A stretch of DNA of 64,000 bases, from the NCBI GenBank assembly GCA_964586025.1, contig CAZPGF010000003.1, positions 10,032 through 74,031 on the forward strand, in the 5' to 3' direction. Position 1 is the stretch's first letter. Every line of letters starts with the position of its first letter. The notes beneath the pieces are model-generated. The model saw only the letters and a list, made by a program, of their open reading frames with translations, did not search any database and was not told where the DNA came from. Below are positions 1 through 64,000 of the stretch, one piece after another. The DNA is from an uncultured Planctomycetales bacterium (lineage in GTDB: Bacteria; Planctomycetota; PLA2; JAEUHO01). Both the position numbers and the translations under genes were made by a program.

Positions 1-2097
1 GACCGCGAGGAGCGCCAGCCCGTACGGGTCCAGGCGCCCGTAGGCCGGATTCAATCCGTTCGAGAGCACGATCCCCCGGCGCGACCCGAGCACCGGTGCG
101 ATCACGGCCGCGTCGGTCGGGCCGTCGTGCGGGCCCGTCGTCGAACGCACGACCGCGCCCGCCTGGACCTCGTGGTCGTACTGGCGGATCACCCATTCCT
201 TGCTCGCGATCTGCGGCATCGCGAGCAACGCGAGGACGTCGCGGTCGTAGCGGGCGCGCGGACGACGCCGGGCCTCCTTCGCCTGGGGCGCCGTGTACGT
301 CGCGGCGCGCTCCGGTCGGGGCAGGCCGTCGTGGAGGAACGCCATCTCGAGGTCGGCCAACGTCTCGGCGCCGTGACGGACGACGAGGCGACGGTCGTCG
401 GTGAAGCGGCCGAGGACGACGGCCTCGACGTCCTCGGACGCGCAGAGCGAGAGAACGTCCTCGACGTGGTTCGGCGGGACCGCCGCGACCATCCGCTCCT
501 GCGCCTCGCTGATCCAGATCTCGAACGGCAGGAGGCCCGGGTACTTCAGCGGCGCGCGCGAGAGATCGACCTCGGCACCGGTCGCCTCGCCCATCTCGCC
601 GATCGCGCTGGAGAACCCGCCCGCGCCGCAGTCGGTGATGGCCGTGAACCAGCCTCGATCGCGGGCTTGGAGCAACACGTCGAGCACCTTCTTCTCGGTG
701 ATCGCGTCGCCGATCTGCACCGCGCCCGACGACACGGTCTCGCTCTCGCTGGTCAACTCGGCGCTGGAGAAGGTCGCGCCGTGGATCCCGTCGCGGCCGG
801 TGCGCCCGCCGAACGCGACGATCGCGTCGCCCGGGCGCGCCGCCTTCGCGACGAACGCACGGGGCACGAGGCCGACGCAGCCGGCGTAGACGACGGGGTT
901 GCCGACGTAGTCCGGATCGAAGCAGATCGCGCCGTTGACGGTCGGGATGCCCATCCGGTTGCCGTAGTCGCGGACCCCGGCGACGACGCCCTTGAGAAGG
1001 CGCGCGGGGTGGAGGCAGCCGCGCGGCACGTCGGCGGGCGGCGTGCGCGGATCGCCGAAGCAGAACACATCGGTGTTCGCGATCGGGCGCGCGCCGAGAC
1101 CGGTGCCGAGGATGTCGCGGATCACACCGCCGATGCCCGTGCCCGCGCCGCCGTAGGGTTCGATCGCGCTCGGGTGGTTGTGCGTCTCGACCTTCATGCA
1201 CACGCCGAGATCGCCATCGAACTGGATCACGCCCGCGTTGTCGCGGAACACGGACCAGCACCACGCGCGATCGAGGCGGCGGGTCGCCTCGAAGATCGTC
1301 TCCTTCAGGAGGTTCTCGTACCGCCGCTCGCCGCGTTCGTCGCGCATCCGGATCGGGCCGGTGAGGGTCTTGTGCTTGCAGTGCTCGCTCCACGTCTGCG
1401 CGAGCGTCTCCAATTCGACGTCGGTGGGCTCCCGGCGCCGGTCGCGAAACCACGCCTGGATGGTCCGCATCTCCTCGAGAGAGAGAGACAGGCCCATCGT
1501 CGCGGAGAGGTGCACCAGGGTCGCGTCGTCGGCGCGTCGCAGGGGGACGGTCCGGCGCTTCGCGGGGACGGTGGCCGGCGCGGGGAACGCGTGGTCGATC
1601 GGGCGCCCCGCGCACACCTCTTCGATCACGTCGTTGCCCAGCGCGTCGCGCGCGGCGGCGAGCACGCGCTCCGTCCCCTCGCGCGTCGCGACGAGGAAGG
1701 TGCGCGCCGCATGGACGCGACCGACCGACACGCCGAGGTGGGCGAGTGCGACGCGCGCGCTCTCCGCCTCCGGCTGGGTCACGCCCGCGCGGCGCGCGAC
1801 CGTGATCGCGACCGACGGTTCGGTGGCGAGGCGCACGTCGAGCGTCTCGTCGAGCGCGAACCGGTCGAGCACGGGGTTCGCCAAGACGCCGCGCGCGGCG
1901 CGGTCGAGGGCCTCGACGTCGAGGTCTCCCTCGAGGAACCAGACACGGACGACGCGAACGTCCGCGACGCTCGACAGGCCCGCCGCGACGAGGGCGTGGG
2001 CGGCCTCCGTTCCGGCCGGGTCGAACTCGCCGGGGCGGATCGCCACCTCGACGCGATGGACCGGGAGGGAGGCGCGTTTCGAGCGAGCCGCGGCCAT
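1..2097 (-). CDS. purL: Phosphoribosylformylglycinamidine synthase subunit PurL (FGAM synthase II), 3' end runs past the window edge
   Basis: Hand translation of the minus strand gives MAAARSKRASLPVHRVEVAIRPGEFD... and the PurL hallmark FRDRRREPTDVELETLAQTWSEHCKHKTLTG. Not in the ORF track because it touches the window edge. ATG at 2097-2095 (complement) is in frame with the conserved motifs. Confidence 0.9.
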   Translation of the reverse strand, partial: MAAARSKRASLPVHRVEVAIRPGEFDPAGTEAAHALVAAGLSSVADVRVVRVWFLEGDLDVEALDRAARGVLANPVLDRFALDETLDVRLATEPSVAITVARRAGVTQPEAESARVALAHLGVSVGRVHAARTFLVATREGTERVLAAARDALGNDVIEEVCAGRPIDHAFPAPATVPAKRRTVPLRRADDATLVHLSATMGLSLSLEEMRTIQAWFRDRRREPTDVELETLAQTWSEHCKHKTLTGPIRMRDERGERRYENLLKETIFEATRRLDRAWCWSVFRDNAGVIQFDGDLGVCMKVETHNHPSAIEPYGGAGTGIGGVIRDILGTGLGARPIANTDVFCFGDPRTPPADVPRGCLHPARLLKGVVAGVRDYGNRMGIPTVNGAICFDPDYVGNPVVYAGCVGLVPRAFVAKAARPGDAIVAFGGRTGRDGIHGATFSSAELTSESETVSSGAVQIGDAITEKKVLDVLLQARDRGWFTAITDCGAGGFSSAIGEMGEATGAEVDLSRAPLKYPGLLPFEIWISEAQERMVAAVPPNHVEDVLSLCASEDVEAVVLGRFTDDRRLVVRHGAETLADLEMAFLHDGLPRPERAATYTAPQAKEARRRPRARYDRDVLALLAMPQIASKEWVIRQYDHEVQAGAVVRSTTGPHDGPTDAAVIAPVLGSRRGIVLSNGLNPAYGRLDPYGLALLAV

Positions 2098-2443
2098 GAG
2101 TCGCTCCGGGGTTGCGCGGGTCGGCGCGGAGGAGGGGCGCCCATCCTGCCGTGCGGGTCGCGACGATGCCCGTGCGGCCGGATCATCGGTCGATGCGCGG
2201 CGCTTATCCGCCTTCGTGACCGAACGGTGATGGCGGGGCGCGTCCTGTCGGCGTCGTGCGGTCGGACCTCGCCCACTCCGTGCGGTCCCCCGCGACCGGG
2301 CGCGGCGCGAGGCGGTCGAGCCACCGGGGCCACGACGCCCCGGGGCCCGGGCGCACGCGGCGCGGTACACTCGTCGCCCGGCCGCGGGACCCCACGCGCT
2401 CCGCCGAACGCCCGTCCCACACAGGCCCCCGAGGGTGGACGCC

Positions 2444-3445
2444 ATGACGAAAGTCCGTAGCGACGACGGCACGCGGCGTCGCGATCTCGCCGCCGCGCTG
2501 CCGTTCGAGCGGCCGATCCTCGAACTCGAGCGCCGCATCGAGGAGTTGAAGGCGCTGCCCGATGTCGCGCTCAACGGTGAACTGAAGCCCCTCGAGCAGA
2601 AGCGCGACCGGCTGCTCGACGACGTGTTCGGGCGGTTGACGCCTTGGGACGTCGTCCAGGTCGCCCGCCACCCGCAGCGCCCGCAGTTCTCCGACTACAT
2701 GAACGGCATGTGCGAGGACGTCGTGGTGCTCCATGGCGACCGCCTGTTCGGCGAGGACAAGGCGATCGCGACGGCGCTCGCCACGATCGGCCGCCACCGC
2801 GTGCTCCTGGTCGGACATCGCAAGGGGCAGGAAACGCAGGAGCGCCTCGCCTGCAACTTCGGCTGCGCCCATCCGGAGGGCTATCGCAAGGCCCTGTCGA
2901 AGATGCGTCTCGCCGAGCGATTCGGCCTGCCGATCGTCTCGTTGATCAACACGCCCGGCGCGTATCCCGGCGTCGCCGCCGAAGAGCGCGGGCAGGCGTG
3001 GGCGATCGCCGAGAACATCCTGGAGATGTCCCGGCTGCGTGTGCCGGTGGTCTGCGTCGTCATCGGCGAAGGCGGAAGCGGCGGCGCCCTCGGCATCGGC
3101 GTCGGCGATCGCGTGTTGATGCTGCGCTACGCGTACTACTCGGTGATTTCCCCCGAGGGTTGCGCCGCCATCCTCTGGAAGGACGGCTCGCGCGCGGCGG
3201 ACGCCGCCAAGGCGCTGCGCCTGACGAGCGACGACCTGTTGCGGCTGAAGGTCGTCGACGAGATCGTGCCCGAACCGCGCGGGGCCGCGCATCGCGACCC
3301 GACGACGATGGTCGCGACGCTGAAGGACACCCTGCTCCGCCACCTCGACGAACTCGTGGCCATGGATCCCGAGACGCGGCTGGCGGCTCGGTACGAACGG
3401 CTTCGCCGGCTCGGCAACGGCGTCGAGCCTCTTCCGCCGGCCTAG
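2444..3445 (+). CDS. accA: Acetyl-CoA carboxylase carboxyltransferase subunit alpha
   Basis: LPFERPILELERRIEEL, VIGEGGSGGALGIGVGDRVLMLRYAYYSVISPEGCAAILW and other AccA signatures. ATG at 2444 is preceded by GAGGG at SD-like spacing; the track starts at GTG 2435. Confidence 0.92.
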   Translation: MTKVRSDDGTRRRDLAAALPFERPILELERRIEELKALPDVALNGELKPLEQKRDRLLDDVFGRLTPWDVVQVARHPQRPQFSDYMNGMCEDVVVLHGDRLFGEDKAIATALATIGRHRVLLVGHRKGQETQERLACNFGCAHPEGYRKALSKMRLAERFGLPIVSLINTPGAYPGVAAEERGQAWAIAENILEMSRLRVPVVCVVIGEGGSGGALGIGVGDRVLMLRYAYYSVISPEGCAAILWKDGSRAADAAKALRLTSDDLLRLKVVDEIVPEPRGAAHRDPTTMVATLKDTLLRHLDELVAMDPETRLAARYERLRRLGNGVEPLPPA

Positions 3446-3454
3446 GGGAGGCCC

Positions 3455-4222
3455 ATGCGCGATACGGTTCTCGGACCGGGCTACGCGCGACGTCGCCGCG
3501 GCGTGGCCGTCGTCCTCGCCGCCGTCCTCGGGGTGGCCGTCCCCGCGGCGGGGGACGAGTCGGACGCGCCGGGCCGGGCCCGTCCGAGCGGCGCTCCCGT
3601 CGTCGGGGCGCCGACTCCCGATCGCGCGGTCGTGTGGCGCCTCGAGCGGCAGGGCGTCACGATCGAACAGAACGTCGGTCATCTGCCCGAGGCGGTGCGC
3701 GCCGTGCTGTTGGACCGGCTCGTGGCCGACGGGTGGACCGTCGTCCCGATCGACGCGGTCTCGGCGACCGGCACGACGCCCTCGCTCCCGAGGCTCCTCC
3801 TGGACTCGACACCGCCTCCCGCTCGGATCCCCCCGACCTCGAGGCCCTCGCTTCCGAAGCCGCCCGCGCCGACCCCACCGACGCCATCCCGTGCCGCGTT
3901 CGCCGGCGGCGAACTGGTCGCGCCCGAAGCCGAGGGCGCCGGCTGGCGCGTCGCCCTCGCGCCGCCGGAGAGTCTCCTCGCGGCGCTCGGCTTCGAGGTG
4001 GACGATCGGATCCTCGCCTTCGACGAGGCTGCCGACCGCGCCGCCGTCGAGCGGGCCGCGGCGAGGCTGCGCGAGACCGGCCAACTCGCGCTGATCGTCG
4101 CGCGTAGAGGAGGCGGCGTCGATCGCGTGGAGATCACGCCGGTTTTCCAGCCCGCGCCCCGCCGCCCGATGCCCGGTCGGGCTCTGCCGAGGCCTGCGGA
4201 GCAGACGGAGGGTTCCCGATGA
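3455..4222 (+). CDS. Hypothetical secreted Pro-rich protein
   Basis: Signal-peptide-like N-terminus, Pro-rich linker; no recognised domain. Stop overlaps the next start (ATGA at 4219-4222). Confidence 0.5.
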   Translation: MRDTVLGPGYARRRRGVAVVLAAVLGVAVPAAGDESDAPGRARPSGAPVVGAPTPDRAVVWRLERQGVTIEQNVGHLPEAVRAVLLDRLVADGWTVVPIDAVSATGTTPSLPRLLLDSTPPPARIPPTSRPSLPKPPAPTPPTPSRAAFAGGELVAPEAEGAGWRVALAPPESLLAALGFEVDDRILAFDEAADRAAVERAAARLRETGQLALIVARRGGGVDRVEITPVFQPAPRRPMPGRALPRPAEQTEGSR

Positions 4223-5664
4223 CCACGTCCCGCCTCATGTCGTTCGTTGCGTCGGTCGGTCTGGCGTCGGCGGCCGCGTTCGCCGTTCCGTTCGCTCCGA
4301 CCGCTCGCGCCGAGGATCCCGCACCGCCGTCGGCGCCGGCCGGCGCTTCCGTCGAACAGCTGATCGAGCGCCTCGGCGCGCCCGGATTCGACGAACGTGC
4401 CGCCGCGTCTCGCGAGTTGCAGCGCCTCGGGCGCTCCGCCGAACCGGCCCTTCGCCGTGCGCTCGACGCGACGAAGGATCCGGAAGTGCGCTGGCGTATC
4501 GAGCAACTCCTGCTCCGCCTCGACGGAACCGAGGCGCGCCCCCTCGGTGGCGCCCGACCCGAGTCCGACACCCGGCCCCGCGCCGAGGCCGACGGATCGG
4601 CCCGCCGCGACGTCGAGGAGGACGCGCCCGGAAAGGATCTCGGCGACGACTTCGGCGTCGAAGACCTCGGCCGCCTCATGCGCGAGCTGGAGGAGCGGAC
4701 GAAGCTCCTTCGCGAGCGCTGGCTCGAAGGGTGGAACCGTCCCGATGCGAACGGTGGGATCGGCGGCTGGCCGCGCTTCGACGCGTTTGGCGGGCTCGGC
4801 GAGCGGACGATCGAGGCGCAGGGACTCGTGTTGCGCAGCGACGGCTTCGGTCCGGTCGAGTTGAAGGTGAGCCGCCCCGATGCGCCGAATCCGGCCGATC
4901 GCGAGTTGACGTATCGCGGCTGGAGCCTCGACGACGTTCTCGCGAAGCATCCCGATCTCGCTCAGCACCCCGGCATGGACGAGTTGCGTCGCAAGGTCGC
5001 CGCGGAGCCGGTCGGACCCGGCGCCATGCTGCGCGACATGATGCGCGAGCATCTCGGTCAGTCGCCCGGGTTCGGCATCCAGATCCATCCCGGGATCTCC
5101 ACCGGAACCTCGATCGTGCAGGACGCGAACGGCGTCAAGGTGACGATCCGCACGCGGGGCGAGGACGGCGAGATCGAGGAGAAGACCTACCAGGGTAAGT
5201 CGATCGAGGAGTTGAAGGCCGCTCACCCCGAACTCGAATCGGCGCTGTCCGGCATCCGCCTGGAGTGGCGTGCGCCGCGCTTCTTCTTCGGTCCGAGCGT
5301 CGGTCAGCGTGACCGGCCCCGCCGTCGCGGCCTCGAGCCGTTGGATCCCGGACAGCCCGCCCCGATGACGCCCGGGACGCCGACCGGAGCGTCGTTCGGC
5401 GTCATCGTCGGACCGGTCAGCGAGAGCCTCGCGGCGCAGTTGAAGCTCGAGACGGGGCTCGGTGCGATCGTTCACGAGGTCGTCTCGGGATCCGCGGCGG
5501 AGCGACTCGGCGTCCGGCGTTTCGACGTCCTCCTGGCGGTCGACGGCGAGGTGTTGCACGGCTCCGGCGACGCGTCGGTCCGCCTTCGCCCGAAGGCCGA
5601 TCCGTCGCAACCGCTCGACCTCCTCGTGATCCGCGGCGGGGAGCGGGTTTCGCTGAAGCGCTGA
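4219..5664 (+). CDS. Secreted protein with C-terminal PDZ domain
   Basis: Signal peptide MTTSRLMSFVASVGLASAAAFA, helical repeat-like N-region, C-terminal PDZ-like segment FGVIVGPVSESLAAQLKLETGLGAIVHEVVSGSAAERLGVRRFDVLLAVDGE. Confidence 0.6.
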   Translation: MTTSRLMSFVASVGLASAAAFAVPFAPTARAEDPAPPSAPAGASVEQLIERLGAPGFDERAAASRELQRLGRSAEPALRRALDATKDPEVRWRIEQLLLRLDGTEARPLGGARPESDTRPRAEADGSARRDVEEDAPGKDLGDDFGVEDLGRLMRELEERTKLLRERWLEGWNRPDANGGIGGWPRFDAFGGLGERTIEAQGLVLRSDGFGPVELKVSRPDAPNPADRELTYRGWSLDDVLAKHPDLAQHPGMDELRRKVAAEPVGPGAMLRDMMREHLGQSPGFGIQIHPGISTGTSIVQDANGVKVTIRTRGEDGEIEEKTYQGKSIEELKAAHPELESALSGIRLEWRAPRFFFGPSVGQRDRPRRRGLEPLDPGQPAPMTPGTPTGASFGVIVGPVSESLAAQLKLETGLGAIVHEVVSGSAAERLGVRRFDVLLAVDGEVLHGSGDASVRLRPKADPSQPLDLLVIRGGERVSLKR

Positions 5665-5746
5665 TCGTTCACGCCCGCGTTGGGTGGGAGCGGCGTGCCG
5701 ACGCAGTCCGGTCGCAGGGAGGCGCGGGACGGAGTCCCTTCGCGGT

Positions 5747-7012
5747 TCAGTTGCCGACGTGGGCGGTGGCGTAGGCGACCTCGGGATCGTCGAACCGCGA
5801 TTGGTTCGCGAGGCGCTCGCCGACGACGACTCCCGCGCAGCCCATCAGGTAGCCGCCGCCGATCGACGGCAGCAGGACCAGTTCGCCGGCGCGGATGCGG
5901 TGGTCGTCGCGCACGACGACGCGTTCGACGCGTCCTTCCGCATCGAGCACGCGCTCCATCGTGCCCGCGCGCAGGACGTGATCGAGCGTGACGAGGTTGC
6001 TCGCCGCGGAGATGTTGCCGTAGCGGTAGATGGTGCGACCGACGTGCTCGATCGGGACGCGCAGTTCCTTCGCCAGGCCGTCGAGGATCCGTCCGTTGGC
6101 TTGATGGGGGACGAGGCGGACGCGCGCGAGCGTCTCGATCAGGCCCGGCGTTCCGGACTTCAGATCCCCCTCGTCGTAGCCGAGAGCGCGAGCGACGCAG
6201 TTCGCCATGCGCTTCACCGCCATGCGCAGAACGGAGGGACCTCCCTCCATCTCGACGAGGGACTGCTCGACGAGTTGCACACCGGCCTGAACCTGCTTGT
6301 CGGGGAACGCCCCGATGCCCAGCGGCACGTTGCTGTTCGCGAGGTGGATGTTGCGCGCGCTGAACTCGAAACCGAGCTGGGGCGGCAGAATGCCGTCCGA
6401 GCCGCCGCGATCGCCGCGCGAGACGACCGCCGCCCCCGCACCGTCGCCGAACAGGATCGCGGTCAGGGGATCGTGGAAGTTCAGCGCGCGGCTGGCGGTC
6501 TCGGCGCCGATCACCAGCACGTGTTCGTACACGCCCGAGGCGACGAGGCCGTACGCCATGCCGATGCCGTAGATCGAGCCGGCGCACGCGGCCATCAGCA
6601 TCATGACGCCGGCGTTGGAGCAGCCGAGTTCGTGCGCGAGGCGGCAGTGGTCGCCCGGGATCATCTCGCTGGGCGTGAACGTCGCGTACGCCACGAGTCC
6701 GACGTCCTTCGGGTCCACCCCGGCCGATGCGAGGGCCCGTTCGGCCGCGACCCGCGCGAGGTCGGAGGTCCGCACGCCCGGCGCGGCGTAGCGCCGTTCG
6801 TGGATGTGGGTCATCTGATCCACCCACACGCCGAAGTCGCCCGAGCGCGCCGCGTCGTAGCCGCGGACGATCGTCTCCAGCGTCCGGTTGTCGACGACCC
6901 CCGGAGGCAGGAAGGAGCCCGTACCGGAGAGGCGAACCAGGGGGTTCAGTTCGGTGCGCACGAAGGGACTCCGCGTTCCGGCAGGGCCTCGGCCGCGAGC
7001 GGCCCGGCGCAT
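5747..7012 (-). CDS. 3-oxoacyl-ACP synthase III family (FabH/KAS III-like) with short insertions
   Basis: KAS III-like motifs: GTGSFLPP, SEMIPGDHCRLAHELGC, VPHQANGRILDGLAKEL, GNISAASNLVTLDHVL, GGGYLMGCAG. The exact start is uncertain; the track offers 7051 and the Met at 7012 is used here. Confidence 0.75.
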   Translation of the reverse strand: MRRAARGRGPAGTRSPFVRTELNPLVRLSGTGSFLPPGVVDNRTLETIVRGYDAARSGDFGVWVDQMTHIHERRYAAPGVRTSDLARVAAERALASAGVDPKDVGLVAYATFTPSEMIPGDHCRLAHELGCSNAGVMMLMAACAGSIYGIGMAYGLVASGVYEHVLVIGAETASRALNFHDPLTAILFGDGAGAAVVSRGDRGGSDGILPPQLGFEFSARNIHLANSNVPLGIGAFPDKQVQAGVQLVEQSLVEMEGGPSVLRMAVKRMANCVARALGYDEGDLKSGTPGLIETLARVRLVPHQANGRILDGLAKELRVPIEHVGRTIYRYGNISAASNLVTLDHVLRAGTMERVLDAEGRVERVVVRDDHRIRAGELVLLPSIGGGYLMGCAGVVVGERLANQSRFDDPEVAYATAHVGN

Positions 7013-7107
7013 GGTGCCCGGGAGCGGCGGCGCTGGCGAGGCAGGCGCCATACCGACCGTCCCCTCGTACGACTAGACTCGCCGCCCCGCGGGGGGTCGG
7101 GACGCAC

Positions 7108-10100
7108 ATGGATTCGCCGACGCCTCGCGAACTCGCTCCCGACGCGGCGTTGCCGGCCGCGCCGCGGCTGCTGTTGACGGGAGCGGCGGGCACCGGAAAG
7201 ACGTGGCGCGCGCTCGGCGCGGTTCGCGACATCGCGACCCGCCGCGCCCCGCACGGTGGCGCCGCGGAGCGTCCGGGAGCCGCGCTGCTCGTGCTCCCGA
7301 CGTTCGCCGACGTGCAGCACGCGCGGCGGATCGCGCTCTCGCGGTGGGATGCGCGGGGTCTGCTCGACGAGGTGTTCGCCACGTTCACGGGAGCCGGGGA
7401 GCGTTTCCTCGATCGGTTCCGCGTGGACGTGCTTCCGTCGGCAGCCGCACGCGACCGCCTGCTCGTCGCAGCGCTCGCGGACGTCGATGCGCGCGTCTTC
7501 GCCGCGGTCGCCGGCGCCGCGGCGTTTCGAGCCCGCCTGCTGCGACTGATCAAGGAACTGAAGCAGAGCGGCGATGAACCGGCGGAGATCGCCGATCGAC
7601 TCGAGAACGCGGCGGACGCGTTGTCGGTGCCCGCTCGCGAGCGTCTCACGGCGTTCGTCGCCGTGTTTCGTGCCGTCCACCGCCGCCTCGCCGACACGGG
7701 TCTTTCCGATCACGAGGACGTGCTGCGCGCGCTCGCCCGGCGGCTGGAGGACCGCCCGCCTCGCTCGCCCCCGCGTCGTCTCGTCTTCGACGGCTTCGAG
7801 GACTTCACGCCCATCGAAGAGCGGATCCTCGATCGCCTCTCGTCGAGCGTCGTGGACGCCGGCGGGCAGGTGATCGTCACCTGTCCGTTCGACCCGCGAC
7901 GCGCCGCCCTGTTCGTGGCGACGGGCCCGTGGCGTGAGCGACGTCTCGCCGCGGGCTTCGAGGAGTGGCGCGTGATTCCGCGGGCCGATGCGCGTCCCGC
8001 TCCACTCGCGCGTCTCGCGCGCGAGCTGTTCAGCGAGGATCCGGGTGAGGCGCCGACGCCGGGAGGCTCCCGCGTGGCGTGGATCCTCGGCGGTGACGAC
8101 GAAGACGAGGCCGAGGCGATCGCGCGTCACGTCCGTCGCGCGGTGCTCGGCGCGGAGATCCGGGTCGGGGACCGTCCCGCTCGATGGCACGACGTCGCGA
8201 TCGTCGTGCCGGACCTCGGGAGGGACGCGAGTCGTCTGGCTTCGGCCCTCCGCCGGATCGGTGTGCCGGTCCGCGCCGAGGCGGTCGCACCATCGCTCGG
8301 ACGCACCCCCCTCGTTCGCGCGCTCCGCGGCGCGCTCGATGTCGTCGCGGGCGACATCGGGCCCGGCGAGTTCGATCCGTTCGCCCTGCATGCGTGGCTC
8401 GCCTGGTGCGTCGCGGCGGAAGGCGACGTCGAGGCGCGCCGTGCGCTCGATGCCTTCGAGGTGTGCCATCGGACCGACGGCGCTCCTCGGGACTTCCGCG
8501 CGTTCCTCGCCGACGCGCCGGACGCGATCGCACCGTTCGTCGTTCGCCTGGAGTCGGCGAGGGTGGCCCTCCACGACGCGCGCGGCGTGGAGGCGTTCGA
8601 AGGCCTCGCCGAGGCCATGCCGGACCTCGCGCCCCTGCCCGCGCCGAGCGCGCGCGACGACGCGGGGCGCCCGAGCGACGCCCGCCGGGACGCGCTGGTC
8701 GCCGCCGCGCATGCGGCGTCGGCGCGACTCGTGCGCGTGCTTTCCGGTCTCGCCGACGCGACGCATCGCACGGGCGTCGGTCCCGCATCGATCGCCGAGG
8801 CGGTGGCGGACCTGCTCGCGCATGCCGACGCGCTCTCGTTCGAAGCGCCCGATCGTCGTTTGGACGCGGTGTCCGTGATCGACATGGAGACGGCGCGCTT
8901 TCGAGAACCCGCGCTCGTCGTCGTAGCCGGGCTCGAAGCGGGGCGCGTGCCCCGGGGATCGGGCGAGGACCCGCTGCTCGCCGACGCCGATCGCGAGGCG
9001 CTGGTCGAACGGGATCCGCGACTGCGACTTCCGCGCGCCCGCGATCGCGACGCGCGCGAGCGCCGCCTCCTCTACTCGGCGATGACGTCCGCGCGCCACA
9101 CCCTCTGGCTCGCGCGGCCGACGATGGACGCCCGTGGCGACCAGGTCCTCTCGGCCCTGCCGATGCGCGCTCTCGAGCGCTGCGTCACGCCGACCATCCT
9201 CCACGACACGCGCGCCCCCGGCTCGCTCGCTCCGTCGCGCGATCTCGTCGCCAGCGAGCGCGATCTCGTCCACATCGCCGCCCATCCGTCGACGCCGCGG
9301 CCGCTCGCCGAGGCGCTCGCCCGGGCGCTCCCGACCACGGCGACGGCGCTCGAACGAGGTCGCGCGAGGCGGCCGACGAGGCTCCACGTCCCCCCGCCGG
9401 TCGCCGCGCGCCTCGCGTCGGGGTTCGACGTGATGAGCCCCAGCGAACTGGACGTGGCGCATCGATGTCGTGCGCAGTTCGCCTTCCGGCACGTGCTGCG
9501 CGTGCCGGAGGACGACCTGTCGTTCGAGCCGCGCGAGGTCGAGCCCGCCGAGGAGGGGCAACTGCTCCACGCGGCGTTTCGCACGGCCCTCCTGCGCGGC
9601 GATCGCACGGCCCTCGAGATCGCTCGCGACGTGCTGGCCGAGGCCGGCATCGAATCATCCGACGAGTCGTTGCTCGAGGCCGAATTGGTGCGTGCGATCG
9701 AGCTGTTGAGGCGGCGCGAGGCGGCGCTCCCGGCCGCCTGGCGCGCCGACCCGGCGTTTCTCGAACGATCGTTCGGTGCGGCCGACGAGATCGCCCTCGA
9801 CGACGGAGCGACCCGCCTCCTCTTGAAGGGGCGCATCGATCGCGTCGACGTCCGATCGGAGCGCGGAACGCCCCCGGTCGCCATCGTCGTCGACTACAAG
9901 CGCTCTCCCACCACCGTGGAGTCGTCGGCCAGCAGCGAGCGCAACGGTCTCGGCCTGCAACTCCGCCTCTATGCGCTCGCGGTCGAGCGGCTCGCACGGG
10001 TCCGCGTCGTCGGTCTCGAATGGGTCGCGTCGTTGGCCCGGTTGCGGCGCGGTGTCTACGACCAGCAGGCCCCACCCGATGTCGCATGGCGGCGCGAGGA

Positions 10101-10341
10101 GAAGTCTCCGATCTCGTGCGGGCCGGGGCAGTTCGCGGCGATGCGCGACGACGCGGTCGCCTCTGCGCTCGCGGCCGTCGCCGACCTCCGGGCGGCGCGC
10201 CTCGATCGCGCGCCGATCCTCGCCACGACCTGCACCTCCTGTTCGTGGAAGAGGCCGTGCCGGCCTGACCGCGACGCGGTGGAACGCACGGCGGCCGAGC
10301 GCCGGCCCCCCGCACCGGGCGACGAGGAGGACGAGGCATGA
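7108..10341 (+). CDS. addB: AddB-type helicase-nuclease subunit (PD-(D/E)XK nuclease, C-terminal Cys cluster)
   Basis: Walker A GAAGTGKT near the N-terminus, RecB-like nuclease tail and a 4-Cys cluster (CGPGQ..CTSCSWKRPC) typical of the AddB Fe-S domain. ATG 7108 confirmed by frame arithmetic; 3' end overlaps addA (ATGA). Confidence 0.8.
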   Translation: MDSPTPRELAPDAALPAAPRLLLTGAAGTGKTWRALGAVRDIATRRAPHGGAAERPGAALLVLPTFADVQHARRIALSRWDARGLLDEVFATFTGAGERFLDRFRVDVLPSAAARDRLLVAALADVDARVFAAVAGAAAFRARLLRLIKELKQSGDEPAEIADRLENAADALSVPARERLTAFVAVFRAVHRRLADTGLSDHEDVLRALARRLEDRPPRSPPRRLVFDGFEDFTPIEERILDRLSSSVVDAGGQVIVTCPFDPRRAALFVATGPWRERRLAAGFEEWRVIPRADARPAPLARLARELFSEDPGEAPTPGGSRVAWILGGDDEDEAEAIARHVRRAVLGAEIRVGDRPARWHDVAIVVPDLGRDASRLASALRRIGVPVRAEAVAPSLGRTPLVRALRGALDVVAGDIGPGEFDPFALHAWLAWCVAAEGDVEARRALDAFEVCHRTDGAPRDFRAFLADAPDAIAPFVVRLESARVALHDARGVEAFEGLAEAMPDLAPLPAPSARDDAGRPSDARRDALVAAAHAASARLVRVLSGLADATHRTGVGPASIAEAVADLLAHADALSFEAPDRRLDAVSVIDMETARFREPALVVVAGLEAGRVPRGSGEDPLLADADREALVERDPRLRLPRARDRDARERRLLYSAMTSARHTLWLARPTMDARGDQVLSALPMRALERCVTPTILHDTRAPGSLAPSRDLVASERDLVHIAAHPSTPRPLAEALARALPTTATALERGRARRPTRLHVPPPVAARLASGFDVMSPSELDVAHRCRAQFAFRHVLRVPEDDLSFEPREVEPAEEGQLLHAAFRTALLRGDRTALEIARDVLAEAGIESSDESLLEAELVRAIELLRRREAALPAAWRADPAFLERSFGAADEIALDDGATRLLLKGRIDRVDVRSERGTPPVAIVVDYKRSPTTVESSASSERNGLGLQLRLYALAVERLARVRVVGLEWVASLARLRRGVYDQQAPPDVAWRREEKSPISCGPGQFAAMRDDAVASALAAVADLRAARLDRAPILATTCTSCSWKRPCRPDRDAVERTAAERRPPAPGDEEDEA

Positions 10342-13300
10342 GCACCTTCGCGCTCTCGAGCGAGCAGGCGGTGGCGGTCCACCACGCCCGCGGTGACGCC
10401 GTCGTCGTCGCGGGAGCCGGCTCGGGCAAGACGCGCGTCCTCACGGCGCGTTTCGTCCACCTCGTCCGTGATCGCAGCATCCCCATCCGCTCGATCGCGG
10501 CCCTGACGTTCACCAAGCGCGCCGCGCGCGAGATGCGCGAACGGATCGCGGGCACGTTCGAGGCGCTTGGCGACACCGACGCCCTCGCCGAGATCGAGCG
10601 CGCCGAGATCGCCACGATCCACGCATGGTGTGCTTCGTTGTTGCGGCGTCATGCCGTCGCCGCCGGGGTCGATCCGGGCTTTCGCGTCCTCGACGAGGCC
10701 GGCGAGGCGGCGCTCCTGATCGCCGACGCGGCCGCCGCCGCCGACGCGCGGCTCGCCGAGGACGCGGCCGGGCGCGCCGCGATGAGGGCCATCGGGAGGT
10801 GGCTCTCCCCGCGCCCGCGCGCCGACCTCATTCGGCTGCTTCGCGCGGTGCGCGGGCAGGCGGGGAACGTCGCCGGACTCCGTTGGGCGCACGGGCCGGA
10901 CGTCGATCCGGCCTCCGTCGGCGCCGCGGTCGCCGACGCCTCCGCCGCGATCGCGTCGATCGACGTCGAGCCGGTCGTTCGCCGGGTGGTCGAACGGCGC
11001 CTCGAGGGCATCGCGCGCGCCCTCGACGACCCCACGCCCGAGGGACGCGCGTTCGCGCTGCTGGACGAAGCCGGGGCACTGCGGGACCTCTCGGTGTCGC
11101 GCCGCGCGCCGTGGACGAAGGCGCGCACCGCCCTGCTCCACGCGATCGATGCCCTGGCGGCATGCGACCTCGATCGAGTCGGCGAGACGCACCTCCTGCC
11201 GGCCCTTCGGGAGGTCCTCGGGGCGTACGACGACGCCTACGCGGAGGCCAAGCGCGACCGGGGCGTGCTCGACTTCGACGATCTGGAGCGCGGCGCTCTC
11301 GAGTTCCTCATGCGCCTCGAGCGCGAACAGCGGCCTCTCGAAGGCGCCCCGCGCGTCGTCCTCGTGGACGAGTTCCAGGACACGAACTCCGTGCAGGCGC
11401 GCCTGCTGGCCCACCTTCGACGGCAGGGGGCCGAGCAGATGGTCGTCGGCGACCCCAAGCAGAGCATCTACCGCTTTCGACGGGCCGATGTCCGCGTCCT
11501 GCTCGGCGAACGGAAACGCGTCGGCCCTGCGTCCGAGATCCTCCTTGCGACGTCCTATCGCGCCGCACCGGAACTCGTCGCCGTCGTCAACGGCCTCAAC
11601 GAACGTCTCTTCGCCGGCGGCGCCGCGGGCGTCGCGTACGAGCCGCTGCGCGCGGGGGGTCGCTTCGCGCCTCCCGCGTCGCCGGGAGAGCCTCCCGTCG
11701 AGATCCTCTTCGTCACTTGTCCCGGCCGGCCGATCGACGAGGGGACCCGTGTCGAAGCGCGGGCGGTCGCCGGCTGGATCCGCGCGCTCGTCGATGCGCG
11801 CATCCCACGCCGCAAGGCCGACGTGGACGGGCCGTTCGGCTTCGGCGACATCGCGATCCTCGTGCGCTCCCGGAAGCGGCTCGCCGTGTTCGAGCGGGCG
11901 CTGCTCGAGGCGGGGGTTCCCCATCGCGCCGTCGGCGGGCGCGGATGGCACCAGGCCGAGGAGATCGCCGACCTGCGCGATGCGCTCCGCGTGATCCACG
12001 ATCCCGAGGACCGTCACGCGGTCGCGGCGTTCCTGTCCGGTCCGATCGTGCGCGCGTCCGACGACGCGATCGTCGCCTGCTTCGAGCCGGACCGGGTCGA
12101 GTCGCCCTGGGACCTCTGGTGCGCCAACGCCTCGGACGACGCGGATCGCAGGGTGGCGACGGTCGTCGCGCGGCTCCGCGACGAAGCGGTGCTCGGCTCG
12201 TTGACCGCGGTGGTGGAGGGCGTGCTCGACGACCTCGGACTGTTCGCGGCGACCCTCGCCGGGCCCGACGGGATTCGACGCGCCGCCAACCTGCGCAAGG
12301 CGCTACCGATCGCGCGCGCCCTGGAGGAGGCCGGGCGTCGCGGGCTCGGCGACCTCCTGCGACAACTGGCGCGTCTGGACCAGGAGGGCGCCGACGAGGG
12401 CGATGCGCCGCTCGGCGGCGTCGCCGACGACACGGTCTTGCTGATGACGGTGCACGCGGCGAAGGGACTCGAGTTCCCGGTCGTGATCCTCGCCGACGTC
12501 GGGCGCGGCGTGTCGTCGGGGAACTCCGGGGCGATCGCGTTCGATCCCGAGCACGGCGTCGCGACGAAGCTTCGTTCGCCTCTGCTCGGTGTCGCGTATC
12601 CCTCGGCCGGGTACGCCGTCGCGGGCGAACGCGAACGGATCGCCGACGATCACGAGGCGCGTCGCCTGCTCTACGTCGCGACGACCCGCGCCGAGGAGAG
12701 GCTCCTGATCACGGGGGCGCTCGCCGGCGTGCAGAAGAACGGCCAGCCGAAGGGAATGAAGGGATGGGGGCGCGACCTGCTCACCGCCGTCGGCGTGTCG
12801 CCCGAAACGGCCGTGACGATCGTTCCGTGCGGAGAGGGCGCGGATGCGTCCGTTCGCGTGGCGATCGTCGACGCGGCCGACGTCCGGGAGGTCGCACGAC
12901 CCACCCCGACCGACGCCGCGATGGATACGGACGAGGTGAGCGTGCTGCTCGACGAGGTGCGTCGCGATCCGGCGCCGCTCGGCACCACCCGCTTCGTCGT
13001 CAGCGTCACCGAACTCGTCACGTTCGCCGATTCGCCGGCGCGTTGGTACGAGCAGGTCGCGCTCGGGATGGCGGGCCACGATGCTCGTCGCCTCGAGCTC
13101 GACGACGAGGAGCCTCGCGACGTTCGGGACGACGACGAAGCGTTCGCACGCGACCCCCGCGATCGGCATGCCGCGGCGATCGGCAACGCGGTCCACGCGT
13201 ACATCGAACGGTTCACGGGGCCGGATCGGTCCCTCGACCGGGATCTGCTCGACGAGGTGCTCGCGGACGCCTTCGGCGCCCCGGTCCCGAACGCCGCCGC

Positions 13301-13811
13301 CGAGCGCGCGCGAACGCTCGTCGAGCGCTTCCTCGGATGTCCCTTCGGCGCGCGACTCGCTCGGGAACTGGCCGCGGGCTCCGACGTCCGTCGCGAGATG
13401 TCGTTCCACGTGCGCGTGCGCTTCCCCGACGGACGACGCGTCGGGCCGTTCGAGGGCCTGCTCGTCCGCGGCAGCGTGGACCTGTGGCTGCCGACGGAGC
13501 GCGGCGTGCTGCTCGTCGATCACAAGACGGTCGTCCGTTCGTTCGCGCAGCCGACGCCGGAGGCGGTCGCCACGCGGCACGCCGTCCAACTCCGGCTCTA
13601 CGCGCTCGCCGCCGAACGGGTCGAGGGAGCGGACGTCGCCGGCGCAGGCCTCCTGTTGCTCGATCCGTCGTGGGGGCCGGAGCCGGTCTTCGCCACCGTG
13701 GACGTCGGTGGCGACGCCGCGCGCGAGACGCGCGAGCTCGTCGAGGCGTTCGCCCGCGCCGAGCTCGAACGTCGCCGACCCGCACGGTGGCGTGACCTGC
13801 TCGGGCCGTAG
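10338..13811 (+). CDS. addA: AddA-type UvrD/REP helicase with C-terminal PD-(D/E)XK nuclease
   Basis: AVAVHHARGDAVVVAGAGSGKTRVLTARF, FTKRAAREMRERI, VDEFQDTNSVQ, LATSYRAAPELV and a C-terminal nuclease motif GSVDLWLPTERGVLLVDHKT. Confidence 0.88.
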   Translation: MSTFALSSEQAVAVHHARGDAVVVAGAGSGKTRVLTARFVHLVRDRSIPIRSIAALTFTKRAAREMRERIAGTFEALGDTDALAEIERAEIATIHAWCASLLRRHAVAAGVDPGFRVLDEAGEAALLIADAAAAADARLAEDAAGRAAMRAIGRWLSPRPRADLIRLLRAVRGQAGNVAGLRWAHGPDVDPASVGAAVADASAAIASIDVEPVVRRVVERRLEGIARALDDPTPEGRAFALLDEAGALRDLSVSRRAPWTKARTALLHAIDALAACDLDRVGETHLLPALREVLGAYDDAYAEAKRDRGVLDFDDLERGALEFLMRLEREQRPLEGAPRVVLVDEFQDTNSVQARLLAHLRRQGAEQMVVGDPKQSIYRFRRADVRVLLGERKRVGPASEILLATSYRAAPELVAVVNGLNERLFAGGAAGVAYEPLRAGGRFAPPASPGEPPVEILFVTCPGRPIDEGTRVEARAVAGWIRALVDARIPRRKADVDGPFGFGDIAILVRSRKRLAVFERALLEAGVPHRAVGGRGWHQAEEIADLRDALRVIHDPEDRHAVAAFLSGPIVRASDDAIVACFEPDRVESPWDLWCANASDDADRRVATVVARLRDEAVLGSLTAVVEGVLDDLGLFAATLAGPDGIRRAANLRKALPIARALEEAGRRGLGDLLRQLARLDQEGADEGDAPLGGVADDTVLLMTVHAAKGLEFPVVILADVGRGVSSGNSGAIAFDPEHGVATKLRSPLLGVAYPSAGYAVAGERERIADDHEARRLLYVATTRAEERLLITGALAGVQKNGQPKGMKGWGRDLLTAVGVSPETAVTIVPCGEGADASVRVAIVDAADVREVARPTPTDAAMDTDEVSVLLDEVRRDPAPLGTTRFVVSVTELVTFADSPARWYEQVALGMAGHDARRLELDDEEPRDVRDDDEAFARDPRDRHAAAIGNAVHAYIERFTGPDRSLDRDLLDEVLADAFGAPVPNAAAERARTLVERFLGCPFGARLARELAAGSDVRREMSFHVRVRFPDGRRVGPFEGLLVRGSVDLWLPTERGVLLVDHKTVVRSFAQPTPEAVATRHAVQLRLYALAAERVEGADVAGAGLLLLDPSWGPEPVFATVDVGGDAARETRELVEAFARAELERRRPARWRDLLGP

Positions 13812-13823
13812 GATGCGCCCCTC

Positions 13824-14636
13824 ATGGCGCGAATCCGTACGTGGTCGGGTTGGGGCGTACTCGTCACCGGAGCGAGTTCCGGGATCGGGGCCGCGATCGC
13901 GCGACGGCTCGCGAGGGAGGGCGCGCGGCTGGTGCTCACGGCGCGCCGCGAGGACCGCCTCGCGGCGCTCGCAACGGAACTCAAGGAGCGCGGCGCGTCG
14001 GAGGTCCACCTCGTTCCCGAAGACCTCGGGGCGGAGGGAGGCGCGCGGCGCGTGGCCGAGACCGCGACGGAGCGGCTCCGGGGCGTCGAGTTCCTCGTGA
14101 ACAATGCCGGCTTTGCCGTGCCGGGACCTCTCGTCGCGGCGTCGTGGGAGCGTCTCGACGCGATGCTGCGGGTCAACGTCGAGGCGGCACTCGAACTCCA
14201 GCGCCGACTGCTTCCGCCGATGCTCGCGGCGCGCCGTGGCGCGATCCTCAACGTGGCGAGTCTCGCGGGCTTCCAGGCGTCGCCGTTCCAGGCGGTTTAC
14301 GGCGCGTCGAAGGCCTTCCTCCTGAACCTCTCCTGCGGAATCCATCAGGAGATGAGGGGACGCGGCGTCCATGTGACGGCCCTCTGTCCCGGCGTCACCG
14401 ACACGGAGTTCTTCGAAGCCGCGGGCTATCCGGAGCGAACCGGGTTCATGCGTCGGGCGATGGACGCCGATCGCGTGGCGCGCGCCGGTCTGCGAGCCGT
14501 CGCCAGGGGACGGATGCAGGTGGTTCCCGGCGCCATGAATCGAGCGGTGGTGCAGGTGCAGCGGTTCCTGCCGCGGACCTGGGTCGCCGCCGCGGCCCGC
14601 CGTGTCCTCGGCGCGCGCCCCCGACCGACCCGTTGA
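13824..14636 (+). CDS. SDR-family short-chain dehydrogenase/reductase
   Basis: TGASSGIGAAIARRLAREGARLVL, NNAG, YGASKAF catalytic YxxxK. Confidence 0.88.
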   Translation: MARIRTWSGWGVLVTGASSGIGAAIARRLAREGARLVLTARREDRLAALATELKERGASEVHLVPEDLGAEGGARRVAETATERLRGVEFLVNNAGFAVPGPLVAASWERLDAMLRVNVEAALELQRRLLPPMLAARRGAILNVASLAGFQASPFQAVYGASKAFLLNLSCGIHQEMRGRGVHVTALCPGVTDTEFFEAAGYPERTGFMRRAMDADRVARAGLRAVARGRMQVVPGAMNRAVVQVQRFLPRTWVAAAARRVLGARPRPTR

Positions 14637-14730
14637 CCGGCGCGAGTCGGATTCGGCCCGCGTCCACCGCCGCGGCGCCGGATCGGACGGGCCGCAGGAA
14701 GGGTCAGGCGTGCTACCTTCACCCGGCGTT

Positions 14731-14753
14731 CGGACGGGTCGGGAGCCCGTCCG
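14731..14753 (+). terminator. GC-rich stem-loop between the SDR gene and repeat-protein gene A (possible intrinsic terminator or attenuator)
   Basis: cggacggg tcgggag cccgtccg gives an 8-bp perfect stem with a 7-nt loop; no U-tract follows, as is common in high-GC genomes. Confidence 0.35.
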
Positions 14754-14791
14754 ACGGGCCTCTCGCCGGGAGCGGGGGCGCGGAGGGAACC

Positions 14792-16102
14792 GTGACGATC
14801 AGGCGTCTTGCGTTCGACGTGGTGTTCTGCGCGGCCCTCGGCCTCGCCGCGGCGATCCCGGGCGGATTCGGCGCGAGCGCCGCGTTCGCGGGCGACGACC
14901 TGCCGCCGGCGACGGCCGCGGTGATCGAGGCGAACGCCGGCAGCGACCCGGCCTGCGACGAGTGTCGCATCGAGACCCGCTGCGAGCCGATCTACGAGAC
15001 GGTCAAGGTGCCGATCTACGGCACGCGATCCGTGGCATGTACCCGCGAGGTCGAGGTGCCGGTCTACGCGACGATCGAAGTGCCCCGCTACGAGGAGCGC
15101 CGTGTCCCGGTGTTCGAGCGTCGCGAGGTGCCCCTCGTCGGCAAGCGCACGTACCCGGTCTACGAGGAGCGCCGAACGCCGATCGTCCACGTGGCACAGG
15201 CGCCGTGTCTGGAGTGCCGCGAGGTCCCGACCTTCGAGACGCGCTGGGTGCGCGACACGCAGCGGGAACTCGTGCCGGTCTACGAGAAGCGCAAGGTGCC
15301 CGCCTACGGGCTGCGCGATGTCCCCGACGAGCAGGTCGTCCTCCGCTCCACGTGGGGGACGATCGACGTGCCCGTCCGTCGGCGCGAACTCGAGCCCGTG
15401 ACCGAGTGCGTCGAGGTGCCCGTGACCGTTCACCGCGTGACGACGGACGTCCACGTCGGCTGCGACGAGTGCGGCTGTCCGACCTGCGAGGCGCAGCCGC
15501 CGAAGGCGGGTTCGGTCACGGTCGGGACGCGCACCGAGAAGCGCGTCGTCGACGTGCGGGCGGTCCCCGGGGAGATCTGCGGCACGCGGAAGGTGCCCGT
15601 GCGGACCGGCGAGGAGCGCACGACCGAGGTCGTCGGGACGAAGAAGGAGTGGGGCACGATCGGCTGCCGCGAGGAGACCGTCGTCTCGTGCTACCGGATC
15701 GAGGAGAGCCCCGGTGATTACCGTCCGGAGCGCGTCCGGACCGGAACCCGCTGCGAACTCCACGTGAAGGGCACCCAACTCGGCGCGCCGCGCGTCGTCG
15801 GCCACACCACGCACAAGGAGGCCGTGGGCACCGCGTGCGAGCCGGTGCCGTCCGGGTCGACGGTGAAGAGCGTGTTCGTCGGTTGGCGCGTCGAGAAGGT
15901 CTACGCGGGCTCCGAGATGCGCGAGGTGCAGATCGGCACCCGCCGGGTCACCGTCTGCGACGGTCACCGCGAGGAGCGCGTCCAGATCGGCGAGAAGGAG
16001 GAGGTCCGCTTCGTCGGCACGCGCAAGATCGAGGACCATGTCGGGCCCGCCCCGAAGCCCGCCTGCGGGTGCAAGGACGGTCCCGCGCGCGCGTCGAAGT
16101 GA
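14792..16102 (+). CDS. Secreted repeat protein A (VPVYE / VGTR-type short repeats, Cys pairs); function unknown
   Basis: GTG 14792 preceded by GGAGGGA. Signal peptide FDVVFCAALGLAAAIPGGFGASAAFA. N-half has repeats such as EVPVYATIEVPRYEERRVPVFERREVPLVGKRTYPVYEERRTP; C-half has VGTRTEKRVV / CGTRKVP / IGTRRVTV repeats; Cys-rich motifs CDECRIETRCEP, CDECGCPTCE, CGCKDG. Paralogous to the next gene. Confidence 0.65.
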   Translation: MTIRRLAFDVVFCAALGLAAAIPGGFGASAAFAGDDLPPATAAVIEANAGSDPACDECRIETRCEPIYETVKVPIYGTRSVACTREVEVPVYATIEVPRYEERRVPVFERREVPLVGKRTYPVYEERRTPIVHVAQAPCLECREVPTFETRWVRDTQRELVPVYEKRKVPAYGLRDVPDEQVVLRSTWGTIDVPVRRRELEPVTECVEVPVTVHRVTTDVHVGCDECGCPTCEAQPPKAGSVTVGTRTEKRVVDVRAVPGEICGTRKVPVRTGEERTTEVVGTKKEWGTIGCREETVVSCYRIEESPGDYRPERVRTGTRCELHVKGTQLGAPRVVGHTTHKEAVGTACEPVPSGSTVKSVFVGWRVEKVYAGSEMREVQIGTRRVTVCDGHREERVQIGEKEEVRFVGTRKIEDHVGPAPKPACGCKDGPARASK

Positions 16103-16130
16103 CCCGTCGCCGGGTTCGAGGAGGTCGCCC

Positions 16131-17228
16131 ATGCGTCGTCTGACGTCCGTTGCCCTCGGCGCCCTCGTCGCGTGGGGCGCCGCGGCCCACGGCGACGAGC
16201 CGGGTGCTCGCAGCGCTGCGCCCTACGTCGCCTCGTTGCCGCCGGTCTGCGGATGCACGACCCGCCGCGAGCACGTCCCCGCCGAGAAGGTCGGGCGGTT
16301 CGAGGTGCGTCACTTCACGCGGATCAATCCGACCTACGTCACCCGCCGACGCCCCCAGCTGCGCACCGAGTCGGTGCCGGTCTGGGGGACCAAGGACGTG
16401 CCGGTCTTCGAGGTGCGTCGCACGCCCCGCTACGAGGACGTCGAGATCACCGTGTACGGCTGGCGGGAGGTTCCCAACGTCATCGAGCGCAAGCGCGAGG
16501 TCTGGGAAACGGTCGAACGTCCGCGCCTGGTGACTCGGGAGGTCCCCGCCGAGCGGCTCGTGATCGATCCGGTCTATGCGAACGGCGAAGAACCGATCGA
16601 GCGCACCGTGCGCACGCCACGGGTCGAGTGCCAGACGGATCCGACGACCGGGCGCACCTGCCGCGTCGTCACCGGTCACGACGAGAAGGTCGTCAACGAG
16701 GGCACGCGTCGGTTCACGACGCTCACCGGGTATCGCTCGGAGGTCCGGCCGCACGGGATCCGGCTCGAATGGGCCGAAGAGGGCGTGCGCACCGAGCAGG
16801 TGTTCAAGGGCGTCGAGGTCGAGCGCATCGTGCAGGGAACGCGCCGCGAGCGTGTCGCGATCGGTTCACGCACCGAGCGGCGCCACGTCGGGTTCGACGA
16901 GGTGCGGATCCCCTGCGGCACGCGCCGGGAACGGGTCAAGGTGGGAACCCGCGACGTGACGCGCTGCGTGGGATGGCTCGAGGACCGCGAGCGGGTGGGA
17001 TTCGAGGAAGAGGAGGTCCCGTACACCTGGGAGTGCGTCGAGGAGTCCTGCGGTCCGTCCGGCACGCGCCCGGTCCGCGAACCGATCGCGCTTCCCGGTG
17101 TGTCCGTGACGGTCGTTCCCGACGGTTCGATCGGGCACGTGCTGCTGCCTGGGACGACGACGATGATGGGCGAGCGCGAGTTCGCGGCCGAACGCGCGCG
17201 TCGCGCCGCTCTCACGGCGCCGCGCTGA
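16131..17228 (+). CDS. Secreted repeat protein B (paralog of 14792-16102)
   Basis: ATG 16131 preceded by GAGGAGG. Signal peptide MRRLTSVALGALVAWGAAAHG. Same VPVFE / VGTR repeat architecture and a CGCTTRREHVP Cys motif. Confidence 0.65.
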   Translation: MRRLTSVALGALVAWGAAAHGDEPGARSAAPYVASLPPVCGCTTRREHVPAEKVGRFEVRHFTRINPTYVTRRRPQLRTESVPVWGTKDVPVFEVRRTPRYEDVEITVYGWREVPNVIERKREVWETVERPRLVTREVPAERLVIDPVYANGEEPIERTVRTPRVECQTDPTTGRTCRVVTGHDEKVVNEGTRRFTTLTGYRSEVRPHGIRLEWAEEGVRTEQVFKGVEVERIVQGTRRERVAIGSRTERRHVGFDEVRIPCGTRRERVKVGTRDVTRCVGWLEDRERVGFEEEEVPYTWECVEESCGPSGTRPVREPIALPGVSVTVVPDGSIGHVLLPGTTTMMGEREFAAERARRAALTAPR

Positions 17229-18015
17229 CCTTCGGGTCGAACGCGACCGCGATCGGACAGTGGTCCGACCCGACGACGTTCGGTTGGTGCCACGCGCCGA
17301 CGAGGTGATTGGCCGCCGCCGCCGTCGCGAGCGCGAGGTCGATGCGCCAGCCGATGTTCTTCTCGCGAACGCCGAATCGCTGGGACCACCACGTGTAGTG
17401 TCCGCCCCCCGACTCGAAGCGGCGGAAGGCGTCCACCCATCCGTTCCGGAACCAGACGTCGAGCGCCTCGCGCTCGACCGGGGTGAACCCGCTCGTGCCT
17501 ACATTCGCCTTCGGCCGCGCGAGATCGATCTCGCGATGCGCCGTGTTGAAGTCGCCGGTGACGACGACGCGCCCTCCGTCGCGCGCGATCCGATCGCCGA
17601 GATCGCGGACCGCCGCCGTGAACTCCAACTTGTACGGGATGCGCGACAGGTCGCGATCCTTCCCGTTGCCGTTCGGGAAGTAGGCCGAGAACACGGAGAA
17701 GCGTCCGAACCGCGCACCGACGAGGCGTCCTTCGACATCGAACCGCTCGTCGCCAAGCCCGTCGATCCACGCGTCCGGAGGGCGGCGTGAGAGCAGGGCG
17801 ACGCCGCTGTAGCCGGCGCGCGCCGCGGGGCGCACCCGCACCTGCCAGCCGTCGAGCGCGTCGCCGAGGGCCGCACGCATCTGCTCCTCGGTCGCGCGAA
17901 CCTCCTGCAGCGCCACGACGTCCGCTTCGGACTCGCGCAACCAGGCGAGGAGTCCCTTCGCCGCGGCCGAGCGGATCCCGTTGACGTTCCATGAAGCGAC
18001 GCGCATCGCGGCCAT
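17212..18015 (-). CDS. xth: Exodeoxyribonuclease III
   Basis: MAAMRVASWNVNGIRSAAAKGLLAWL...VALQE...GDFNTAHREIDL...SDHCPIAVAF. Start set by frame arithmetic within track ORF 17212..19965; the rest of that ORF is antisense to proS. Confidence 0.9.
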   Translation of the reverse strand: MAAMRVASWNVNGIRSAAAKGLLAWLRESEADVVALQEVRATEEQMRAALGDALDGWQVRVRPAARAGYSGVALLSRRPPDAWIDGLGDERFDVEGRLVGARFGRFSVFSAYFPNGNGKDRDLSRIPYKLEFTAAVRDLGDRIARDGGRVVVTGDFNTAHREIDLARPKANVGTSGFTPVEREALDVWFRNGWVDAFRRFESGGGHYTWWSQRFGVREKNIGWRIDLALATAAAANHLVGAWHQPNVVGSDHCPIAVAFDPKVSAAP

Positions 18016-18054
18016 CGTGCCCCGAGACGGACCGGCCGGGTAGCATCCCGCGCC

Positions 18055-19803
<1,749 letters not shown>

Positions 19804-19807
19804 ACCC

Positions 19808-20974
19808 TCACGGCTCGACCTGGCCGACGGCGCGGAGGCGTCCGATCGCCGCGGCGACGAGATGCGCCGCCTCGGCGAGGTCACCCGCCGTCGTCGTCGG
19901 ACCGAGCGTGAAGCGGACGACGGTGGAGGCGCGCGAGCGCTCGAAGCCCAACGCCGCGAGCACATGGCTCGCCTCGAGCGCAGCGCTCGAGCAGGCCGAG
20001 CCCGTGGCGAACGCCACGCCCGGCGCGCCGACGAGCAGGCTCTCGCCCTCGACGCCGGCGACCGCGATCGAGAGGTGGTTCGGCAGGCGCTCGACGGGAT
20101 GTCCGACGAGTTCGATGCCCGAAACCTCGGCGCGGAGTCGATCGAAGAAGGCGTCGCGGCGGGCTCGCACCGCGTCGCCCGGGTCGCCTTGCGACCGCAG
20201 GGCCGCGCAGGCCGCGCCGAGGCCGACCGCGCCGAGGACGTTCGGAACCCCCGCGCGCCGGCCGCCTTCCTCGGCGCCGCCGAGCAGGCGAGGCTTGATG
20301 CGGACCCTCGGCCGTCGTCTCCGGACGATCAACGCGCCGACCCCCGATGGGGCGCCGAGCGTCTCGGCGGAAAGGGAGAGGAGGTCGATCGGCGCCGCGT
20401 TCCATTCGAAGCGGGTCCAGGGCGCGGCGGCGACCGCGTCGGCGTGGAACGCGATGCCCCGCTCGCGACAGACGGCGCCCAGCGCCCCGAGATCCTGCGT
20501 CGTCCCGATCTCGGCGTTCGCGGCCTGGATCGAGACGAGCACGGTGTCGTCGCGCAACGCCGCCGCGAGCGCGTCGGCGCCGACGCGCCCGGTCGCGTCG
20601 ACCGAAAGACGGGTCACGAGGACCCCGCGTCGTTCCAGCCAAGCGATCGCGTCGAGCACCGCGCGCCCTTCGATCGCCGACACGACGATGTGGCGCGGCG
20701 CGCCCTCGAGCGCCTCGGCGACCCCCAGGATGGCGAGGTTGTCGGCCTCCGCCCCTCCCGAGGTGAACACGACCTCGGCCGGCTCCGCGCCGACCCAATC
20801 GGCGACCTGGGCCCGCGCGAACTCGATCGCCGCCTCGGCCGCCCACCCGATGCGATGCCCTCGCGCGCCGGGATGGCCGAACCGGTCCGTCGCCCACGGC
20901 GCGATCGCTTCGACGACCTCGGGCCGGAGCGGCGAGGCGCTGGCGTGGTCGAGGTAGATCGGGGTCGTCTTCAC
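19808..20974 (-). CDS. Cysteine desulfurase (NifS/IscS family, class V aminotransferase)
   Basis: IYLDHASASPLRPEVVEA...VVFTSGGAEADNLAILG...SACSSAALEASHVLAALG. Confidence 0.85.
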   Translation of the reverse strand: MKTTPIYLDHASASPLRPEVVEAIAPWATDRFGHPGARGHRIGWAAEAAIEFARAQVADWVGAEPAEVVFTSGGAEADNLAILGVAEALEGAPRHIVVSAIEGRAVLDAIAWLERRGVLVTRLSVDATGRVGADALAAALRDDTVLVSIQAANAEIGTTQDLGALGAVCRERGIAFHADAVAAAPWTRFEWNAAPIDLLSLSAETLGAPSGVGALIVRRRRPRVRIKPRLLGGAEEGGRRAGVPNVLGAVGLGAACAALRSQGDPGDAVRARRDAFFDRLRAEVSGIELVGHPVERLPNHLSIAVAGVEGESLLVGAPGVAFATGSACSSAALEASHVLAALGFERSRASTVVRFTLGPTTTAGDLAEAAHLVAAAIGRLRAVGQVEP

Positions 20975-20987
20975 GACCGCGATCCGA

Positions 20988-21959
20988 TCAGTGGATCCCC
21001 GCCGCGGCGAGCCACCGCTCGGCGTCGAGGGCGCCCATGCAACCGGATCCGGCCGCCGTGATCGCCTGGCGATAGACCTTGTCCGCGACGTCCCCGACCG
21101 CGAACACGCCGGGGATGTTCGTCTTCGTCGTGCCGGGCTCGGCCGGGACGATGTACCCCGTCTCGTCGGTCGTGATCTGGCCGCCGAGGAACCCGGTGTT
21201 GGGCTGGTGGCCGATCGCGATGAACAGCCCCTTCACGTCGAGGCGGCTCGACGCCCCCGTTCGGACGTCCTTCAGTTCGATCCCGTCGATCACCTTGTCG
21301 CCGTACACCTCGGTGACGACGCTGTTCCATGCGACCTCGACCTTCGGGTTCTTCAGCACGCGCTCCTGCATGATGCGCGAAGCGCGGAACTCGTCGCGCC
21401 GGTGGATGAGGGTGACCTTGCCGGCGTACTTCGTCAGGTAGTCGGTCTCTTCCATGGCGGTGTCCCCGCCACCGACCACCGCGAGATGCTGCCCGCGGAA
21501 CACGGGCAGTGCCCCGTCGCAGACCGCGCAGGCGCTGACGCCGCCTCCGCTCGACGCGAGGCGCTTCTCGTTCGCGAGGCCGAGCCAACGTGCCTTCGCG
21601 CCGGTCGCGATGATCACCGCGTGGGCGCGCACCGTGCCGCTCTCGCCGCTCACCAGTTCGAACGGCCGCTTGCCGAAGTCGCAGCGCACGATGTCGTCGG
21701 TGACGATGCGCGTCTCGAAGCGCTCCGCCTGGGCGCGGAGATCGGCCATCATCTGCTGGCCCGTGACACCGTGGGGGTAGCCCGGAAAGTTCTCGACCTC
21801 CGTCGTGAACATCAACTGCCCGCCGGGAATCATCTCCTGCGTCGGGAATCCCTCGAAGACGAGGGGCTGGAGGTTCGCGCGGGCTGCGTAGATCGCCGCG
21901 GTCCACCCGGCGGGGCCCGACCCGATGATCACCACCTTCTCGACGCCGTCCTCGCCCAT
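20988..21959 (-). CDS. trxB: Thioredoxin-disulfide reductase
   Basis: VVIIGSGPAGWTAAIYAARANL, redox-active CAVCDG, GGGDTAMEE. Start MGEDGVEK set by frame arithmetic; the upstream part of the track ORF is Arg-rich junk. Confidence 0.92.
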   Translation of the reverse strand: MGEDGVEKVVIIGSGPAGWTAAIYAARANLQPLVFEGFPTQEMIPGGQLMFTTEVENFPGYPHGVTGQQMMADLRAQAERFETRIVTDDIVRCDFGKRPFELVSGESGTVRAHAVIIATGAKARWLGLANEKRLASSGGGVSACAVCDGALPVFRGQHLAVVGGGDTAMEETDYLTKYAGKVTLIHRRDEFRASRIMQERVLKNPKVEVAWNSVVTEVYGDKVIDGIELKDVRTGASSRLDVKGLFIAIGHQPNTGFLGGQITTDETGYIVPAEPGTTKTNIPGVFAVGDVADKVYRQAITAAGSGCMGALDAERWLAAAGIH

Positions 21960-22074
21960 GACACCTCCGAACGGGCGCGACGGGCGCCCTGCATCGCGCG
22001 GAGGATACGGGGCGACCTCGCTCCTGGCGCGCGCGTCGGGACGGCTTGCCGGGGGATCGCCCGGGCACGCGTTC

Positions 22075-22150
22075 GAAGGGCTCGTCCCTGCGGACGTGCG
22101 GCCTCGCCGATCGGGGACGCTCCGGCCGCCGTGTCGGGATCGAACGGATG
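22075..22150 (+). repeat. Copy c4 of repeat family E (partial, 5' half only)
   Basis: cggacgtgcggcctcgccgatcggggacgctccggccgccgtgtcggg matches c2 cgacgtgcggcttcgcagatcgggggcgcttaggccgccgtgtcggg. Sits between the folP stop and the trxB start. Confidence 0.6.
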
Positions 22151-22167
22151 CCCGCCGGCGCGAACGC

Positions 22168-22977
22168 TCAGGCGCGTCGGCGGATGGCGTCCAGCACGTC
22201 GAGCAACTGCCGGGTCGCGCGCACGTCGTGGACACGCACCGCGTCGATCCCCGCGTCGAACGCGCGTGCGACCGCGGCGAGCGAGCCGGCGACCCGCCGC
22301 TCCGGAACGGACTCGCCGGTAAGTTCGCCGAGAAAGCGCTTGCGCGACGCGCCGACGAGCACCGGCCCGGTCGCCGCGAACCGCTCGAGATGGGCGAGAA
22401 GGTCCAGGTTGTGCGCGGTCGTCTTGCCGAAGCCGATGCCCGGGTCGATCCAGATCCGCTCGACCCCCGCCTCCCGCGCTCGCGCGGCCCGCTCCGTCAG
22501 GAACGCGAGCACCTCAGCGACGACGTCCTCGTAGGTCGGCGCGTCCTGCATCGTGCGCGGCTCGCCGCGCATGTGCATCAGTACGAGCCCCGCTCCGGCG
22601 CGCGCGGCCGTCGCCACGAGTTCCGGGCTCCGACCGCCGCCGACGTCGTTGACGATGTCCGCGCCGGCGGCGAGCGCGGCCCGCGCGACCTCGGCGTGTC
22701 GCGTGTCGATGCTGATCGCGCCCGTGTCGCCGCCCTCGCGCAGCGCGCGGATCACCGGGACGACGCGGGCGATCTCGTCGTCGAGGGAGACCGGATGGGA
22801 CCCCGGTCGTGTGCTCTCACCGCCGATGTCGAGGACCGCGGCCCCCTCCGCCCGCAGCCGGCGCGCATGGGCGACGGCGACGTCGCGCTCGAGGAAGCGA
22901 CCACCGTCGCTGAACGAGTCCGGGGTCACGTTGACGATGCCCCAGACCGCGACGGCGGCCCGATCCGCATCGCGCAT
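22168..22977 (-). CDS. folP: Dihydropteroate synthase
   Basis: VWGIVNVTPDSFSDGGRFLE...LDIGGESTRPG...GADIVNDVGG...IWIDPGIGFGKT. Confidence 0.92.
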   Translation of the reverse strand: MRDADRAAVAVWGIVNVTPDSFSDGGRFLERDVAVAHARRLRAEGAAVLDIGGESTRPGSHPVSLDDEIARVVPVIRALREGGDTGAISIDTRHAEVARAALAAGADIVNDVGGGRSPELVATAARAGAGLVLMHMRGEPRTMQDAPTYEDVVAEVLAFLTERAARAREAGVERIWIDPGIGFGKTTAHNLDLLAHLERFAATGPVLVGASRKRFLGELTGESVPERRVAGSLAAVARAFDAGIDAVRVHDVRATRQLLDVLDAIRRRA

Positions 22978-22978
22978 C

Positions 22979-25018
<2,040 letters not shown>

Positions 25019-25088
25019 GGAAGGGCGCAGTCTACCCGCGAACGGCGCGACGGGCCGCCGCGGAGCCGGCCGGCCGCCCGCCGCCCGG

Positions 25089-25583
25089 TCAGAATGGGGC
25101 TTCGAGCGCGTCCACCGCGCGACGTGCCATGCGCCGCGTCCACGCCTCGATCGCCGGTCCTTCGAAGACGCGGCCCTCGGCGTCGGGGCGGTACTCCTCC
25201 AACTCGTTCACGACCGTGTCGCGCAGGACGCGACCCGAGGTCCGTTCGCGCAGCACGATGCGCAGGTGCCCACGAAGGCGCTTCTCGAGCGGACGGCGGG
25301 ACTCGTCCAGGCCGATCACGTCCTCGACGGCGTTCATCTCTCCTTCGAGGACGACGTCGGCCCTGGTCGGTTCGGCGATCGCGAACGTGCCGCGCGCGCG
25401 GAGTTCGTCGAGCACCGCGTGCTGCAGGCGCATCTCCAGATCGCGACGATAGCCGGCGTTGACGAACGGCAGGACGCCGATGGTCCGCGCGTGGACCGCC
25501 GACACCAGCGGCCGGCTCGAGTAGCCCTGGCAGCCGCCGGCGACCGACCCGAGGACCAGGGCGAGGACCAGACCCACCCGCAT
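25089..25583 (-). CDS. Lipoprotein (LptE/LpoB-like), function uncertain
   Basis: Lipobox [10 protein letters not shown]; [10 protein letters not shown] motif common in small periplasmic lipoproteins. Confidence 0.55.
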
Positions 25584-25584
25584 C

Positions 25585-26874
25585 TCAGGGGATCGAGGGA
25601 GGCGGGGGGGCGGGGAACTCCATCGCGCCCGCCGTCGCCGGATCGATCGGAGGCGGACTCGTCGGCCACTGGCCGGGGCCCGTCACCGGGGGCGGCGTCT
25701 CGAACGCGGCGTCGGGGGCGAGGGCCGGCGCGGGTTCGGCGCCGTGACCGGCCAGGATCCGCCGCGCCGCATCCTCGTAGATCCGCGCGGCGTTCGCGTC
25801 GCCGCTGCGCCGGTAGAAGTCGGCGGTGCGTCGCTCCTTCGCGGCGAGGGCGCCGCGGATCTGGCGCACGCGGCCCTCGGCGTAGGCGACGTGCTGCGCG
25901 TACTCGGTGCGGCGCACGGGATCGGGACGCACGACGTCGAGGAACGCCTCGAACTGCTCCAGTGCGAGTTCGGGGCCGGACTTCACGGGCCCCATGAACG
26001 CCGCCGCCTCCGCGCGAGGCAGCGACTCTCGCGGATCGCGATCGACGAAGCCGGCGTGGTACGGCTCCCCCTGGTCGCGTTCGAGGTAGGTGTCGCCGAG
26101 GGCGAGCCGGCTCATGTAGACCCACTCGCTCTGCGGATGCGCGATCAGGAGTTGCTTGTAGGTGAGCGCCGCGGTGTCGTACTCGCGCTCGCCCTGGTAA
26201 TGCCGTCCGAGGACGTAGAGGGCGTCGTCCGCGTAGAGGCCCGCCGGGAACGCCTGGGCGACGTACGTCAGCATCGACGTCGCGTTCTCGTCGCTTGCGA
26301 AGAACGAGAAGGTGCCCTCGCGGTTCTCGGCCAGCAGGCGGCGACCGCCCTCGAAGATCATCCGTTCGATGTCCTTGAGGTGCGGATTGACCGGTGCGAT
26401 CTGCATGTACGACTTCAACGACTCGAAGCTCTCGTACCAGGCGCGACGTCGGAAGGCCTGCACGCCGGAGCGATAGCGCGCTTCGGCGGCGCGTGCGAAC
26501 TCGGGGAACTCGTCGGCGATCTCGCGATAGATGGTCTCGGCGTCCTCCGGATCGCCGGTCCGTTCGGCCTGCGACCACATCGTGGTCGCCTGCTGCATGC
26601 GCTCGCGCCGCAGCGCCTCCGCCTCGGCGGCGGTCACCGGGTCGCCGCCCGCCTCGCGGTCGGTGCCGCGTCGGAGGGCCGGATCGTTGCGGTCGCCGCC
26701 GGCGACCTGATTCGGGATCCACGGGTCGGCCGCCCCGAGGTTGGCGATGTTCGAGAGCGCGTCGGTGCCGACGCCGTCTCCGGAGCATGCGGCGAGGGGG
26801 AACGTCGCGGCGAGCGCGACGGCGAAGCACAAGGGGGCGAGGCGCACGCGATCAGGGTACGCGCCGAGATTCAT
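25585..26874 (-). CDS. TPR-like lipoprotein (BamD-like)
   Basis: Start MNLGAYPDRVRLAPLCFAVALAATFPLAACSG (lipobox) set by frame arithmetic; TPR-like helical repeats; Pro-rich C-terminal tail. Stop overlaps the upstream recO stop/start region. Confidence 0.6.
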   Translation of the reverse strand: MNLGAYPDRVRLAPLCFAVALAATFPLAACSGDGVGTDALSNIANLGAADPWIPNQVAGGDRNDPALRRGTDREAGGDPVTAAEAEALRRERMQQATTMWSQAERTGDPEDAETIYREIADEFPEFARAAEARYRSGVQAFRRRAWYESFESLKSYMQIAPVNPHLKDIERMIFEGGRRLLAENREGTFSFFASDENATSMLTYVAQAFPAGLYADDALYVLGRHYQGEREYDTAALTYKQLLIAHPQSEWVYMSRLALGDTYLERDQGEPYHAGFVDRDPRESLPRAEAAAFMGPVKSGPELALEQFEAFLDVVRPDPVRRTEYAQHVAYAEGRVRQIRGALAAKERRTADFYRRSGDANAARIYEDAARRILAGHGAEPAPALAPDAAFETPPPVTGPGQWPTSPPPIDPATAGAMEFPAPPPPSIP

Positions 26875-27635
26875 GGGGACGTCATGCCCCCGGGACGCGG
26901 CAGGCTCGCGAGCAGGCGGGGGCGGCGCTCGAGGATCCACGGGACGAACCGGTCGTGGAGGGCCCGCACGAACGCGACCCCGCGCTGGTCGAGCGGCTCG
27001 CGGGCCAGGTCCCCGAGGCGTGCCGTGTAGAGTCGGTCGAGGACCTCGCGGTCGGCCCGCGAGACGCGCCGGGCGTCGCCCGGCGGGCGACACGCCGCGT
27101 GGACGAGCCCCCCGGCTTCGGCGTGGAACCAGGCGCCGCCGTCGATCGGACCGCCGCACGCGGCGCACCCATCGAGGGCGGGGCGATGTCCGCTCGCGGC
27201 GAGGGCACGGGCCTCGAACCACACCACCCAACCCGGCACCCGTTCCGGCGGGGCCCGATCGAGGAGGGCGAGAGCGGCCGTGCCGGCGCGAAACAGGTCG
27301 GGCGCGGGCAGATCCGGCTGCATCCAGGCGCGGAGGAGTTCGATCACGTACATCGCCGCCCGCCAGCGATCGAGGTGCGCGGCGAGGCCGTCGTGGACCG
27401 AGACGACGCGGAACGAGGTCAGCAGATCGAGATCACCGCGACGCCGTCGCAACGACGCCGCGCCGCGCATCGCCGTCGCCAGTCCGCCTCCGCACGCCGA
27501 CCCGGGACGCAGGGAGCCCTTGGCGAGGGCCGCCACGCGACCGCGTTCGGAGGTCGCGAGATGGACGATCTGGCTCGTCTCTCCGTACGCGACCCAGCGC
27601 AGCACGAGCGCGTCGATCGTCGGTTCGGGCCGCAT
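26871..27635 (-). CDS. recO: DNA repair protein RecO
   Basis: OB-fold N-domain ALVLRWVAYGETSQIVHLATSERGRVAALAKG and a zinc motif CAACGGP...HAAC. Confidence 0.85.
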   Translation of the reverse strand: MRPEPTIDALVLRWVAYGETSQIVHLATSERGRVAALAKGSLRPGSACGGGLATAMRGAASLRRRRGDLDLLTSFRVVSVHDGLAAHLDRWRAAMYVIELLRAWMQPDLPAPDLFRAGTAALALLDRAPPERVPGWVVWFEARALAASGHRPALDGCAACGGPIDGGAWFHAEAGGLVHAACRPPGDARRVSRADREVLDRLYTARLGDLAREPLDQRGVAFVRALHDRFVPWILERRPRLLASLPRPGGMTSP

Positions 27636-27675
27636 CGGTGCATCGTAGTGCGGCCGTTCCGAACGGCCGACTTCG

Positions 27676-29184
27676 CTACGCCCGCGTCACCTGGAGGCGT
27701 CGCACGGTGCGTTCGTCGGCCTCGAGCACGGTCAGCACGACCGACTCGATGTCGACGCGATCGCCCGCCTCCGGCACCTTGCCGAGTTCGTGGAACATGA
27801 GTCCGCCGACCGTCTCGTAGTCGTCGGTGATCGGCAAGCGCACGTCGAGGGCCCGATTGACGTCTTCGATCGCGGTGCGGCCGTCCACCTCGAGGCTGCC
27901 CCCGGCGAGTTGTTCCGGTGTCGGCGGCAGGGCCTCCACCTCCTCGTCGTACTCGTCCTGGATGTCGCCGACGATCACCTCGACGAGGTCCTCGATCGTC
28001 ACGACGCCGGCGACCCGGGTGTGCTCGTCGACGACGACCGCGAGATGGACCTTGCGCACCTGCATGTCCTTCAACAGGTCCACGACGAGTTTGCCCGATG
28101 GAACGAAGTACGCCGGGCGCATCAGTTGGGCCACGGTCGGCGCGGCGCCACCGACGATGCCGCGATCGCGCCAGCGGTGGAGCAGATCGCGGGCGTAGAG
28201 CACGCCGACGATGTCGTCGCGGTCGCGACGATGCACCGGAATCCGGCTGTAGCCCTCGGCATTGACCCGATCGACCGCATCGTCGAGAGAGTCCGTCTCC
28301 GCGACGGACACCATGTCGCCGCGGAGCGTCATGACGTCCTCGACCCGACTCGACTTCAGCGAGAGGATCGAGCCGATCATCTCGGCCTCCGCGGCGCTGA
28401 ACGATCCTTCCCGCTCGCCCTCCTCGACCGACTCCTTCACCTCGTCGCGGGCCGTGGAGGGATCGTCCTCCAGGCGGACGCGGAACAGGAGCCGGACGAG
28501 TCCGGCGAGCGGGACGCGCAGCGGCGTCGTCGCCCAGGCGAGCACGGAGAGCACCGGCAGGAGTCGATGCACCGTCCGCTCGGGGGCGCGTTCGGCGACG
28601 ATCCGCGCGAGGACGTCGTTGACGAGGAACGTCAGGCCGAAGGCGGCGAGGACCGCCGCCGCGGCGGGAAGGATCGGGAGGTACCCGTCGCTTCGTCCCT
28701 CCCATCGGAAGACCATGTAGCCGAGCGCGAGGACGAGCGTCGCGTTGCCGAGGTAGCGGACGAGCCGGGCCGTGAAGCGCAGCGTCGCGAAGCGGCCGAG
28801 GCGGCGCTCGAGCAGGCTGCGATCGGATGGATCCGCCTGTTCCAAGAGCCGTGCGCGGCTGACGTGGTCGAGGGCCGAGTCGGCCGTCGCGCCGAGCCAT
28901 GCGAGGACTTCGGCGAGGACGAGGACGACGCCGAGCGTCAGTTCGCCGGGGAAGATGCCGACCGGGAGCAGGGCACCGAGCGGAACGAAGGGGACCAACA
29001 GCCCGGCGGAGGTGGCGAGTCGAGTCGGCGCGATGGGCGGCGCAGCGTGCGGCGCGGCGTGCGGCGCGGGGTGCGGCGCGCTGTGCGGCGCCCCGTCGGG
29101 CGCGGCGCGACCTGGTGGGTTGAACGCGCCGGGTCCGACGGTGGTGTCGGGGGGGGCGAACGTTCCGGACGAACGTCGAGGCAT
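27676..29184 (-). CDS. CNNM/DUF21-CBS-CorC_HlyC family membrane protein (hemolysin/CorC-like)
   Basis: N-terminal TM domain, CBS pair region (DVMTLRGDMVSV...IPVHRRDRDDIVGVLYARDLL) and C-terminal transporter-associated domain. Confidence 0.82.
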   Translation of the reverse strand: MPRRSSGTFAPPDTTVGPGAFNPPGRAAPDGAPHSAPHPAPHAAPHAAPPIAPTRLATSAGLLVPFVPLGALLPVGIFPGELTLGVVLVLAEVLAWLGATADSALDHVSRARLLEQADPSDRSLLERRLGRFATLRFTARLVRYLGNATLVLALGYMVFRWEGRSDGYLPILPAAAAVLAAFGLTFLVNDVLARIVAERAPERTVHRLLPVLSVLAWATTPLRVPLAGLVRLLFRVRLEDDPSTARDEVKESVEEGEREGSFSAAEAEMIGSILSLKSSRVEDVMTLRGDMVSVAETDSLDDAVDRVNAEGYSRIPVHRRDRDDIVGVLYARDLLHRWRDRGIVGGAAPTVAQLMRPAYFVPSGKLVVDLLKDMQVRKVHLAVVVDEHTRVAGVVTIEDLVEVIVGDIQDEYDEEVEALPPTPEQLAGGSLEVDGRTAIEDVNRALDVRLPITDDYETVGGLMFHELGKVPEAGDRVDIESVVLTVLEADERTVRRLQVTRA

Positions 29185-29244
29185 GGGCGCGGGGGGGCTC
29201 CGTACGGCGCGCCGGCTCGAATCGAAACCGGCGGGGGAGACAAC

Positions 29245-29892
29245 CTACCTGGAACGCGGCCCGAGGCGCAGTCCGCGGACGGCAACGCGATCGGAAGCCG
29301 CCGTGCGGCCTCCGGCGGGCGCCCCGGCTCGCCGCAGCGCCTCGGCGATGCGCGGCGAGAGCCCGCCCGCGTCGGCGTTCGCGACGAGCCTCCCCTGCTG
29401 GATGTGGCAGATGGCGAGCGCGAGCGCGTCGGCCGCGTCGGAGGCCGTGACGGGGTTCTCGAGGCGGAGGATGCGTTGGACCATCGCCATCACCTGCGCC
29501 TTCGACGCGCGGCCGTTCGCGGCGACCGCCTTCTTGACGACGTTGTTCGCGTAGCCGGTCGCGGGCACGCCGGCTTCGGCCAGGACGAGGTGGATCGCGC
29601 CGCGCGCCTCACCGATCCGCTGCGCCGCGCGCGCATCGCGTCCGTAGAACGCCTCCTCGAGTGCCGCGGCGACCGGACGATGCTCCGCGACGATCCGGCG
29701 CAGGGCGGTCGCGAGGGTCAACAGCCGTCTCGGCACGGGCAGGTTCGCACGGGCCGTGAGCACGCCGTGCCCGTGGGAGATCAGGCGCGCGCCGGACGAC
29801 TCGACGACGGCCCAGCCGAGATGGCGCGTTCCCGGATCGATCCCCAACACCGGGCCCGACGAGCTCGCTCGCATCGGATCGTGACGCACCAT
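29245..29892 (-). CDS. ruvC: Crossover junction endodeoxyribonuclease RuvC
   Basis: VLGIDPGTRHLGWAVVE...AVAANGRASKAQVMAMVQRIL...DAADALALAICH. Start MVRHDPM set by frame arithmetic. Confidence 0.9.
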   Translation of the reverse strand: MVRHDPMRASSSGPVLGIDPGTRHLGWAVVESSGARLISHGHGVLTARANLPVPRRLLTLATALRRIVAEHRPVAAALEEAFYGRDARAAQRIGEARGAIHLVLAEAGVPATGYANNVVKKAVAANGRASKAQVMAMVQRILRLENPVTASDAADALALAICHIQQGRLVANADAGGLSPRIAEALRRAGAPAGGRTAASDRVAVRGLRLGPRSR

Positions 29893-29968
29893 GGGCGGAT
29901 CGTACGAGCAAATCGTCGCAGGCCGCGAAAGCGAATTCGGGCGTCGCACTCGGCGCCCGCGTGCCTCG

Positions 29969-30649
29969 TCATGTCCGGAGGAAGCGCGCCCGAAGTGCTT
30001 CGAGATCCTCGCGCGTCGTGATCTTCGCGAGGTTCGGATCCCCGACGACGGCGACGACCGGATGGCCGGCCGCGAGCAGCATCGCGGCCTCGTCCGTGTA
30101 CTCCATGCCGTCGCGCGCCGCTCGCGCGAGCGCGTCGCAGAGCAGCGCGCGTCGAGCGCCCTGGGGCGTCTGTGCGGCGACGAGCGCGGCGCGCGGCGGT
30201 GCGGGGCGCAGCGATGCCGGGCGATCGACGTCGGGCATCCGTTCGACCCCGTGGATCGTGTCGGTGACCGGAAGGACGGGCACCGCGGCGCCCGAGGCGG
30301 AGATCGCGGCGACGACGCGATGGACCACCGCCGCCGGGACGATCGGTCGCGCGGCGTCGTGGACCAGGATGGGATCCGCGTCGTCGGGGAACGCGGCGAT
30401 CCCCGCCGCGACGCTCGCCTGCCGCGTCGCGCCGCCCGCAACGACCAGGGCCTCGGGCAGGAGGGAACGGATCCGATGCTCGTGCGCGGGCGGTGCCGCG
30501 ACGACGAAGGTCGCGTCGGGAAGCGCATCGCGGAGCGCGTCGAGCGCGAGGCGCAGGAGCGTCCGCCCGTCGATCTCGGCGAGCACCTTCGGCTCACCGG
30601 CACCGAAGCGCGTCGAGGCGCCGGCCGCGGTCAGGAGGACGCCGATCAC
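29969..30649 (-). CDS. ispD: 2-C-methyl-D-erythritol 4-phosphate cytidylyltransferase
   Basis: VIGVLLTAAGASTRFGAGEPKVLAEIDGRTLL...HDAARP. GTG start at 30649 set by frame arithmetic; no in-frame ATG nearby. Confidence 0.8.
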   Translation of the reverse strand: MIGVLLTAAGASTRFGAGEPKVLAEIDGRTLLRLALDALRDALPDATFVVAAPPAHEHRIRSLLPEALVVAGGATRQASVAAGIAAFPDDADPILVHDAARPIVPAAVVHRVVAAISASGAAVPVLPVTDTIHGVERMPDVDRPASLRPAPPRAALVAAQTPQGARRALLCDALARAARDGMEYTDEAAMLLAAGHPVVAVVGDPNLAKITTREDLEALRARFLRT

Positions 30650-30723
30650 CGCGGGAAGGTACCGCGGTTCCGCGGTACGCTCCTCATCCGGCTCGGTTCG
30701 CGGGCCGCGCGGAGGCGGCGTTC

Positions 30724-31203
30724 GTGCGAGTCGGCATCGGGTACGACGTCCATCCGTTCGAGCCGGGTCGCACCCTCGTGCTCGGCGGCGTGAAGGTCGA
30801 GGGGGCGTGGGGGCTGCGCGGCCACTCCGACGCCGACGCCCTCCTCCACGCGATCGGCGACGCGCTGCTCGGCGCCGCCGCCCTCGGCGACCTCGGAGAC
30901 CACTTCCCCGACACCGATCCGCAGTGGCGGAACGTGCCGTCGGCGGCGATCCTCGCCGAGATCCTCGTGAAGGTCCGCGCACGCGGATTCGAGCCCGCCC
31001 ACGTCGATGCGACGGTCGTCGCCGAGCGGCCGCGGCTCGCGCCGTACCGCGCGGAGATGACCGCGCGGATCGCCTCGCTGCTCGGGCTCGCGCCGGACGC
31101 CGTCAACGTGAAGGCGACGACGCACGAAGGGCTCGGTGCGGTCGGGCGCGGCGAGGGCATCGCCTCCCTCGCCGTCGTCTCGCTGCGGGAGGCTCGCTCG
31201 TGA
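30724..31203 (+). CDS. ispF: 2-C-methyl-D-erythritol 2,4-cyclodiphosphate synthase
   Basis: VRVGIGYDVHPFEPGRTLVLGGVKV...GHSDADALLHAIGDALLGA...FPDTDPQWRN. GTG start set by frame arithmetic; divergent from ispD rather than fused or co-directional. Confidence 0.88.
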   Translation: MRVGIGYDVHPFEPGRTLVLGGVKVEGAWGLRGHSDADALLHAIGDALLGAAALGDLGDHFPDTDPQWRNVPSAAILAEILVKVRARGFEPAHVDATVVAERPRLAPYRAEMTARIASLLGLAPDAVNVKATTHEGLGAVGRGEGIASLAVVSLREARS

Positions 31204-31799
31204 CGAGGGCGTTCCTCGCGGCGCTCGCGAGCTGCACGCTTGCGGCCTGTTCGAGCGGGATCGACACGGAAGCCGTGCTCGACTCGCTGGGGACCGTCGC
31301 GACGTTGCGCGGCAACACGATGTCGGACCTGCGGCAACAGCGCGGGCGCGGTCCGTTCCGCGAGTACGACGTCCCGCCTCTCGACCTGCTCTCCGCGGTC
31401 GAGGAAGCGGCCGGGCGCGCGCGCGGCCGCGGCGGACGGCGGGTCACGGCGATCTTCGCGTCGAAGGGCCGACGCGAGGTCGTGGCCAAGGAGCGCGCGG
31501 CCGAGGACGCGAACGACGCCTCGTACGATGCGCCGTTCCTCTCGGCGATGCTCGCCGTCGTCCACACGGTGCCGGGGAATCCGAAGCGTTCGCGACTCGA
31601 GATCCACATGACGCACTCGGGGCCGTTCCACATCGGGGCGGTCGATTGGCGGCGCGATCTGCCGGGCTGGATCGATGCCGTTCTGGCCGAGCGCGCCGCC
31701 GACGCAACGGCGGCGAAGGACGCGGCGAAGGGTGCGGAGAGCGCGGCTACGAACGAGCCGGCGGCGTCCCCTCCGGAGCCGGACTCTCCCGCACCGTGA
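31200..31799 (+). CDS. Hypothetical lipoprotein
   Basis: GTG overlapping the ispF stop (GTGA). Lipobox [15 protein letters not shown]; Ala/Lys-rich C-tail. Confidence 0.55.
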
Positions 31800-32235
31800 C
31801 CTTCGTCATGCGATCCCCCTCGCGGATCGCCTGGACCACGTCCATTCCCTGGGTGACTCCGCCGAACACGGTGTGGACGCCGTCGAGGTGGGGCGTGTCG
31901 CGCAAGGTGATGAAGAACTGGCTACCGCCGGTGTCCTTGCCGGCGTGCGCCATCGACAGCGCGCCCGGGCCGTGACGGCGGGGGTTGTTCTTCGTCTCGC
32001 ATGGGATCGTCCAGCCGGGGCCGCCGGTCCCCGCGCGACCGCGCGCGCCGGGGCGCGTGTTCGGGCAGCCGCCCTGGATCACGAAGTTCGGAACGTAGCG
32101 GTGGAACGAGAGGCCGTCGTAGAAGCCGTCCCGGATCAACCGCACGAAATTGGCGACGGTCTTCGGAGCGTCCTCGGGATAGAGCGCGAGGACGATGTCG
32201 CCCTTCGTCGTGGTGATCGTGACCTCGGTGGACAT
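31747..32235 (-). CDS. Peptidyl-prolyl cis-trans isomerase (cyclophilin type)
   Basis: [22 protein letters not shown]...[13 protein letters not shown]...[20 protein letters not shown]. Start MSTEVTITT set by frame arithmetic. Confidence 0.9.
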
Positions 32236-32336
32236 GGGAAACTCCGTCGGACCGTCGTGACGCGTGCGTTTGTAACCTCCTCCGTGCGCGCGGCGTTGGA
32301 ATGGGCGACCCGCCCGGGAGAAGACTCGTGATCCGC

Positions 32337-33521
32337 ATGCGCCGCCTCGTGAACCGCTCCGCGCTCGCCGCCGCCATCGTCGGTCTCGGCGCCGTCGTCG
32401 CTCCGACGACGCGCGCGGGGGACGAGGCGCCTCGTGCCGCGCTCGAACGTCGGATCGCCGCGCTCGCGCCGGACGACGCGGCGGCCGCGTATCGGGTCGC
32501 TCTCGACGCGGAAGCGCTGGGTGCGGGGGATCTCGCGCGCCGCGCGTACGAGGCCGTCGTACGCATCGATCCCGACCATCTCGCGGCACGGCGCGCGCTC
32601 GGACACGAACGGATCGGCGGGCGCTGGCTCGGCGGCGACGACGCGATGCGCGCGAAGGGCTTCGTGCGGCACGAGGGCCGCTGGCTCTCGTCGGAGGAAC
32701 TCGCCGCGCTGACCCGCCCCGAGCGGGACCGGGCCGAACAGCGCGAGGGCGAGGCGCGCGTGCGCGCTCTGCTCGAACGGATCGCGTCGGACGACGAGGC
32801 GACGGTCGCCACGGCGCGCCGCCGCCTCGCGGCGGAGGACGACCGCTTCAAGCTCGCTCCCCTCGCGTTCGCCCTCCGTCTCGACTCGGTGCCGTTGCGA
32901 CGGTACGCGGCGTCGGAACTCGGTCGCCTCGGCGATGAGCGCGCGATCCCCGCGCTGCTGAAGCGCGCCATCGTCGATCCCTCTCCGGAGGTGCGGGTCG
33001 CGGTCGCCGACGCCCTTCGTGCGATCGACAGCCCCGACACCGTCCATCCGCTCGGTCGCGCCCTCGCCAGCAACTCGGCGGAGGTGCGCCGTCACGCGGC
33101 GGAAGCGCTCGGACGCCTCGGCGACGTCGCGGGCATGGGGTACGTCCTGCATCGCTGGAGCGCGACGTCGGGCGACTTCCCGCGTGCGTACTTCGCGTCG
33201 GTCAGCCAGGTCTCCTACATCCACGACTTCGACGTCGAGGTCGCCGCCACGTCGTTCATCGCCGATCCGGTGGTCGGCGTTCTGCAGGAGGGCGTCGTAC
33301 ACCCGGTGAAGGTGCTCGGCGTCGAACACGAGTTCTCGACCCTCGAGCGGGTCGCCTACGAGGGCGCGCTGAAGGGGATGTCGGGCCTCGATCTCGGCAG
33401 CGATCGGAAGGCGTGGATGCGCGCGTGGCACGAGGAGAAGGACCGCCTCCTCGCCGAGCGGGAGGCGGGATTCCGCGAACGCCGCGAGCGTCGTGTCGCC
33501 GCCGCCGCCGCCGCGGAGTAG
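32337..33521 (+). CDS. Secreted HEAT/PBS-lyase-type repeat protein
   Basis: Signal peptide [28 protein letters not shown]; repeated [43 protein letters not shown]-type HEAT-like units. Confidence 0.65.
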
Positions 33522-33572
33522 GCCCGCGCACGCCGGGCTTCAGGGGGTTCGGGCTTCCCTGGCCCCCCCGGG
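33522..33572. terminator. Candidate bidirectional terminator between convergent HEAT-protein and ABC permease genes
   Basis: ccgggcttcagggggttcgggcttccctggcccccccgg contains G-run / C-run inverted symmetry in a 50-bp convergent gap. Confidence 0.3.
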
Positions 33573-34487
33573 TCAGTCCTTGAGGGGCCAATCGCGCTGT
33601 CGCACCGAGACCATGCCGAGGAGCAGGAAGGAGAGACCGATCGAGAGCAGCACGATCAGAGCGGTCGGTCCGTCGAGGTACTCGGTCTGGCTGAACAGGG
33701 CTGGCAGGTTCTCGGCGTCGCGATCGCTCGTCGATGCCCGGACGGCACGCGCGGTCGAGGGACCGAGCGTCGAGAAGCCGGGGCCGCACCACGACACGAG
33801 CAGGGCGCGGACGTGGTGGCCGATCGATGCCCTCTGCAACGTGCCTGGAACCGCCGCGAGGAACCCCTCGATCACGAATGTGTAGACGAGGCCGATCACG
33901 ATCCCGTGGCGCGCCATCGCCGCGAGCGTGAAGTAGACCGCGGAGAGGACGAGCATCGCGACGATCGTCAGCGCGAACAACCCGACCCAGGCCTCCGAGG
34001 GCACGGCCACGCCCGACGCGAGGAGCGTCGCCGACATGCCCGCGACCGCGATGGCGATCAGAAGCGGCAGGCAGCCGACCCATCGTGCGAGGAAGATCGT
34101 CCCGCGACCGACCGGGCGCGCGAGGTGGTAGACGAGCGTCCGATCGCTGCGCAGGCGGGCGAAACCCTGCGAACCGATCAGGAGCGCCAGGAGCGGGTAG
34201 ACCATCGACACGACGAACTGCGAGAGGGCCGTCCACAGTTGGATGGCGCTTCGATCGCCGTCGTCCGTCGCCCCGCCCGAGGAGGGGGGGCCGAAGTCGA
34301 TGCGCGCCATCCGGCCGAGGACGATGCCGACCGCAACGGCGCCGATTGCGAGGAGCGCGACACGACGTCGCCGCCAGCCTTCGCGAAACGCCTGGCGACT
34401 CAGGGCGCGGAACCCCGCGAACGGTCGAGGCGCGACGACCGCGTCACGGGGGAGGGCGGTCTCGAGGGCGGAGGATTCGTCGATCAT
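33573..34487 (-). CDS. ABC-2 type transporter permease
   Basis: Six predicted TM helices, ABC-2 family layout; stop overlaps the start of the upstream ATPase. Confidence 0.75.
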   Translation of the reverse strand: MIDESSALETALPRDAVVAPRPFAGFRALSRQAFREGWRRRRVALLAIGAVAVGIVLGRMARIDFGPPSSGGATDDGDRSAIQLWTALSQFVVSMVYPLLALLIGSQGFARLRSDRTLVYHLARPVGRGTIFLARWVGCLPLLIAIAVAGMSATLLASGVAVPSEAWVGLFALTIVAMLVLSAVYFTLAAMARHGIVIGLVYTFVIEGFLAAVPGTLQRASIGHHVRALLVSWCGPGFSTLGPSTARAVRASTSDRDAENLPALFSQTEYLDGPTALIVLLSIGLSFLLLGMVSVRQRDWPLKD

Positions 34488-35407
34488 CTCGTCAGGTACT
34501 CGAAGACCGCTTCCAGCGACTCGTCCACCGGCTCGGCCGCGAGGATGCGCGGCGCGTTCTCTTCCGCCGCGATCGCCCCGAGCGCGTCGAAGAGATCGTT
34601 GGGTCGGGAGGTCCGCACCTGCAGCAAGTCGTCGTGGCGGCGCACCTCCTCGACCCCGGCGAGAGCGATCAGGCGGGGCGCGAGCGCCTCCGGTGCAGCC
34701 GTGGCGATGCGCACCGTCAGCGGCACCTCGGCCAACTCGGCTCGCAGGTCGCGAGCACTCCCGTCGGCCAACACGCGACCGCGTTGCATCACCACGATGC
34801 GCTCCGCGACGGACTCGACCTCGTGGAGGATGTGGCTGCTGACGACGACGCAGCGACCCTCCGCCCCGAGGCCGCGGATCGTGTCGGCGAAATCGCGGCG
34901 CGACGGCGGATCGAGGCCGTTCATCGGCTCGTCGAGGACCACGACCGAAGGTGCGTGCGCGATCGCCTGGGCGAGCTTGAAGCGCTGGCGCATGCCCTTG
35001 CTGTACTTGGAGACGGAACGGTTCGCCGCGGCGGAGAGACCGACCCGTTCGAGGGTTCGCGTCGCCAGCGTCGCGGCGTGCGGCGCCCGGTAGCCCTGGA
35101 GGCGATTCAGGTAGGTCAGGTACGAGTGCGCGGACTGTCCCGACGGCGCGGCGTCCTGTTCGGGGCAGAGGCCGACGTCGCGTTGGATCGAACGGTTCGT
35201 GAACGGATCGCGACCATGGACCCGGATCGTGCCGATCTCGGGCCGGAGGAAACCGCAGATCAGCTTGAGCAGCGTGCTCTTGCCGGCGCCGTTGGGGCCG
35301 AGGAGCCCGGTCACGCCGGGGCCGAACGTCAGCGAGACCTCGTTGACGCCGAGCACTTCGCCGTACCAGCGACTGACCCGGTCGAGCACGATCGCGGGTT
35401 CGCTCAC
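34484..35407 (-). CDS. ABC transporter ATP-binding protein
   Basis: Walker A GPNGAGKST, signature SKGMRQRFKLA, Walker B VVVLDEP. GTG start 35407 set by frame arithmetic; overlaps the stop of the upstream permease. Confidence 0.88.
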   Translation of the reverse strand: MSEPAIVLDRVSRWYGEVLGVNEVSLTFGPGVTGLLGPNGAGKSTLLKLICGFLRPEIGTIRVHGRDPFTNRSIQRDVGLCPEQDAAPSGQSAHSYLTYLNRLQGYRAPHAATLATRTLERVGLSAAANRSVSKYSKGMRQRFKLAQAIAHAPSVVVLDEPMNGLDPPSRRDFADTIRGLGAEGRCVVVSSHILHEVESVAERIVVMQRGRVLADGSARDLRAELAEVPLTVRIATAAPEALAPRLIALAGVEEVRRHDDLLQVRTSRPNDLFDALGAIAAEENAPRILAAEPVDESLEAVFEYLTR

Positions 35408-36303
35408 TCGGTCACCTCCGTCGAGCGCGTCCGCCACCAGACGCAGAAGACGCCGAGCGCGAACAGGCCGATCGCCACGATCTGGATGTGGGTCGGATCC
35501 GGCTGCCATCGCCGTGCCCAACCCATCGTCCCCTCCATCGACCGCCACGGACGCAACGCGTTGCGCGGGATCCCGAGCGCGAAGAGGAACGAGTCGCTCT
35601 CGCCCGTTCCCCGTCGCACCGCCGCCGAGAGGATCGACCCGACGATCACGCCGCCGAGGCCCGACACCATGGCCATCCCGCTGCGTTGGGTGAACGACGA
35701 CGCGATCAGCATCACGCCGGTCATCGACACCGCGAGCACGAGGTAGGTGATGCCCACCCGCTCGGGAAACGCGAGCGTTTCGCGGAAGTAGGTCATCGTC
35801 TGGCCCGGCTCCTGCCACAGTCCCACGATCGTCCACATCGCAAGCCCCGGAAGGAGCGCGACCGGAACGAGAGCGAGAGGCACGACCAGCGCCTTGCCGA
35901 GGAGGTAGTCCGGTCGCCGAATCGGCCGGGCGAGGTAGAGGCCCAGCGCCTTGCTGCGCAGGTCGCTCGCGACGAGCCCCGCGCCGATGAAGATGGCCGT
36001 CACGCACACGAGGAACACCGTGCCCTCGTAGTAGCCGCGGGCGACCTGATCGAGTTGCGTGCGGCTGCGCTCGGCGAAGCTTCGGGCGGGACCGCCGAAC
36101 ACCGCCAACGTCTCCTCGGCCGAGAGCGCGACGAGCAGACCGATCATCGTGCCGCCGAACACCAGCAGCTGCAGCAGACCGATCAGGCGGACCGCGATCG
36201 AGCGCCATGCCTGACCGGCGCCCTGCCTCGCGATCACCCATGCGGCCGGCGTGTGGGACCGTGCCCCCTCGTATCGCCGATAGCCCTTGCGGAAGATCGC
36301 CAT
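35404..36303 (-). CDS. ABC-2 type transporter permease
   Basis: Multi-TM ABC-2 permease-like; paired with the ATPase at 36303..37274. Confidence 0.75.
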   Translation of the reverse strand: MAIFRKGYRRYEGARSHTPAAWVIARQGAGQAWRSIAVRLIGLLQLLVFGGTMIGLLVALSAEETLAVFGGPARSFAERSRTQLDQVARGYYEGTVFLVCVTAIFIGAGLVASDLRSKALGLYLARPIRRPDYLLGKALVVPLALVPVALLPGLAMWTIVGLWQEPGQTMTYFRETLAFPERVGITYLVLAVSMTGVMLIASSFTQRSGMAMVSGLGGVIVGSILSAAVRRGTGESDSFLFALGIPRNALRPWRSMEGTMGWARRWQPDPTHIQIVAIGLFALGVFCVWWRTRSTEVTE

Positions 36304-37274
36304 CAGGCCGCTGCCTCGCGGTCGCCGAGCAACCGCAGGAACACGTCCTCGAGCGTGTCGGCGAGGGGCATCACCCGCCGCACGCGCACGCCGGCGTGGT
36401 GGCAGATCGCGAGCAGGTGGCCGGCCTCGAGGTCACGCGGGCCCACGACCTCGAACATCGACCGTTCGGACACCAGGGTCGACGAGGCCTGACGCTCGGT
36501 GCGCCGAAGGCGGAGTTCGCTTCCCTCCAGCCCGCCGACAACCGCTTCGAGCGCCCGTCCGTCGCCTTCGATGTCGATGCGGAAGCGTCCCTCCCGAGCC
36601 AGCAGGTCGTCCATGCGGAAAAGGCCGCGACTGCGTCCGCGATGCAGCACGACGACCTGCTCGGCGACCCGCTGCACGTCCGGCAGGAGGTGAGATGACC
36701 ACAGGATGTGCTTGCCGTGCCGCACCGCGAGATCGTGGATCAGGTCACGGACTTCCTTGCGCCCGTCGGGATCGAGACCCGACAGGGGCTCGTCCAGGAA
36801 CAACAGGTCCGGGTCGTGGACGATCGCCTGCGCCAGCTTGAAGCGCTGTCGCATGCCGGTCGAGTAGCCGTCGACCTTGCGATAGATCGCCTCGCCCAAG
36901 CCGACGTGGGCCAGCACCTCGTGCGCGCGGCGAAGGCTCTCCCGGCGTGGCAGGCCCGAGAGTTGGGCGAGATAGCGGACGGCGCGCAGGCCGGTCAGGC
37001 CGAACAGATACGCGTCGAGTTCGGGCATGAACCCGACGCGGCGGCGGATCTCGCGACGCTTGCGACGCGCGTCGAGGCCGAGCACCTCCGCCTCGCCCCG
37101 GTAGTCGGGCAAGAGGCCGAGGACGCATTGGAGGAACGTCGACTTGCCGGCGCCGTTCGGGCCCAGCAGGCCGGTGATGCCCGGCGGCACCTCGAGCGTG
37201 ACGTCGTCGAGGGCGGGCGGTTGCCCGCCGTACGACTTCGTCAGTCCGCGCGCGCGGAGTACCGCCTCGCTCAC
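36303..37274 (-). CDS. ABC transporter ATP-binding protein
   Basis: GPNGAGKST, STGMRQRFKLA, LLFLDEP. GTG 37274 preceded by GGGAGGAG, set by frame arithmetic; GTGA overlap with the upstream gene's stop. Confidence 0.88.
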   Translation of the reverse strand: MSEAVLRARGLTKSYGGQPPALDDVTLEVPPGITGLLGPNGAGKSTFLQCVLGLLPDYRGEAEVLGLDARRKRREIRRRVGFMPELDAYLFGLTGLRAVRYLAQLSGLPRRESLRRAHEVLAHVGLGEAIYRKVDGYSTGMRQRFKLAQAIVHDPDLLFLDEPLSGLDPDGRKEVRDLIHDLAVRHGKHILWSSHLLPDVQRVAEQVVVLHRGRSRGLFRMDDLLAREGRFRIDIEGDGRALEAVVGGLEGSELRLRRTERQASSTLVSERSMFEVVGPRDLEAGHLLAICHHAGVRVRRVMPLADTLEDVFLRLLGDREAAA

Positions 37275-38158
37275 GTCGCCGTCTCCTCCCGTCCGCCCCG
37301 GTCTTGGGATGCGGCCGCCTCGTCGCTCTCGAACCGCTGCCGGAAGCGTTCGAGGATACCGCTGGCGGTCTCCTCGATCGCGCGTTGGCTCACGTCGACC
37401 ACCGTCCACTCGGGATGGGCGTCGAAGAGGCGCTGCGCGTACTGGATCTCCCGGCGAATCTGGCGCAGGTCGCCGTACCCCGCGTCCGGGCTCATGCCGA
37501 GCGCCTGCATCCGCGCGCGACGGATGTTCATCAGCGTGACCGCGTCGGTCATCAGACCGAACACGCGTCGAGGATCGACCTGATCGAGTTCGGCCGGCAG
37601 GGGCAGGTCCAGGACGATCGGCACGTTGGCAACCTTGTAGCCGCGATGCGCGATGTACGCGCCGAGCGGCGTCTTCGACGTGCGACTGATCCCGAGCAGC
37701 ACGAGGTCGGCCTTCTTCAGGTTGCCCGGGTTCTTCCCGTCGTCGTTGTAGACGGCGAACTCGATCGCTTCGATGCGCTTGAAGTACTCCGCGTCGAGTT
37801 CGTGACCGAGGCCGGGAACGTTGCGCGCACGCCGCCCGAGTTGGGTCGCCAGGCGGCCGATCAACCCGCCGAGCAGGTCGTGTGCGACGACATCGTATTC
37901 CTCCGCCATGGCCTGAAGCCGCGCGCGCAGGTCACCACCGACGAGCGTGTACGCGATCAGCGCGCCGTGCGCGACCGCATCCCGAACACAGCGTTCGAGG
38001 GTGGCCTCGTCCCGGACATGGGGGATCACCCGGACGGCGCCCTCCGGGAACTGTCCGAACTGGGCGAGCGCGGCGCGGCAGCACTGCTCGGCGGTCTCGC
38101 CCGTCGAGTCGCTGATCGCCATCACGAGCGGAACCCGATTCACGCGGGGTCGTTCCAC
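37271..38158 (-). CDS. Putative PEP-synthase regulatory kinase/pyrophosphorylase (PSRP, DUF299 family)
   Basis: PLVMAISDSTGETAE...HVRDEATLERC...LLGISRTSKTPLGAYIAHRGYKVANVP. True start may be an internal GTG near VPLVMAIS. Confidence 0.8.
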   Translation of the reverse strand: MERPRVNRVPLVMAISDSTGETAEQCCRAALAQFGQFPEGAVRVIPHVRDEATLERCVRDAVAHGALIAYTLVGGDLRARLQAMAEEYDVVAHDLLGGLIGRLATQLGRRARNVPGLGHELDAEYFKRIEAIEFAVYNDDGKNPGNLKKADLVLLGISRTSKTPLGAYIAHRGYKVANVPIVLDLPLPAELDQVDPRRVFGLMTDAVTLMNIRRARMQALGMSPDAGYGDLRQIRREIQYAQRLFDAHPEWTVVDVSQRAIEETASGILERFRQRFESDEAAASQDRGGREETAT

Positions 38159-38607
38159 GGCGGAGCGGAGGCGACTCCCGCGGGATCGTCCGGCGTGCCC
38201 ACCCAGACCGCGCCGTCCTCGAAGTGCTCCTTCTTCCAGATCGGAACGTCCCGCTTCAGGCGGACGATGAACTCGTCGATCGCCGCGAGGGCGGCGGTGC
38301 GATGGGGGGCCGAGGCGGCGACGACGACGGCGACCTCACCCGGCTCGAGGCGACCCGTGCGATGGCACGCGGCGAGACCGACGAGGCCGTGGCGCCGGAC
38401 GAGCTCATCCCCGTGCTCGGCCATGCGGCGCACGGCCATCGGCGCGTAGGCCTCGTACTCCAGGTGGGTCACCCGGCGACCGGCGGTGTGGGCGCGCACG
38501 GTGCCGTGGAACGTCACGACCGCGCCGGCATCGGGGGAGGCGACGCGTGCCAGGACCGCGGCGGCGTCGATCGGCGTCGAGACGACGGCGAAGGCATGGC
38601 CTGGCAT
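38140..38607 (-). CDS. moaE: Molybdopterin synthase catalytic subunit
   Basis: AGAVVTFHGTVRAH...HLEYEAYAPMA...DEFIVRLKRDVPIWKKEHF. Start set by frame arithmetic. Confidence 0.88.
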   Translation of the reverse strand: MPGHAFAVVSTPIDAAAVLARVASPDAGAVVTFHGTVRAHTAGRRVTHLEYEAYAPMAVRRMAEHGDELVRRHGLVGLAACHRTGRLEPGEVAVVVAASAPHRTAALAAIDEFIVRLKRDVPIWKKEHFEDGAVWVGTPDDPAGVASAPPWNDPA

Positions 38608-38639
38608 GCCGGGACGTCGGGGGGCGGTGCGCGGCACGA

Positions 38640-38885
38640 CTAGCCTCCCCCGACCGGGGGGATCAGCGCGAGCGTCGCATCGGGCGCGAGGGGCTCCTCG
38701 GGACCGGCGAACCGCTCGTCGAGCGCGACGCGGGCGCGACGCGCGACCGGAGCGAGTCGGGGATGGCGCACGACGATCGCCGCCACGGCGTCGGCGACGG
38801 TCGCCCCCGGTTTTAGGTCGATGTCGTCCGCGTCGCAACGCGCGGCCTCGCGGGCCTCGGCGAAGTAGCGAACGTGGATGCGCAT
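38640..38885 (-). CDS. moaD: Molybdopterin synthase sulfur-carrier subunit (MoaD/ThiS-like, C-terminal GG)
   Basis: 81 aa, MRIHVRYFAEAREAA...ALIPPVGGG, located directly upstream of moaE. Confidence 0.8.
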   Translation of the reverse strand: MRIHVRYFAEAREAARCDADDIDLKPGATVADAVAAIVVRHPRLAPVARRARVALDERFAGPEEPLAPDATLALIPPVGGG

Positions 38886-38896
38886 GGAGCGGGAGT

Positions 38897-39889
38897 CTAC
38901 CCGGACCGGGTCGCCGCGGAGGGAGGCGCCGGAGGGGTCCACGGGGTGTGGGGCACCCGGTTGCGCACGAACCAGTCGAAGAGGAGGCCTCCGTAGGTGC
39001 GGGGTCGGATGCCCCGGGCGGCGAAGAACGGATCGAGGAGCTTGCGCAGGCGCGGCAGGCGATAGAAGGGAACGCGGGGGAAGTAGTGGTGCTCCAGGTG
39101 GTAGTTCGCGTGCAGGAAGAGGAAATCCCACGTCCAGGGCGAGCGGACGAGCAGCGTCCCCCAATGGGCCGGATCGGCGGGATCGATGTCGTAGTGCTGC
39201 CCGAGCCGGTTGAGGGTGAACGCGATCGGGAACACGACGAACACCGGAATCACGTGGATCCACGCCGCCGCGGCCGGTCCGAGTCCCACCAGGAGCCCGC
39301 CGAGCGTGGCGAGATGGAAGCCGATCGACACGCGGCGCTCCCGAGCGATTCGTCGCCGGAGTTCGGGCTCGTAGCGCTCCGCCGCCAGGCGCGCCGCGCG
39401 GAAGTAGATCGGGAACAACGCCGGCGTCATGTAGAGGAACTTCACACGCCGCGTGACGACCTTCGGCGTCAGATGAGCGCGCTTCGGGTCCTCGGTCGTC
39501 GAACCGAGGCAGTCGTGGTGGTCGAGATGCCATCGCGTGAACTGGGCCTGGCTGATGCCGCTCGGGATCGCGTAGACGTGCGCGAGGATCCGCTCGGTGC
39601 GGTTCGTCCGCGAGCCCGTGACGAGGCCGTGCAGGACCTCGTGCAGCAGCACCGTGAAACCGAAGACGAGGAAGCCGATCAGGATCGACGCGGGGACCGT
39701 CACGAACCACCGGTCGGGATGGAGCGCGATGGCCAGCGCGGCGACCGCGAGCAGAAGGACGTGACGCGCCGCCACCAGCGCGTGGCGGCCCGGCGACAAC
39801 CGGTGCAACGCCCGCACCGCGTCCGTGTCGATCGCGGCCGAGAGGTCGGAGCGAAACGACTTGGCGGCGAGGTCCCATGTCGAGGCCAT
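38897..39889 (-). CDS. Membrane fatty-acid desaturase family protein
   Basis: Three His boxes HEVLHG, HLDHH, HLEHH and multiple TM segments. Confidence 0.85.
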   Translation of the reverse strand: MASTWDLAAKSFRSDLSAAIDTDAVRALHRLSPGRHALVAARHVLLLAVAALAIALHPDRWFVTVPASILIGFLVFGFTVLLHEVLHGLVTGSRTNRTERILAHVYAIPSGISQAQFTRWHLDHHDCLGSTTEDPKRAHLTPKVVTRRVKFLYMTPALFPIYFRAARLAAERYEPELRRRIARERRVSIGFHLATLGGLLVGLGPAAAAWIHVIPVFVVFPIAFTLNRLGQHYDIDPADPAHWGTLLVRSPWTWDFLFLHANYHLEHHYFPRVPFYRLPRLRKLLDPFFAARGIRPRTYGGLLFDWFVRNRVPHTPWTPPAPPSAATRSG

Positions 39890-39938
39890 GGCCGCAGCGT
39901 ACGCCGGAGTCGTCCCGTGCCGAGGCCCGACCCGGACG

Positions 39939-40700
39939 TCAGGGGCCGCGCGGGTCGCCGACGAACCGCCGGCCGAGCAGTCGCAGGGTCGTCCACGCGG
40001 TGCGCGCGAGTTTCATCTTGCTCGCCCCCTGCTTGCGGTCGTACCGCAGGGTGAGCGGAACCTCCTCGATGCGCTGCGCGGCGCGCCGCAGTTTCAGCAG
40101 GAGATCGACCATCACGCTGAAGCCGCGCTGATTCAGGAACTCCGCGCCGTACCGCCGTGCTCCCCAGCGCAGCAGGCCGACGCGGTACGCGCGGTAGCCG
40201 CAAGTGTAGTCGCGCGCCCCCGGAAACAGGACGCGCAGGAGCCACGACGCGGCGAACGACACGAAGCGCCGGAGCGGGTCCAGTCCGTGGATCGAGGCCC
40301 CCGGCTGGAATCGCGACGCGATGACGACGTCGGCGCCCGCGCGGACGCGGTCGAGCATCGCGGGCATCGACTCGGGCGGGTGGGTGTGGTCCGCGTCCAT
40401 CGCGAACAGCACGTCGTCGTCGTGCGCGTGCTCGAGCACGTACTCGATGCCGGTCCTCATCGCGGCACCGAGTCCGCGGTTCACGCCATGCGGCAGGGCG
40501 ACGACCTCCAGGCCCGGACGGGGTGCGCGCGCGACCGCGAGCGTTCCGTCGCGGCTGCCGTCGTCGACGACGACCACCGTCAGGCGAGGCGCGGGAGCGG
40601 GCCAGGTGCGGGCGACCTCGCGAACGTCGTCGAGCAGCGGGCCCAGGTTCCCCTCTTCGTCGTACGCCGGAAGCAGCAGGTAGACCCGCCCGCCGATCAT
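39939..40700 (-). CDS. Family 2 glycosyltransferase (Dpm1/polyprenyl-phosphate sugar transferase-like)
   Basis: LLPAYDEEGNL...VVVVDDGSRDGT...MDADHTHPPE, GT2 core. Confidence 0.85.
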   Translation of the reverse strand: MIGGRVYLLLPAYDEEGNLGPLLDDVREVARTWPAPAPRLTVVVVDDGSRDGTLAVARAPRPGLEVVALPHGVNRGLGAAMRTGIEYVLEHAHDDDVLFAMDADHTHPPESMPAMLDRVRAGADVVIASRFQPGASIHGLDPLRRFVSFAASWLLRVLFPGARDYTCGYRAYRVGLLRWGARRYGAEFLNQRGFSVMVDLLLKLRRAAQRIEEVPLTLRYDRKQGASKMKLARTAWTTLRLLGRRFVGDPRGP

Positions 40701-41854
40701 CGGTGCGGACCCGCCGTCACGGTGCCGGACGGGGCCACGAACGGCTCGGGCGTCTCGCCGCGGAGCGCCGCGACGATCCGCTCGCTCGCGCGACCGTCGC
40801 CGAACAGGAGGCGCGGCACGCGGAACGACGCGGCGCTCGCCGGGTCGGCGAGCCAGCGATCGGCGAGCGAGAGGATTCGCGCCGGGTCCGTGCCGACGAG
40901 CACGCCGGCGCCTCCCGCGACGACCTCGGGGCGCTCGGTCACCTCACGGAGGATCAGGACGGGCGTTCCGAGTGCGGGAGCCTCCTCCTGGATGCCGCCG
41001 CTGTCGGTGAACGCGAACTCGGCGCGATCGAGCAGCCAGACGAGGTCCGGGTACGGCAACGGCTCCACGAGATCGATGTTCGCGGCCCGCAGGGTCGCGT
41101 GCGCCGGTCCGTGGACGGCCGGGTTCGGATGCACCGGATAGACGAAGCGGACGTCGGGATGGCGGGCGGCGAGTTCGGAGAGGGCCGCGAGGATGCCGCG
41201 AAACGGCGCGCCGAACGACTCGCGACGATGCAGCGTGACGAGCACGAGGCGCGGGGCCTCACCGAAGCGCTCGCGAACGTCGAGGTCCAGCCGGTCGAGG
41301 CGCGCGCGCATCGCGAACAGCGCATCGATCGCGGTGTTTCCGACGACCCAACGACGCTCCGCCGGGATGCCCTCGGCGGCGAGCGCCTCGTCCGCCGAGC
41401 GGGTCGGGGGATAGAGGTACGACGCGAGGCGATCGATGACGACCCGGTTCATCTCCTCGGGGAACGGGCTGTCCATCCGACCCGAACGCAAACCCGCCTC
41501 GACGTGGGCGATGGGCAAGCGCTCGTGGAACGCGGCCAGCGCCGCACCGAGCGCCGAGGTCGTGTCGCCCTGGACCACCACGAGGTCGGCACCGGTCTCG
41601 CGGAACAGCGCGGGCGACCGTTCGAGAAGGCGCGCCGCGACGTCGTTCGGCGTCTGCCCGGGCCGCATCAGGTCGAGATCGAGGTCGGGCTCGAGGCCGA
41701 ACGCGGCGAGCACCTGGTCGAGCAGTCCCCGGTGCTGGCCGGTGACCGCGACCACCGTGCGGAGCCCGCTGGCGACGCTGCGGAGGGCGCTCGCCAGCGG
41801 CGCCATCTTGATGGCCTCCGGGCGCGTTCCGAACACGAGGAGAGCGGTGTTCAT
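40697..41854 (-). CDS. wecB: UDP-N-acetylglucosamine 2-epimerase (non-hydrolysing)
   Basis: LLVFGTRPEAIKMAPL...VQGDTTSALGAALAAF...HVEAGLRS...TDSGGIQEEAPALGTPVL. Start set by frame arithmetic; overlaps the GT2 start. Confidence 0.9.
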   Translation of the reverse strand: MNTALLVFGTRPEAIKMAPLASALRSVASGLRTVVAVTGQHRGLLDQVLAAFGLEPDLDLDLMRPGQTPNDVAARLLERSPALFRETGADLVVVQGDTTSALGAALAAFHERLPIAHVEAGLRSGRMDSPFPEEMNRVVIDRLASYLYPPTRSADEALAAEGIPAERRWVVGNTAIDALFAMRARLDRLDLDVRERFGEAPRLVLVTLHRRESFGAPFRGILAALSELAARHPDVRFVYPVHPNPAVHGPAHATLRAANIDLVEPLPYPDLVWLLDRAEFAFTDSGGIQEEAPALGTPVLILREVTERPEVVAGGAGVLVGTDPARILSLADRWLADPASAASFRVPRLLFGDGRASERIVAALRGETPEPFVAPSGTVTAGPHR

Positions 41855-41930
41855 GGGCGGGACAACGTACCCGGCGCATCCTGCGCGTAGGATTCCGCGC
41901 TCCGCCGACCGGACCGCTGCCCCGCCCGCG

Positions 41931-42758
41931 ATGTCGAACACCCCGACTCTCCCGACCGAGCCCGCCCCGACGGGCGCACCGCGCCTCGGGTTCTGGGCGC
42001 GGACGACCGACCGCGTCCACCGTTTCCTGCTGCGGGTCCTGTACCTGCTCGCCCCGATCGCGGCGACCGGCCTGGTGCTGTTGATCGTGTGGTGGCAGCG
42101 GGACTGGGACACCGTCCGACAGGTCACCTACGCGGGCGCCGCGAGCCTGTTCGGGTTGGGAACGAGCGTCGTCTTCGGCAAGGCGGTGCTCCACGACGCG
42201 AAGTGGCTGACCCTCAGCACGTGGGAACTCGCGTTCGTCGTGATGTGGGTGAACGCCGCCAGCTCGTACTTCTACACATGGAACTTCGATCTGCTCGAAC
42301 GCCTGCCGAAGATCGGAAGGGCCCTGCACGCCGCGCGCGAGGACGCGCGCCTCGCGCTCGATCATCGGCGCTGGATCCGTCGCCTGAGCACGATCGGCGT
42401 CGGCGCGTTCGTCATCAGTCCGCTGCCCGGATCGGGTTCGCTGGCCGGGTCCATCATGGGACAGATGATCGGACTCTCGCGCCGCGCGACCGCGCTGACG
42501 GTCACGTGCGCCGGAGCGATCGTCTGCGTGTCCTACGCGGTGCTCGCTCGGCGGGTCGAGGGATTGCTGAAGGCGGTGCCGTGGTGGGTCAATGCTGGCG
42601 GCGTGCTGATCCTGCTGATCTCGATCTGGTTCGTGATGCGCTGGATGCGCCGCACCGCCGCGCGGGTCGCCGAACAGGCGCGGCGCGAGCAGGCCGCCGC
42701 GGCGAGCGATCCCACGTCGCCGGCGCCCGATCCGAGCGTGCCGTCGTCCGTCACCTGA
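41931..42758 (+). CDS. Hypothetical integral membrane protein
   Basis: MSNTPTLPTEPAP... with 5-6 hydrophobic helices. Start set by frame arithmetic; the upstream part of the track ORF is antisense to wecB. Confidence 0.55.
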   Translation: MSNTPTLPTEPAPTGAPRLGFWARTTDRVHRFLLRVLYLLAPIAATGLVLLIVWWQRDWDTVRQVTYAGAASLFGLGTSVVFGKAVLHDAKWLTLSTWELAFVVMWVNAASSYFYTWNFDLLERLPKIGRALHAAREDARLALDHRRWIRRLSTIGVGAFVISPLPGSGSLAGSIMGQMIGLSRRATALTVTCAGAIVCVSYAVLARRVEGLLKAVPWWVNAGGVLILLISIWFVMRWMRRTAARVAEQARREQAAAASDPTSPAPDPSVPSSVT

Positions 42759-43887
42759 CGGTCGCCGCGTCGGCCTGTTGCTCGGCGATCCAGGCGTCGA
42801 TCTCGCGGCGGAGTTCGACGACGAGGTCGGCCTCGTCCACCTTGCGGATCATCCGACTGCCGCGGTAGATGAAGCCGAAGCCGCGTCCGGCGCTGATCGA
42901 GACGTCCGCCTCGGCGGCCTCGCCCGGTCCGTTCACGATGCAGCCCATCACCGCGACGCGGCAGGGATAGGTCAGGCCCTTCGTGGCCTCCTCGACCAGT
43001 TTGGTCAATCCGATCAGGTCCACCTCGGCGCGGCCGCAGGACGGGCACGCGTACACGTCGAACGTCGGTTGGCGAAGACCCAACTGCTGGAGCAGCATGT
43101 GGCCGACCTTCACCTCGTCGCGGTTGTCGCCCGTGATTGAGATGCGGATCGTGTCGCCGATCCCCTCCGTCAACAGGATCCCGAGCGCCGCGCTGCTCTT
43201 GATCGTCGCGGGGAGCAGGCTCCCGGCGTGGGTCACGCCGAGGTGCAGGGGATAGTCGCAGACGGCCGCGAGCCGGCGATTCGCCTCGACGGTCAGTTCG
43301 ATCGTGTGCGCCTTGATCGAGATCACGGTGTCGTGGAAGTCGAGCGACTCGAGGATTTCGACATGATGCAGGGCCTCGCGCACGCACAGATCGACGATGT
43401 CCTCGTCGTCGTCGACGACGGAGAGCCCCTTGCGCTCACGGATCGATCCGCTGTTGACGCCGATGCGCATCGCGACGCCCCGATCGCGCGCCGCGCGGAC
43501 GACCCTCTCGACCTCGTCGCGGCGTCCGATGTTGCCGGGATTGATCCGCACCTTGTCGACGCCCTGTGCGATCGCCTCCAGGGCGAGCGGCGCCGAGAAG
43601 TGGATGTCGGCGACCACGGGGATCGTCACGCGACGCTTGATCTCCCCGAGCGCCTGGGCCTGCTTCATCGACGGCACGCTTAGGCGGACGAGTTCGCACC
43701 CGGTCGCTTCGAGGCCGATGATCTCGTCGAAGGTCTTGTGGACATCGGCGGTGTCGCCCTTCGTCATCGTCTGGACGCGAATCGGGTGGGCCGACCCGAG
43801 TTCGAGGTGACCCACGCGAACCGAGCGCGTGGTGCGGCGAGGTCGGAGGAAGCTCATCGGCGGCATCGTAATCGTTCCGCGAGTCAC
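42751..43887 (-). CDS. ispG: 4-hydroxy-3-methylbut-2-enyl diphosphate synthase (GcpE)
   Basis: VQTMTKGDTADV...GCELVRLSVP...INPGNIG... and C-terminal CPSCGR / GCIVNGPGE Fe-S motifs. Start may be the internal MPPMSF Met. Confidence 0.92.
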   Translation of the reverse strand: MTRGTITMPPMSFLRPRRTTRSVRVGHLELGSAHPIRVQTMTKGDTADVHKTFDEIIGLEATGCELVRLSVPSMKQAQALGEIKRRVTIPVVADIHFSAPLALEAIAQGVDKVRINPGNIGRRDEVERVVRAARDRGVAMRIGVNSGSIRERKGLSVVDDDEDIVDLCVREALHHVEILESLDFHDTVISIKAHTIELTVEANRRLAAVCDYPLHLGVTHAGSLLPATIKSSAALGILLTEGIGDTIRISITGDNRDEVKVGHMLLQQLGLRQPTFDVYACPSCGRAEVDLIGLTKLVEEATKGLTYPCRVAVMGCIVNGPGEAAEADVSISAGRGFGFIYRGSRMIRKVDEADLVVELRREIDAWIAEQQADAATVR

Positions 43888-43894
43888 TGACCCA

Positions 43895-44050
43895 ACGGAG
43901 GAGCGCCTTCGGGGATCGGGGCGATCGGCGCGCCGTGCGGGGCCCGTGCGGACGACCGCCGATTGCCCGCCACGGCGAGTTCCCGCTCCCCGGCCGCGAA
44001 CCCGGTCCGGCGGTGAACTCGAACGATCGGCATCTCGTCGGCGCTCGGGA
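43895..44050 (+). repeat. Copy c3 of repeat family E (plus orientation, 5'-truncated and diverged)
   Basis: ...ggggatcggggcgatcgg...ccacggcgagttcccgctccccggccgcgaacccggtccggcggtgaactcgaacgatcggca, alignable to c2. Lies in the ispG/tetR divergent intergenic region. Confidence 0.7.
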
Positions 44051-44174
44051 TGGTCGTCGGAGGCGCGGGCGAGGACTCGCCGCGGAGCCCCACCTTGACC
44101 CGTCGTGCGTGCGGCCTACCGTCGGGGCGCGGGGGACCGCGTCGTCGATCGCGACCCTTCCCGACGGAGGCGTC

Positions 44175-44828
44175 ATGGCGCAAAGGGGTTCGACGAGGGA
44201 GCGCATCCTCGACGCGGCGGAGGGCCTGCTCGCGCGCCGAGGACTCGGTGCGACGAGCATCCGCCTGATCACCGCGACGGCGGGGGTCAACCTCGCCGCG
44301 GTGAACTACCACTTCGGCACGAAGGAGGCCCTCGTCGAGGCCGTGTTCCAGCGGCGATTGACCCCGCTCAACGCGGAGCGTCTGCGCCGGCTCGCTGCGC
44401 TGCCGGAGGACCCGCCCCGCGTCCGGCCGATCCTCGATGCCTTCCTGGGGCCGGCGCTCGAGATGCTCGCGAGCGGCGACGAGCGCGATCGGCAGTTCAT
44501 CCGACTGCTCGGTCGCAGCCACGCCGACACGGACGGCGGCACCGACCGTTTCATGGACCGCCTCTACGAGCCGGTGCTGCGTCGTTTCAAGGCGGCGCTC
44601 GCGCGCGCCTTGCCGGAACTCTCCCCGGCGGAGTTGACGTGGCGTCTGCACTTCGTCGTCGGTGTGGTGAGTTACGCGATCGCCGGGCGGGACGCCATCG
44701 GCATCATCGGCCCGGCCGAGGCGAGCGATCCCGCGGCGCTGACGCGGCGCCTCGTTCCGTTCCTCGCCGGCGCGCTGCGCTCGCCCCTCCCGGAAGCGCC
44801 TCCCGACGGACACGAGCGCGTCGCGTAG
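44175..44828 (+). CDS. TetR-family transcriptional regulator
   Basis: RERILDAAEGLLARRGLGATSIRLITATAGVNLAAVNYHFGTKEAL HTH. Start set by frame arithmetic. Confidence 0.85.
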   Translation: MAQRGSTRERILDAAEGLLARRGLGATSIRLITATAGVNLAAVNYHFGTKEALVEAVFQRRLTPLNAERLRRLAALPEDPPRVRPILDAFLGPALEMLASGDERDRQFIRLLGRSHADTDGGTDRFMDRLYEPVLRRFKAALARALPELSPAELTWRLHFVVGVVSYAIAGRDAIGIIGPAEASDPAALTRRLVPFLAGALRSPLPEAPPDGHERVA

Positions 44829-44904
44829 ACGAGCCGAAGGGCGCCGAGCCGCAGCCCACCGCCGGGCGTCGAGGGGATGGATGGGGGACGCGGCGCAGCC
44901 GGCG

Positions 44905-47900
44905 TCACCGGCAACTCGCGACCCACGCCGCTAGCGCCGCGCCCAGGCGGACGATGCCGGCGGCCTCGACGTCCTCGGGGCGGTCGTCGGGGCGGTTCAT
45001 GATCGCGTAGTCGCTCGCCCAGAGCGAGACGGCGGGGACTCCGGCCTCGTGGAACGGCCAGTGGTCGGAGCCGTGAGCGAACGCGAAGCGGTCGATGTCG
45101 CGACCGATCTCGATGCCCGCGGCCTTCAGCGCGGCGGCGACGCCGGATGCGAGTTCGGTGTGGATCGAGGCGCCGATCACGTGGGTCGGCTTCGACGAGC
45201 CCCGTCCGACGCTGTCGACGTTGACGACGGCCCGCACGTCGAAACGGTCGCGCAGCGCATCGACGAGACGGCGGCTTCCGAGCAGTCCCCACTCCTCGGC
45301 GTCGGGGAATGCGAACAGGATGTCCACGGCGGGGGGCGGCGACTCGGCCACGCGCCTCGCGACATCGAGCAGGCACGCGACGCCGCTCGCGTTGTCGTCG
45401 GCGCCGGGATGGATCGGTCCGCTCTCGTTCGCGCCGGGCACGGCGTCGAGATGGGCCATCAGGAGCAGCGCCGGGCGACGCGCCTCGGCCGGCGCGGCGC
45501 TCGACGCGAGGCGGAACACGAGGTTCCGTCCGGGCCGCATCGTGCGCTGGACCTCGAACTCGATGACGACCTCCTCGATCCACGCGAACGGGTCGTCGGC
45601 CTGGTCGGGACTGGCCGGCATCGCGTCGCGACGCGCGAGCAGGATCGGGATCGAGAGGGCCTCCGCCGACCCGAGGTTCGCGCGCGCGCGGCGTCCGGAA
45701 AGCCACGTTTCGAGCGGGCCGGTGTCGATGCGGCGGCCGTCGCGACCGACCTTGTTGCGATCCGCCACCGCGGCCGGCGTCAGCGCGTCGTTGCGATCGA
45801 CGAGCGGAGCGAGTTCCGCGTACGCGGCGTCTTCCACCACGTAGACGATCGCGCGGGCGCCGCGCGTCGCGCGCTCGCGCGCGTCGTGCCAGAGGGCGGC
45901 GGCGTCCCCCTCGGTCCAGCGCACGATCGAAACCTCGTCTTGGCCGCCGCCGACGGCCTGCCACGACCCGTCCTTCGACGACGCGCTGAAGAAGACCGGC
46001 CGGATCGCATCGCTTTCGACCTCGCCCTGGCGGTGTCCGCCGGTGTAGCGGAAAGTCACCGGCGTCGAGGTCCACGACGCGAGGACGTCGAACGACGCCA
46101 TCGCGTCGGACGCGCTGGGGGGATCGAGGGGCGGGATCGGCATGCGCGCTGCGACCCACGCTTCGATCGCGGTACGCTCCGGCGCGCCCGGCCCGCGCTC
46201 GGTCGCCGCCAGTCGACGCACGACCTCGGCCGCGTCGTCCTCGGCGCGGCGCTCCGGCGCGCGCAGGTCGAACGTCAGGGATCTCGACGGCGGACGTTCC
46301 ACGGCGCGGCGTTCGGGCACGCCGTTCTCGAAACGCACCCAGGTGTCCCAGCCGTAGAAGGGAACGTAGCCGGCGCGCCGTGCCGCGGCGGGAGATGCCG
46401 CGACGTACCACGTCCGGGGATGGCCGTTCCACGCGACCGTCGCGAGCAGCGACGACGCGGCGCCCGCGAGGCGGCGCCCCGCGATCGGCGCGACGACCTC
46501 ACCCTCGTTCGCCATCCAGAGCACGATGGCGGGGCCATCGTGCTGCGCCAGGTCGAAGTCCGGTCCGACGACCGGCCAGCCGGTGGTCGACTCCAACTTC
46601 TTCACGAGCCCGGCGAAGGCGCTCTCGTCCCCGCGCACGACGATCGCGCCCTCGCCCGGCGCGCGCAACGTCGTCTGCAGGCAGAGCGGCAACTCGTCCC
46701 GGGGGATCGCCTTGGCGACGTGCCAGGCCGGATCGAGTTCGACGCGCGTCGGGGGACCCGGCACGCGAACGCGCGTGCTGCCCGAGTCGCCCGAGAGCAC
46801 GACGACGCCTTCGCGGGTCCACGTCGAGGCACCCGTGCCGCCCGTCACGACGACCGGAAGCCGACCTCCGAACCGCCCCCCGGGGGTCTGCTCCTCGACG
46901 ACGACCTCGACCTCGTGCTCGCCCTCGGGCGCGTCGGCGCCGAGCGGCGCGGCCGTCGCGAACGTGAGGCGGTAGCGCGGAAGCCCGGGGCGTTCGAGCC
47001 ACGGCGAGATCGACGCGAACGGGTCGGTTCCGTCGTCGCCGCGCCACGCCTCCGCGAAGTCCTCCCACGCGACGATGTGCCCGACATGGGATTGGGTGAA
47101 CGTCGCCAGGCGCGACCACCACGCCTCGTCCGAACCGCTCGCGCGGCGCAGCAGGTGGAAGACCATGCTGCCCTTGCCGTACCCCACGTCGTTGTCGGCG
47201 TCCTCGGTCTTCGTCAGGAAGGCGCGCAGCGGCACGTCGGCGTCGCCGTGGACGCGGATCGCGAACCGCTCCAGCACGCCGCGTCGTGCGTCGATCGCCG
47301 CGGTGGACTCCGGACCGCCGCCGGCGAGTTCGACCGCGTAGTAGTTCGAGAGGTAGGTCGTGATCGCCTCGCACCAGTTGCCACGCGCGAAATCGACGAA
47401 CAGCCCGTTCCCGTACCAGCCGTGGACGTACTCGTGGTCCAGGTAGCCGGGCGGGATCGAGCCCTCCCGCAATGCCTTGGCCGAGACGTACTCGATCACC
47501 CGATCGCCGAGCAGCGTGAACGACGGCATGCCGTAGCCGGACTGGAAGAAGTTCTCGACGATGTCGAACTTCGGGTGCGGGTAGGCCCCGAGGAGCGGCG
47601 TGTACCGCCGCACGGTGTCCGCCGCGGCGTCGAGCCAGAGCGTCGAGAACTCTTGATGGCGAGGATAGAAGTACGTCGAGAGCGAGACGCCATCGACGAC
47701 CCGCGTCGACACGACGTAGTCGCCCGCCGAGAGCGAGACGCTGTCCGTGGCGATCGCCGCGGGGAAGGTGGAGCGGAGCCACACGGTCTCCTCGGCCCCC
47801 TCTCCGACGACCGGTTCGAGCGCGTCGCCCGCCGGATCGAACCCCGCGACGCGGAGCGTTTCGCGGGCGGGTACGCCCCCCTGGCACGCGACGACCACGC

Positions 47901-48414
47901 CGTCCGGAGCGAACACCTCGACGTCGACGAGGGCGAGGGGCGAGGAGGCCGCCCACGGGACCCAGCGCGATCCGCCGCTCAAGAACACGCCGTGGGGCTC
48001 GATCAGGCCCTTCGTCGAGTCGCCCGCGACCCATGCGAGGTCGTCCGCCGCGCGGACCTCGTCGTGGAGCCGTCCCCGGTACGCGATGCGCAGGCGGTGG
48101 TCGCCCGCGGGGACCGCGATCCGAAACGCTCCCTTCCCGTCGCGGGTCGGCGCCGCGATCGCCTCTTCGTCCAAGGCGACGCCGACGATCGCGAGTTCGG
48201 CCGCGAGGTCGAACTCGAGGTCGCCCGCCTCGGGAGCGCGCACCGAGAGATCGGCCCGTGCGATCAGGCGCCCGCGCGGCGGGTCGAGCCGGACGACGAG
48301 TGCGATGCGCTCCACGCGCGGCGCCGCGCCGTCGGCGCGAACGTCGCGACTCGCGGCGACGATCAGCAGGAACAGGAGCAGCACGAGCGGACGGACGGCG
48401 CGGAGTCGGTGCAT
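44905..48414 (-). CDS. Secreted dual-peptidase protein: M1 (gluzincin aminopeptidase-like) domain fused to a C-terminal M28 peptidase domain
   Basis: Signal peptide MHRLRAVRPLVLLLFLLIVAASRDVRA. HEYVHGWYGNG (HEXXH-X-W) plus a downstream Glu in the M1 region. M28 motifs HLDAVPG...GADDNASGVACLLDVARR...DAEEWGLLGSRRLV...HGSDHWPF. Confidence 0.8.
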   Translation of the reverse strand: MHRLRAVRPLVLLLFLLIVAASRDVRADGAAPRVERIALVVRLDPPRGRLIARADLSVRAPEAGDLEFDLAAELAIVGVALDEEAIAAPTRDGKGAFRIAVPAGDHRLRIAYRGRLHDEVRAADDLAWVAGDSTKGLIEPHGVFLSGGSRWVPWAASSPLALVDVEVFAPDGVVVACQGGVPARETLRVAGFDPAGDALEPVVGEGAEETVWLRSTFPAAIATDSVSLSAGDYVVSTRVVDGVSLSTYFYPRHQEFSTLWLDAAADTVRRYTPLLGAYPHPKFDIVENFFQSGYGMPSFTLLGDRVIEYVSAKALREGSIPPGYLDHEYVHGWYGNGLFVDFARGNWCEAITTYLSNYYAVELAGGGPESTAAIDARRGVLERFAIRVHGDADVPLRAFLTKTEDADNDVGYGKGSMVFHLLRRASGSDEAWWSRLATFTQSHVGHIVAWEDFAEAWRGDDGTDPFASISPWLERPGLPRYRLTFATAAPLGADAPEGEHEVEVVVEEQTPGGRFGGRLPVVVTGGTGASTWTREGVVVLSGDSGSTRVRVPGPPTRVELDPAWHVAKAIPRDELPLCLQTTLRAPGEGAIVVRGDESAFAGLVKKLESTTGWPVVGPDFDLAQHDGPAIVLWMANEGEVVAPIAGRRLAGAASSLLATVAWNGHPRTWYVAASPAAARRAGYVPFYGWDTWVRFENGVPERRAVERPPSRSLTFDLRAPERRAEDDAAEVVRRLAATERGPGAPERTAIEAWVAARMPIPPLDPPSASDAMASFDVLASWTSTPVTFRYTGGHRQGEVESDAIRPVFFSASSKDGSWQAVGGGQDEVSIVRWTEGDAAALWHDARERATRGARAIVYVVEDAAYAELAPLVDRNDALTPAAVADRNKVGRDGRRIDTGPLETWLSGRRARANLGSAEALSIPILLARRDAMPASPDQADDPFAWIEEVVIEFEVQRTMRPGRNLVFRLASSAAPAEARRPALLLMAHLDAVPGANESGPIHPGADDNASGVACLLDVARRVAESPPPAVDILFAFPDAEEWGLLGSRRLVDALRDRFDVRAVVNVDSVGRGSSKPTHVIGASIHTELASGVAAALKAAGIEIGRDIDRFAFAHGSDHWPFHEAGVPAVSLWASDYAIMNRPDDRPEDVEAAGIVRLGAALAAWVASCR

Positions 48415-48509
48415 CCCGCAAGGGTACGACCGACGGATCCGAACCGCGCGGCCTGGCGCAGCCTCCGACCGCGCGTGGGCCGAGGCGCCCGCCCGCGTAC
48501 CGTGAGCGC

Positions 48510-50249
48510 GTGCGGATCCTCGGCGTCACCGGCCCCAAGCACGACGCCGCCGCGGCGCTGTTCGTCGATGGCGAACTCGTCGCCGCCGCCGAGGAGGAGC
48601 GCTTCGTCCGCGAGAAGCACGCGCTGCGCCGGCCGGCGCATGCGGCGGTGCGCTTCGTGCTCGACGCGGCCGGCCTGAAGCCGACCGACATCGATGCGAT
48701 CGCCTATCCGTGGAGCGAGCGCACCTGGCGCGAACGGCGCGGGCCGCACCTCCGACGCATGCTGCCGATCGACGGGCGCACCGCGCTCAAGGGCTACGCG
48801 AAGACGATCGTGCGGTTCCGGCGTCTGCGCGCGCGGGTGCGCGAAGCGCTCGACGACATCGGCGTGCCGTGGCGCGATCGGCCGTGGCACGAGGTGCCGC
48901 ACCACGACGCGCACGCCGCATCGGCGTTCCTGCTGGCGGGATTCCCGTCCTGTGCGGTTTTGACGGTGGACGGGCTGGGCGAACTGATCACCACGCAGGT
49001 CGGAGCCTACGAGGACGGGCGGTACGCCATCCTCCATCGCGAGACGATGCCGCACTCCCTCGGCTGCTTCTACTCCGCGATGACGGAGTACCTGGGCTTC
49101 CGATTCAACGACGGTGAGTACAAGTTGATGGGGATGGCGCCGTACGGCGACCCGTCGCGCGCGAACCTCGCCGGCATCGCCTGGATCGACGATCGCGGTG
49201 CTTTCCGGGTCGATCCGCGTGCGGTGTGGGTCTCGCACCGTCGTCGCGTGGACGGTCGCCCGTTCGGCCGACGGCTCGTCGAACGATTCGGGCCGCCTCG
49301 GCGGGGCGATGGCCTGGACGCGCCCTATCCCGACATCGCCGCGGCGACGCAACGCCTGTTCGAGGACGCCGTCCTTCGCCTGGTCGAGGGACCGCTCGCC
49401 GCGCCGCTGGCGCGCACGGGGCGGTTGGCCTTCGCCGGCGGGTCGGCCTTGAACGTCGCGCTGAACCGTCGGCTCGTCGCGCACCCGTCGATCGATCGCC
49501 TCTACGTTCCGCCCGCCGCCAACGATGCGGGCACGGCGGTCGGCGCCGCGGCCCACGTCGCGTGGCGCGCGGGCGACCGCGTGCGGCCATGGACCTCCGC
49601 CGCGCTCGGTCCGGCGTACGACGACGACGCCATTCGCGACGCCCTCGAACGCCGCGGTCACGCCGCGGCGCGCCGCACGGCCCTCGTCGACGACATCGCC
49701 GATCGTCTCGCGGCGGGCGATGTCGTCGGGTGGTTCCAGGGGCGCATGGAGATGGGGCCGCGCGCCCTCGGTCGGCGATCGATCCTCGCCCACCCGGCGC
49801 TCCCCGGCATGAGCGACCGCGTGAACCGCGTCGTCAAGCACCGCGAGACGTGGCGGCCCTTCTGTCCGTCGATTCTCGCCGAGCGTGCCGACGAGATCCT
49901 CGTCGGCTCGCATCCGGCGCCGCACATGACGATCGCATTCGATGTCCGCGAAGACTGGCGCACGCGGATTCCCGAAGTCGTGCATGTCGATGGCACGTGC
50001 CGCCCGCAGGTCGTCTCGCGCGACGACGATCCGCTCTTCCATGCGCTGATCGCCGCGTTCGCGGCACGCACTGGCCTGCCGGTGCTGCTGAACACCTCGC
50101 TGAATCGCCGCGGCGAACCGATCGTTGCGAGTCCCGACGACGCGCTGACGATGTGGGCCGACGGGGGGCTCGACGTGCTGGCGATGGGGGAGCGCGTCCT
50201 CCTCCGTCGCATCGGTTCAGACCCGGCCATCCCCCCGCCCGTCCGATAG
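48510..50249 (+). CDS. Carbamoyltransferase (NodU/CmcH/TobZ family)
   Basis: VRILGVTGPKHDAAAALFVDGELVAAAEEERF...HHDAHAASAF... with a C-terminal YrdC/Kae1-like region. GTG 48510 set by frame arithmetic. Confidence 0.85.
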   Translation: MRILGVTGPKHDAAAALFVDGELVAAAEEERFVREKHALRRPAHAAVRFVLDAAGLKPTDIDAIAYPWSERTWRERRGPHLRRMLPIDGRTALKGYAKTIVRFRRLRARVREALDDIGVPWRDRPWHEVPHHDAHAASAFLLAGFPSCAVLTVDGLGELITTQVGAYEDGRYAILHRETMPHSLGCFYSAMTEYLGFRFNDGEYKLMGMAPYGDPSRANLAGIAWIDDRGAFRVDPRAVWVSHRRRVDGRPFGRRLVERFGPPRRGDGLDAPYPDIAAATQRLFEDAVLRLVEGPLAAPLARTGRLAFAGGSALNVALNRRLVAHPSIDRLYVPPAANDAGTAVGAAAHVAWRAGDRVRPWTSAALGPAYDDDAIRDALERRGHAAARRTALVDDIADRLAAGDVVGWFQGRMEMGPRALGRRSILAHPALPGMSDRVNRVVKHRETWRPFCPSILAERADEILVGSHPAPHMTIAFDVREDWRTRIPEVVHVDGTCRPQVVSRDDDPLFHALIAAFAARTGLPVLLNTSLNRRGEPIVASPDDALTMWADGGLDVLAMGERVLLRRIGSDPAIPPPVR

Positions 50250-50430
50250 CGACCGATCCGCCCTCGCGTGCCTTTCCTTCGCGTCCACCGCCGGTCCGGG
50301 TTCGCGAGCGGGAAGCGGAAGGTCGCCGTGGAGGGCGACGTGTGGTTTGCCACTCGAGCCCGACACGGCGGCCTGATCGCCCCCGATCTGCGAAGCCGTT
50401 CCTCCGCAAGGTCAAGGACCCCCTGAACGC
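50245..50430 (-). repeat. Copy c1 of a dispersed intergenic repeat family (element E, minus orientation)
   Basis: About 180 bp, roughly 85-90% identical to the reverse complement of 53814-53990. Shared blocks include gtcgccgtggagggcgac, ccggtccgggttcgcgagcgg and cccgacacggcggcc. Confidence 0.8.
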
Positions 50431-50440
50431 GTACGGTCTG

Positions 50441-51067
50441 TCAGCGAGTGACGACGCGGTAGTAGCGCGCACCCTCGACGTTCGCGCACGGCCGGCAGAG
50501 CGGGCCGTCGGGCGTGAGGACCTCGCGCGCGTTGATGACCTCCTCCCCGCAGCGGACGCAATCGACACGGACGTGCGGTCGTGCGCGCAACTCGGCGGCC
50601 GACGGGTGGAGCGCGACCTCCAAGGCCGCGAGCAGATCGTTCGCGGGCATCCGCTGGTAGCCGACGAGCATGGCCTGCCAGCGACCGGGCGCGTCGGGGT
50701 CGGCGTGGGCCGCCGCCGCCGCGCGGACACCGGCCTTCGGCGCGAGGCGCACGGCGCGCTCCGTGCGAACGTCGGCGAACGTCGCCGCGATCTTGCCGAC
50801 GTCGAGGATCCGCAGGGTTCGCGCGCTCACCCGCACGCCCGCCGCCGCCTCGATCCCGCTGACGAAGCAGCCGTCCGTCTCGGCGATCACCAGCAGGCGC
50901 TTGTCGTCGCGCGGCACCTCGAGGTCGAGCCACCCCGCCGCGGCCCACGCCATCCGCGCGCCGAGCACCTGCCGCGGGCAGAGGTGACGATGCGTCTCGG
51001 CGCCCTTCGCGAGGATCTCCGCGCGCTGGTCCGGCGCAGGGCCGTCGGAGAGTCGGGGCTCGTCCAT
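50441..51067 (-). CDS. FmdE/FwdE-family protein with C-terminal zinc ribbon
   Basis: HLCPRQVLGARMAWAAAGWLD...DGCFVSGIEAAAG and a C-terminal CVRCGEE...CRPC. Confidence 0.75.
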   Translation of the reverse strand: MDEPRLSDGPAPDQRAEILAKGAETHRHLCPRQVLGARMAWAAAGWLDLEVPRDDKRLLVIAETDGCFVSGIEAAAGVRVSARTLRILDVGKIAATFADVRTERAVRLAPKAGVRAAAAAHADPDAPGRWQAMLVGYQRMPANDLLAALEVALHPSAAELRARPHVRVDCVRCGEEVINAREVLTPDGPLCRPCANVEGARYYRVVTR

Positions 51068-51089
51068 CGGACGAGAGGCTACGTCCGGC

Positions 51090-53813
51090 TCATCGTTCGA
51101 GCGCGGCCCGCACGCGGGGTCGATCGCGAAGGGCGTCGAAGTCCCGCTCGACGGCAGCGTGCACGCGCAGCGTGGAATCCTGCGCGAGGGCCGTCACGAG
51201 GTGCCGCGCCGCCTCGTCGAGTTCGTTGGTTCGAGCGAGCGCCCGCGCGAACGCATAGCGCACGCCGGCGGCCTCGGGATCGTCTTCGACCGCCCGCCCG
51301 AGCAGGCGACGGGCATGTTCGAGTTCGCCCGCGTCGAGCAACTCGGCGCCGAGCAGCGCGTGACCGAGCGCGTACCAGGTTCGCGCGAGCGACGCATCCA
51401 CGCGCTGCGCGACCTGGGCCGCCTCGATCAGGAGATCGCCGCGTTGCGCGATCGCCTCGAGCAGGACGGGCAGTTCCTCGTCGCGTGCGTCGCCGAGATG
51501 GACCCACGCGAGCAGGGCACGGTAGCGGACGAGCGTGGCGCGCCACGACGCCGGTGAGTTGGGCTCCCGGCGGGCGACGCGATCCGCCTCGTCGCGTGCC
51601 GCGGCCAACTCGGCGCCGGGGTCGGCAAGTCCGGCGAGGAGCAGCGCCGCGAGACGCAGCGTGGCGGCGCGATAGGCCCTCTCGGCGGGAGCGAGGTCGA
51701 GCTTCCTCCCCGTGCGCACCGCATCCGCGTCCAGGGCCTCCTTGGCGGCCCGCTCGCGATCACGCCCCATCGCGAGGAAGCGCTCGGCTTCGGCGCGCCA
51801 TGCTCCCGCCTGGGTGGGTCGTTGGCGCAGGCCCCAGACGAGGATGCCCGTCGCGACGCCCTCGTGCGCGCCCTCCCACTCCGCTTTGCGGAACGACTCG
51901 AACAGCAACTCCGCCGGGTAACGGGACGGATCGGCGCCGACGCGCGAGCGCGCCTCGGCGAGCGCCTCCGCCGCGCCGCGCGCGTCGCCGAGCCGCCGTG
52001 CGACGCGCGCGCGTGCGACCACGTTCGAGAGCGGCGCGGGGTCGATGTCGGCGGCTTCGTTGTAGCGGCGCAACACCGTCTCGATGTCGAACGCTCCGTC
52101 CTCCTCGCCGGGCAGGGGTTCGACGCCGAGTGCGAGATGCCCGAGCCGCAACGCGACGTCGTGCCGCCGAGGATCGAAGCGACGCGCGGTCTGAAGAACG
52201 GCGATCGCATCCGCGGGACGGCCCTCGATCTCCCAGAGCGTGGCCAGATCCAGGCGAGCCTCGGTGATGCCCGGGTCGCGGCGCAGCGCGGCGCGAAACG
52301 CCTCCGCCGCGGCCGGGCGCCGATCGCGCCGTGCGTCCTGCACACCGCGCTGGTACCACGCCCGCGCGTCGTTCGGATCGAGCGCGAGGGCCCCGTGGAC
52401 GAGATGGCGATCGAGCAGCACGTCGGCGCGCGCGAGGTCGCCGCGGGCGAGCGCCGCGCCTCCCTCGTCGAGCCATCGCACGTACGCGCGATCCGCACGC
52501 GCGACGCGCACCGCCGACCAGGAGGTGACCCCGGCGACGAGGGCGAGACCCCACGCCACGCGCCTCTGGCGGATCGCCGAAGGGGTCGTTCGCTCCGGCG
52601 TGCGGAGGGTTCGGCGTGACCCGAGGAACACGAGCGCGGCGATCCCCACGATCACCCCGGCCGGATCGATCCAGATCCCCTCGCCGAGCCCGGCGACGGT
52701 CAGCGCGACGAGCGCCGCCGTCCAACCCGAGCACGCGCCGCGATCGCTCTCGGGCACGACCCTCGTCGTCCGCACGCCGATTCCGACGCCGGCGAGCACG
52801 AACGCAGCGAACGCGAGCGCGCCGAGGATCCCGTTCTCCGCGGCGACGTGCAGGAGATCGTTGTGCGCATGGTCGGGACGCCGTCCGGCTTCGAGTCGCG
52901 CTTCGAGCGGATCTCGAACGCGCAGGATCTCCTCGCCGTAGCGACCCGCGCCGTGACCGAGGAGCGGCGCCTCGGCGACCAGCCTCGCCGTCGCGTGGAC
53001 GAGCCCTCGGCGCACCTCGAGCGTGCGCGCGTCGCCCGGCGCCGGCACCAGGCCGGTGACGAACAGCGCCACGACGATCGCGAGTGCCGCACCGAAGCCG
53101 CCGGCGATGCGCCGCGTTCGAGGACGCGATGCGGCGAGGCCGGCGAGGGCGCAGAGTCCGGCGGCGAGCGCGACCGCGGCCGTTCGGCTGCGGGTGAGCG
53201 CGAGCGCGAGCGCGACGAGCGAACCGAGGGCGGCGGTCGCAACGAACGGACGTCGTCGGAGGCGAGCGCCGAGCAGCGCGAGGCCGAGACCGGCGACGAC
53301 CGGCCCCGCGACGCCGGGTCGCCCGAACGGACCGGCCGCCGCGCGCGGCCACGACGCGATCCCGTCCCATGCGACCCACGCGATCGCCGCGAGCGCCGCG
53401 ACCCGCACGGCGCCCTCCGCGACGCGGCGCGCCGACGCATCGGGAAGGGCCCGCACGAGCGCGATCGGCAGCGCCGCGAGCGCGAGCCACGGAACGGCCT
53501 GTCGCGAGAGCGCGAGGAACCCCTCGTTCCACGCCGCCGGCACGCCGCAGGCGAACGCGGCGAGAGGCAGCGCCGCGATCGCGAGCCGCATCCCTCCCGG
53601 AGACGGTCCGGTCCACTGCAGGCCCGCGAGGACGAGCGTCGCGGTGAGCGCGCCGCCGAGGACGGCGGTCCGCAGCACGTCGCCGCCGGAGAAGGCGGCG
53701 GGGACGTCGGCGAGCAGCGGCAGTGCGATCGCGAGCGCGACGAGCGATCCGAGGACCCGACTCGGGGCGGTCGCTTCGTTCATCCGCAGTTCGACGCGCG
53801 ACGACGCATGCAT
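51090..53813 (-). CDS. O-antigen ligase (Wzy_C)-like polytopic membrane protein fused to C-terminal TPR repeats
   Basis: About 12 TM helices with a HAHNDLLHVAAENGILG motif typical of the O-antigen ligase/polymerase family, then about 450 aa of TPR-like repeats. True start may be MNEATAP at about 53783. Confidence 0.7.
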   Translation of the reverse strand: MHASSRVELRMNEATAPSRVLGSLVALAIALPLLADVPAAFSGGDVLRTAVLGGALTATLVLAGLQWTGPSPGGMRLAIAALPLAAFACGVPAAWNEGFLALSRQAVPWLALAALPIALVRALPDASARRVAEGAVRVAALAAIAWVAWDGIASWPRAAAGPFGRPGVAGPVVAGLGLALLGARLRRRPFVATAALGSLVALALALTRSRTAAVALAAGLCALAGLAASRPRTRRIAGGFGAALAIVVALFVTGLVPAPGDARTLEVRRGLVHATARLVAEAPLLGHGAGRYGEEILRVRDPLEARLEAGRRPDHAHNDLLHVAAENGILGALAFAAFVLAGVGIGVRTTRVVPESDRGACSGWTAALVALTVAGLGEGIWIDPAGVIVGIAALVFLGSRRTLRTPERTTPSAIRQRRVAWGLALVAGVTSWSAVRVARADRAYVRWLDEGGAALARGDLARADVLLDRHLVHGALALDPNDARAWYQRGVQDARRDRRPAAAEAFRAALRRDPGITEARLDLATLWEIEGRPADAIAVLQTARRFDPRRHDVALRLGHLALGVEPLPGEEDGAFDIETVLRRYNEAADIDPAPLSNVVARARVARRLGDARGAAEALAEARSRVGADPSRYPAELLFESFRKAEWEGAHEGVATGILVWGLRQRPTQAGAWRAEAERFLAMGRDRERAAKEALDADAVRTGRKLDLAPAERAYRAATLRLAALLLAGLADPGAELAAARDEADRVARREPNSPASWRATLVRYRALLAWVHLGDARDEELPVLLEAIAQRGDLLIEAAQVAQRVDASLARTWYALGHALLGAELLDAGELEHARRLLGRAVEDDPEAAGVRYAFARALARTNELDEAARHLVTALAQDSTLRVHAAVERDFDALRDRPRVRAALER

Positions 53814-53995
53814 TCAGGGGGTCCTTGACCCTGTCGACGTGCGGCTTCGCAGATCGGGGGCGCTTAGGCCGCCGTGTCGGGCTGGAGTGGCAAACCACCC
53901 GTCGCCCTCCACGGCGACCTTCCGCTCCCCGCCTGCGAACCCGGACCGGCGGTGAAGGCGAAGGAAAGGCACGCCTTGGGCGGATCGGTCGCCAT
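53814..53995 (+). repeat. Copy c2 of repeat family E (plus orientation)
   Basis: cagggggtccttgacc...gtcgccctccacggcgac...gcgaacccggaccggcggtgaaggcgaaggaaaggcacgc...; abuts the start of the O-antigen-ligase-like gene. Confidence 0.8.
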
Positions 53996-54048
53996 TGGAG
54001 TTGTGCGTGGAGCGTGGGGCCTCTACAGATGCGCGACGACGCATGGCC

Positions 54049-54960
54049 CTACCCGAACAGCGCCGCCGCGAACGCGCGCGAGTCGAACGGCTCGATGTCG
54101 TCGATCCCCTCGCCGACCCCCACGAACTTCACCGGCACGCCGACCACATCGCGGACCGCGACCACCGCTCCGCCCTTCGCGGTGCCGTCGAGCTTGCTGA
54201 CGAACAGCCCGGTCACGGCGGCCGTGCGGTGGAAGAGTTCGGCCTGTCGAATGGCGTTCTGTCCGGTGGTCGCGTCGAGCACCAGGAGGACCTCGTGCGG
54301 GGCACCCGGGATCGCCTTGCCGACGACCCGGACGATCTTTCCGAGTTCCTGCATCAGGTTCTCCTGCGTGTGCAGGCGGCCCGCGGTGTCGACGATCACG
54401 TAGTCGGCGTTGCGCGCGACCGCGGCCTTGCAGGCATCGAAGGCGACTGCGTCGGGCTTCGCGCCGGTCTCCTGCTTGACGATGTCCACGCCGTTGCGCC
54501 GGCTCCAGATCGTCAACTGCTCGACGGCCGCCGCGCGGAACGTGTCCGCCGCGCCGAGGACGACGCGATGGCCGCGGTCCTTGAGCCACTTCGTGAGCTT
54601 GCCGATCGACGTGGTCTTGCCCGATCCGTTCACGCCGCAGACGAGCACCACGGTCGGACCGCTCTCGGCGCGCGCGAGGGCGGTGCCGCCCATGTCCAAG
54701 CGGGCGACGACCTCCTCCTCGAGGAGCCCCTTCAGGTCGTCGGCGGACTTCACGCGACCCTTGCGCGCGGCCCTGCGGGCGGCATCGACGAGTTCGTGCG
54801 CGGTCTTCGGACCGAGGTCGGCGCGGATCAACGTCTCCTCGAGTTCGGAAAGCAGGGTCTCGTCGACCGCGCGACCGAGCGTCAGCACGGCCTTGAGCCC
54901 ATCGACGAGTCCGCTGCGCGTCTTCGCCAGCCCCCGCTTCACTCGGTCGAAGATGCCCAT
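54049..54960 (-). CDS. ftsY: Signal recognition particle receptor
   Basis: VVLVCGVNGSGKTTSIGKLT...DTAGRLHTQENLM...LDGTAKGGAVVAV. Start MGIFDRVKRG set by frame arithmetic. Confidence 0.93.
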   Translation of the reverse strand: MGIFDRVKRGLAKTRSGLVDGLKAVLTLGRAVDETLLSELEETLIRADLGPKTAHELVDAARRAARKGRVKSADDLKGLLEEEVVARLDMGGTALARAESGPTVVLVCGVNGSGKTTSIGKLTKWLKDRGHRVVLGAADTFRAAAVEQLTIWSRRNGVDIVKQETGAKPDAVAFDACKAAVARNADYVIVDTAGRLHTQENLMQELGKIVRVVGKAIPGAPHEVLLVLDATTGQNAIRQAELFHRTAAVTGLFVSKLDGTAKGGAVVAVRDVVGVPVKFVGVGEGIDDIEPFDSRAFAAALFG

Positions 54961-54979
54961 CGTCGGCCCTCTCTTTCGT

Positions 54980-55405
54980 CTATCGCGCCACGCCCGCATC
55001 CTTGCGGATGCGGTCGAGGATGCCATTGACGAACGCGCCGGACGCCTCGGTCGAGAAGCGCTTCGCGAGTTCGATCGCTTCGTTGATCGCGACGCGGTGG
55101 GGCACGTCCGTCGCGAACAGGATCTCGTACGCGCCCAGGCGGAGGGCCGCGCGATCGACCCCGGCCATTCGCTTCAGATCCCAGTTCGTCGCGGCGGCCG
55201 AGATGCGGGCATCGACCTCCTCGCGACGGCGCACGACCCCTTCGACGAGTCGTCGCGCGTACTCCTTGCACGCCGGCCCCTCCGGGTGGTCGCCGAGTTC
55301 CTCCCCGAGGAAGGCTTCGAGTTCCTCCAGGTGGGCCCGCCCGTGGAAATCGAGTTGGAAGAGGAACTGGAGCGCGAGTTCCCGCGCGCGGGTGCGCACC
55401 CTCAC
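54980..55405 (-). CDS. nusB: Transcription antitermination factor NusB
   Basis: RTRARELALQFLFQLDF...WDLKRMAGVDRAALRLGAYEILF. GTG start chosen at 55405; 55399 also possible. Confidence 0.85.
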   Translation of the reverse strand: MRVRTRARELALQFLFQLDFHGRAHLEELEAFLGEELGDHPEGPACKEYARRLVEGVVRRREEVDARISAAATNWDLKRMAGVDRAALRLGAYEILFATDVPHRVAINEAIELAKRFSTEASGAFVNGILDRIRKDAGVAR

Positions 55406-55902
55406 GAGCCGCGCCTCCGCGCCTCGACCTCTCGGTAGAGACAGGCCATCCGCAGCGCCGCTTCGGCCGCTTCGGCCCCCTTGTTGCCGCCCTTGCCCCG
55501 CGCATCGCCCGAACGCGCGAGCGCCTGGTCGAGACGGTCGGCCGTGATCACGCCGAGCCCGACCGGGATCCCCGACTCCACCGCGACCGCGAGCAGCCCG
55601 TCCACCGCCGCGCGTGCGACGAAGTCGAAGTGCGGCGTCTCGCCGCGGACGACGCAGCCGAGCGCGACGATCGCATCGACATCGTCGGTCCGGGCGAGCC
55701 ACGATGCGGCCTGCGGCAACTCGAACGCGCCGGGCACCACCCAATCGACGAGTTTCGACTCGTCCACGCCGGCGGCGAGCAGCGTTGCGCGCGCGGCGCG
55801 GCGGAGGCCGTCGAGGACCTCCGGGTACCAGCGCGTCGAGAGGACGGCGACCCGCAGGGCGGCGGCGCCGGGGAAATCGCTCGAGGGAGAGGACGACGCC
55901 AT
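55402..55902 (-). CDS. ribH: 6,7-dimethyl-8-ribityllumazine synthase
   Basis: LRVAVLSTRWYPEVLDGL...VPGAFELPQAA...GCVVRGETPHFDFV. Start set by frame arithmetic. Confidence 0.9.
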   Translation of the reverse strand: MASSSPSSDFPGAAALRVAVLSTRWYPEVLDGLRRAARATLLAAGVDESKLVDWVVPGAFELPQAASWLARTDDVDAIVALGCVVRGETPHFDFVARAAVDGLLAVAVESGIPVGLGVITADRLDQALARSGDARGKGGNKGAEAAEAALRMACLYREVEARRRGS

Positions 55903-56004
55903 GCGGGATCCGCCGGGGGAAAGAACGGCGACGGATCGTAGCGCCGAGCGCGCCCCGTTCACGGGTTGGTCCGGCCCGACCGCCCGACGACCCGCGCGCG
56001 GCCG

Positions 56005-57270
56005 ATGGCCCGGCGGTGCGATGCACGTAGCATTCGTTCCGTGACCCGGGTCGAGGACGCTCTCCGACGTGTGGCCGATGCCCTGCCGCACGCGGGGCTC
56101 GGCCGACAACGTGTACCGCTCGCTCGTTCCGTCGGGAGGATTCTCGCCGAGGACGTCGAGTTGGATCACGACGTCCCGCCGTTCCGTCGCGCGACGATGG
56201 ACGGTTACGCGTTGGCCGCCGATCCACCCCTCGACGAGGCGATTCCCGTGACCGGCGGGGCGGCCGCGGGAGACGCGCCCGGCGCGACGCTGCGCCCGGG
56301 CCGTGCGTTCCGCGTGATGACCGGCGCACCGATGCCGGAGGGCGCCGTGCGGGTCGTCCCGTTCGAGTGGACCGACGAGGGGGTCGAGGCCGTGCGGGTG
56401 AAAAGGCTTCCGAGCGACGATCCGTTCGTCGTCGAGGCGGGGGCGCACGCGCGATGCGGCGAGATCGTCCTGTCGCACGGCACGCGGATCGACGCGGCGA
56501 TGCTCGGCGCACTCGCGACGGCCGGGTGCACGAGGCCGTTCGTCACACGCGCGCCGCGCGTGACCGTCGTGAGCACCGGCGACGAACTCGTCCCCGTCTC
56601 CGAGCGACCGGCGCCGGGCCGGATCCGCAACTCGAACGGCCCGTTGCTCGTCGCGCTCGCCGCGGCGGCGGGCGCCGTCCCGCGCGACGCGGGCATCGCG
56701 TTCGACGATGCGCCGCGGTTGACGCGCGCCCTCGAGGCGGCCCTCCACGGCGCGGATGTCGTGCTCACGTCGGGGGGCGTGAGCCGCGGCGATCGGGACC
56801 TCGTCCCGAAACTCCTCGCGTCGCTCGGCGTCGAGACCCTGTTCCACGGCTGGGCGGTTCAGCCCGGAGGGCCGCTCTGGTGCGGGGCGCGCGGCTCGAC
56901 GATCGTCGTCGGCCTGCCGGGCAACCCGGCCGGCGCGCAGGTCGGCTTCGAACTCCTCGTCCGTCCCGTGCTCGACGCGCTCGGGGGCCTTCCGTTGCGT
57001 CCGCGCGCGACGGTTCGTGCCCTCTACGACGGGCCGTGGGGTCGGCCGACGCCGCGCCGCCGGTTGCGGCCGGCCGACCTCGTCGTCGATGCCGACGGGA
57101 CGCTCCACGCGATCGCGACGCCGTGGCGCGGCTCGGGCGATCCGTTCGCGCTCGCGCACGCCGCGGCGTGGGCGGTCCTCTCGGAGAACGAGCCGGAGCC
57201 CGCGCCCGAGGCACGGTTCGTCGACGCGATCGCATTCACGCCGCCGCGCATGCGGGACGCGAGAGCATGA
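56005..57270 (+). CDS. moeA: Molybdopterin molybdotransferase
   Basis: MDGYAL..., GAPMPEGA..., TSGGVSRGDRDLV, GLPGNPAG. Start uncertain (Met at 56005 or a later GTG). Confidence 0.85.
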   Translation: MARRCDARSIRSVTRVEDALRRVADALPHAGLGRQRVPLARSVGRILAEDVELDHDVPPFRRATMDGYALAADPPLDEAIPVTGGAAAGDAPGATLRPGRAFRVMTGAPMPEGAVRVVPFEWTDEGVEAVRVKRLPSDDPFVVEAGAHARCGEIVLSHGTRIDAAMLGALATAGCTRPFVTRAPRVTVVSTGDELVPVSERPAPGRIRNSNGPLLVALAAAAGAVPRDAGIAFDDAPRLTRALEAALHGADVVLTSGGVSRGDRDLVPKLLASLGVETLFHGWAVQPGGPLWCGARGSTIVVGLPGNPAGAQVGFELLVRPVLDALGGLPLRPRATVRALYDGPWGRPTPRRRLRPADLVVDADGTLHAIATPWRGSGDPFALAHAAAWAVLSENEPEPAPEARFVDAIAFTPPRMRDARA

Positions 57271-59090
57271 CGCGACGCGCCGCCGACGTGGACGGACCGC
57301 CGCGGACCGGCGCACGCATTGCGCTGGTCGCACTCGGCGCCGCGGCGACGTTGCTGGCGCTGCCGCCGTCGCCGATCCCGCTGGCGATCCTGGTCGCGGA
57401 CCTGCCGTTCGTGGCCCTGCTCTTCTTCCAGAACGGGTTGCACTGGAAGCGCTGGTCGTTCGCGTACGGGTTCACGCACTATGCGTTCGCCCTGCGCTGG
57501 CTCGGCGAGGTGCACCCGATCGAGGTGCCCGCGGCGGCCCTCGTGCTCGCCCCCGTCTACCTGCTGCTCGGCATGGCGATTCGCGGGATCGCACGCTGGC
57601 GGGTGCCGTTCGTGCCCGGGGTCGGCGTCGCGGTCGTGCTCGAGGAGATGCTGCGCACGGTCTGGATGGGGGGGATGCCGTGGCCGATGCGGTCGCTCAC
57701 CTTCGCGACCGAGGCCCCGAGCGGCGCCGCGCTCGCGAGCCTCGTGCCCGCCGCCGGCGTCGTCGGCGCCTACGCCTTCTCCTTCCTCGCGGGCAGCACG
57801 TCGGCGCTCCTGTTCGGCGTGCTGCGCCTGCGCTGGATCGAGGTGGGCCAGCGTGGGCGGGCGCGCCGACGCGTGCTGGTGGCGGGGCTCGTTCCGCTGC
57901 TGACGCTGTTCGGCTTGCTCGTCGCGGCCAACGCGGCCCGCGCGGGGCACGACGCTCGGCGTCGCGACGGGACCGCGTTCGCGACGACGGGCGATTTCCT
58001 CGCGATCCAGGCCGTGATCCCCCAGGACCTGAAGGCCGGTGGGGGACTTTCGGCCGAGGAGTTGTTCGCACGCCACATCGATTGGAGCGCGAGCGCCGTC
58101 GCGGCGGCCGGGGATCGGCCGATCGAGGGGTTGCTGTGGCCCGAGACGATGGTGCCCTTTGCCTGGCTCGCACCGGGGTTGGAGGCGCGCTTCCCCCCTG
58201 CCTGGCGAGACCAGGTCGGCGTGGTGCGGAGGCTGCGTCGTGATGTGCTGGACGGGCGGGATCTCGACGTGTTTCTCGGCGTCCTCTCCCGGCATCCGGC
58301 CGGGGACGGACGCGCCCGGGCGACGCTGCGCGAACTGCCCGAGCGGGACAGCGTCATCCACGTCCGTCCCGCCTTGGTCCCGACACCGGCCGAGCCGATG
58401 CCCCGCCCGCCGGGTCCCGGAGAGCGGCCGCCGTGGGCCGGTGCCGCAGCGCGCCACGACAAGGTGAACCTCGTGCCGGGCGGGGAGTACACGCCGCTCG
58501 GGGAGGTGTTCCCGTTCCTCGAACGCATCCGCGATCTGGTCTCGTCGATCCCCGAACTCGAGCCCGGCGAGCCCGACCAGGAGCCGTTCCGGCTGGAGGT
58601 CGGTCCGCCGTGGATCGATGGGGAGCGTCCGATCGACCATCGGGTGCTGCGCCTCGGGTCGGTGATCTGCTTCGACCTGGCCTTCCCCGCGACCTGTCGG
58701 TCGTGGCGGAGGCGGGGCGCCGACGTGCTGCTGAATCCGGCGAACTACGGCTGGTTCGGGCCCACGGAGTTCCGCGCGCAGGCCCTCTCCCTGGCCCGTC
58801 TTCGGGCCGCCGAGACGGGCACCACCGTCGTCATGGCCGGAAACACCGGGCCGACGGCGTTCCTCGACCCCGTTGGCCGTCCGTACGGACGATTCCGGAC
58901 GAGCGGCGTCGATCCCGGGCGGCTCGCGGGGCGTCTCGACACGACGTATGTGGAAGGGTGGGCGGAGGGACCGCTGATCGCGGACCCGCGGATTCCGCCC
59001 TACGTCTGGATCGGCGACCTGCCCTGGTTCGCGGCGGCCGCGCTGCTCGCCGGCTGCGGGCTGCTCCGGCGCCGCCGACGCGAGGGGTGA
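57267..59090 (+). CDS. lnt: Apolipoprotein N-acyltransferase
   Basis: Polytopic N-domain plus C-terminal CN-hydrolase domain (...VICFDLAFP...). ATGA overlap with the moeA stop; start set by frame arithmetic. Confidence 0.82.
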   Translation: MTRRAADVDGPPRTGARIALVALGAAATLLALPPSPIPLAILVADLPFVALLFFQNGLHWKRWSFAYGFTHYAFALRWLGEVHPIEVPAAALVLAPVYLLLGMAIRGIARWRVPFVPGVGVAVVLEEMLRTVWMGGMPWPMRSLTFATEAPSGAALASLVPAAGVVGAYAFSFLAGSTSALLFGVLRLRWIEVGQRGRARRRVLVAGLVPLLTLFGLLVAANAARAGHDARRRDGTAFATTGDFLAIQAVIPQDLKAGGGLSAEELFARHIDWSASAVAAAGDRPIEGLLWPETMVPFAWLAPGLEARFPPAWRDQVGVVRRLRRDVLDGRDLDVFLGVLSRHPAGDGRARATLRELPERDSVIHVRPALVPTPAEPMPRPPGPGERPPWAGAAARHDKVNLVPGGEYTPLGEVFPFLERIRDLVSSIPELEPGEPDQEPFRLEVGPPWIDGERPIDHRVLRLGSVICFDLAFPATCRSWRRRGADVLLNPANYGWFGPTEFRAQALSLARLRAAETGTTVVMAGNTGPTAFLDPVGRPYGRFRTSGVDPGRLAGRLDTTYVEGWAEGPLIADPRIPPYVWIGDLPWFAAAALLAGCGLLRRRRREG

Positions 59091-59369
59091 GGGCAGAAGG
59101 TCCGAAGAAATCCGGTACCAGCCGGCTCAAATTCGATTGACGGATCGGCTCCGGCTTGGGACAACGCCCGCGCAACGTCGGAGGCGCGCCAAGGCAGGGA
59201 GGCGCCGCCGATGCGTCGGCGTGGGCCGGCGGCTCCGGGTGCTCGCGCCGCCGCAGCGGTGCGATGTCCGGCGCGGGCGCACAGGGCAGGCAGTCGCCTC
59301 CATCCGGTTAGGATGCGGGCCATTCGGGAGGCGGGCCCCTCGGGAGGGGGCCGGTCCGGGAGACATCGC

Positions 59370-60209
59370 ATGAGCACCCTCGCCAAGATCCTCGTCGTCG
59401 TGAACCTCCTGCTCGGAGTCGGGGTTCTCGCGAGCGTCGGGAGCTTCCTCGGTCAGCAGGACACGTGGAAGCACAAGCACGACAGGGAGGTCGCGGAGCG
59501 CAAGTTGGAGCGCGAGAGCCTTCAACAGCAACTCGACCAGGAAAAGACCTTCGCCCGCACGCAGGAAACGAACCTGCGCACGGCGAACGCCGCGAAGGAC
59601 AAGGCCGAGAGCAACGCCCGGGCCCTCCAGGCGGAGAACGAGAACCTGAAGGCCGCGTACAACGCGCTCGCCGAGAACCACGGCATCATGGCGCGCACGG
59701 TCGATCGCGTGACGAACACGCTCAACGCGAACCGCGACCTGATCACCACGCAGGAAGAGACGCTGCGCCAGCAGCGCGAGCAGATCTCCTCGCTGCAGGA
59801 CAGCCGCAACCAGGGCTCGCAGATCCTCAGCGCGAAGGAGTTGGCGCTCGATCGGGCGCAGGCCCAGATCAAGGATCTCGAGCAGAAGATCGCCGACGCG
59901 AACGAGAAGATCCGCACCCAGGAGTTCTCGCTGCGCGTGTTCCGCGAGCGCTTCCCCGGCGTCGAGGTCGCGTCGCAGCCGCCGCACAGCGGCAAGGTCC
60001 TGAACGTCGCCGGCGCGAGCGCGATCGTGATCTCGCTCGGCGCCGAGGACGGCGTCAAGCCCGGCTTCCTCTACATGCTGTCGCGCGGCGGCACCTACCT
60101 CGGCGATCTCCAGATCGACGACGTCCAGGCCAAGCAGTCGTCCGGCTTCCTCGTGAACGGCGCGAAGAGCCCGATCCAGTCCGGCGACGACGTTCACAAC
60201 GCCCGCTAG
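59370..60209 (+). CDS. Membrane-anchored coiled-coil protein with C-terminal beta-rich domain
   Basis: N-terminal TM segment ILVVVNLLLGVGVLASVG, about 170 aa of heptad-like Q/E/K/L-rich sequence, C-terminal GKVLNVAGASAIVISLGAEDGVKPGFLYML. Lower GC than surroundings. Start set by frame arithmetic. Confidence 0.6.
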   Translation: MSTLAKILVVVNLLLGVGVLASVGSFLGQQDTWKHKHDREVAERKLERESLQQQLDQEKTFARTQETNLRTANAAKDKAESNARALQAENENLKAAYNALAENHGIMARTVDRVTNTLNANRDLITTQEETLRQQREQISSLQDSRNQGSQILSAKELALDRAQAQIKDLEQKIADANEKIRTQEFSLRVFRERFPGVEVASQPPHSGKVLNVAGASAIVISLGAEDGVKPGFLYMLSRGGTYLGDLQIDDVQAKQSSGFLVNGAKSPIQSGDDVHNAR

Positions 60210-60332
60210 GGCGGGTCCGGTCCGGGGCGGGCGCTCGCCGTCGCGCCCGACCCGGCACCTCGAACGACGGTGAAGCGTCCATCGGCCGCCCCTCCCGGAC
60301 CCCGGCCCCGGACCCCCAGCACGGAGACAGTC

Positions 60333-60521
60333 ATGGCGCGCGACGTCTACGAAGACCACGACGAGACAACGGCGACCCGGCCCGAGGGCCTGGGCAACGC
60401 CCTGATCTACCTGACCTTCCTCATCCTCGCGACCGCGTTGTTCCTCTCGCAGAACGTGCTGAAGAAGCACTTCAACGTGGGCATGTTCGCGGACAAGGGA
60501 CAGCAACTCGACGGCGCCTGA
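60333..60521 (+). CDS. Small single-TM protein
   Basis: 62 aa: MARDVYEDHDETTATRPEGLGNALIYLTFLILATALFLSQNVLKK...; lower local GC; sits upstream of mreB. Confidence 0.45.
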   Translation: MARDVYEDHDETTATRPEGLGNALIYLTFLILATALFLSQNVLKKHFNVGMFADKGQQLDGA

Positions 60522-60650
60522 TCGCGCATCGTCCGGATCGGCGCCGCGAACAGCGGCGCGCGGTCCGTCTCGCAACGTCGGCAAGGGCGGGTAGAACGTG
60601 GGGGCCGTACCCCGCCCACCCACCGGGGCATGGACGGCGATAGGTCGCAC

Positions 60651-61703
60651 ATGCCCAAGCTTCTCGAGTGGATCATCGGCAAGTTCTCGGTCGACATGGG
60701 GATCGACCTCGGTACTGCCAACACCCTCGTCTGCGTTCAGGGCCGCGGCATCATCCTGAACGAGCCGAGCGTCGTCGCCGTCAAGAAGGGCACCAGCAAG
60801 GTGCTGCTCGAAGGCCGCGCGGTGGGCGACACCGCCAAGGAGATGCTCGGGAAGACCCCGGGCAACATCGTCGCGATCCGTCCGTTGAAGGACGGCGTCA
60901 TCGCCGACTTCGAGATCACCGAGGCGATGCTCCGGTACTTCATCCACAAGGTGCACGATCGCACCTGGGCCGTGCATCCGCGGGTCGTGATCGCGATTCC
61001 GTACGGCATCACTCCCGTCGAGCGGCGCGCGGTGATCAACTCCGCGGAGCGCGCGGGAGCCCGCAAGGTCTACCTGATCGAGGAGCCGATGGCCGCCGGC
61101 ATCGGGGTCGGCCTCCCGATCACCGAGCCGCAGGCGAGCATGATCGTGGACATCGGCGGCGGCACGACCGAGGTCGCCGTGATCTCGCTCGCGGGCATCG
61201 TCGAGGCACGCTCGATGCGCGTCGCCGGCGACGCGATGGACACCGCGATCGTCGAGCACATGCGCAACACCTACAACCTGCTCGTCGGCGAGCAAACCGC
61301 CGAAAAGGTCAAGATCGGCATCGGTTCCGCGTACCCGCTGAAGCGCGAGATGACGATGGACGTGCGCGGCCGTGACCTGAAGAAGGGGTTGCCGCGCAAG
61401 GTCGTGGTCACCAGCGAGGAGATCCGCGAGGCCCTGCAGGAACCCGTCCGGGGGGTCGTGGAGACGGTCAAGACCACGCTCGAAGCGACGCCCCCCGAGT
61501 TGGCGGCCGACCTCGTCGACAGCGGCGTCGTGATGGCCGGCGGCGGCTCCCTCTTGCGTGGCCTCGACCGCGTCATCGCCGAAGAGATCGACCTGCCGGT
61601 GCGCGTCGCGGAGGATCCGCTGACCGCGGTCGCGCGCGGCACCGGCGTCTTCCTCGAGAAGATCGCCGACCTGCGCATCGCGATGGACGAGTCCGACGAC
61701 TGA
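60651..61703 (+). CDS. mreB: Rod shape-determining protein MreB
   Basis: [11 protein letters not shown]...NEPSVVA...[14 protein letters not shown], actin-like. Start MPKLLEW set by frame arithmetic. Confidence 0.96.
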
Positions 61704-61826
61704 CCCGGTCGGGAAACTTCCGTTGACCTGTCCCCCCGTTCGGGTCGAATGGACCCGACGCCTGGGGGTCGAACCTGCGATCGGACACCAGGTGTTGGGG
61801 GGGGACCCCGATCCACCGGAGTTCCG

Positions 61827-62669
61827 ATGCGACTGCGCAAGCGACACGCCTGGGGCGCCGCACTCGTCCTTTGGTTCGCGTTGCCGGTGCTGCGTCCGCA
61901 CGGTGTGGACCTCGTCGAGAAGCCGGTCGGCCAGGCGCTGAACTGGCTCGCCGAGGTCCCCGGCCTCAACCCACGCCTCATGCGCGTCGATGCACGGCTC
62001 GCCGCCGACCCGACCGCCGCCGAGGTCGCCGCGCGCGATCGGGAGCGCCTGCGGCTCTGGCACGACGTCGTCGCGCTGCGTGAGCGACTCCAGCAGGCGG
62101 GCGCGCTCGGCGCCGCGCTCGGGGCGGACCGGCTGACGGCCCTCCCCGCGGTCTCCGCAGCACGCGTGCTCCGCGCGCGTGACCCGGTCCCCTGGCGTCG
62201 GTCGCTCGTGCTCGACGCGGGCCGCGACGCCGGCATCGCCGAGGGACATCCCGTCGTCCACGACGGCGCCCTGCTCGGGCGTGTCGTCGTCGTCTGGCCC
62301 GGATCGTCCCGCGTGCAACTGATCACGGATCCGCAGAGCCGTCTCGAGGTGTTCGTGCTGACCTCCTCCGGGAAGCGCCTGCGTGGCTTCGCTCGCCGCC
62401 AGGGCACGCACGATGGGGACGACGCCCTCTCGATCGAGTTCGTTCGCTGGACGCCCGCCGACGGCGCGATCGAGGTGAACGCGCCGGTCGTCACCGCGAA
62501 CCAGGATCCTCAACTTCCCGCGGGGCTGCTCGTCGGTCGGTTGATCGAGGCGGCCGATCCCGATCGCGACGGCATGCCGGCGTTGAGGATGAAGCCGCTC
62601 GTGGATCCCGATCGGATCACCGAGGTCGTGGTGCTGCGTCTTCCCCGCGATCCGCGGGCGGGCGGCTAG
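61827..62669 (+). CDS. mreC: Rod shape-determining protein MreC
   Basis: N-terminal TM segment, coiled-coil region, C-terminal beta domain (GHPVVHDGALLGRVVVVWPGSSRVQLITD); directly downstream of mreB. Confidence 0.85.
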   Translation: MRLRKRHAWGAALVLWFALPVLRPHGVDLVEKPVGQALNWLAEVPGLNPRLMRVDARLAADPTAAEVAARDRERLRLWHDVVALRERLQQAGALGAALGADRLTALPAVSAARVLRARDPVPWRRSLVLDAGRDAGIAEGHPVVHDGALLGRVVVVWPGSSRVQLITDPQSRLEVFVLTSSGKRLRGFARRQGTHDGDDALSIEFVRWTPADGAIEVNAPVVTANQDPQLPAGLLVGRLIEAADPDRDGMPALRMKPLVDPDRITEVVVLRLPRDPRAGG

Positions 62670-62677
62670 GCCCGAAC

Positions 62678-63187
62678 ATGGCGATCCTCGCGTTGCTGTT
62701 GCTCGTGCTGCTCGGGGCGGCGCTGCCGGACGTCGTCCCGCACACGCTGGGCCTTCGGTCGTGGCCGCCGGACGTCTTCGCGCTCGTCACGATCTACATC
62801 GCCGGGCGCGGCCGTGCGTTCCGCGCGGTGGGTTGGGGCATCGCGCTCGGCGCCGTGAAGGACAGCCTGTCGCTCGATCCGCTCGGCACCCATGCGTTCG
62901 TGCTCGGTTTCGTCGCGTGGTTGCTCGCGGAAGGCGCCACGAACCGCGGCCGCCTCGACGGCGCCGCGGGCCTCCTGCTCGTGTTCGCCGGAACCACGCT
63001 CGCGGGATGGGTTCACGCGGTGCGCGTGATGCCGTACGCGCGTGTCGGGTCGCTCGGCGAAGCGTTCGTGGGTTCGCTCGCGACGGCGTTCTGGACGACG
63101 ATGCTGGCGATTCCGCTCGCCGCCCTGCTCGACCGGACGCACGCGCTGGAGAGTCTCTTCGGGAGGCCCCGTGCGTTTTCGGCGTAG
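62678..63187 (+). CDS. mreD: Rod shape-determining protein MreD
   Basis: 169 aa polytopic membrane protein directly downstream of mreC. Confidence 0.8.
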   Translation: MAILALLLLVLLGAALPDVVPHTLGLRSWPPDVFALVTIYIAGRGRAFRAVGWGIALGAVKDSLSLDPLGTHAFVLGFVAWLLAEGATNRGRLDGAAGLLLVFAGTTLAGWVHAVRVMPYARVGSLGEAFVGSLATAFWTTMLAIPLAALLDRTHALESLFGRPRAFSA

Positions 63188-64000
63188 GGTCCTCCTTCTC
63201 TACGCGGCATTCGTGGCCCTCTTGGTGGTCGTGCTCCTGCGGACGGCGTGGATGCAGACCGTCGATCGCGCCTTCTGGGAGGACGCCGCGTGGCGGCGCC
63301 GGGCGCGCGTCGAAGTCCTGCAGGCGCCGCGCGGTCGCATCCTCGACCGTCGCGGCACACCGCTCGCGTACGACCAGGCCACGCTGCAGTTGGCCGTCGT
63401 GCCGTGGGATCTCCTCGCCGACGAGAGCGGGCGCTGCACCGAGTGCGGTCTCGTCCGCACCTGGCGACCGCGGCTGACCGCGGACGAGCGTCCGTCGTCG
63501 CGCTCGCGGATCTGTCCGTGCCGGATCGCCGCACGGCGAGGCACCGGCGTGCGACCCGAGCCGACGATCGTCGATCTCCCGCGCCCGGACTATCGCGCGC
63601 TCGACGCGGCGCTCGGTCTCGAGCCGGGAACGCTGCTGGCGCGGGGTCGTGAGCGCGTCGAGAACGTGCGACGGCTCGCCGCGGAGTTCCGTCGGGCGCT
63701 CGAGGCCGACGGTGCCGATCTGTTCGTCGAGACACGCGAGCGCGCGTTCCTCGAGGACATGCTGCGGCGTCCGTACGTCCTCGAATCGGGCATCGGCGAC
63801 GACGTCGCCCGGCTGCTCCTGACCGACGAGGTCGGCGCGTTTCGTGGATTCACGGTGCGTCACGACCTGCGTCGTCGTGCGGACTTCGGCGAGGCCGCTC
63901 CGCATCTCGTCGGCTATGCGACGAAGGTCGTGGATCCGGCCGAGCGCGCCGCGCTGGCGCGGCGCGTGCGAGGCGCGGACGGCGACACGCGGATCGGGCG
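63171..64000 (+). CDS. mrdA: Penicillin-binding protein 2 (N-terminal part; runs off the window)
   Basis: Hand translation from GTG 63171 (GGGAGG upstream, overlaps the mreD stop): VRFRRRVLLLYAAFVALLVVVLLRTAWMQTVD...APRGRILDRRGTPLAYDQATLQLAV... with an embedded Cys4 stretch. Not in the track because it touches the window edge. Confidence 0.75.
   Translation, partial: MRFRRRVLLLYAAFVALLVVVLLRTAWMQTVDRAFWEDAAWRRRARVEVLQAPRGRILDRRGTPLAYDQATLQLAVVPWDLLADESGRCTECGLVRTWRPRLTADERPSSRSRICPCRIAARRGTGVRPEPTIVDLPRPDYRALDAALGLEPGTLLARGRERVENVRRLAAEFRRALEADGADLFVETRERAFLEDMLRRPYVLESGIGDDVARLLLTDEVGAFRGFTVRHDLRRRADFGEAAPHLVGYATKVVDPAERAALARRVRGADGDTRIG

Follow-up and report, generated by a model that had tools for sequence, protein, structure and literature searches.

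Two adjacent genes in the window, by which we mean the whole 64,000-nucleotide stretch of planctomycete DNA that was analysed, on balance probably encode exported, fibrous, non-enzymatic proteins, each of which would form a cysteine-stapled giant beta-hairpin with a structural role in the envelope or at the cell surface. Both are built from 8-residue repeats (octads) followed by 9-residue repeats (nonads), and in the family to which they belong octads and nonads form two antiparallel strands that pair at a ratio of 8:9. The hairpin architecture is fairly well supported, and a structural function is what it suggests.

Two conserved tandem genes

Gene 1 (14792-16102, plus strand) encodes 436 amino acids from a GTG start and gene 2 (16131-17228, plus strand) encodes 365 amino acids from an ATG start; the products are predicted to be exported giant beta-hairpin proteins without and with a conserved C-terminal head domain, respectively. 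The Shine-Dalgarno site of gene 1 is GGAGGG (14782-14787, plus strand), kept as GGAGGGAA in the related lineages L001 and L004, and that of gene 2 is GAGGAGG (16118-16124, plus strand), in which AGGAGG, six of the seven positions, is invariant in all four lineages. The earlier note, made from the sequence alone, had reported two adjacent plus-strand genes with good ribosome-binding sites, and both the coordinates and the sites were verified.

The GC3 of gene 1 (0.93) and gene 2 (0.87) matches that of the neighbouring housekeeping genes, dN/dS is 0.23 for gene 1 (closest pair) and 0.13 for gene 2, and the arrangement of SDR gene, gene 1, gene 2 and xth is found in four lineages. Orthologues of gene 1 in three other lineages are 41-51% identical by BLASTP, and those of gene 2 are 66% and 57% identical. 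The synteny and dN/dS values support the genes as real and conserved. The two products align with each other at 25% identity (BLASTP, E 4e-13), as expected of the tandem paralogues that had been proposed, and the composition described at first sight was likewise confirmed, with V, E, R, T, G and P accounting for 62% of residues in gene 1 and 67% in gene 2. The cysteines number 20 in gene 1 and 8 in gene 2. No further paralogues were found elsewhere in the window.

The earlier note had placed the pair between a DNA-repair block and the SDR gene. As the gene order is addB, addA, SDR, gene 1, gene 2, xth (minus strand) and proS, the pair instead adjoins the SDR gene and xth. The SDR (adh_short) gene (13824-14636, plus strand; Pfam E 1e-48) is a conserved upstream neighbour, and xth (Exo_endo_phos; 17212-18021, minus strand; Pfam E 1.8e-35) is convergent, shares its last 17 nt with the end of gene 2 and is not part of the feature. 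No evidence was found for a functional link of the SDR gene to the pair, and SDR genes do not adjoin the short family members, whose neighbours are unrelated and include no informative conserved genes. The linkage of the pair to the SDR and repair genes reflects synteny that is restricted to close relatives, and the idea that gene neighbourhood might point to the function was dropped. An ECF sigma factor that adjoins the family member P0008 is not general among family loci, and an Exo_endo_phos gene adjoining the member in L013 is not an xth orthologue.

Upstream region and export signals

A conserved element, GGCGTGCTACCTTC (14707-14720, plus strand), is near-identical in the intergenic regions of the window, L001 and L004, and may represent a gene 1 promoter element with a -10-like TACCTT; a scan of the region for sigma-70 consensus promoters and terminators found none. 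Between the SDR gene and gene 1 lies the stem-loop that had been noted earlier (14730-14754, plus strand), with a perfect 9-bp stem (tcggacggg and cccgtccga around a tcgggag loop) that also appears in the minimum free energy fold. It is kept in L001 and L004 with one compensatory A-T to C-G change and one G-C to G-T change, and is absent from L010. The fold of the whole surrounding region is not significant (z-score -0.08), and an Rfam scan of the locus and of the whole window gave a sub-threshold msiK match only. The stem-loop would be a hairpin in the 5'-UTR if it is not a T-less terminator for the SDR gene. The suggestion that the pair may have its own regulation is made plausible by the conserved motif and hairpin.

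By inspection, both proteins begin with putative Sec-type leaders, in line with the signal peptides first proposed, with a positively charged N-region, a hydrophobic core and an AxA-type cleavage site. The gene 1 signal peptide (14792-14890, plus strand; residues 1-33) consists of MTIRR, a hydrophobic stretch and A-F-A, with predicted cleavage between AFA and GDD, and it aligns with the leaders of the orthologues. That of gene 2 (16131-16193, plus strand; residues about 1-21) reads MRR, a hydrophobic stretch and AAAHG before DE, and it aligns with the leaders of the family. Of 27 aligned family members, 26 show such a leader by eye and the other is truncated. Lipoprotein and Tat export were rejected, as no lipobox and no conserved twin-arginine motif were seen in the homologues.

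A family outside described domain collections

Searches with a family profile (alignment A3, comprising octad/nonad giant-hairpin proteins) retrieved 29 clusters among 5.8 billion proteins when word-indexed, and, when exhaustive, about 330 matches among 1.84 billion representatives, of which 63 had E<=1e-30. Gene 2 (P0010) matched the profile with an E-value of 1.3e-85 in the word-indexed search and gene 1 (P0001) with 2.3e-37 in the exhaustive one. A narrower alignment searched against genome contigs yielded two species representatives only. The family consensus consists of octads and nonads, and a typical member has about 270 residues and 7 unit pairs, so that the window proteins are longer. 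Both fit the family plan of a leader, proline-phased octads, a cysteine-bearing turn and an equal number of glycine-phased nonads.

The absence of a known domain family, one of the first observations made on these proteins, was upheld. Searches of Pfam and NCBIfam at E<=10 returned noise only for both proteins (Viral_Beta_CD, E 0.3; Streccoc_I_II, E 5.2). Neither protein matched collagen, SLH, PEGA or other curated repeat and domain models in Pfam-A and NCBIfam, or YTV (PF07639) in hmmscan against Pfam-A at E<=10, and no catalytic or other known domain was detected in either. Seven other family members gave no Pfam match at E<=0.1, and neither the window proteins nor the other members tested matched PHROGs. 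A profile search of PDB sequences gave a best E-value of 0.46, and literature searches by motif and concept returned nothing on proteins of this kind. By these searches, gene 1 and gene 2 belong to an undescribed family of Planctomycetota that falls in no described domain family.

Octads, nonads and the head domain

Degenerate repeats of 10-12 residues had been described in both proteins. Instead, the phase statistics of proline and glycine give periods of exactly 8 and 9, with octads of the form V-P-V-Y-E-T-R-x in the N-terminal half and nonads of the form V-x-V-G-T-R-x-E-R in the C-terminal half. The misjudged repeat length had hidden the key feature, namely that 8- and 9-residue repeats pair together. 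At the DNA level, no relevant tandem repeats were found, and the octads and nonads are invisible in the nucleotides.

In gene 1, the octad strand (14966-15442, plus strand; residues about 59-217) holds 19 units of 8 with proline at 66+8n, and all 16 prolines of residues 60-216 fall in a single phase of 8 (p about 8e-13). It is followed by a turn region (15443-15514, plus strand; residues 218-241) with the cluster C224-x2-C227-x-C229-x2-C232, and by the nonad strand (15515-16051, plus strand; residues about 242-420), in which glycine phase statistics define 19-20 units of 9 with two one-residue insertions. In gene 2, an N-terminal strand with octads (16224-16637, plus strand; residues 32-169) has proline at 67+8n up to 163 and 13 paired units, with all 12 prolines of residues 60-175 in a single phase of 8 (p 9e-10). 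The predicted hairpin turn D-P-T-T-G-R-T-C (16638-16661, plus strand; residues 170-177), which coincides with a break at 170-175 in the AlphaFold model, is closed by C167 and C177. The nonad strand (16662-17015, plus strand; residues 178-295) has glycine at 182+9n in 13 units with zero indels, and 13 of 13 glycines lie in a single phase of 9 (p 3e-12). Octads and nonads are equal in number within each protein, 19:19 for gene 1 and 13:13 for gene 2.

Gene 2 ends in a head domain (17061-17225, plus strand; residues about 311-365) in which the motif VTVVPDG...LPGT... precedes a helix. The conserved family motif, VTVVPDG...PLxGT...ESEY...LA, is found at residues 326-362; V326, T327, V328 and L339 are near-invariant in 27 sequences, and outside the repeats few positions of the family are as well conserved as V-T-V. 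The head domain is absent from gene 1 and its orthologues, where the C-terminus is a cysteine-rich tail, and gene 1 therefore represents a divergent subfamily.

Covariation between the two strands

Covariation was measured across 45 full-length sequences from the short members of the family (Neff about 40). The map shows a narrow antidiagonal band and no diagonal band, and the best register shifts by about +1 per repeat. When the antiparallel register is scaled 8:9, mean APC-MI reaches 0.081 at offset 0 and falls to 0.058 and 0.052 at offsets of 2, against a background of 0.0025 +/- 0.008 (z = 9.8). Competing registers are weaker, with 0.040 for a 1:1 slope and 0.019 for a parallel model. An independent MAFFT alignment gave 0.080 (z = 9.5), and in 30 of 30 bootstraps no background offset came up to the peak. 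This register sets proline opposite glycine in all seven unit pairs, and the top covarying pairs are R/K-E. The spans of the octad and nonad strands are also correlated across 61 proteins (r=0.85). The covariation shows antiparallel pairing of octads with nonads in the family, eight residues against nine.

Homology and unit counting would carry this pairing from the short members to the window proteins. When the k-th octad is set against the k-th nonad, complementarity in gene 1 is 24.5, compared with 3.9 +/- 5.9 for random re-pairing (p=0.0004); in gene 2 it is 11.0 versus 2.5 +/- 5.0, which is borderline (p=0.05).

AlphaFold models

AlphaFold predicts the repeat regions of both proteins as all-beta, with strands of up to 51-80 residues and helix only in the gene 2 head. 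The gene 2 model has an overall pLDDT of 72.9, rising to 86-92 in places within the repeats, with octad-side strands at 32-56, 60-110, 124-147 and 155-169, nonad-side strands at 176-192 and 201-280 (pLDDT up to 92), and a head of strands and a helix at 348-362 (pLDDT 82-94). The gene 1 model, built on 4 sequences, is weak (pLDDT 56.9). It places octad strands at 59-114, 118-177, 180-196 and 199-217 and nonad strands at 238-258, 262-280, 284-351 and 356-417, with no strand at 218-237 and pLDDT below 50 over 210-243. The strand totals of 159 and 180 residues give a ratio of 0.883, close to 8/9 (0.889).

Strand pairing in the models was deduced from the pattern of DSSP breaks, which match under 8:9 scaling at 116/352, 178/282 and 197/260 in gene 1 and at 148-154/193-200 in gene 2. 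Separate octad-octad and nonad-nonad hairpins had been considered for the gene 1 model, and were abandoned because strand breaks and lengths, cysteine positions and complementarity fit a single 8:9 hairpin better. In the Foldseek comparison of the AlphaFold models that the earlier note had called for, no known fold was matched in the PDB (best E 0.16, TM <0.1), the best E-value in BFVD was 4.6e-3 (TM 0.07), and the gene 2 head domain had no fold match.

Proposed architecture and role

In the proposed model, each mature chain would be one two-stranded antiparallel beta-hairpin, in which the octad strand turns at a cysteine-bearing cap and zips against an equal number of nonads. The extra nonad residue would be absorbed at the conserved glycine, probably as a G1-type beta-bulge, and this glycine would face the conserved proline, a residue with no NH to donate, across the ribbon. 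V/Y patches would alternate with R-E salt-bridge ladders along its length. If extended, the 19 unit pairs of gene 1, the 13 of gene 2 and the 7 of the 270-residue members would span roughly 50, 35-45 and 25 nm. Cysteines would staple the turn and the open end, and several that have no cross-strand partner may cross-link molecules. The gene 2 hairpin would bear the small alpha/beta head of the family at its open end, and the gene 1 hairpin would not. The two genes are probably co-expressed, and their products would have a structural role in the periplasm, in the outer envelope or at the cell surface, whether as fibre, strut, spacer or part of a matrix. Bulge geometry, disulfides, rod length, localisation, association of the two proteins and structural role are all parts of this model that we infer. 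Higher-order assembly is likely, because a lone two-stranded ribbon of more than 100 residues is unlikely to be stable.

Of the roles first suggested for the pair, a surface or matrix structural role fits long all-beta rods with cysteine-rich ends, while a spore coat is unfounded for a planctomycete and a dedicated metal site is unlikely.

A more ambitious version of the model, which we put forward only tentatively, is a new class of fibrous fold, a heteroperiodic beta-ribbon of 8:9 strands with a programmed glycine bulge opposite proline in every unit. Such ribbons would form (super)coiled rods of roughly 25-55 nm, their length set by 7, 13 or 19 unit pairs, and in this lineage the two tandem paralogues would assemble into disulfide-linked fibres or struts of the planctomycete envelope; membrane-anchored proteins elsewhere would have the same design, which either arose in their lineage too or spread to it. 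Should the model be right, no counterpart of this fibrous architecture has been solved or described; it would contain the longest known two-stranded hairpins under a simple 8:9 rule, and would interest the field of protein structure and design for its length-programmable beta-rods and regular bulge code. It would also provide a testable candidate for the protein fibres of the envelope or surface in Planctomycetota, few of whose molecular components are, to our knowledge, known. If the two proteins turn out to be minor constituents of the periplasm, they would be of interest chiefly for their structure. The family itself comprises several hundred "hypothetical proteins" and could become a new Pfam entry.

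Alternative readings

The alternative that survives best, though we consider it unlikely, is a functional-amyloid-like or cross-beta matrix, in which short strands stack perpendicular to the fibril axis within an extracellular biofilm matrix, as in curli, Fap or the lacewing egg-stalk silk with its cysteine-rich ends. The window proteins are likewise secreted, all-beta and repeat-built, their hydrophobic VPVY blocks alternate with charged blocks, and their cysteine-rich ends include several cysteines that lack an intramolecular partner. Stacking of this kind could also account for the slight covariation between positions 8 or 9 residues apart, but that signal, like the one at 16, is about 0.02, far below the octad-nonad value. 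Moreover, no curli csgB/E/F/G or Fap fapA-F genes occur in the four syntenic loci, no Pfam match was obtained, and about 30% D/E/K/R plus a proline in every unit is unusual for amyloid cores. This alternative partly overlaps the single-hairpin model, because hairpins could still stack laterally.

Slightly more improbable still is a trimeric or oligomeric intertwined beta-helix or beta-spiral fibre of the kind known from phage tail spikes and fibres, with the octads of three chains wound around a common axis as in T4 gp5 and not paired with nonads of their own chain. The octads of the profile match the giant proteins P0074 and P0076, which carry xPVYGNVx arrays, Laminin_G_3 and a C-terminal Peptidase_S74, a chaperone typical of trimeric fibres; these matches are, however, confined to low-complexity octads. 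The octads of P0114 match Gp5_trimer_C (35.9 bits against a cut-off of 30.9), but P0114 is unrelated, and neither Gp5_trimer_C nor any PHROG is matched by gene 1 or gene 2. Phage tail proteins are the best, though weak, Foldseek matches, yet a pattern scan of IMG/VR viral contigs found no relatives. A parallel homotrimer does not predict the antiparallel 8:9 covariation and leaves the equal octad and nonad counts unexplained. Trimerisation of whole hairpins, on the other hand, is possible.

A metal-binding or redox protein, in which CxxC and CxxCxCxxC motifs bind Zn, Fe or Cu or exchange thiols and the repeats serve as spacers, appears improbable from the behaviour of the cysteines. Gene 1 carries C55-x2-C58 and C139-x2-C142 in addition to the turn cluster, and C55, C58, C139, C142 and C232 are invariant in four orthologues, which would suit such a function. 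However, the turn cluster holds 3-5 cysteines whose positions shift between the gene 1 orthologues, and it is this variation in number and position that makes a dedicated metal site unlikely. Family members have 3-15 cysteines each, often an odd number, the proline and glycine positions of the repeats are stricter than any cysteine, and no known metal-binding domain was detected. The regular placement of cysteines that had been claimed holds only loosely. Among the cysteines of the family, clear co-occurrence is limited to the pair at the hairpin turn (columns 135/146, phi 0.60). The C167/C177 pair of gene 2 is kept in the orthologue P0011 and probably forms a disulfide. Several predicted cross-strand cysteine partners are 1-2 residues out of register and several cysteines have no partner; cysteine co-occurrence was dropped as a map of the topology, the turn pair alone being clear.

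An oligomeric beta-barrel stem or conduit, in which many hairpins stand side by side as an envelope-spanning tube in the manner of anthrax protective antigen or alpha-haemolysin, is given very little weight. Finally, spurious or decaying ORFs, or disordered polyampholytes with no defined fold, might be suspected from the many long ORFs of high-GC genomes, the biased composition and the lack of a known domain, but sequence evidence, to the extent that it can, already refutes this reading, given the GC3, Shine-Dalgarno conservation, dN/dS, four lineages and hundreds of homologues, and because exact proline and glycine phase conservation over 13-19 units together with strong covariation require a defined structure.

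Comparison with known systems

The triple beta-helix of T4 gp5 (Gp5_trimer_C, VxGxxxxx octads) has in common with the window proteins an 8-residue period, an all-beta rod or needle and a structural role, and the octad arrays of the fibre-like giant proteins with Peptidase_S74 resemble the VPVYxxxx units of the window proteins. The shafts of T4 gp5 and tail spikes are parallel intertwined homotrimers, whereas an intrachain antiparallel octad-nonad hairpin is indicated here. The window proteins further differ from phage fibres and spikes in having no S74 or PHROG match and in being surrounded by housekeeping genes.

The G5-E rods of staphylococcal SasG and Aap and the single-layer sheet of Borrelia OspA are elongated and consist of flat beta-sheets that lack a conventional hydrophobic core; long strands and ladders of charged side chains stabilise them, and they act at the cell surface as rods that project or hold things apart. 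SasG consists of domains of roughly 80 and 50 residues with three-stranded sheets and triple-helix-like segments, and OspA has a short sheet of three hairpins between globular domains. The likeness lies in the elongated, flat-sheet surface rod that is proposed for the window proteins; neither SasG nor OspA has a single hairpin whose strands each exceed 100 residues, or a different repeat period on each strand, and there is no sequence or fold match. The stems of pore-forming toxins such as anthrax protective antigen and Vip1, which are long beta-hairpins, are also counted among the closest systems.

Both repeat types are present in P0006, P0009 and P0089, membrane-anchored proteins from a non-planctomycete lineage in which the two repeat stretches have matched lengths (about 54-81 versus 48-72 residues). 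In these proteins the nonads come first, the membrane anchor is N-terminal, an extra cysteine-containing globular region is present and the family head is missing. All three are unannotated and uncharacterised metagenomic proteins.

Within the phylum, the YTV-domain proteins (PF07639) are cysteine- and proline-rich putative cell-wall proteins of Planctomycetes. Their repeat units, periods and architecture differ from those of the window proteins, with which they share the phylum, export, a repetitive build, richness in cysteine, proline, threonine and valine, and a proposed structural role in the envelope.

Two adjacent, conserved genes for probably exported proteins

Gene 1 (14792-16102, plus strand) encodes the 436-aa protein P0001 from a GTG start with GGAGGG ahead of it, and gene 2 (16131-17228, plus strand) encodes the 365-aa protein P0010 from an ATG start preceded by GAGGAGG. 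The gap between the genes is 28 nt, and each has a separate SD site. Overlapping open reading frames are numerous on both strands of the window (G+C ~72%); because GC3 in the frames of gene 1 (0.93) and gene 2 (0.87) resembles that of addA and proS nearby, these overlapping frames were judged to be the usual high-GC artefacts. At 25% identity (E 4e-13), the two proteins are, by this comparison, distant paralogues. By inspection, both begin with a leader in which a few basic residues precede a hydrophobic segment and a site resembling A-x-A, and leaders were alignable in 26 of 27 homologues, the remaining one being N-terminally truncated. Six residue types (V, E, R, T, G, P) account for 62% of the gene 1 product and 67% of that of gene 2, the cysteines number 20 and 8, respectively, and Pfam and NCBIfam scans of both proteins yielded no domain up to E<=10. 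An earlier note, made from the sequence alone, had described two paralogous plus-strand genes of these sizes with SD sites, signal peptides, a composition rich in R/E/V/T/P/G and no recognisable domain, all of which was borne out. The neighbourhood that it gave, with the pair between a repair block and the SDR gene, was incorrect; the order is addB, addA, SDR, gene 1, gene 2, xth and proS, in which the convergent xth (17212-18021, minus strand) overlaps with its 3' end the last 17 nt of gene 2 (17212-17228).

Upstream of gene 1, the GGCGTGCTACCTTC motif (14707-14720), conserved across lineages, is followed by a hairpin with a 9-bp stem (14730-14754). Motif and hairpin are kept in three of four lineages, namely the window and the homologous loci L001 (7886-8000) and L004 (6453-6568), with one compensatory base-pair change; neither was found in the upstream region of L010. 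They could represent a promoter followed by a 5'-UTR structure, or else the SDR terminator. An Rfam search of the whole 64 kb returned no family at its gathering score. A sub-threshold msiK RNA match in the 3' part of gene 2 (17104-17166; 18.9 bits vs a gathering score of 33, E 0.45) is most likely due to chance, and the sole tRNA of the window is a tRNA-Ser (GCT) at 59553-59642 on the minus strand.

A search of 5.8 billion proteins returned only a handful of relatives, the named ones being "hypothetical protein" entries from Planctomycetota MAGs, and a close gene 2 relative was present in only two GTDB species representatives. Three further lineages (L001/L014, L004/L015 and L010) preserve the order SDR-gene 1-gene 2-xth, and comparison of the closest lineage pair gave dN/dS values of 0.23 (gene 1), 0.13 (gene 2) and 0.10 (SDR gene). 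Judged by these comparisons, the two genes are real and conserved, but rare. One sister lineage carries an insertion between addA and the SDR gene that is not in the window (L001 1430-6785, also L002 and L003), containing a methyltransferase, an unannotated ORF, a radical-SAM enzyme and a 374-aa secretin gene.

Repeat units of exactly eight and nine residues

The repeats have two exact periods, an 8-residue unit (octad) in the N-terminal strand and a 9-residue unit (nonad) in the C-terminal strand, rather than the 10-12 residues proposed in the earlier note. Every proline in residues 60-216 of gene 1 (16/16, p 8e-13) and in residues 60-175 of gene 2 (12/12, p 9e-10) falls in a single phase of 8, and every glycine in residues 178-295 of gene 2 falls in a single phase of 9 with no indel (13/13, p 3e-12). 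No DNA-level repeats were found in gene 1 or gene 2, so the repeats are old, with only structural positions kept.

A wider family of octad/nonad proteins

A profile search of a word-indexed database yielded 29 clusters, and 1.84 billion representatives searched exhaustively with an HMM yielded 330 hits at E<=1e-3, of which 138 reached E<=1e-10 and 63 reached E<=1e-30. The typical member is ~265-275 aa, gene 2 being an enlarged version. From N- to C-terminus, a short member consists of a signal peptide, a strand R-V-x-x-I-P-A-H, ~7-8 octads (consensus V-P-V-Y-E-T-R-(E/R)), a turn (LWNPFxCED...ELWDxCE), ~7 nonads (consensus V-Q-V-G-T-R-T-E-R) and a conserved C-terminal module (VTVVPDG...PLxGT..RVLTESEY..LA). 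Gene 1 matches the family profile (E 2e-37); it has no C-terminal module, and its end is a Cys-rich tail. Pfam and PHROGs scans gave no hit in any family member tested. The counts of unit pairs, 7 in short forms, 13 in gene 2 and 19 in gene 1, rise in steps of six, which may be coincidence or a structural super-period; P0013 is among the members that do not obviously fit.

Short members lie in unrelated gene neighbourhoods, so the SDR/xth linkage reflects synteny of close relatives and not a functional operon signal. At L008 (6892-7829), an ECF sigma factor gene and a 90-aa ORF, which may encode an anti-sigma factor, lie divergently beside the short member P0008; this arrangement was not observed at the other loci. 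At L013 (6017-6799), a short member adjoins an Exo_endo_phos gene, recalling the xth beside the window pair. This gene was rejected as an xth orthologue at 34% identity over 93 residues, and the adjacency looks coincidental.

Three membrane-anchored proteins from a non-planctomycete lineage, P0009 (L006/L007 8001-9398), P0006 and P0089, contain the same two repeat types in reversed order, nonads and then octads, with matched octad and nonad lengths and a W-x-x-W-S-x-W-like motif. Their sequences suggest a wider use of the octad/nonad pairing principle.

Covariation between the two strands

For 45 full-length short members aligned to the family HMM, APC-corrected mutual information was calculated with gaps ignored. 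In the octad-by-nonad block, a narrow antidiagonal band at i+j = 263-281 was prominent and no diagonal stood out; the 16-wide band had a mean of 0.0238, compared with 0.0012 +/- 0.0063 for other bands and a maximum of 0.0084 over 20 column shuffles. The local best register was 267 close to the turn and rose to 277 at the opposite end, a drift of ~+1 per repeat as expected if an 8-residue unit faces a 9-residue unit. With the register model j = 140 + (127-i)*9/8 + c, the mean was 0.081 at c = 0 (background 0.0025 +/- 0.008, z = 9.8), with 0.058 and 0.052 at c = -2 and +2, the same-face neighbours typical of a beta-ladder. Competing models scored lower (other slopes 0.039-0.055, parallel 0.019), as did local i,i+2 pairs (0.046). 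An independent MAFFT alignment agreed (0.080, z = 9.5), and the peak exceeded every background offset in 30 of 30 bootstraps.

In this register, each of the seven unit pairs has the Pro at octad position 2 facing the Gly at nonad position 4; these positions are conserved and add next to nothing to the covariation score. It also places V3 opposite V3 and R7 opposite E8, with R/K-E pairs among the strongest covarying. Proline cannot donate a hydrogen bond, and each nonad would most naturally form a Gly-dependent (G1-type) beta-bulge opposite it.

Proposed hairpin register and structural models

In gene 2, Pro 163, 155 ... 67 lie opposite Gly 182, 191 ... 290, pairing 13 octads with 13 nonads around a D-P-T-T-G turn that has C167 and C177 on either side. 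In gene 1, octad positions 210 ... 66 (Pro in 16/19) lie opposite nonad positions 245 ... 409 (Gly in 16/19), giving 19 units against 19 around a 24-residue turn with C224, C227, C229 and C232. The extra octads of gene 2, which the short forms lack, are matched in number by extra nonads, and both were gained at the turn end. Charge and hydrophobic complementarity between the k-th octad and k-th nonad was 24.5 in gene 1, against 3.9 +/- 5.9 at random (p=0.0004), and 11.0 in gene 2, against 2.5 +/- 5.0 on random re-pairing (p=0.05). Across 61 family proteins, which are not phylogenetically independent, octad and nonad strand spans correlate at r=0.85. The turn Cys pair co-occurs in the family (phi 0.60), and other cysteines vary, with 3-15 per protein. 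C83/C389 and C142/C321 of gene 1 are nearly opposite across the hairpin; such a partner is lacking for six other gene 1 cysteines and for gene 2 C262 and C279, and these positions hint at intermolecular cross-links.

The AlphaFold model of gene 2 (27 sequences) had a mean pLDDT of 72.9, with 86-92 within the repeats. Its repeat region is all-beta (32-56, 60-110, 124-147, 155-169; turn 170-175; 176-192, 201-280) and is followed by a small strand-plus-helix domain. The gene 1 model, built from four sequences only, is weak (pLDDT 56.9) and of the same kind, with an N-terminal strand of 159 residues (59-217) and a C-terminal strand of 180 (238-417), a ratio of 0.883 compared with 8/9 = 0.889. DSSP breaks at 116, 178 and 197 of gene 1 map onto those at 352, 282 and 260 under 8:9 scaling, and the gene 2 break at 148-154 lies opposite that at 193-200. 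From the strand-length ratio and these matched breaks, from which the pairing was deduced, both models are best read as a single giant hairpin.

Proposed role and alternative explanations

We give somewhat better than even odds, on wholly computational evidence, to the explanation that these are giant-hairpin structural proteins. Neither protein contains a catalytic domain, conservation is centred on positions that set the geometry (Pro, Gly, V-x-V, R/E) and on gene 2's small head domain, and family size varies in whole unit pairs, which together argue for a structural rod in which length is what matters. A putative Sec leader, seen by inspection, in a diderm bacterium points to periplasmic or surface export. 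The proteins would be produced together as struts or fibres of the envelope or surface, with the head domain and Cys-rich ends mediating attachment or polymerisation. The earlier note, which had considered surface, matrix, spore-coat, metal-binding and disulfide-rich structural roles, is partly supported in its interpretation.

Octad arrays in giant S74-chaperone proteins, together with a Gp5_trimer_C match in P0114, suggest as one rival a trimeric beta-helix like that of phage fibres. The exhaustive search had returned P0074 (4166 aa), P0076 (2072 aa) and P0114 (1140 aa), which carry long xPVYGNVx or TVEVPRMQ octad arrays together with Laminin_G_3 and Peptidase_S74 chaperone domains, or with polysaccharide pyruvyl transferase and the Gp5_trimer_C match, and by sequence look like tail-fibre-like or surface fibres. 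However, these giants match the family profile through their octads only, the gene 1 and gene 2 proteins match neither the S74 and Gp5_trimer_C models nor any PHROG, pattern scans of IMG/VR found no viral relatives, and the covariation points specifically to a hairpin that pairs octads with nonads. These results fit less well with a cross-beta or amyloid-like matrix, with a barrel-stem conduit or with a metal-binding role, and conservation, phase precision and covariation rule out spurious ORFs or disorder.

Comparison with known systems

In functional terms, a giant hairpin comes closest to SasG/Aap and the central sheet of OspA, which belong to the rod-like surface proteins with a single-layer beta-sheet, to phage fibre shafts with their octad repeats and, among Planctomycetota, to the Cys/Pro-rich YTV wall proteins; the gene 1 and gene 2 proteins fall outside the profiles of all of these. 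Fold comparison found no solved structure resembling the model, our literature search found no paper that mentions the octad/nonad motifs, and to our knowledge a two-stranded hairpin with >100 residues per strand, two repeat periods and a Pro-Gly bulge code is undescribed. On these computational grounds, we rate the octad/nonad hairpin proteins as new both as a protein family and as an architecture.

Follow-up and report, generated by a model that had tools for sequence, protein, structure and literature searches.

Few zinc exopeptidases have been studied as thoroughly as the M1 and M28 peptidases, and each family carries motifs regarded as defining. In canonical M1 enzymes the glutamate of the GXMEN motif anchors the free alpha-amino group of the substrate; a second anchor for the N-terminus is provided by a Glu or Gln, as in Glu121 of PepN and the 'QFEAT' stretch of puromycin-sensitive aminopeptidase (PSA). 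A helical C-terminal lid is frequent in the M1 family, though not universal. The M28 co-catalytic centre is built from five metal ligands – His97, Asp117, Glu152, Asp179 and His256 in the numbering of the Vibrio aminopeptidase (AAP) – while in published structures of glutaminyl cyclases, which have the M28 fold, the Asp/Glu/His site is retained and the His/Asp site is gone.

Within the window analysed here (the whole stretch of DNA, 64,000 nucleotides), a single gene encodes a protein in which an M1-type module is joined to an M28 module. The fusion differs from the M1 aminopeptidases (E. coli PepN, aminopeptidase N, ERAP1, PSA, tricorn factor F3) in that the GXMEN Glu is Pro. Compared with these enzymes it also has X17 instead of X18 in its zinc motif, no helical C-terminal lid, a probable export signal and, after the M1 part, an alpha/beta domain that leads on to the M28 module. 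Deinococcus radiodurans has a two-domain M1 peptidase (PDB 6A8Z/6IFF) that stands alone without an M28 fusion. On the M28 side the PA-domain aminopeptidases – YwaD of B. subtilis (6HC6) and the Aneurinibacillus AM-1 enzyme (2EK8) – have the M28 fold with an insert in the same place as that of the fusion. The His, Asp, Glu-Glu and Asp motifs of YwaD, AM-1, Vibrio/Aeromonas AAP and Streptomyces SGAP are common to the fusion's M28 module; in contrast to all four, this module has Asn1140 in place of the fifth ligand, His (Y-H-x-x-x-D), and forms the C-terminal part of a far larger protein.

The gene, its N-terminus and its neighbours

44905..48414, minus strand: complete coding sequence, 1169 amino acids plus stop codon, an uninterrupted open reading frame
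48331..48414, minus strand: predicted signal peptide, residues 1-28, read from the sequence, with probable cleavage after VRA
Probable start near 48508: carbamoyltransferase gene, divergent, upstream of the peptidase gene
Ending at 44828: TetR gene, convergent, downstream of the peptidase gene

The sequence-only reading of this DNA had proposed one polypeptide containing two peptidases, and the gene bears this out. Translation of 44905-48414 (minus strand) gives 1169 codons with zero internal stops over some 3.5 kb, and neither a frameshift nor a stop divides the gene in two. GC content by codon position (0.74/0.53/0.91; window GC 72%) fits a coding sequence with coding-type codon bias. A plus-strand frame of 1209 amino acids at 45049-48678, which overlaps the peptidase gene, was rejected as its antisense shadow (0.89/0.56/0.74 by codon position). 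An identical protein (P0001) is listed in NCBI, encoded on a 76.6-kb contig. Every motif quoted earlier occurs in the translation: HEYVHGWYGNG at residues 327-337, DDNASG at 1006-1011, DAEEWGLLGS at 1038-1047 and HGSDHWPF at 1114-1121. The AF2 model of the full-length protein is confident (pLDDT 91.8, pTM 0.84), and this speaks for domains assembled in a fixed arrangement.

The N-terminus, MHRLRAVRPLVLLLFLLIVAASRDVRA/DG, is laid out like a Sec signal peptide, with n, h and c regions, and lacks a lipobox Cys; the AF2 model places a helix at residues 7-21, with low confidence in this part. A similar hydrophobic, signal-peptide-like N-terminus is found in 62 of the 69 relatives that start with Met. 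These observations agree with the earlier proposal of a single signal peptide and an exported product: judged from its sequence, the protein of about 125 kDa is most likely periplasmic or extracellular.

The neighbourhood is as previously described, with the carbamoyltransferase gene divergent and the TetR regulator convergent. No terminator-like hairpin was found between the convergent genes (fold z-score 0.06). Control by the adjacent TetR is unsupported: of two relatives checked, one lacks TetR, and in the other TetR stays with IspG while another gene parts it from the peptidase gene. Gene context thus offers no functional hint, the conserved neighbours being the housekeeping genes IspG and TetR, and no RiPP genes lie near the peptidase locus.

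The M1-type and M28 modules

47665..48318, minus strand: M1-type N-terminal beta domain, residues 33-250
46990..47664, minus strand: M1-type thermolysin-like catalytic domain, residues 251-475
47521..47538, minus strand: G293-Y-G-M-P297-S298, the GXMEN counterpart with Glu replaced by Pro (profile alignment to PSA)
47368..47436, minus strand: zinc site H327-E328-Y-V-H331...E349, HEXXH-X17-E (column counts in relatives)
47179..47181, minus strand: Tyr412 in G-Y-G-K-G, counterpart of the M1 catalytic Tyr (alignment to aminopeptidase N and PSA)
46735..46974, minus strand: beta-sandwich domain, residues 481-560, like M1 domain III (AF2 secondary structure)
46267..46647, minus strand: small alpha/beta domain, residues 590-716, where M1 enzymes usually have the helical lid

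The first module has the M1 fold, a beta N-domain followed by a thermolysin-like catalytic domain, and is most likely a divergent M1-type mono-zinc gluzincin. Its score against the Pfam M1 profile (PF01433) is 13.2 bits, below the gathering cut-off of 27.7, and the case for homology therefore leans on profile and fold evidence: about 600 columns of the fusion align with four-domain M1 enzymes. Five relatives (P0045, P0061, P0080, P0093 and P0072) exceed the PF01433 cut-off, with 31.8-55.4 bits. The zinc site is nearly invariant among 117 relatives (H327 and E328 in 116 each, H331 and E349 in all 117), the spacing from HEXXH to the Glu being one residue less than the canonical X18. Tyr412 is Tyr in 116/117; aminopeptidase N and PSA have the Tyr of Y-A/S-K-G at this alignment position.

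The substrate anchors present a different picture. In the profile alignment G-(Y)-G-M-P297-S falls on G-A-M-E-N of PSA; the Pro297 column is P in 111 of the 117 relatives, with G293 and G295 invariant. The N-terminal anchor Glu of PSA lies opposite Phe144, in a weakly aligned stretch of the same profile alignment. Beyond the catalytic domain, alignment of the beta-sandwich domain to aminopeptidase N reaches approximately residue 524, and past residue 560 the AF2 model contains no long all-helical region corresponding to an ERAP1_C-like lid. The alpha/beta domain that follows (590-716) drew nothing from sequence searches of Pfam, NCBIfam and PDB; its assignment is a weak one, from fold comparison only. 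HEXXH...E and Tyr412 are kept, but with the GXMEN Glu and the helical lid missing the earlier label of aminopeptidase is an assumption.

45997..46257, minus strand: helices and strands at the N-terminal end of the M28 module, residues 720-806 (AF2 secondary structure)
45625..45933, minus strand: putative PA-like alpha/beta insert, residues 828-930 (AF2 secondary structure)
44908..45573, minus strand: M28 catalytic domain, residues 948-1169, with H988, D1007, E1040, E1041 and D1067
44995..44997, minus strand: Asn1140, at the fifth M28 zinc-ligand position (family alignment)

The second module is most likely, on the strength of sequence comparison, a metallopeptidase of the M28 co-catalytic type with a PA-like insert. 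Pfam annotation places PF04389 (M28) at residues 979-1164 (E 1.2e-31; 110.4 bits against a cut-off of 21.3), in agreement with what had been read from the C-terminal part, and the alpha/beta fold of the family is present, profile positions 700-1026 aligning to almost the entire chains of 2ek8 and 6hc6. Including the insert, the module covers about 450 amino acids (720-1169), not the approximately 300 first estimated. The Pfam PA domain has no match in the query; that the insert is PA-like is suggested by its position, which matches the insert of 2ek8/YwaD.

Of the five metal ligands four are present, and H988, D1007, E1041 and D1067 are kept in 76-77 of 77 relatives. Equally conserved (76/77) is E1040 of D-A-E-E-W-G, the M28 catalytic Glu beside the ligand Glu and the counterpart of the general-base Glu151 in AAP. 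The fifth position, that of His256 in the Vibrio aminopeptidase (motif Y-H-x-x-x-D-T), is occupied by Asn1140. Among the 77 relatives this column reads N in 48, D in 14 and H in 13, so that the last His is lost in 64. In the family alignment PDZ-bearing relatives have DYHRPSDT opposite IMNRPDD of the query, and Y-H is retained in more distant stand-alone M28 relatives. This half keeps four metal ligands and the catalytic Glu, but Asn1140 departs from the textbook di-zinc site. HGSDHWPF, listed earlier among the M28 motifs, is the common M28 'SDH' motif and no metal-ligand motif. We reject a glutaminyl-cyclase identity: compared with such enzymes (for example that of Fimbriiglobus ruber, 7D1B) the fusion keeps the His988/Asp1067 site and loses the His of the other site, a pattern of kept and lost ligands opposite to that of the cyclases.

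Recurrence of the fusion

The search for orthologous fusions showed that the M1-M28 fusion is a widespread bacterial family. Both modules lie on one protein in 77 of the 117 collected relatives. Among 80 species-representative loci retained from the matches listed in the genome scan, at least 19 carry the fusion as a single open reading frame, in taxa that include Planctomycetota, Thermodesulfobacteriota, Gammaproteobacteria, Nitrospirota and others. A length of at least 900 amino acids is reached by about 84 of the best 150 cluster representatives, and the closest named relatives among the matches listed are 60-64% identical. The arrangement had been considered uncommon; it is unusual for M1 enzymes, but a family populated in several phyla is not rare. 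It is nonetheless uncharacterised: our literature search turned up neither an M1-M28 fusion nor an M1 enzyme with Pro in GXMEN, and no characterised or biochemically studied member of the family.

Identity is highest in the two catalytic domains (61% and 49%, versus 24-39% for the accessory domains), with that of the M28 module ranking second in conservation. Some relatives have extra modules – PDZ, a PD40 propeller or ChaN – of kinds typical for periplasmic substrate-handling proteins. At one locus (L072) the halves are split, an M1 gene directly preceding an M28-PDZ gene, and the product of each begins with its own signal-peptide-like N-terminus. Another (L015) has a frameshift within the gene.

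A putative two-site enzyme and its alternatives

We consider it probable (roughly 0.6) that the protein is an exported, two-site peptide-degrading enzyme, with an M1-like and an M28 module, belonging to an uncharacterised family. The analysis shows the architecture, the homology, the conserved catalytic residues, an N-terminus of the export type and the recurrence of the fusion; the activity of each site, their order of action and the physiological role we infer. The enzyme would break down peptides stepwise outside the cytoplasm, for nutrition or for turnover of envelope proteins, the two sites acting sequentially on one substrate pool. Because Pro replaces the GXMEN Glu, module 1 probably binds its substrates differently; it may be a relaxed exopeptidase or act as an oligo- or endopeptidase, and module 2 would trim N-terminal residues. 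With the GXMEN Glu missing and Asn as the fifth M28 ligand, either site could have altered or reduced activity. A precedent for an M1-type site that cuts internally and then trims is found in AplP and NosP, M1-family leader peptidases that combine endo- with aminopeptidase activity (PMC13039773). The parallel is a functional analogy only: these are cytoplasmic, single-module enzymes tied to RiPP maturation, unlike the exported fusion.

Should both sites be active, the family would show the GXMEN Glu and the last M28 His to be dispensable, and would supply a natural case in which one chain passes substrate from one metallopeptidase site to another of a different kind. No long-standing question is opened by the fusion. 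A broad exported family that merges both folds, with the defining motifs altered and the other catalytic residues nearly invariant, may bear on the use of extracellular peptides by Planctomycetota and other environmental bacteria. A bolder and rather speculative extension is that the M28 module took over the role of the lost lid, such that both sites open onto a shared chamber. The M1 site, an oligo- or endopeptidase without an N-terminal anchor, would then pass fragments directly to an M28 site whose Asn-containing centre is possibly mononuclear or mixed-metal.

We think it unlikely that one module alone is catalytic and the other has turned into a pseudo-peptidase serving as a substrate-binding or lid domain. 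The obvious candidate is the M28 half, with its Zn1 site lacking the His, capping the M1 site instead of a helical domain. Yet its four remaining ligands and its catalytic Glu are conserved in 76-77 of 77 relatives, which is unexpected for a pseudo-enzyme. The M28 catalytic domain ranks second in overall conservation; moreover, the Asn1140 column holds only N, D or H – all able to bind metal – in 75 of the 77.

Somewhat less likely again is that both modules are active, as in the reading we favour, but serve specific processing or quality control in the envelope and not bulk peptide scavenging; such roles would be, for example, the trimming of exported proteins or the breakdown of misfolded periplasmic proteins. 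That assembly or sequencing merged two neighbouring genes can be dismissed: the source is probably a metagenome-assembled genome, L072 truly has two genes and L015 is frameshifted, but the frame is unbroken, without a stop over 3.5 kb, at least 19 independent single-frame loci occur in different phyla, the confident AF2 model of the query shows the linking alpha/beta domain continuing directly into the N-terminal segment of the M28 module, and the L015 frameshift disrupts a fused gene and does not generate one.

The named database entries among the matches read 'M20/M25/M40 family metallo-hydrolase', 'M28 family peptidase' or 'aminopeptidase N'. Automated annotation is affected accordingly, each name covering just one of the two modules.

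The peptidase gene and its domains

The peptidase gene (44905-48414, reverse strand) encodes a single polypeptide, as the sequence-only reading had claimed: its 1169 codons contain no stop or frameshift, and its codon-position G+C (0.74/0.53/0.91) resembles that of other genes in the window. At 72%, the G+C content of the window accounts for long open frames on both strands, and a 1209-codon frame antisense to the peptidase gene (45049-48678, forward strand; G+C 0.89/0.56/0.74) is a high-GC shadow rather than a gene. An identical protein is recorded in NCBI, on a 76.6-kb contig; the closest named relatives (60-64% identity) come from Planctomycetota metagenome-assembled genomes and carry the name 'M20/M25/M40 family metallo-hydrolase'. 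The N-terminus shows the charge, hydrophobic core and small-residue pattern of a Sec signal peptide, without a lipobox Cys, and like N-termini are found in 62 of the 69 Met-starting relatives. All the motifs quoted in that reading lie at the expected places.

We aligned 117 relatives and from this alignment built an AlphaFold2 model of the protein (mean pLDDT 91.8, pTM 0.84). Domain limits were taken from the secondary structure of the model together with database matches.

Domains of the fusion protein (residues)
1-28: signal peptide
33-250: M1 N-terminal beta domain
251-475: M1 catalytic domain
481-560: beta-sandwich
590-716: small alpha/beta domain
720-806: M28 N-terminal segment
828-930: PA-like insert
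948-1169: M28 catalytic domain

The M28 assignment is direct (Pfam, residues 979-1164, E 1.2e-31), and the family profile matches PA-bearing M28 enzymes over nearly the full length of each (2EK8, 2e-35; Bacillus subtilis YwaD, 6HC6, 6e-32). The Pfam M1 match is sub-threshold, at 13.2 bits against a cut-off of 27.7; relatives nonetheless pass that threshold (31.8-55.4 bits), and the M1 half is therefore, by homology, a divergent M1 branch. M1 aminopeptidases match the model in a Foldseek search of the PDB (E about 1e-23, about 600 columns), and a search with the family profile finds aminopeptidase N (8T41; E 4e-21). None of the PDB matches is a solved chain spanning both halves. Among the 34 closest relatives the catalytic domains are best conserved: they are 61% and 49% identical to those of the query, the accessory domains 24-39%.

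Two atypical active sites

In the M1 half, H327, E328, H331 and E349 are kept in 116-117 of the 117 relatives and Tyr412 in 116, with the zinc-ligand Glu 17 residues after the second His rather than the canonical 18. In canonical M1 enzymes the Glu of the GXMEN motif binds the free amino group of the substrate. Profile alignment to the puromycin-sensitive aminopeptidase places G293-(Y294)-G295-M296-P297-S298 against G-A-M-E-N, so that this Glu is a Pro in the query, as it is in 111 of 117 relatives, those lacking M28 included. In a weakly aligned stretch, Phe144 lies opposite the Glu of 'QFEAT', the other residue that anchors the N-terminus. Acidic residues that might take over are E287 (kept in 96/117) and D224 (D or E in 109/117). 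Of the claim of an M1 aminopeptidase, the M1 homology thus stands; the name 'aminopeptidase' is not established, because this half departs from GXMEN, one of the motifs that define function in the family.

The M28 site, judged by its residues, is atypical too. Numbering was verified on the alignment to the Vibrio/Aeromonas aminopeptidase (AAP), which reproduced His97, Asp117 and Asp179; on this basis the M28 residues are H988, D1007, E1040 (general base), E1041 and D1067, each kept in 76-77 of the 77 relatives with this module. 'HGSDHWPF', put forward as an M28 motif, does correspond to S228-D229-H230 of AAP but holds no metal ligand. The true fifth ligand is His256 (AAP), within the motif Y-H-x-x-x-D-T. 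This motif is clear as DYHRPSDT in PDZ-bearing relatives; the query counterpart is I-M-N1140-R-P-D-D, just ahead of which pairwise alignments to AAP and YwaD end. Across the 77 relatives the column holds Asn (48), Asp (14) or His (13). More distant stand-alone M28 relatives retain Y-H, and Asn occurs among them only in apparent fragments of the fused clade.

These data bear on the main rival explanation, namely conversion of one half, with M28 the likelier candidate, into a non-catalytic cap. In 75 of 77 relatives the fifth-ligand column is N, D or H, and the other catalytic residues are invariant; this argues for a metal site that is modified rather than dead. A glutaminyl-cyclase reading of the M28 half is rejected, the ligand pattern of the query being the reverse of the cyclase pattern.

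Recurrence and meaning of the fusion

Both modules are present in 77 of the 117 aligned relatives. A scan that sampled one genome per species gave more than 515 M1-variant loci, of which 80 were retained for inspection with flanks of up to 6 kb on each side: 58 have an M1 gene with no M28 gene within these flanks, and 19 a single fused frame. In L015 (5797-9217) a fused M1-M28-PDZ gene is broken by a frameshift within the alpha/beta domain, probably a sequencing error since the second frame resumes that domain. L072 (5485-9076) is a true split: a 766-aa M1 gene ends past the alpha/beta domain, and the adjacent next gene, which overlaps it slightly, encodes an M28-PDZ protein with a signal-peptide-like N-terminus of its own. 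An Eisenbacteria locus (L064) carries two M1-variant paralogues a few kb apart (250-3114 and 5059-7908), the second followed by an M28 frame in another phase, an arrangement ambiguous between split and frameshift.

Fused forms occur in Planctomycetota, Thermodesulfobacteriota, Gammaproteobacteria, Nitrospirota, Eisenbacteria and others. A search of 1.84 billion cluster representatives returned 816 proteins at E <= 1e-30, and about 84 of the best 150 cluster representatives are at least 900 aa long. When the M1 part is placed on an approximate neighbour-joining tree, the fused forms spread over several large clades, with M1-only forms occupying others. Family variants add a C-terminal PDZ domain, an N-terminal ChaN/Tiki-like domain or a PD40 propeller: giant relatives of 1834-2015 aa (L079 3184-9231, P0082, P0084, P0097) place a ChaN/Tiki-like domain (Cofac_haem_bdg) N-terminal to M1-M28-PDZ, and a Planctomycetota relative of up to 1481 aa (L003 5896-10341) carries PD40 (TolB-like propeller) repeats C-terminal to the M28 module.

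The best-supported reading is of an exported two-site metallopeptidase that would degrade peptides outside the cytoplasm. The fusion recurs, a split-gene version exists and both catalytic cores are strongly conserved; from this we argue that the two modules cooperate and that selection acts on both. The M1 half has lost the GXMEN Glu as well as the lid domain, which suggests that it handles the free N-terminus in a non-canonical manner; it may cleave oligopeptides internally, the M28 half then trimming N-terminal residues. M1 enzymes with both endo- and aminopeptidase activity are known in AplP and NosP (PMC13039773). A more specific role in envelope quality control is also possible in view of the PDZ and PD40 variants.

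Both folds are well known, databases already list the M1-M28 architecture under automatically assigned names, and there is no sign of a new type of chemistry; literature searches found no characterised member of, or paper on, this architecture. Both active sites depart from motifs usually taken as defining. The fusion deserves the attention of enzymologists, and resolves no long-standing question.

Genomic surroundings

Neighbouring features in the window
42751-43887, reverse: IspG (GcpE), beyond the TetR gene
43935-44828, forward: TetR frame
48033-50249, forward: carbamoyltransferase frame
50441-51067, reverse: small frame with an FmdE-like domain and a DksA/TraR-type zinc finger
59211-60209, forward: high-GC3 frame
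59553-59642, reverse: 90-nt tRNA-Ser(gct) call (ARAGORN)

The neighbours are as described in the sequence-only reading, with the carbamoyltransferase divergent upstream and the TetR gene convergent downstream; no terminator-like structure was found between the convergent pair. The N-terminal domain of the carbamoyltransferase begins only at residue 161 of its frame, and the likely start is a GTG near 48508 (V-R-I-L-G-V-T), which would place the divergent genes about 93 bp apart. Similarly, 90 residues precede the TetR DNA-binding domain; given an orthologue of 217 aa in a related genome (L081), the gene probably begins near 44175.

Housekeeping genes surround the peptidase gene (AddA-like helicase-nuclease, ProRS, FtsH, IspG, FtsY, MoeA, MreB), and IspG also lies close to its orthologues in two related genomes (L081, L083). 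The IspG neighbourhood is lineage synteny and no functional cluster. Regulation of the peptidase by the TetR protein is unsupported: in one of these genomes another gene intervenes, and in the other TetR is missing. A fatty-acid desaturase recurs near IspG and the peptidase gene.

The tRNA-Ser call lies inside the high-GC3 frame, has no Rfam match at gathering score and is probably a false positive. The small FmdE-like frame adjoins a 907-aa O-antigen-ligase-like protein with TPR repeats.
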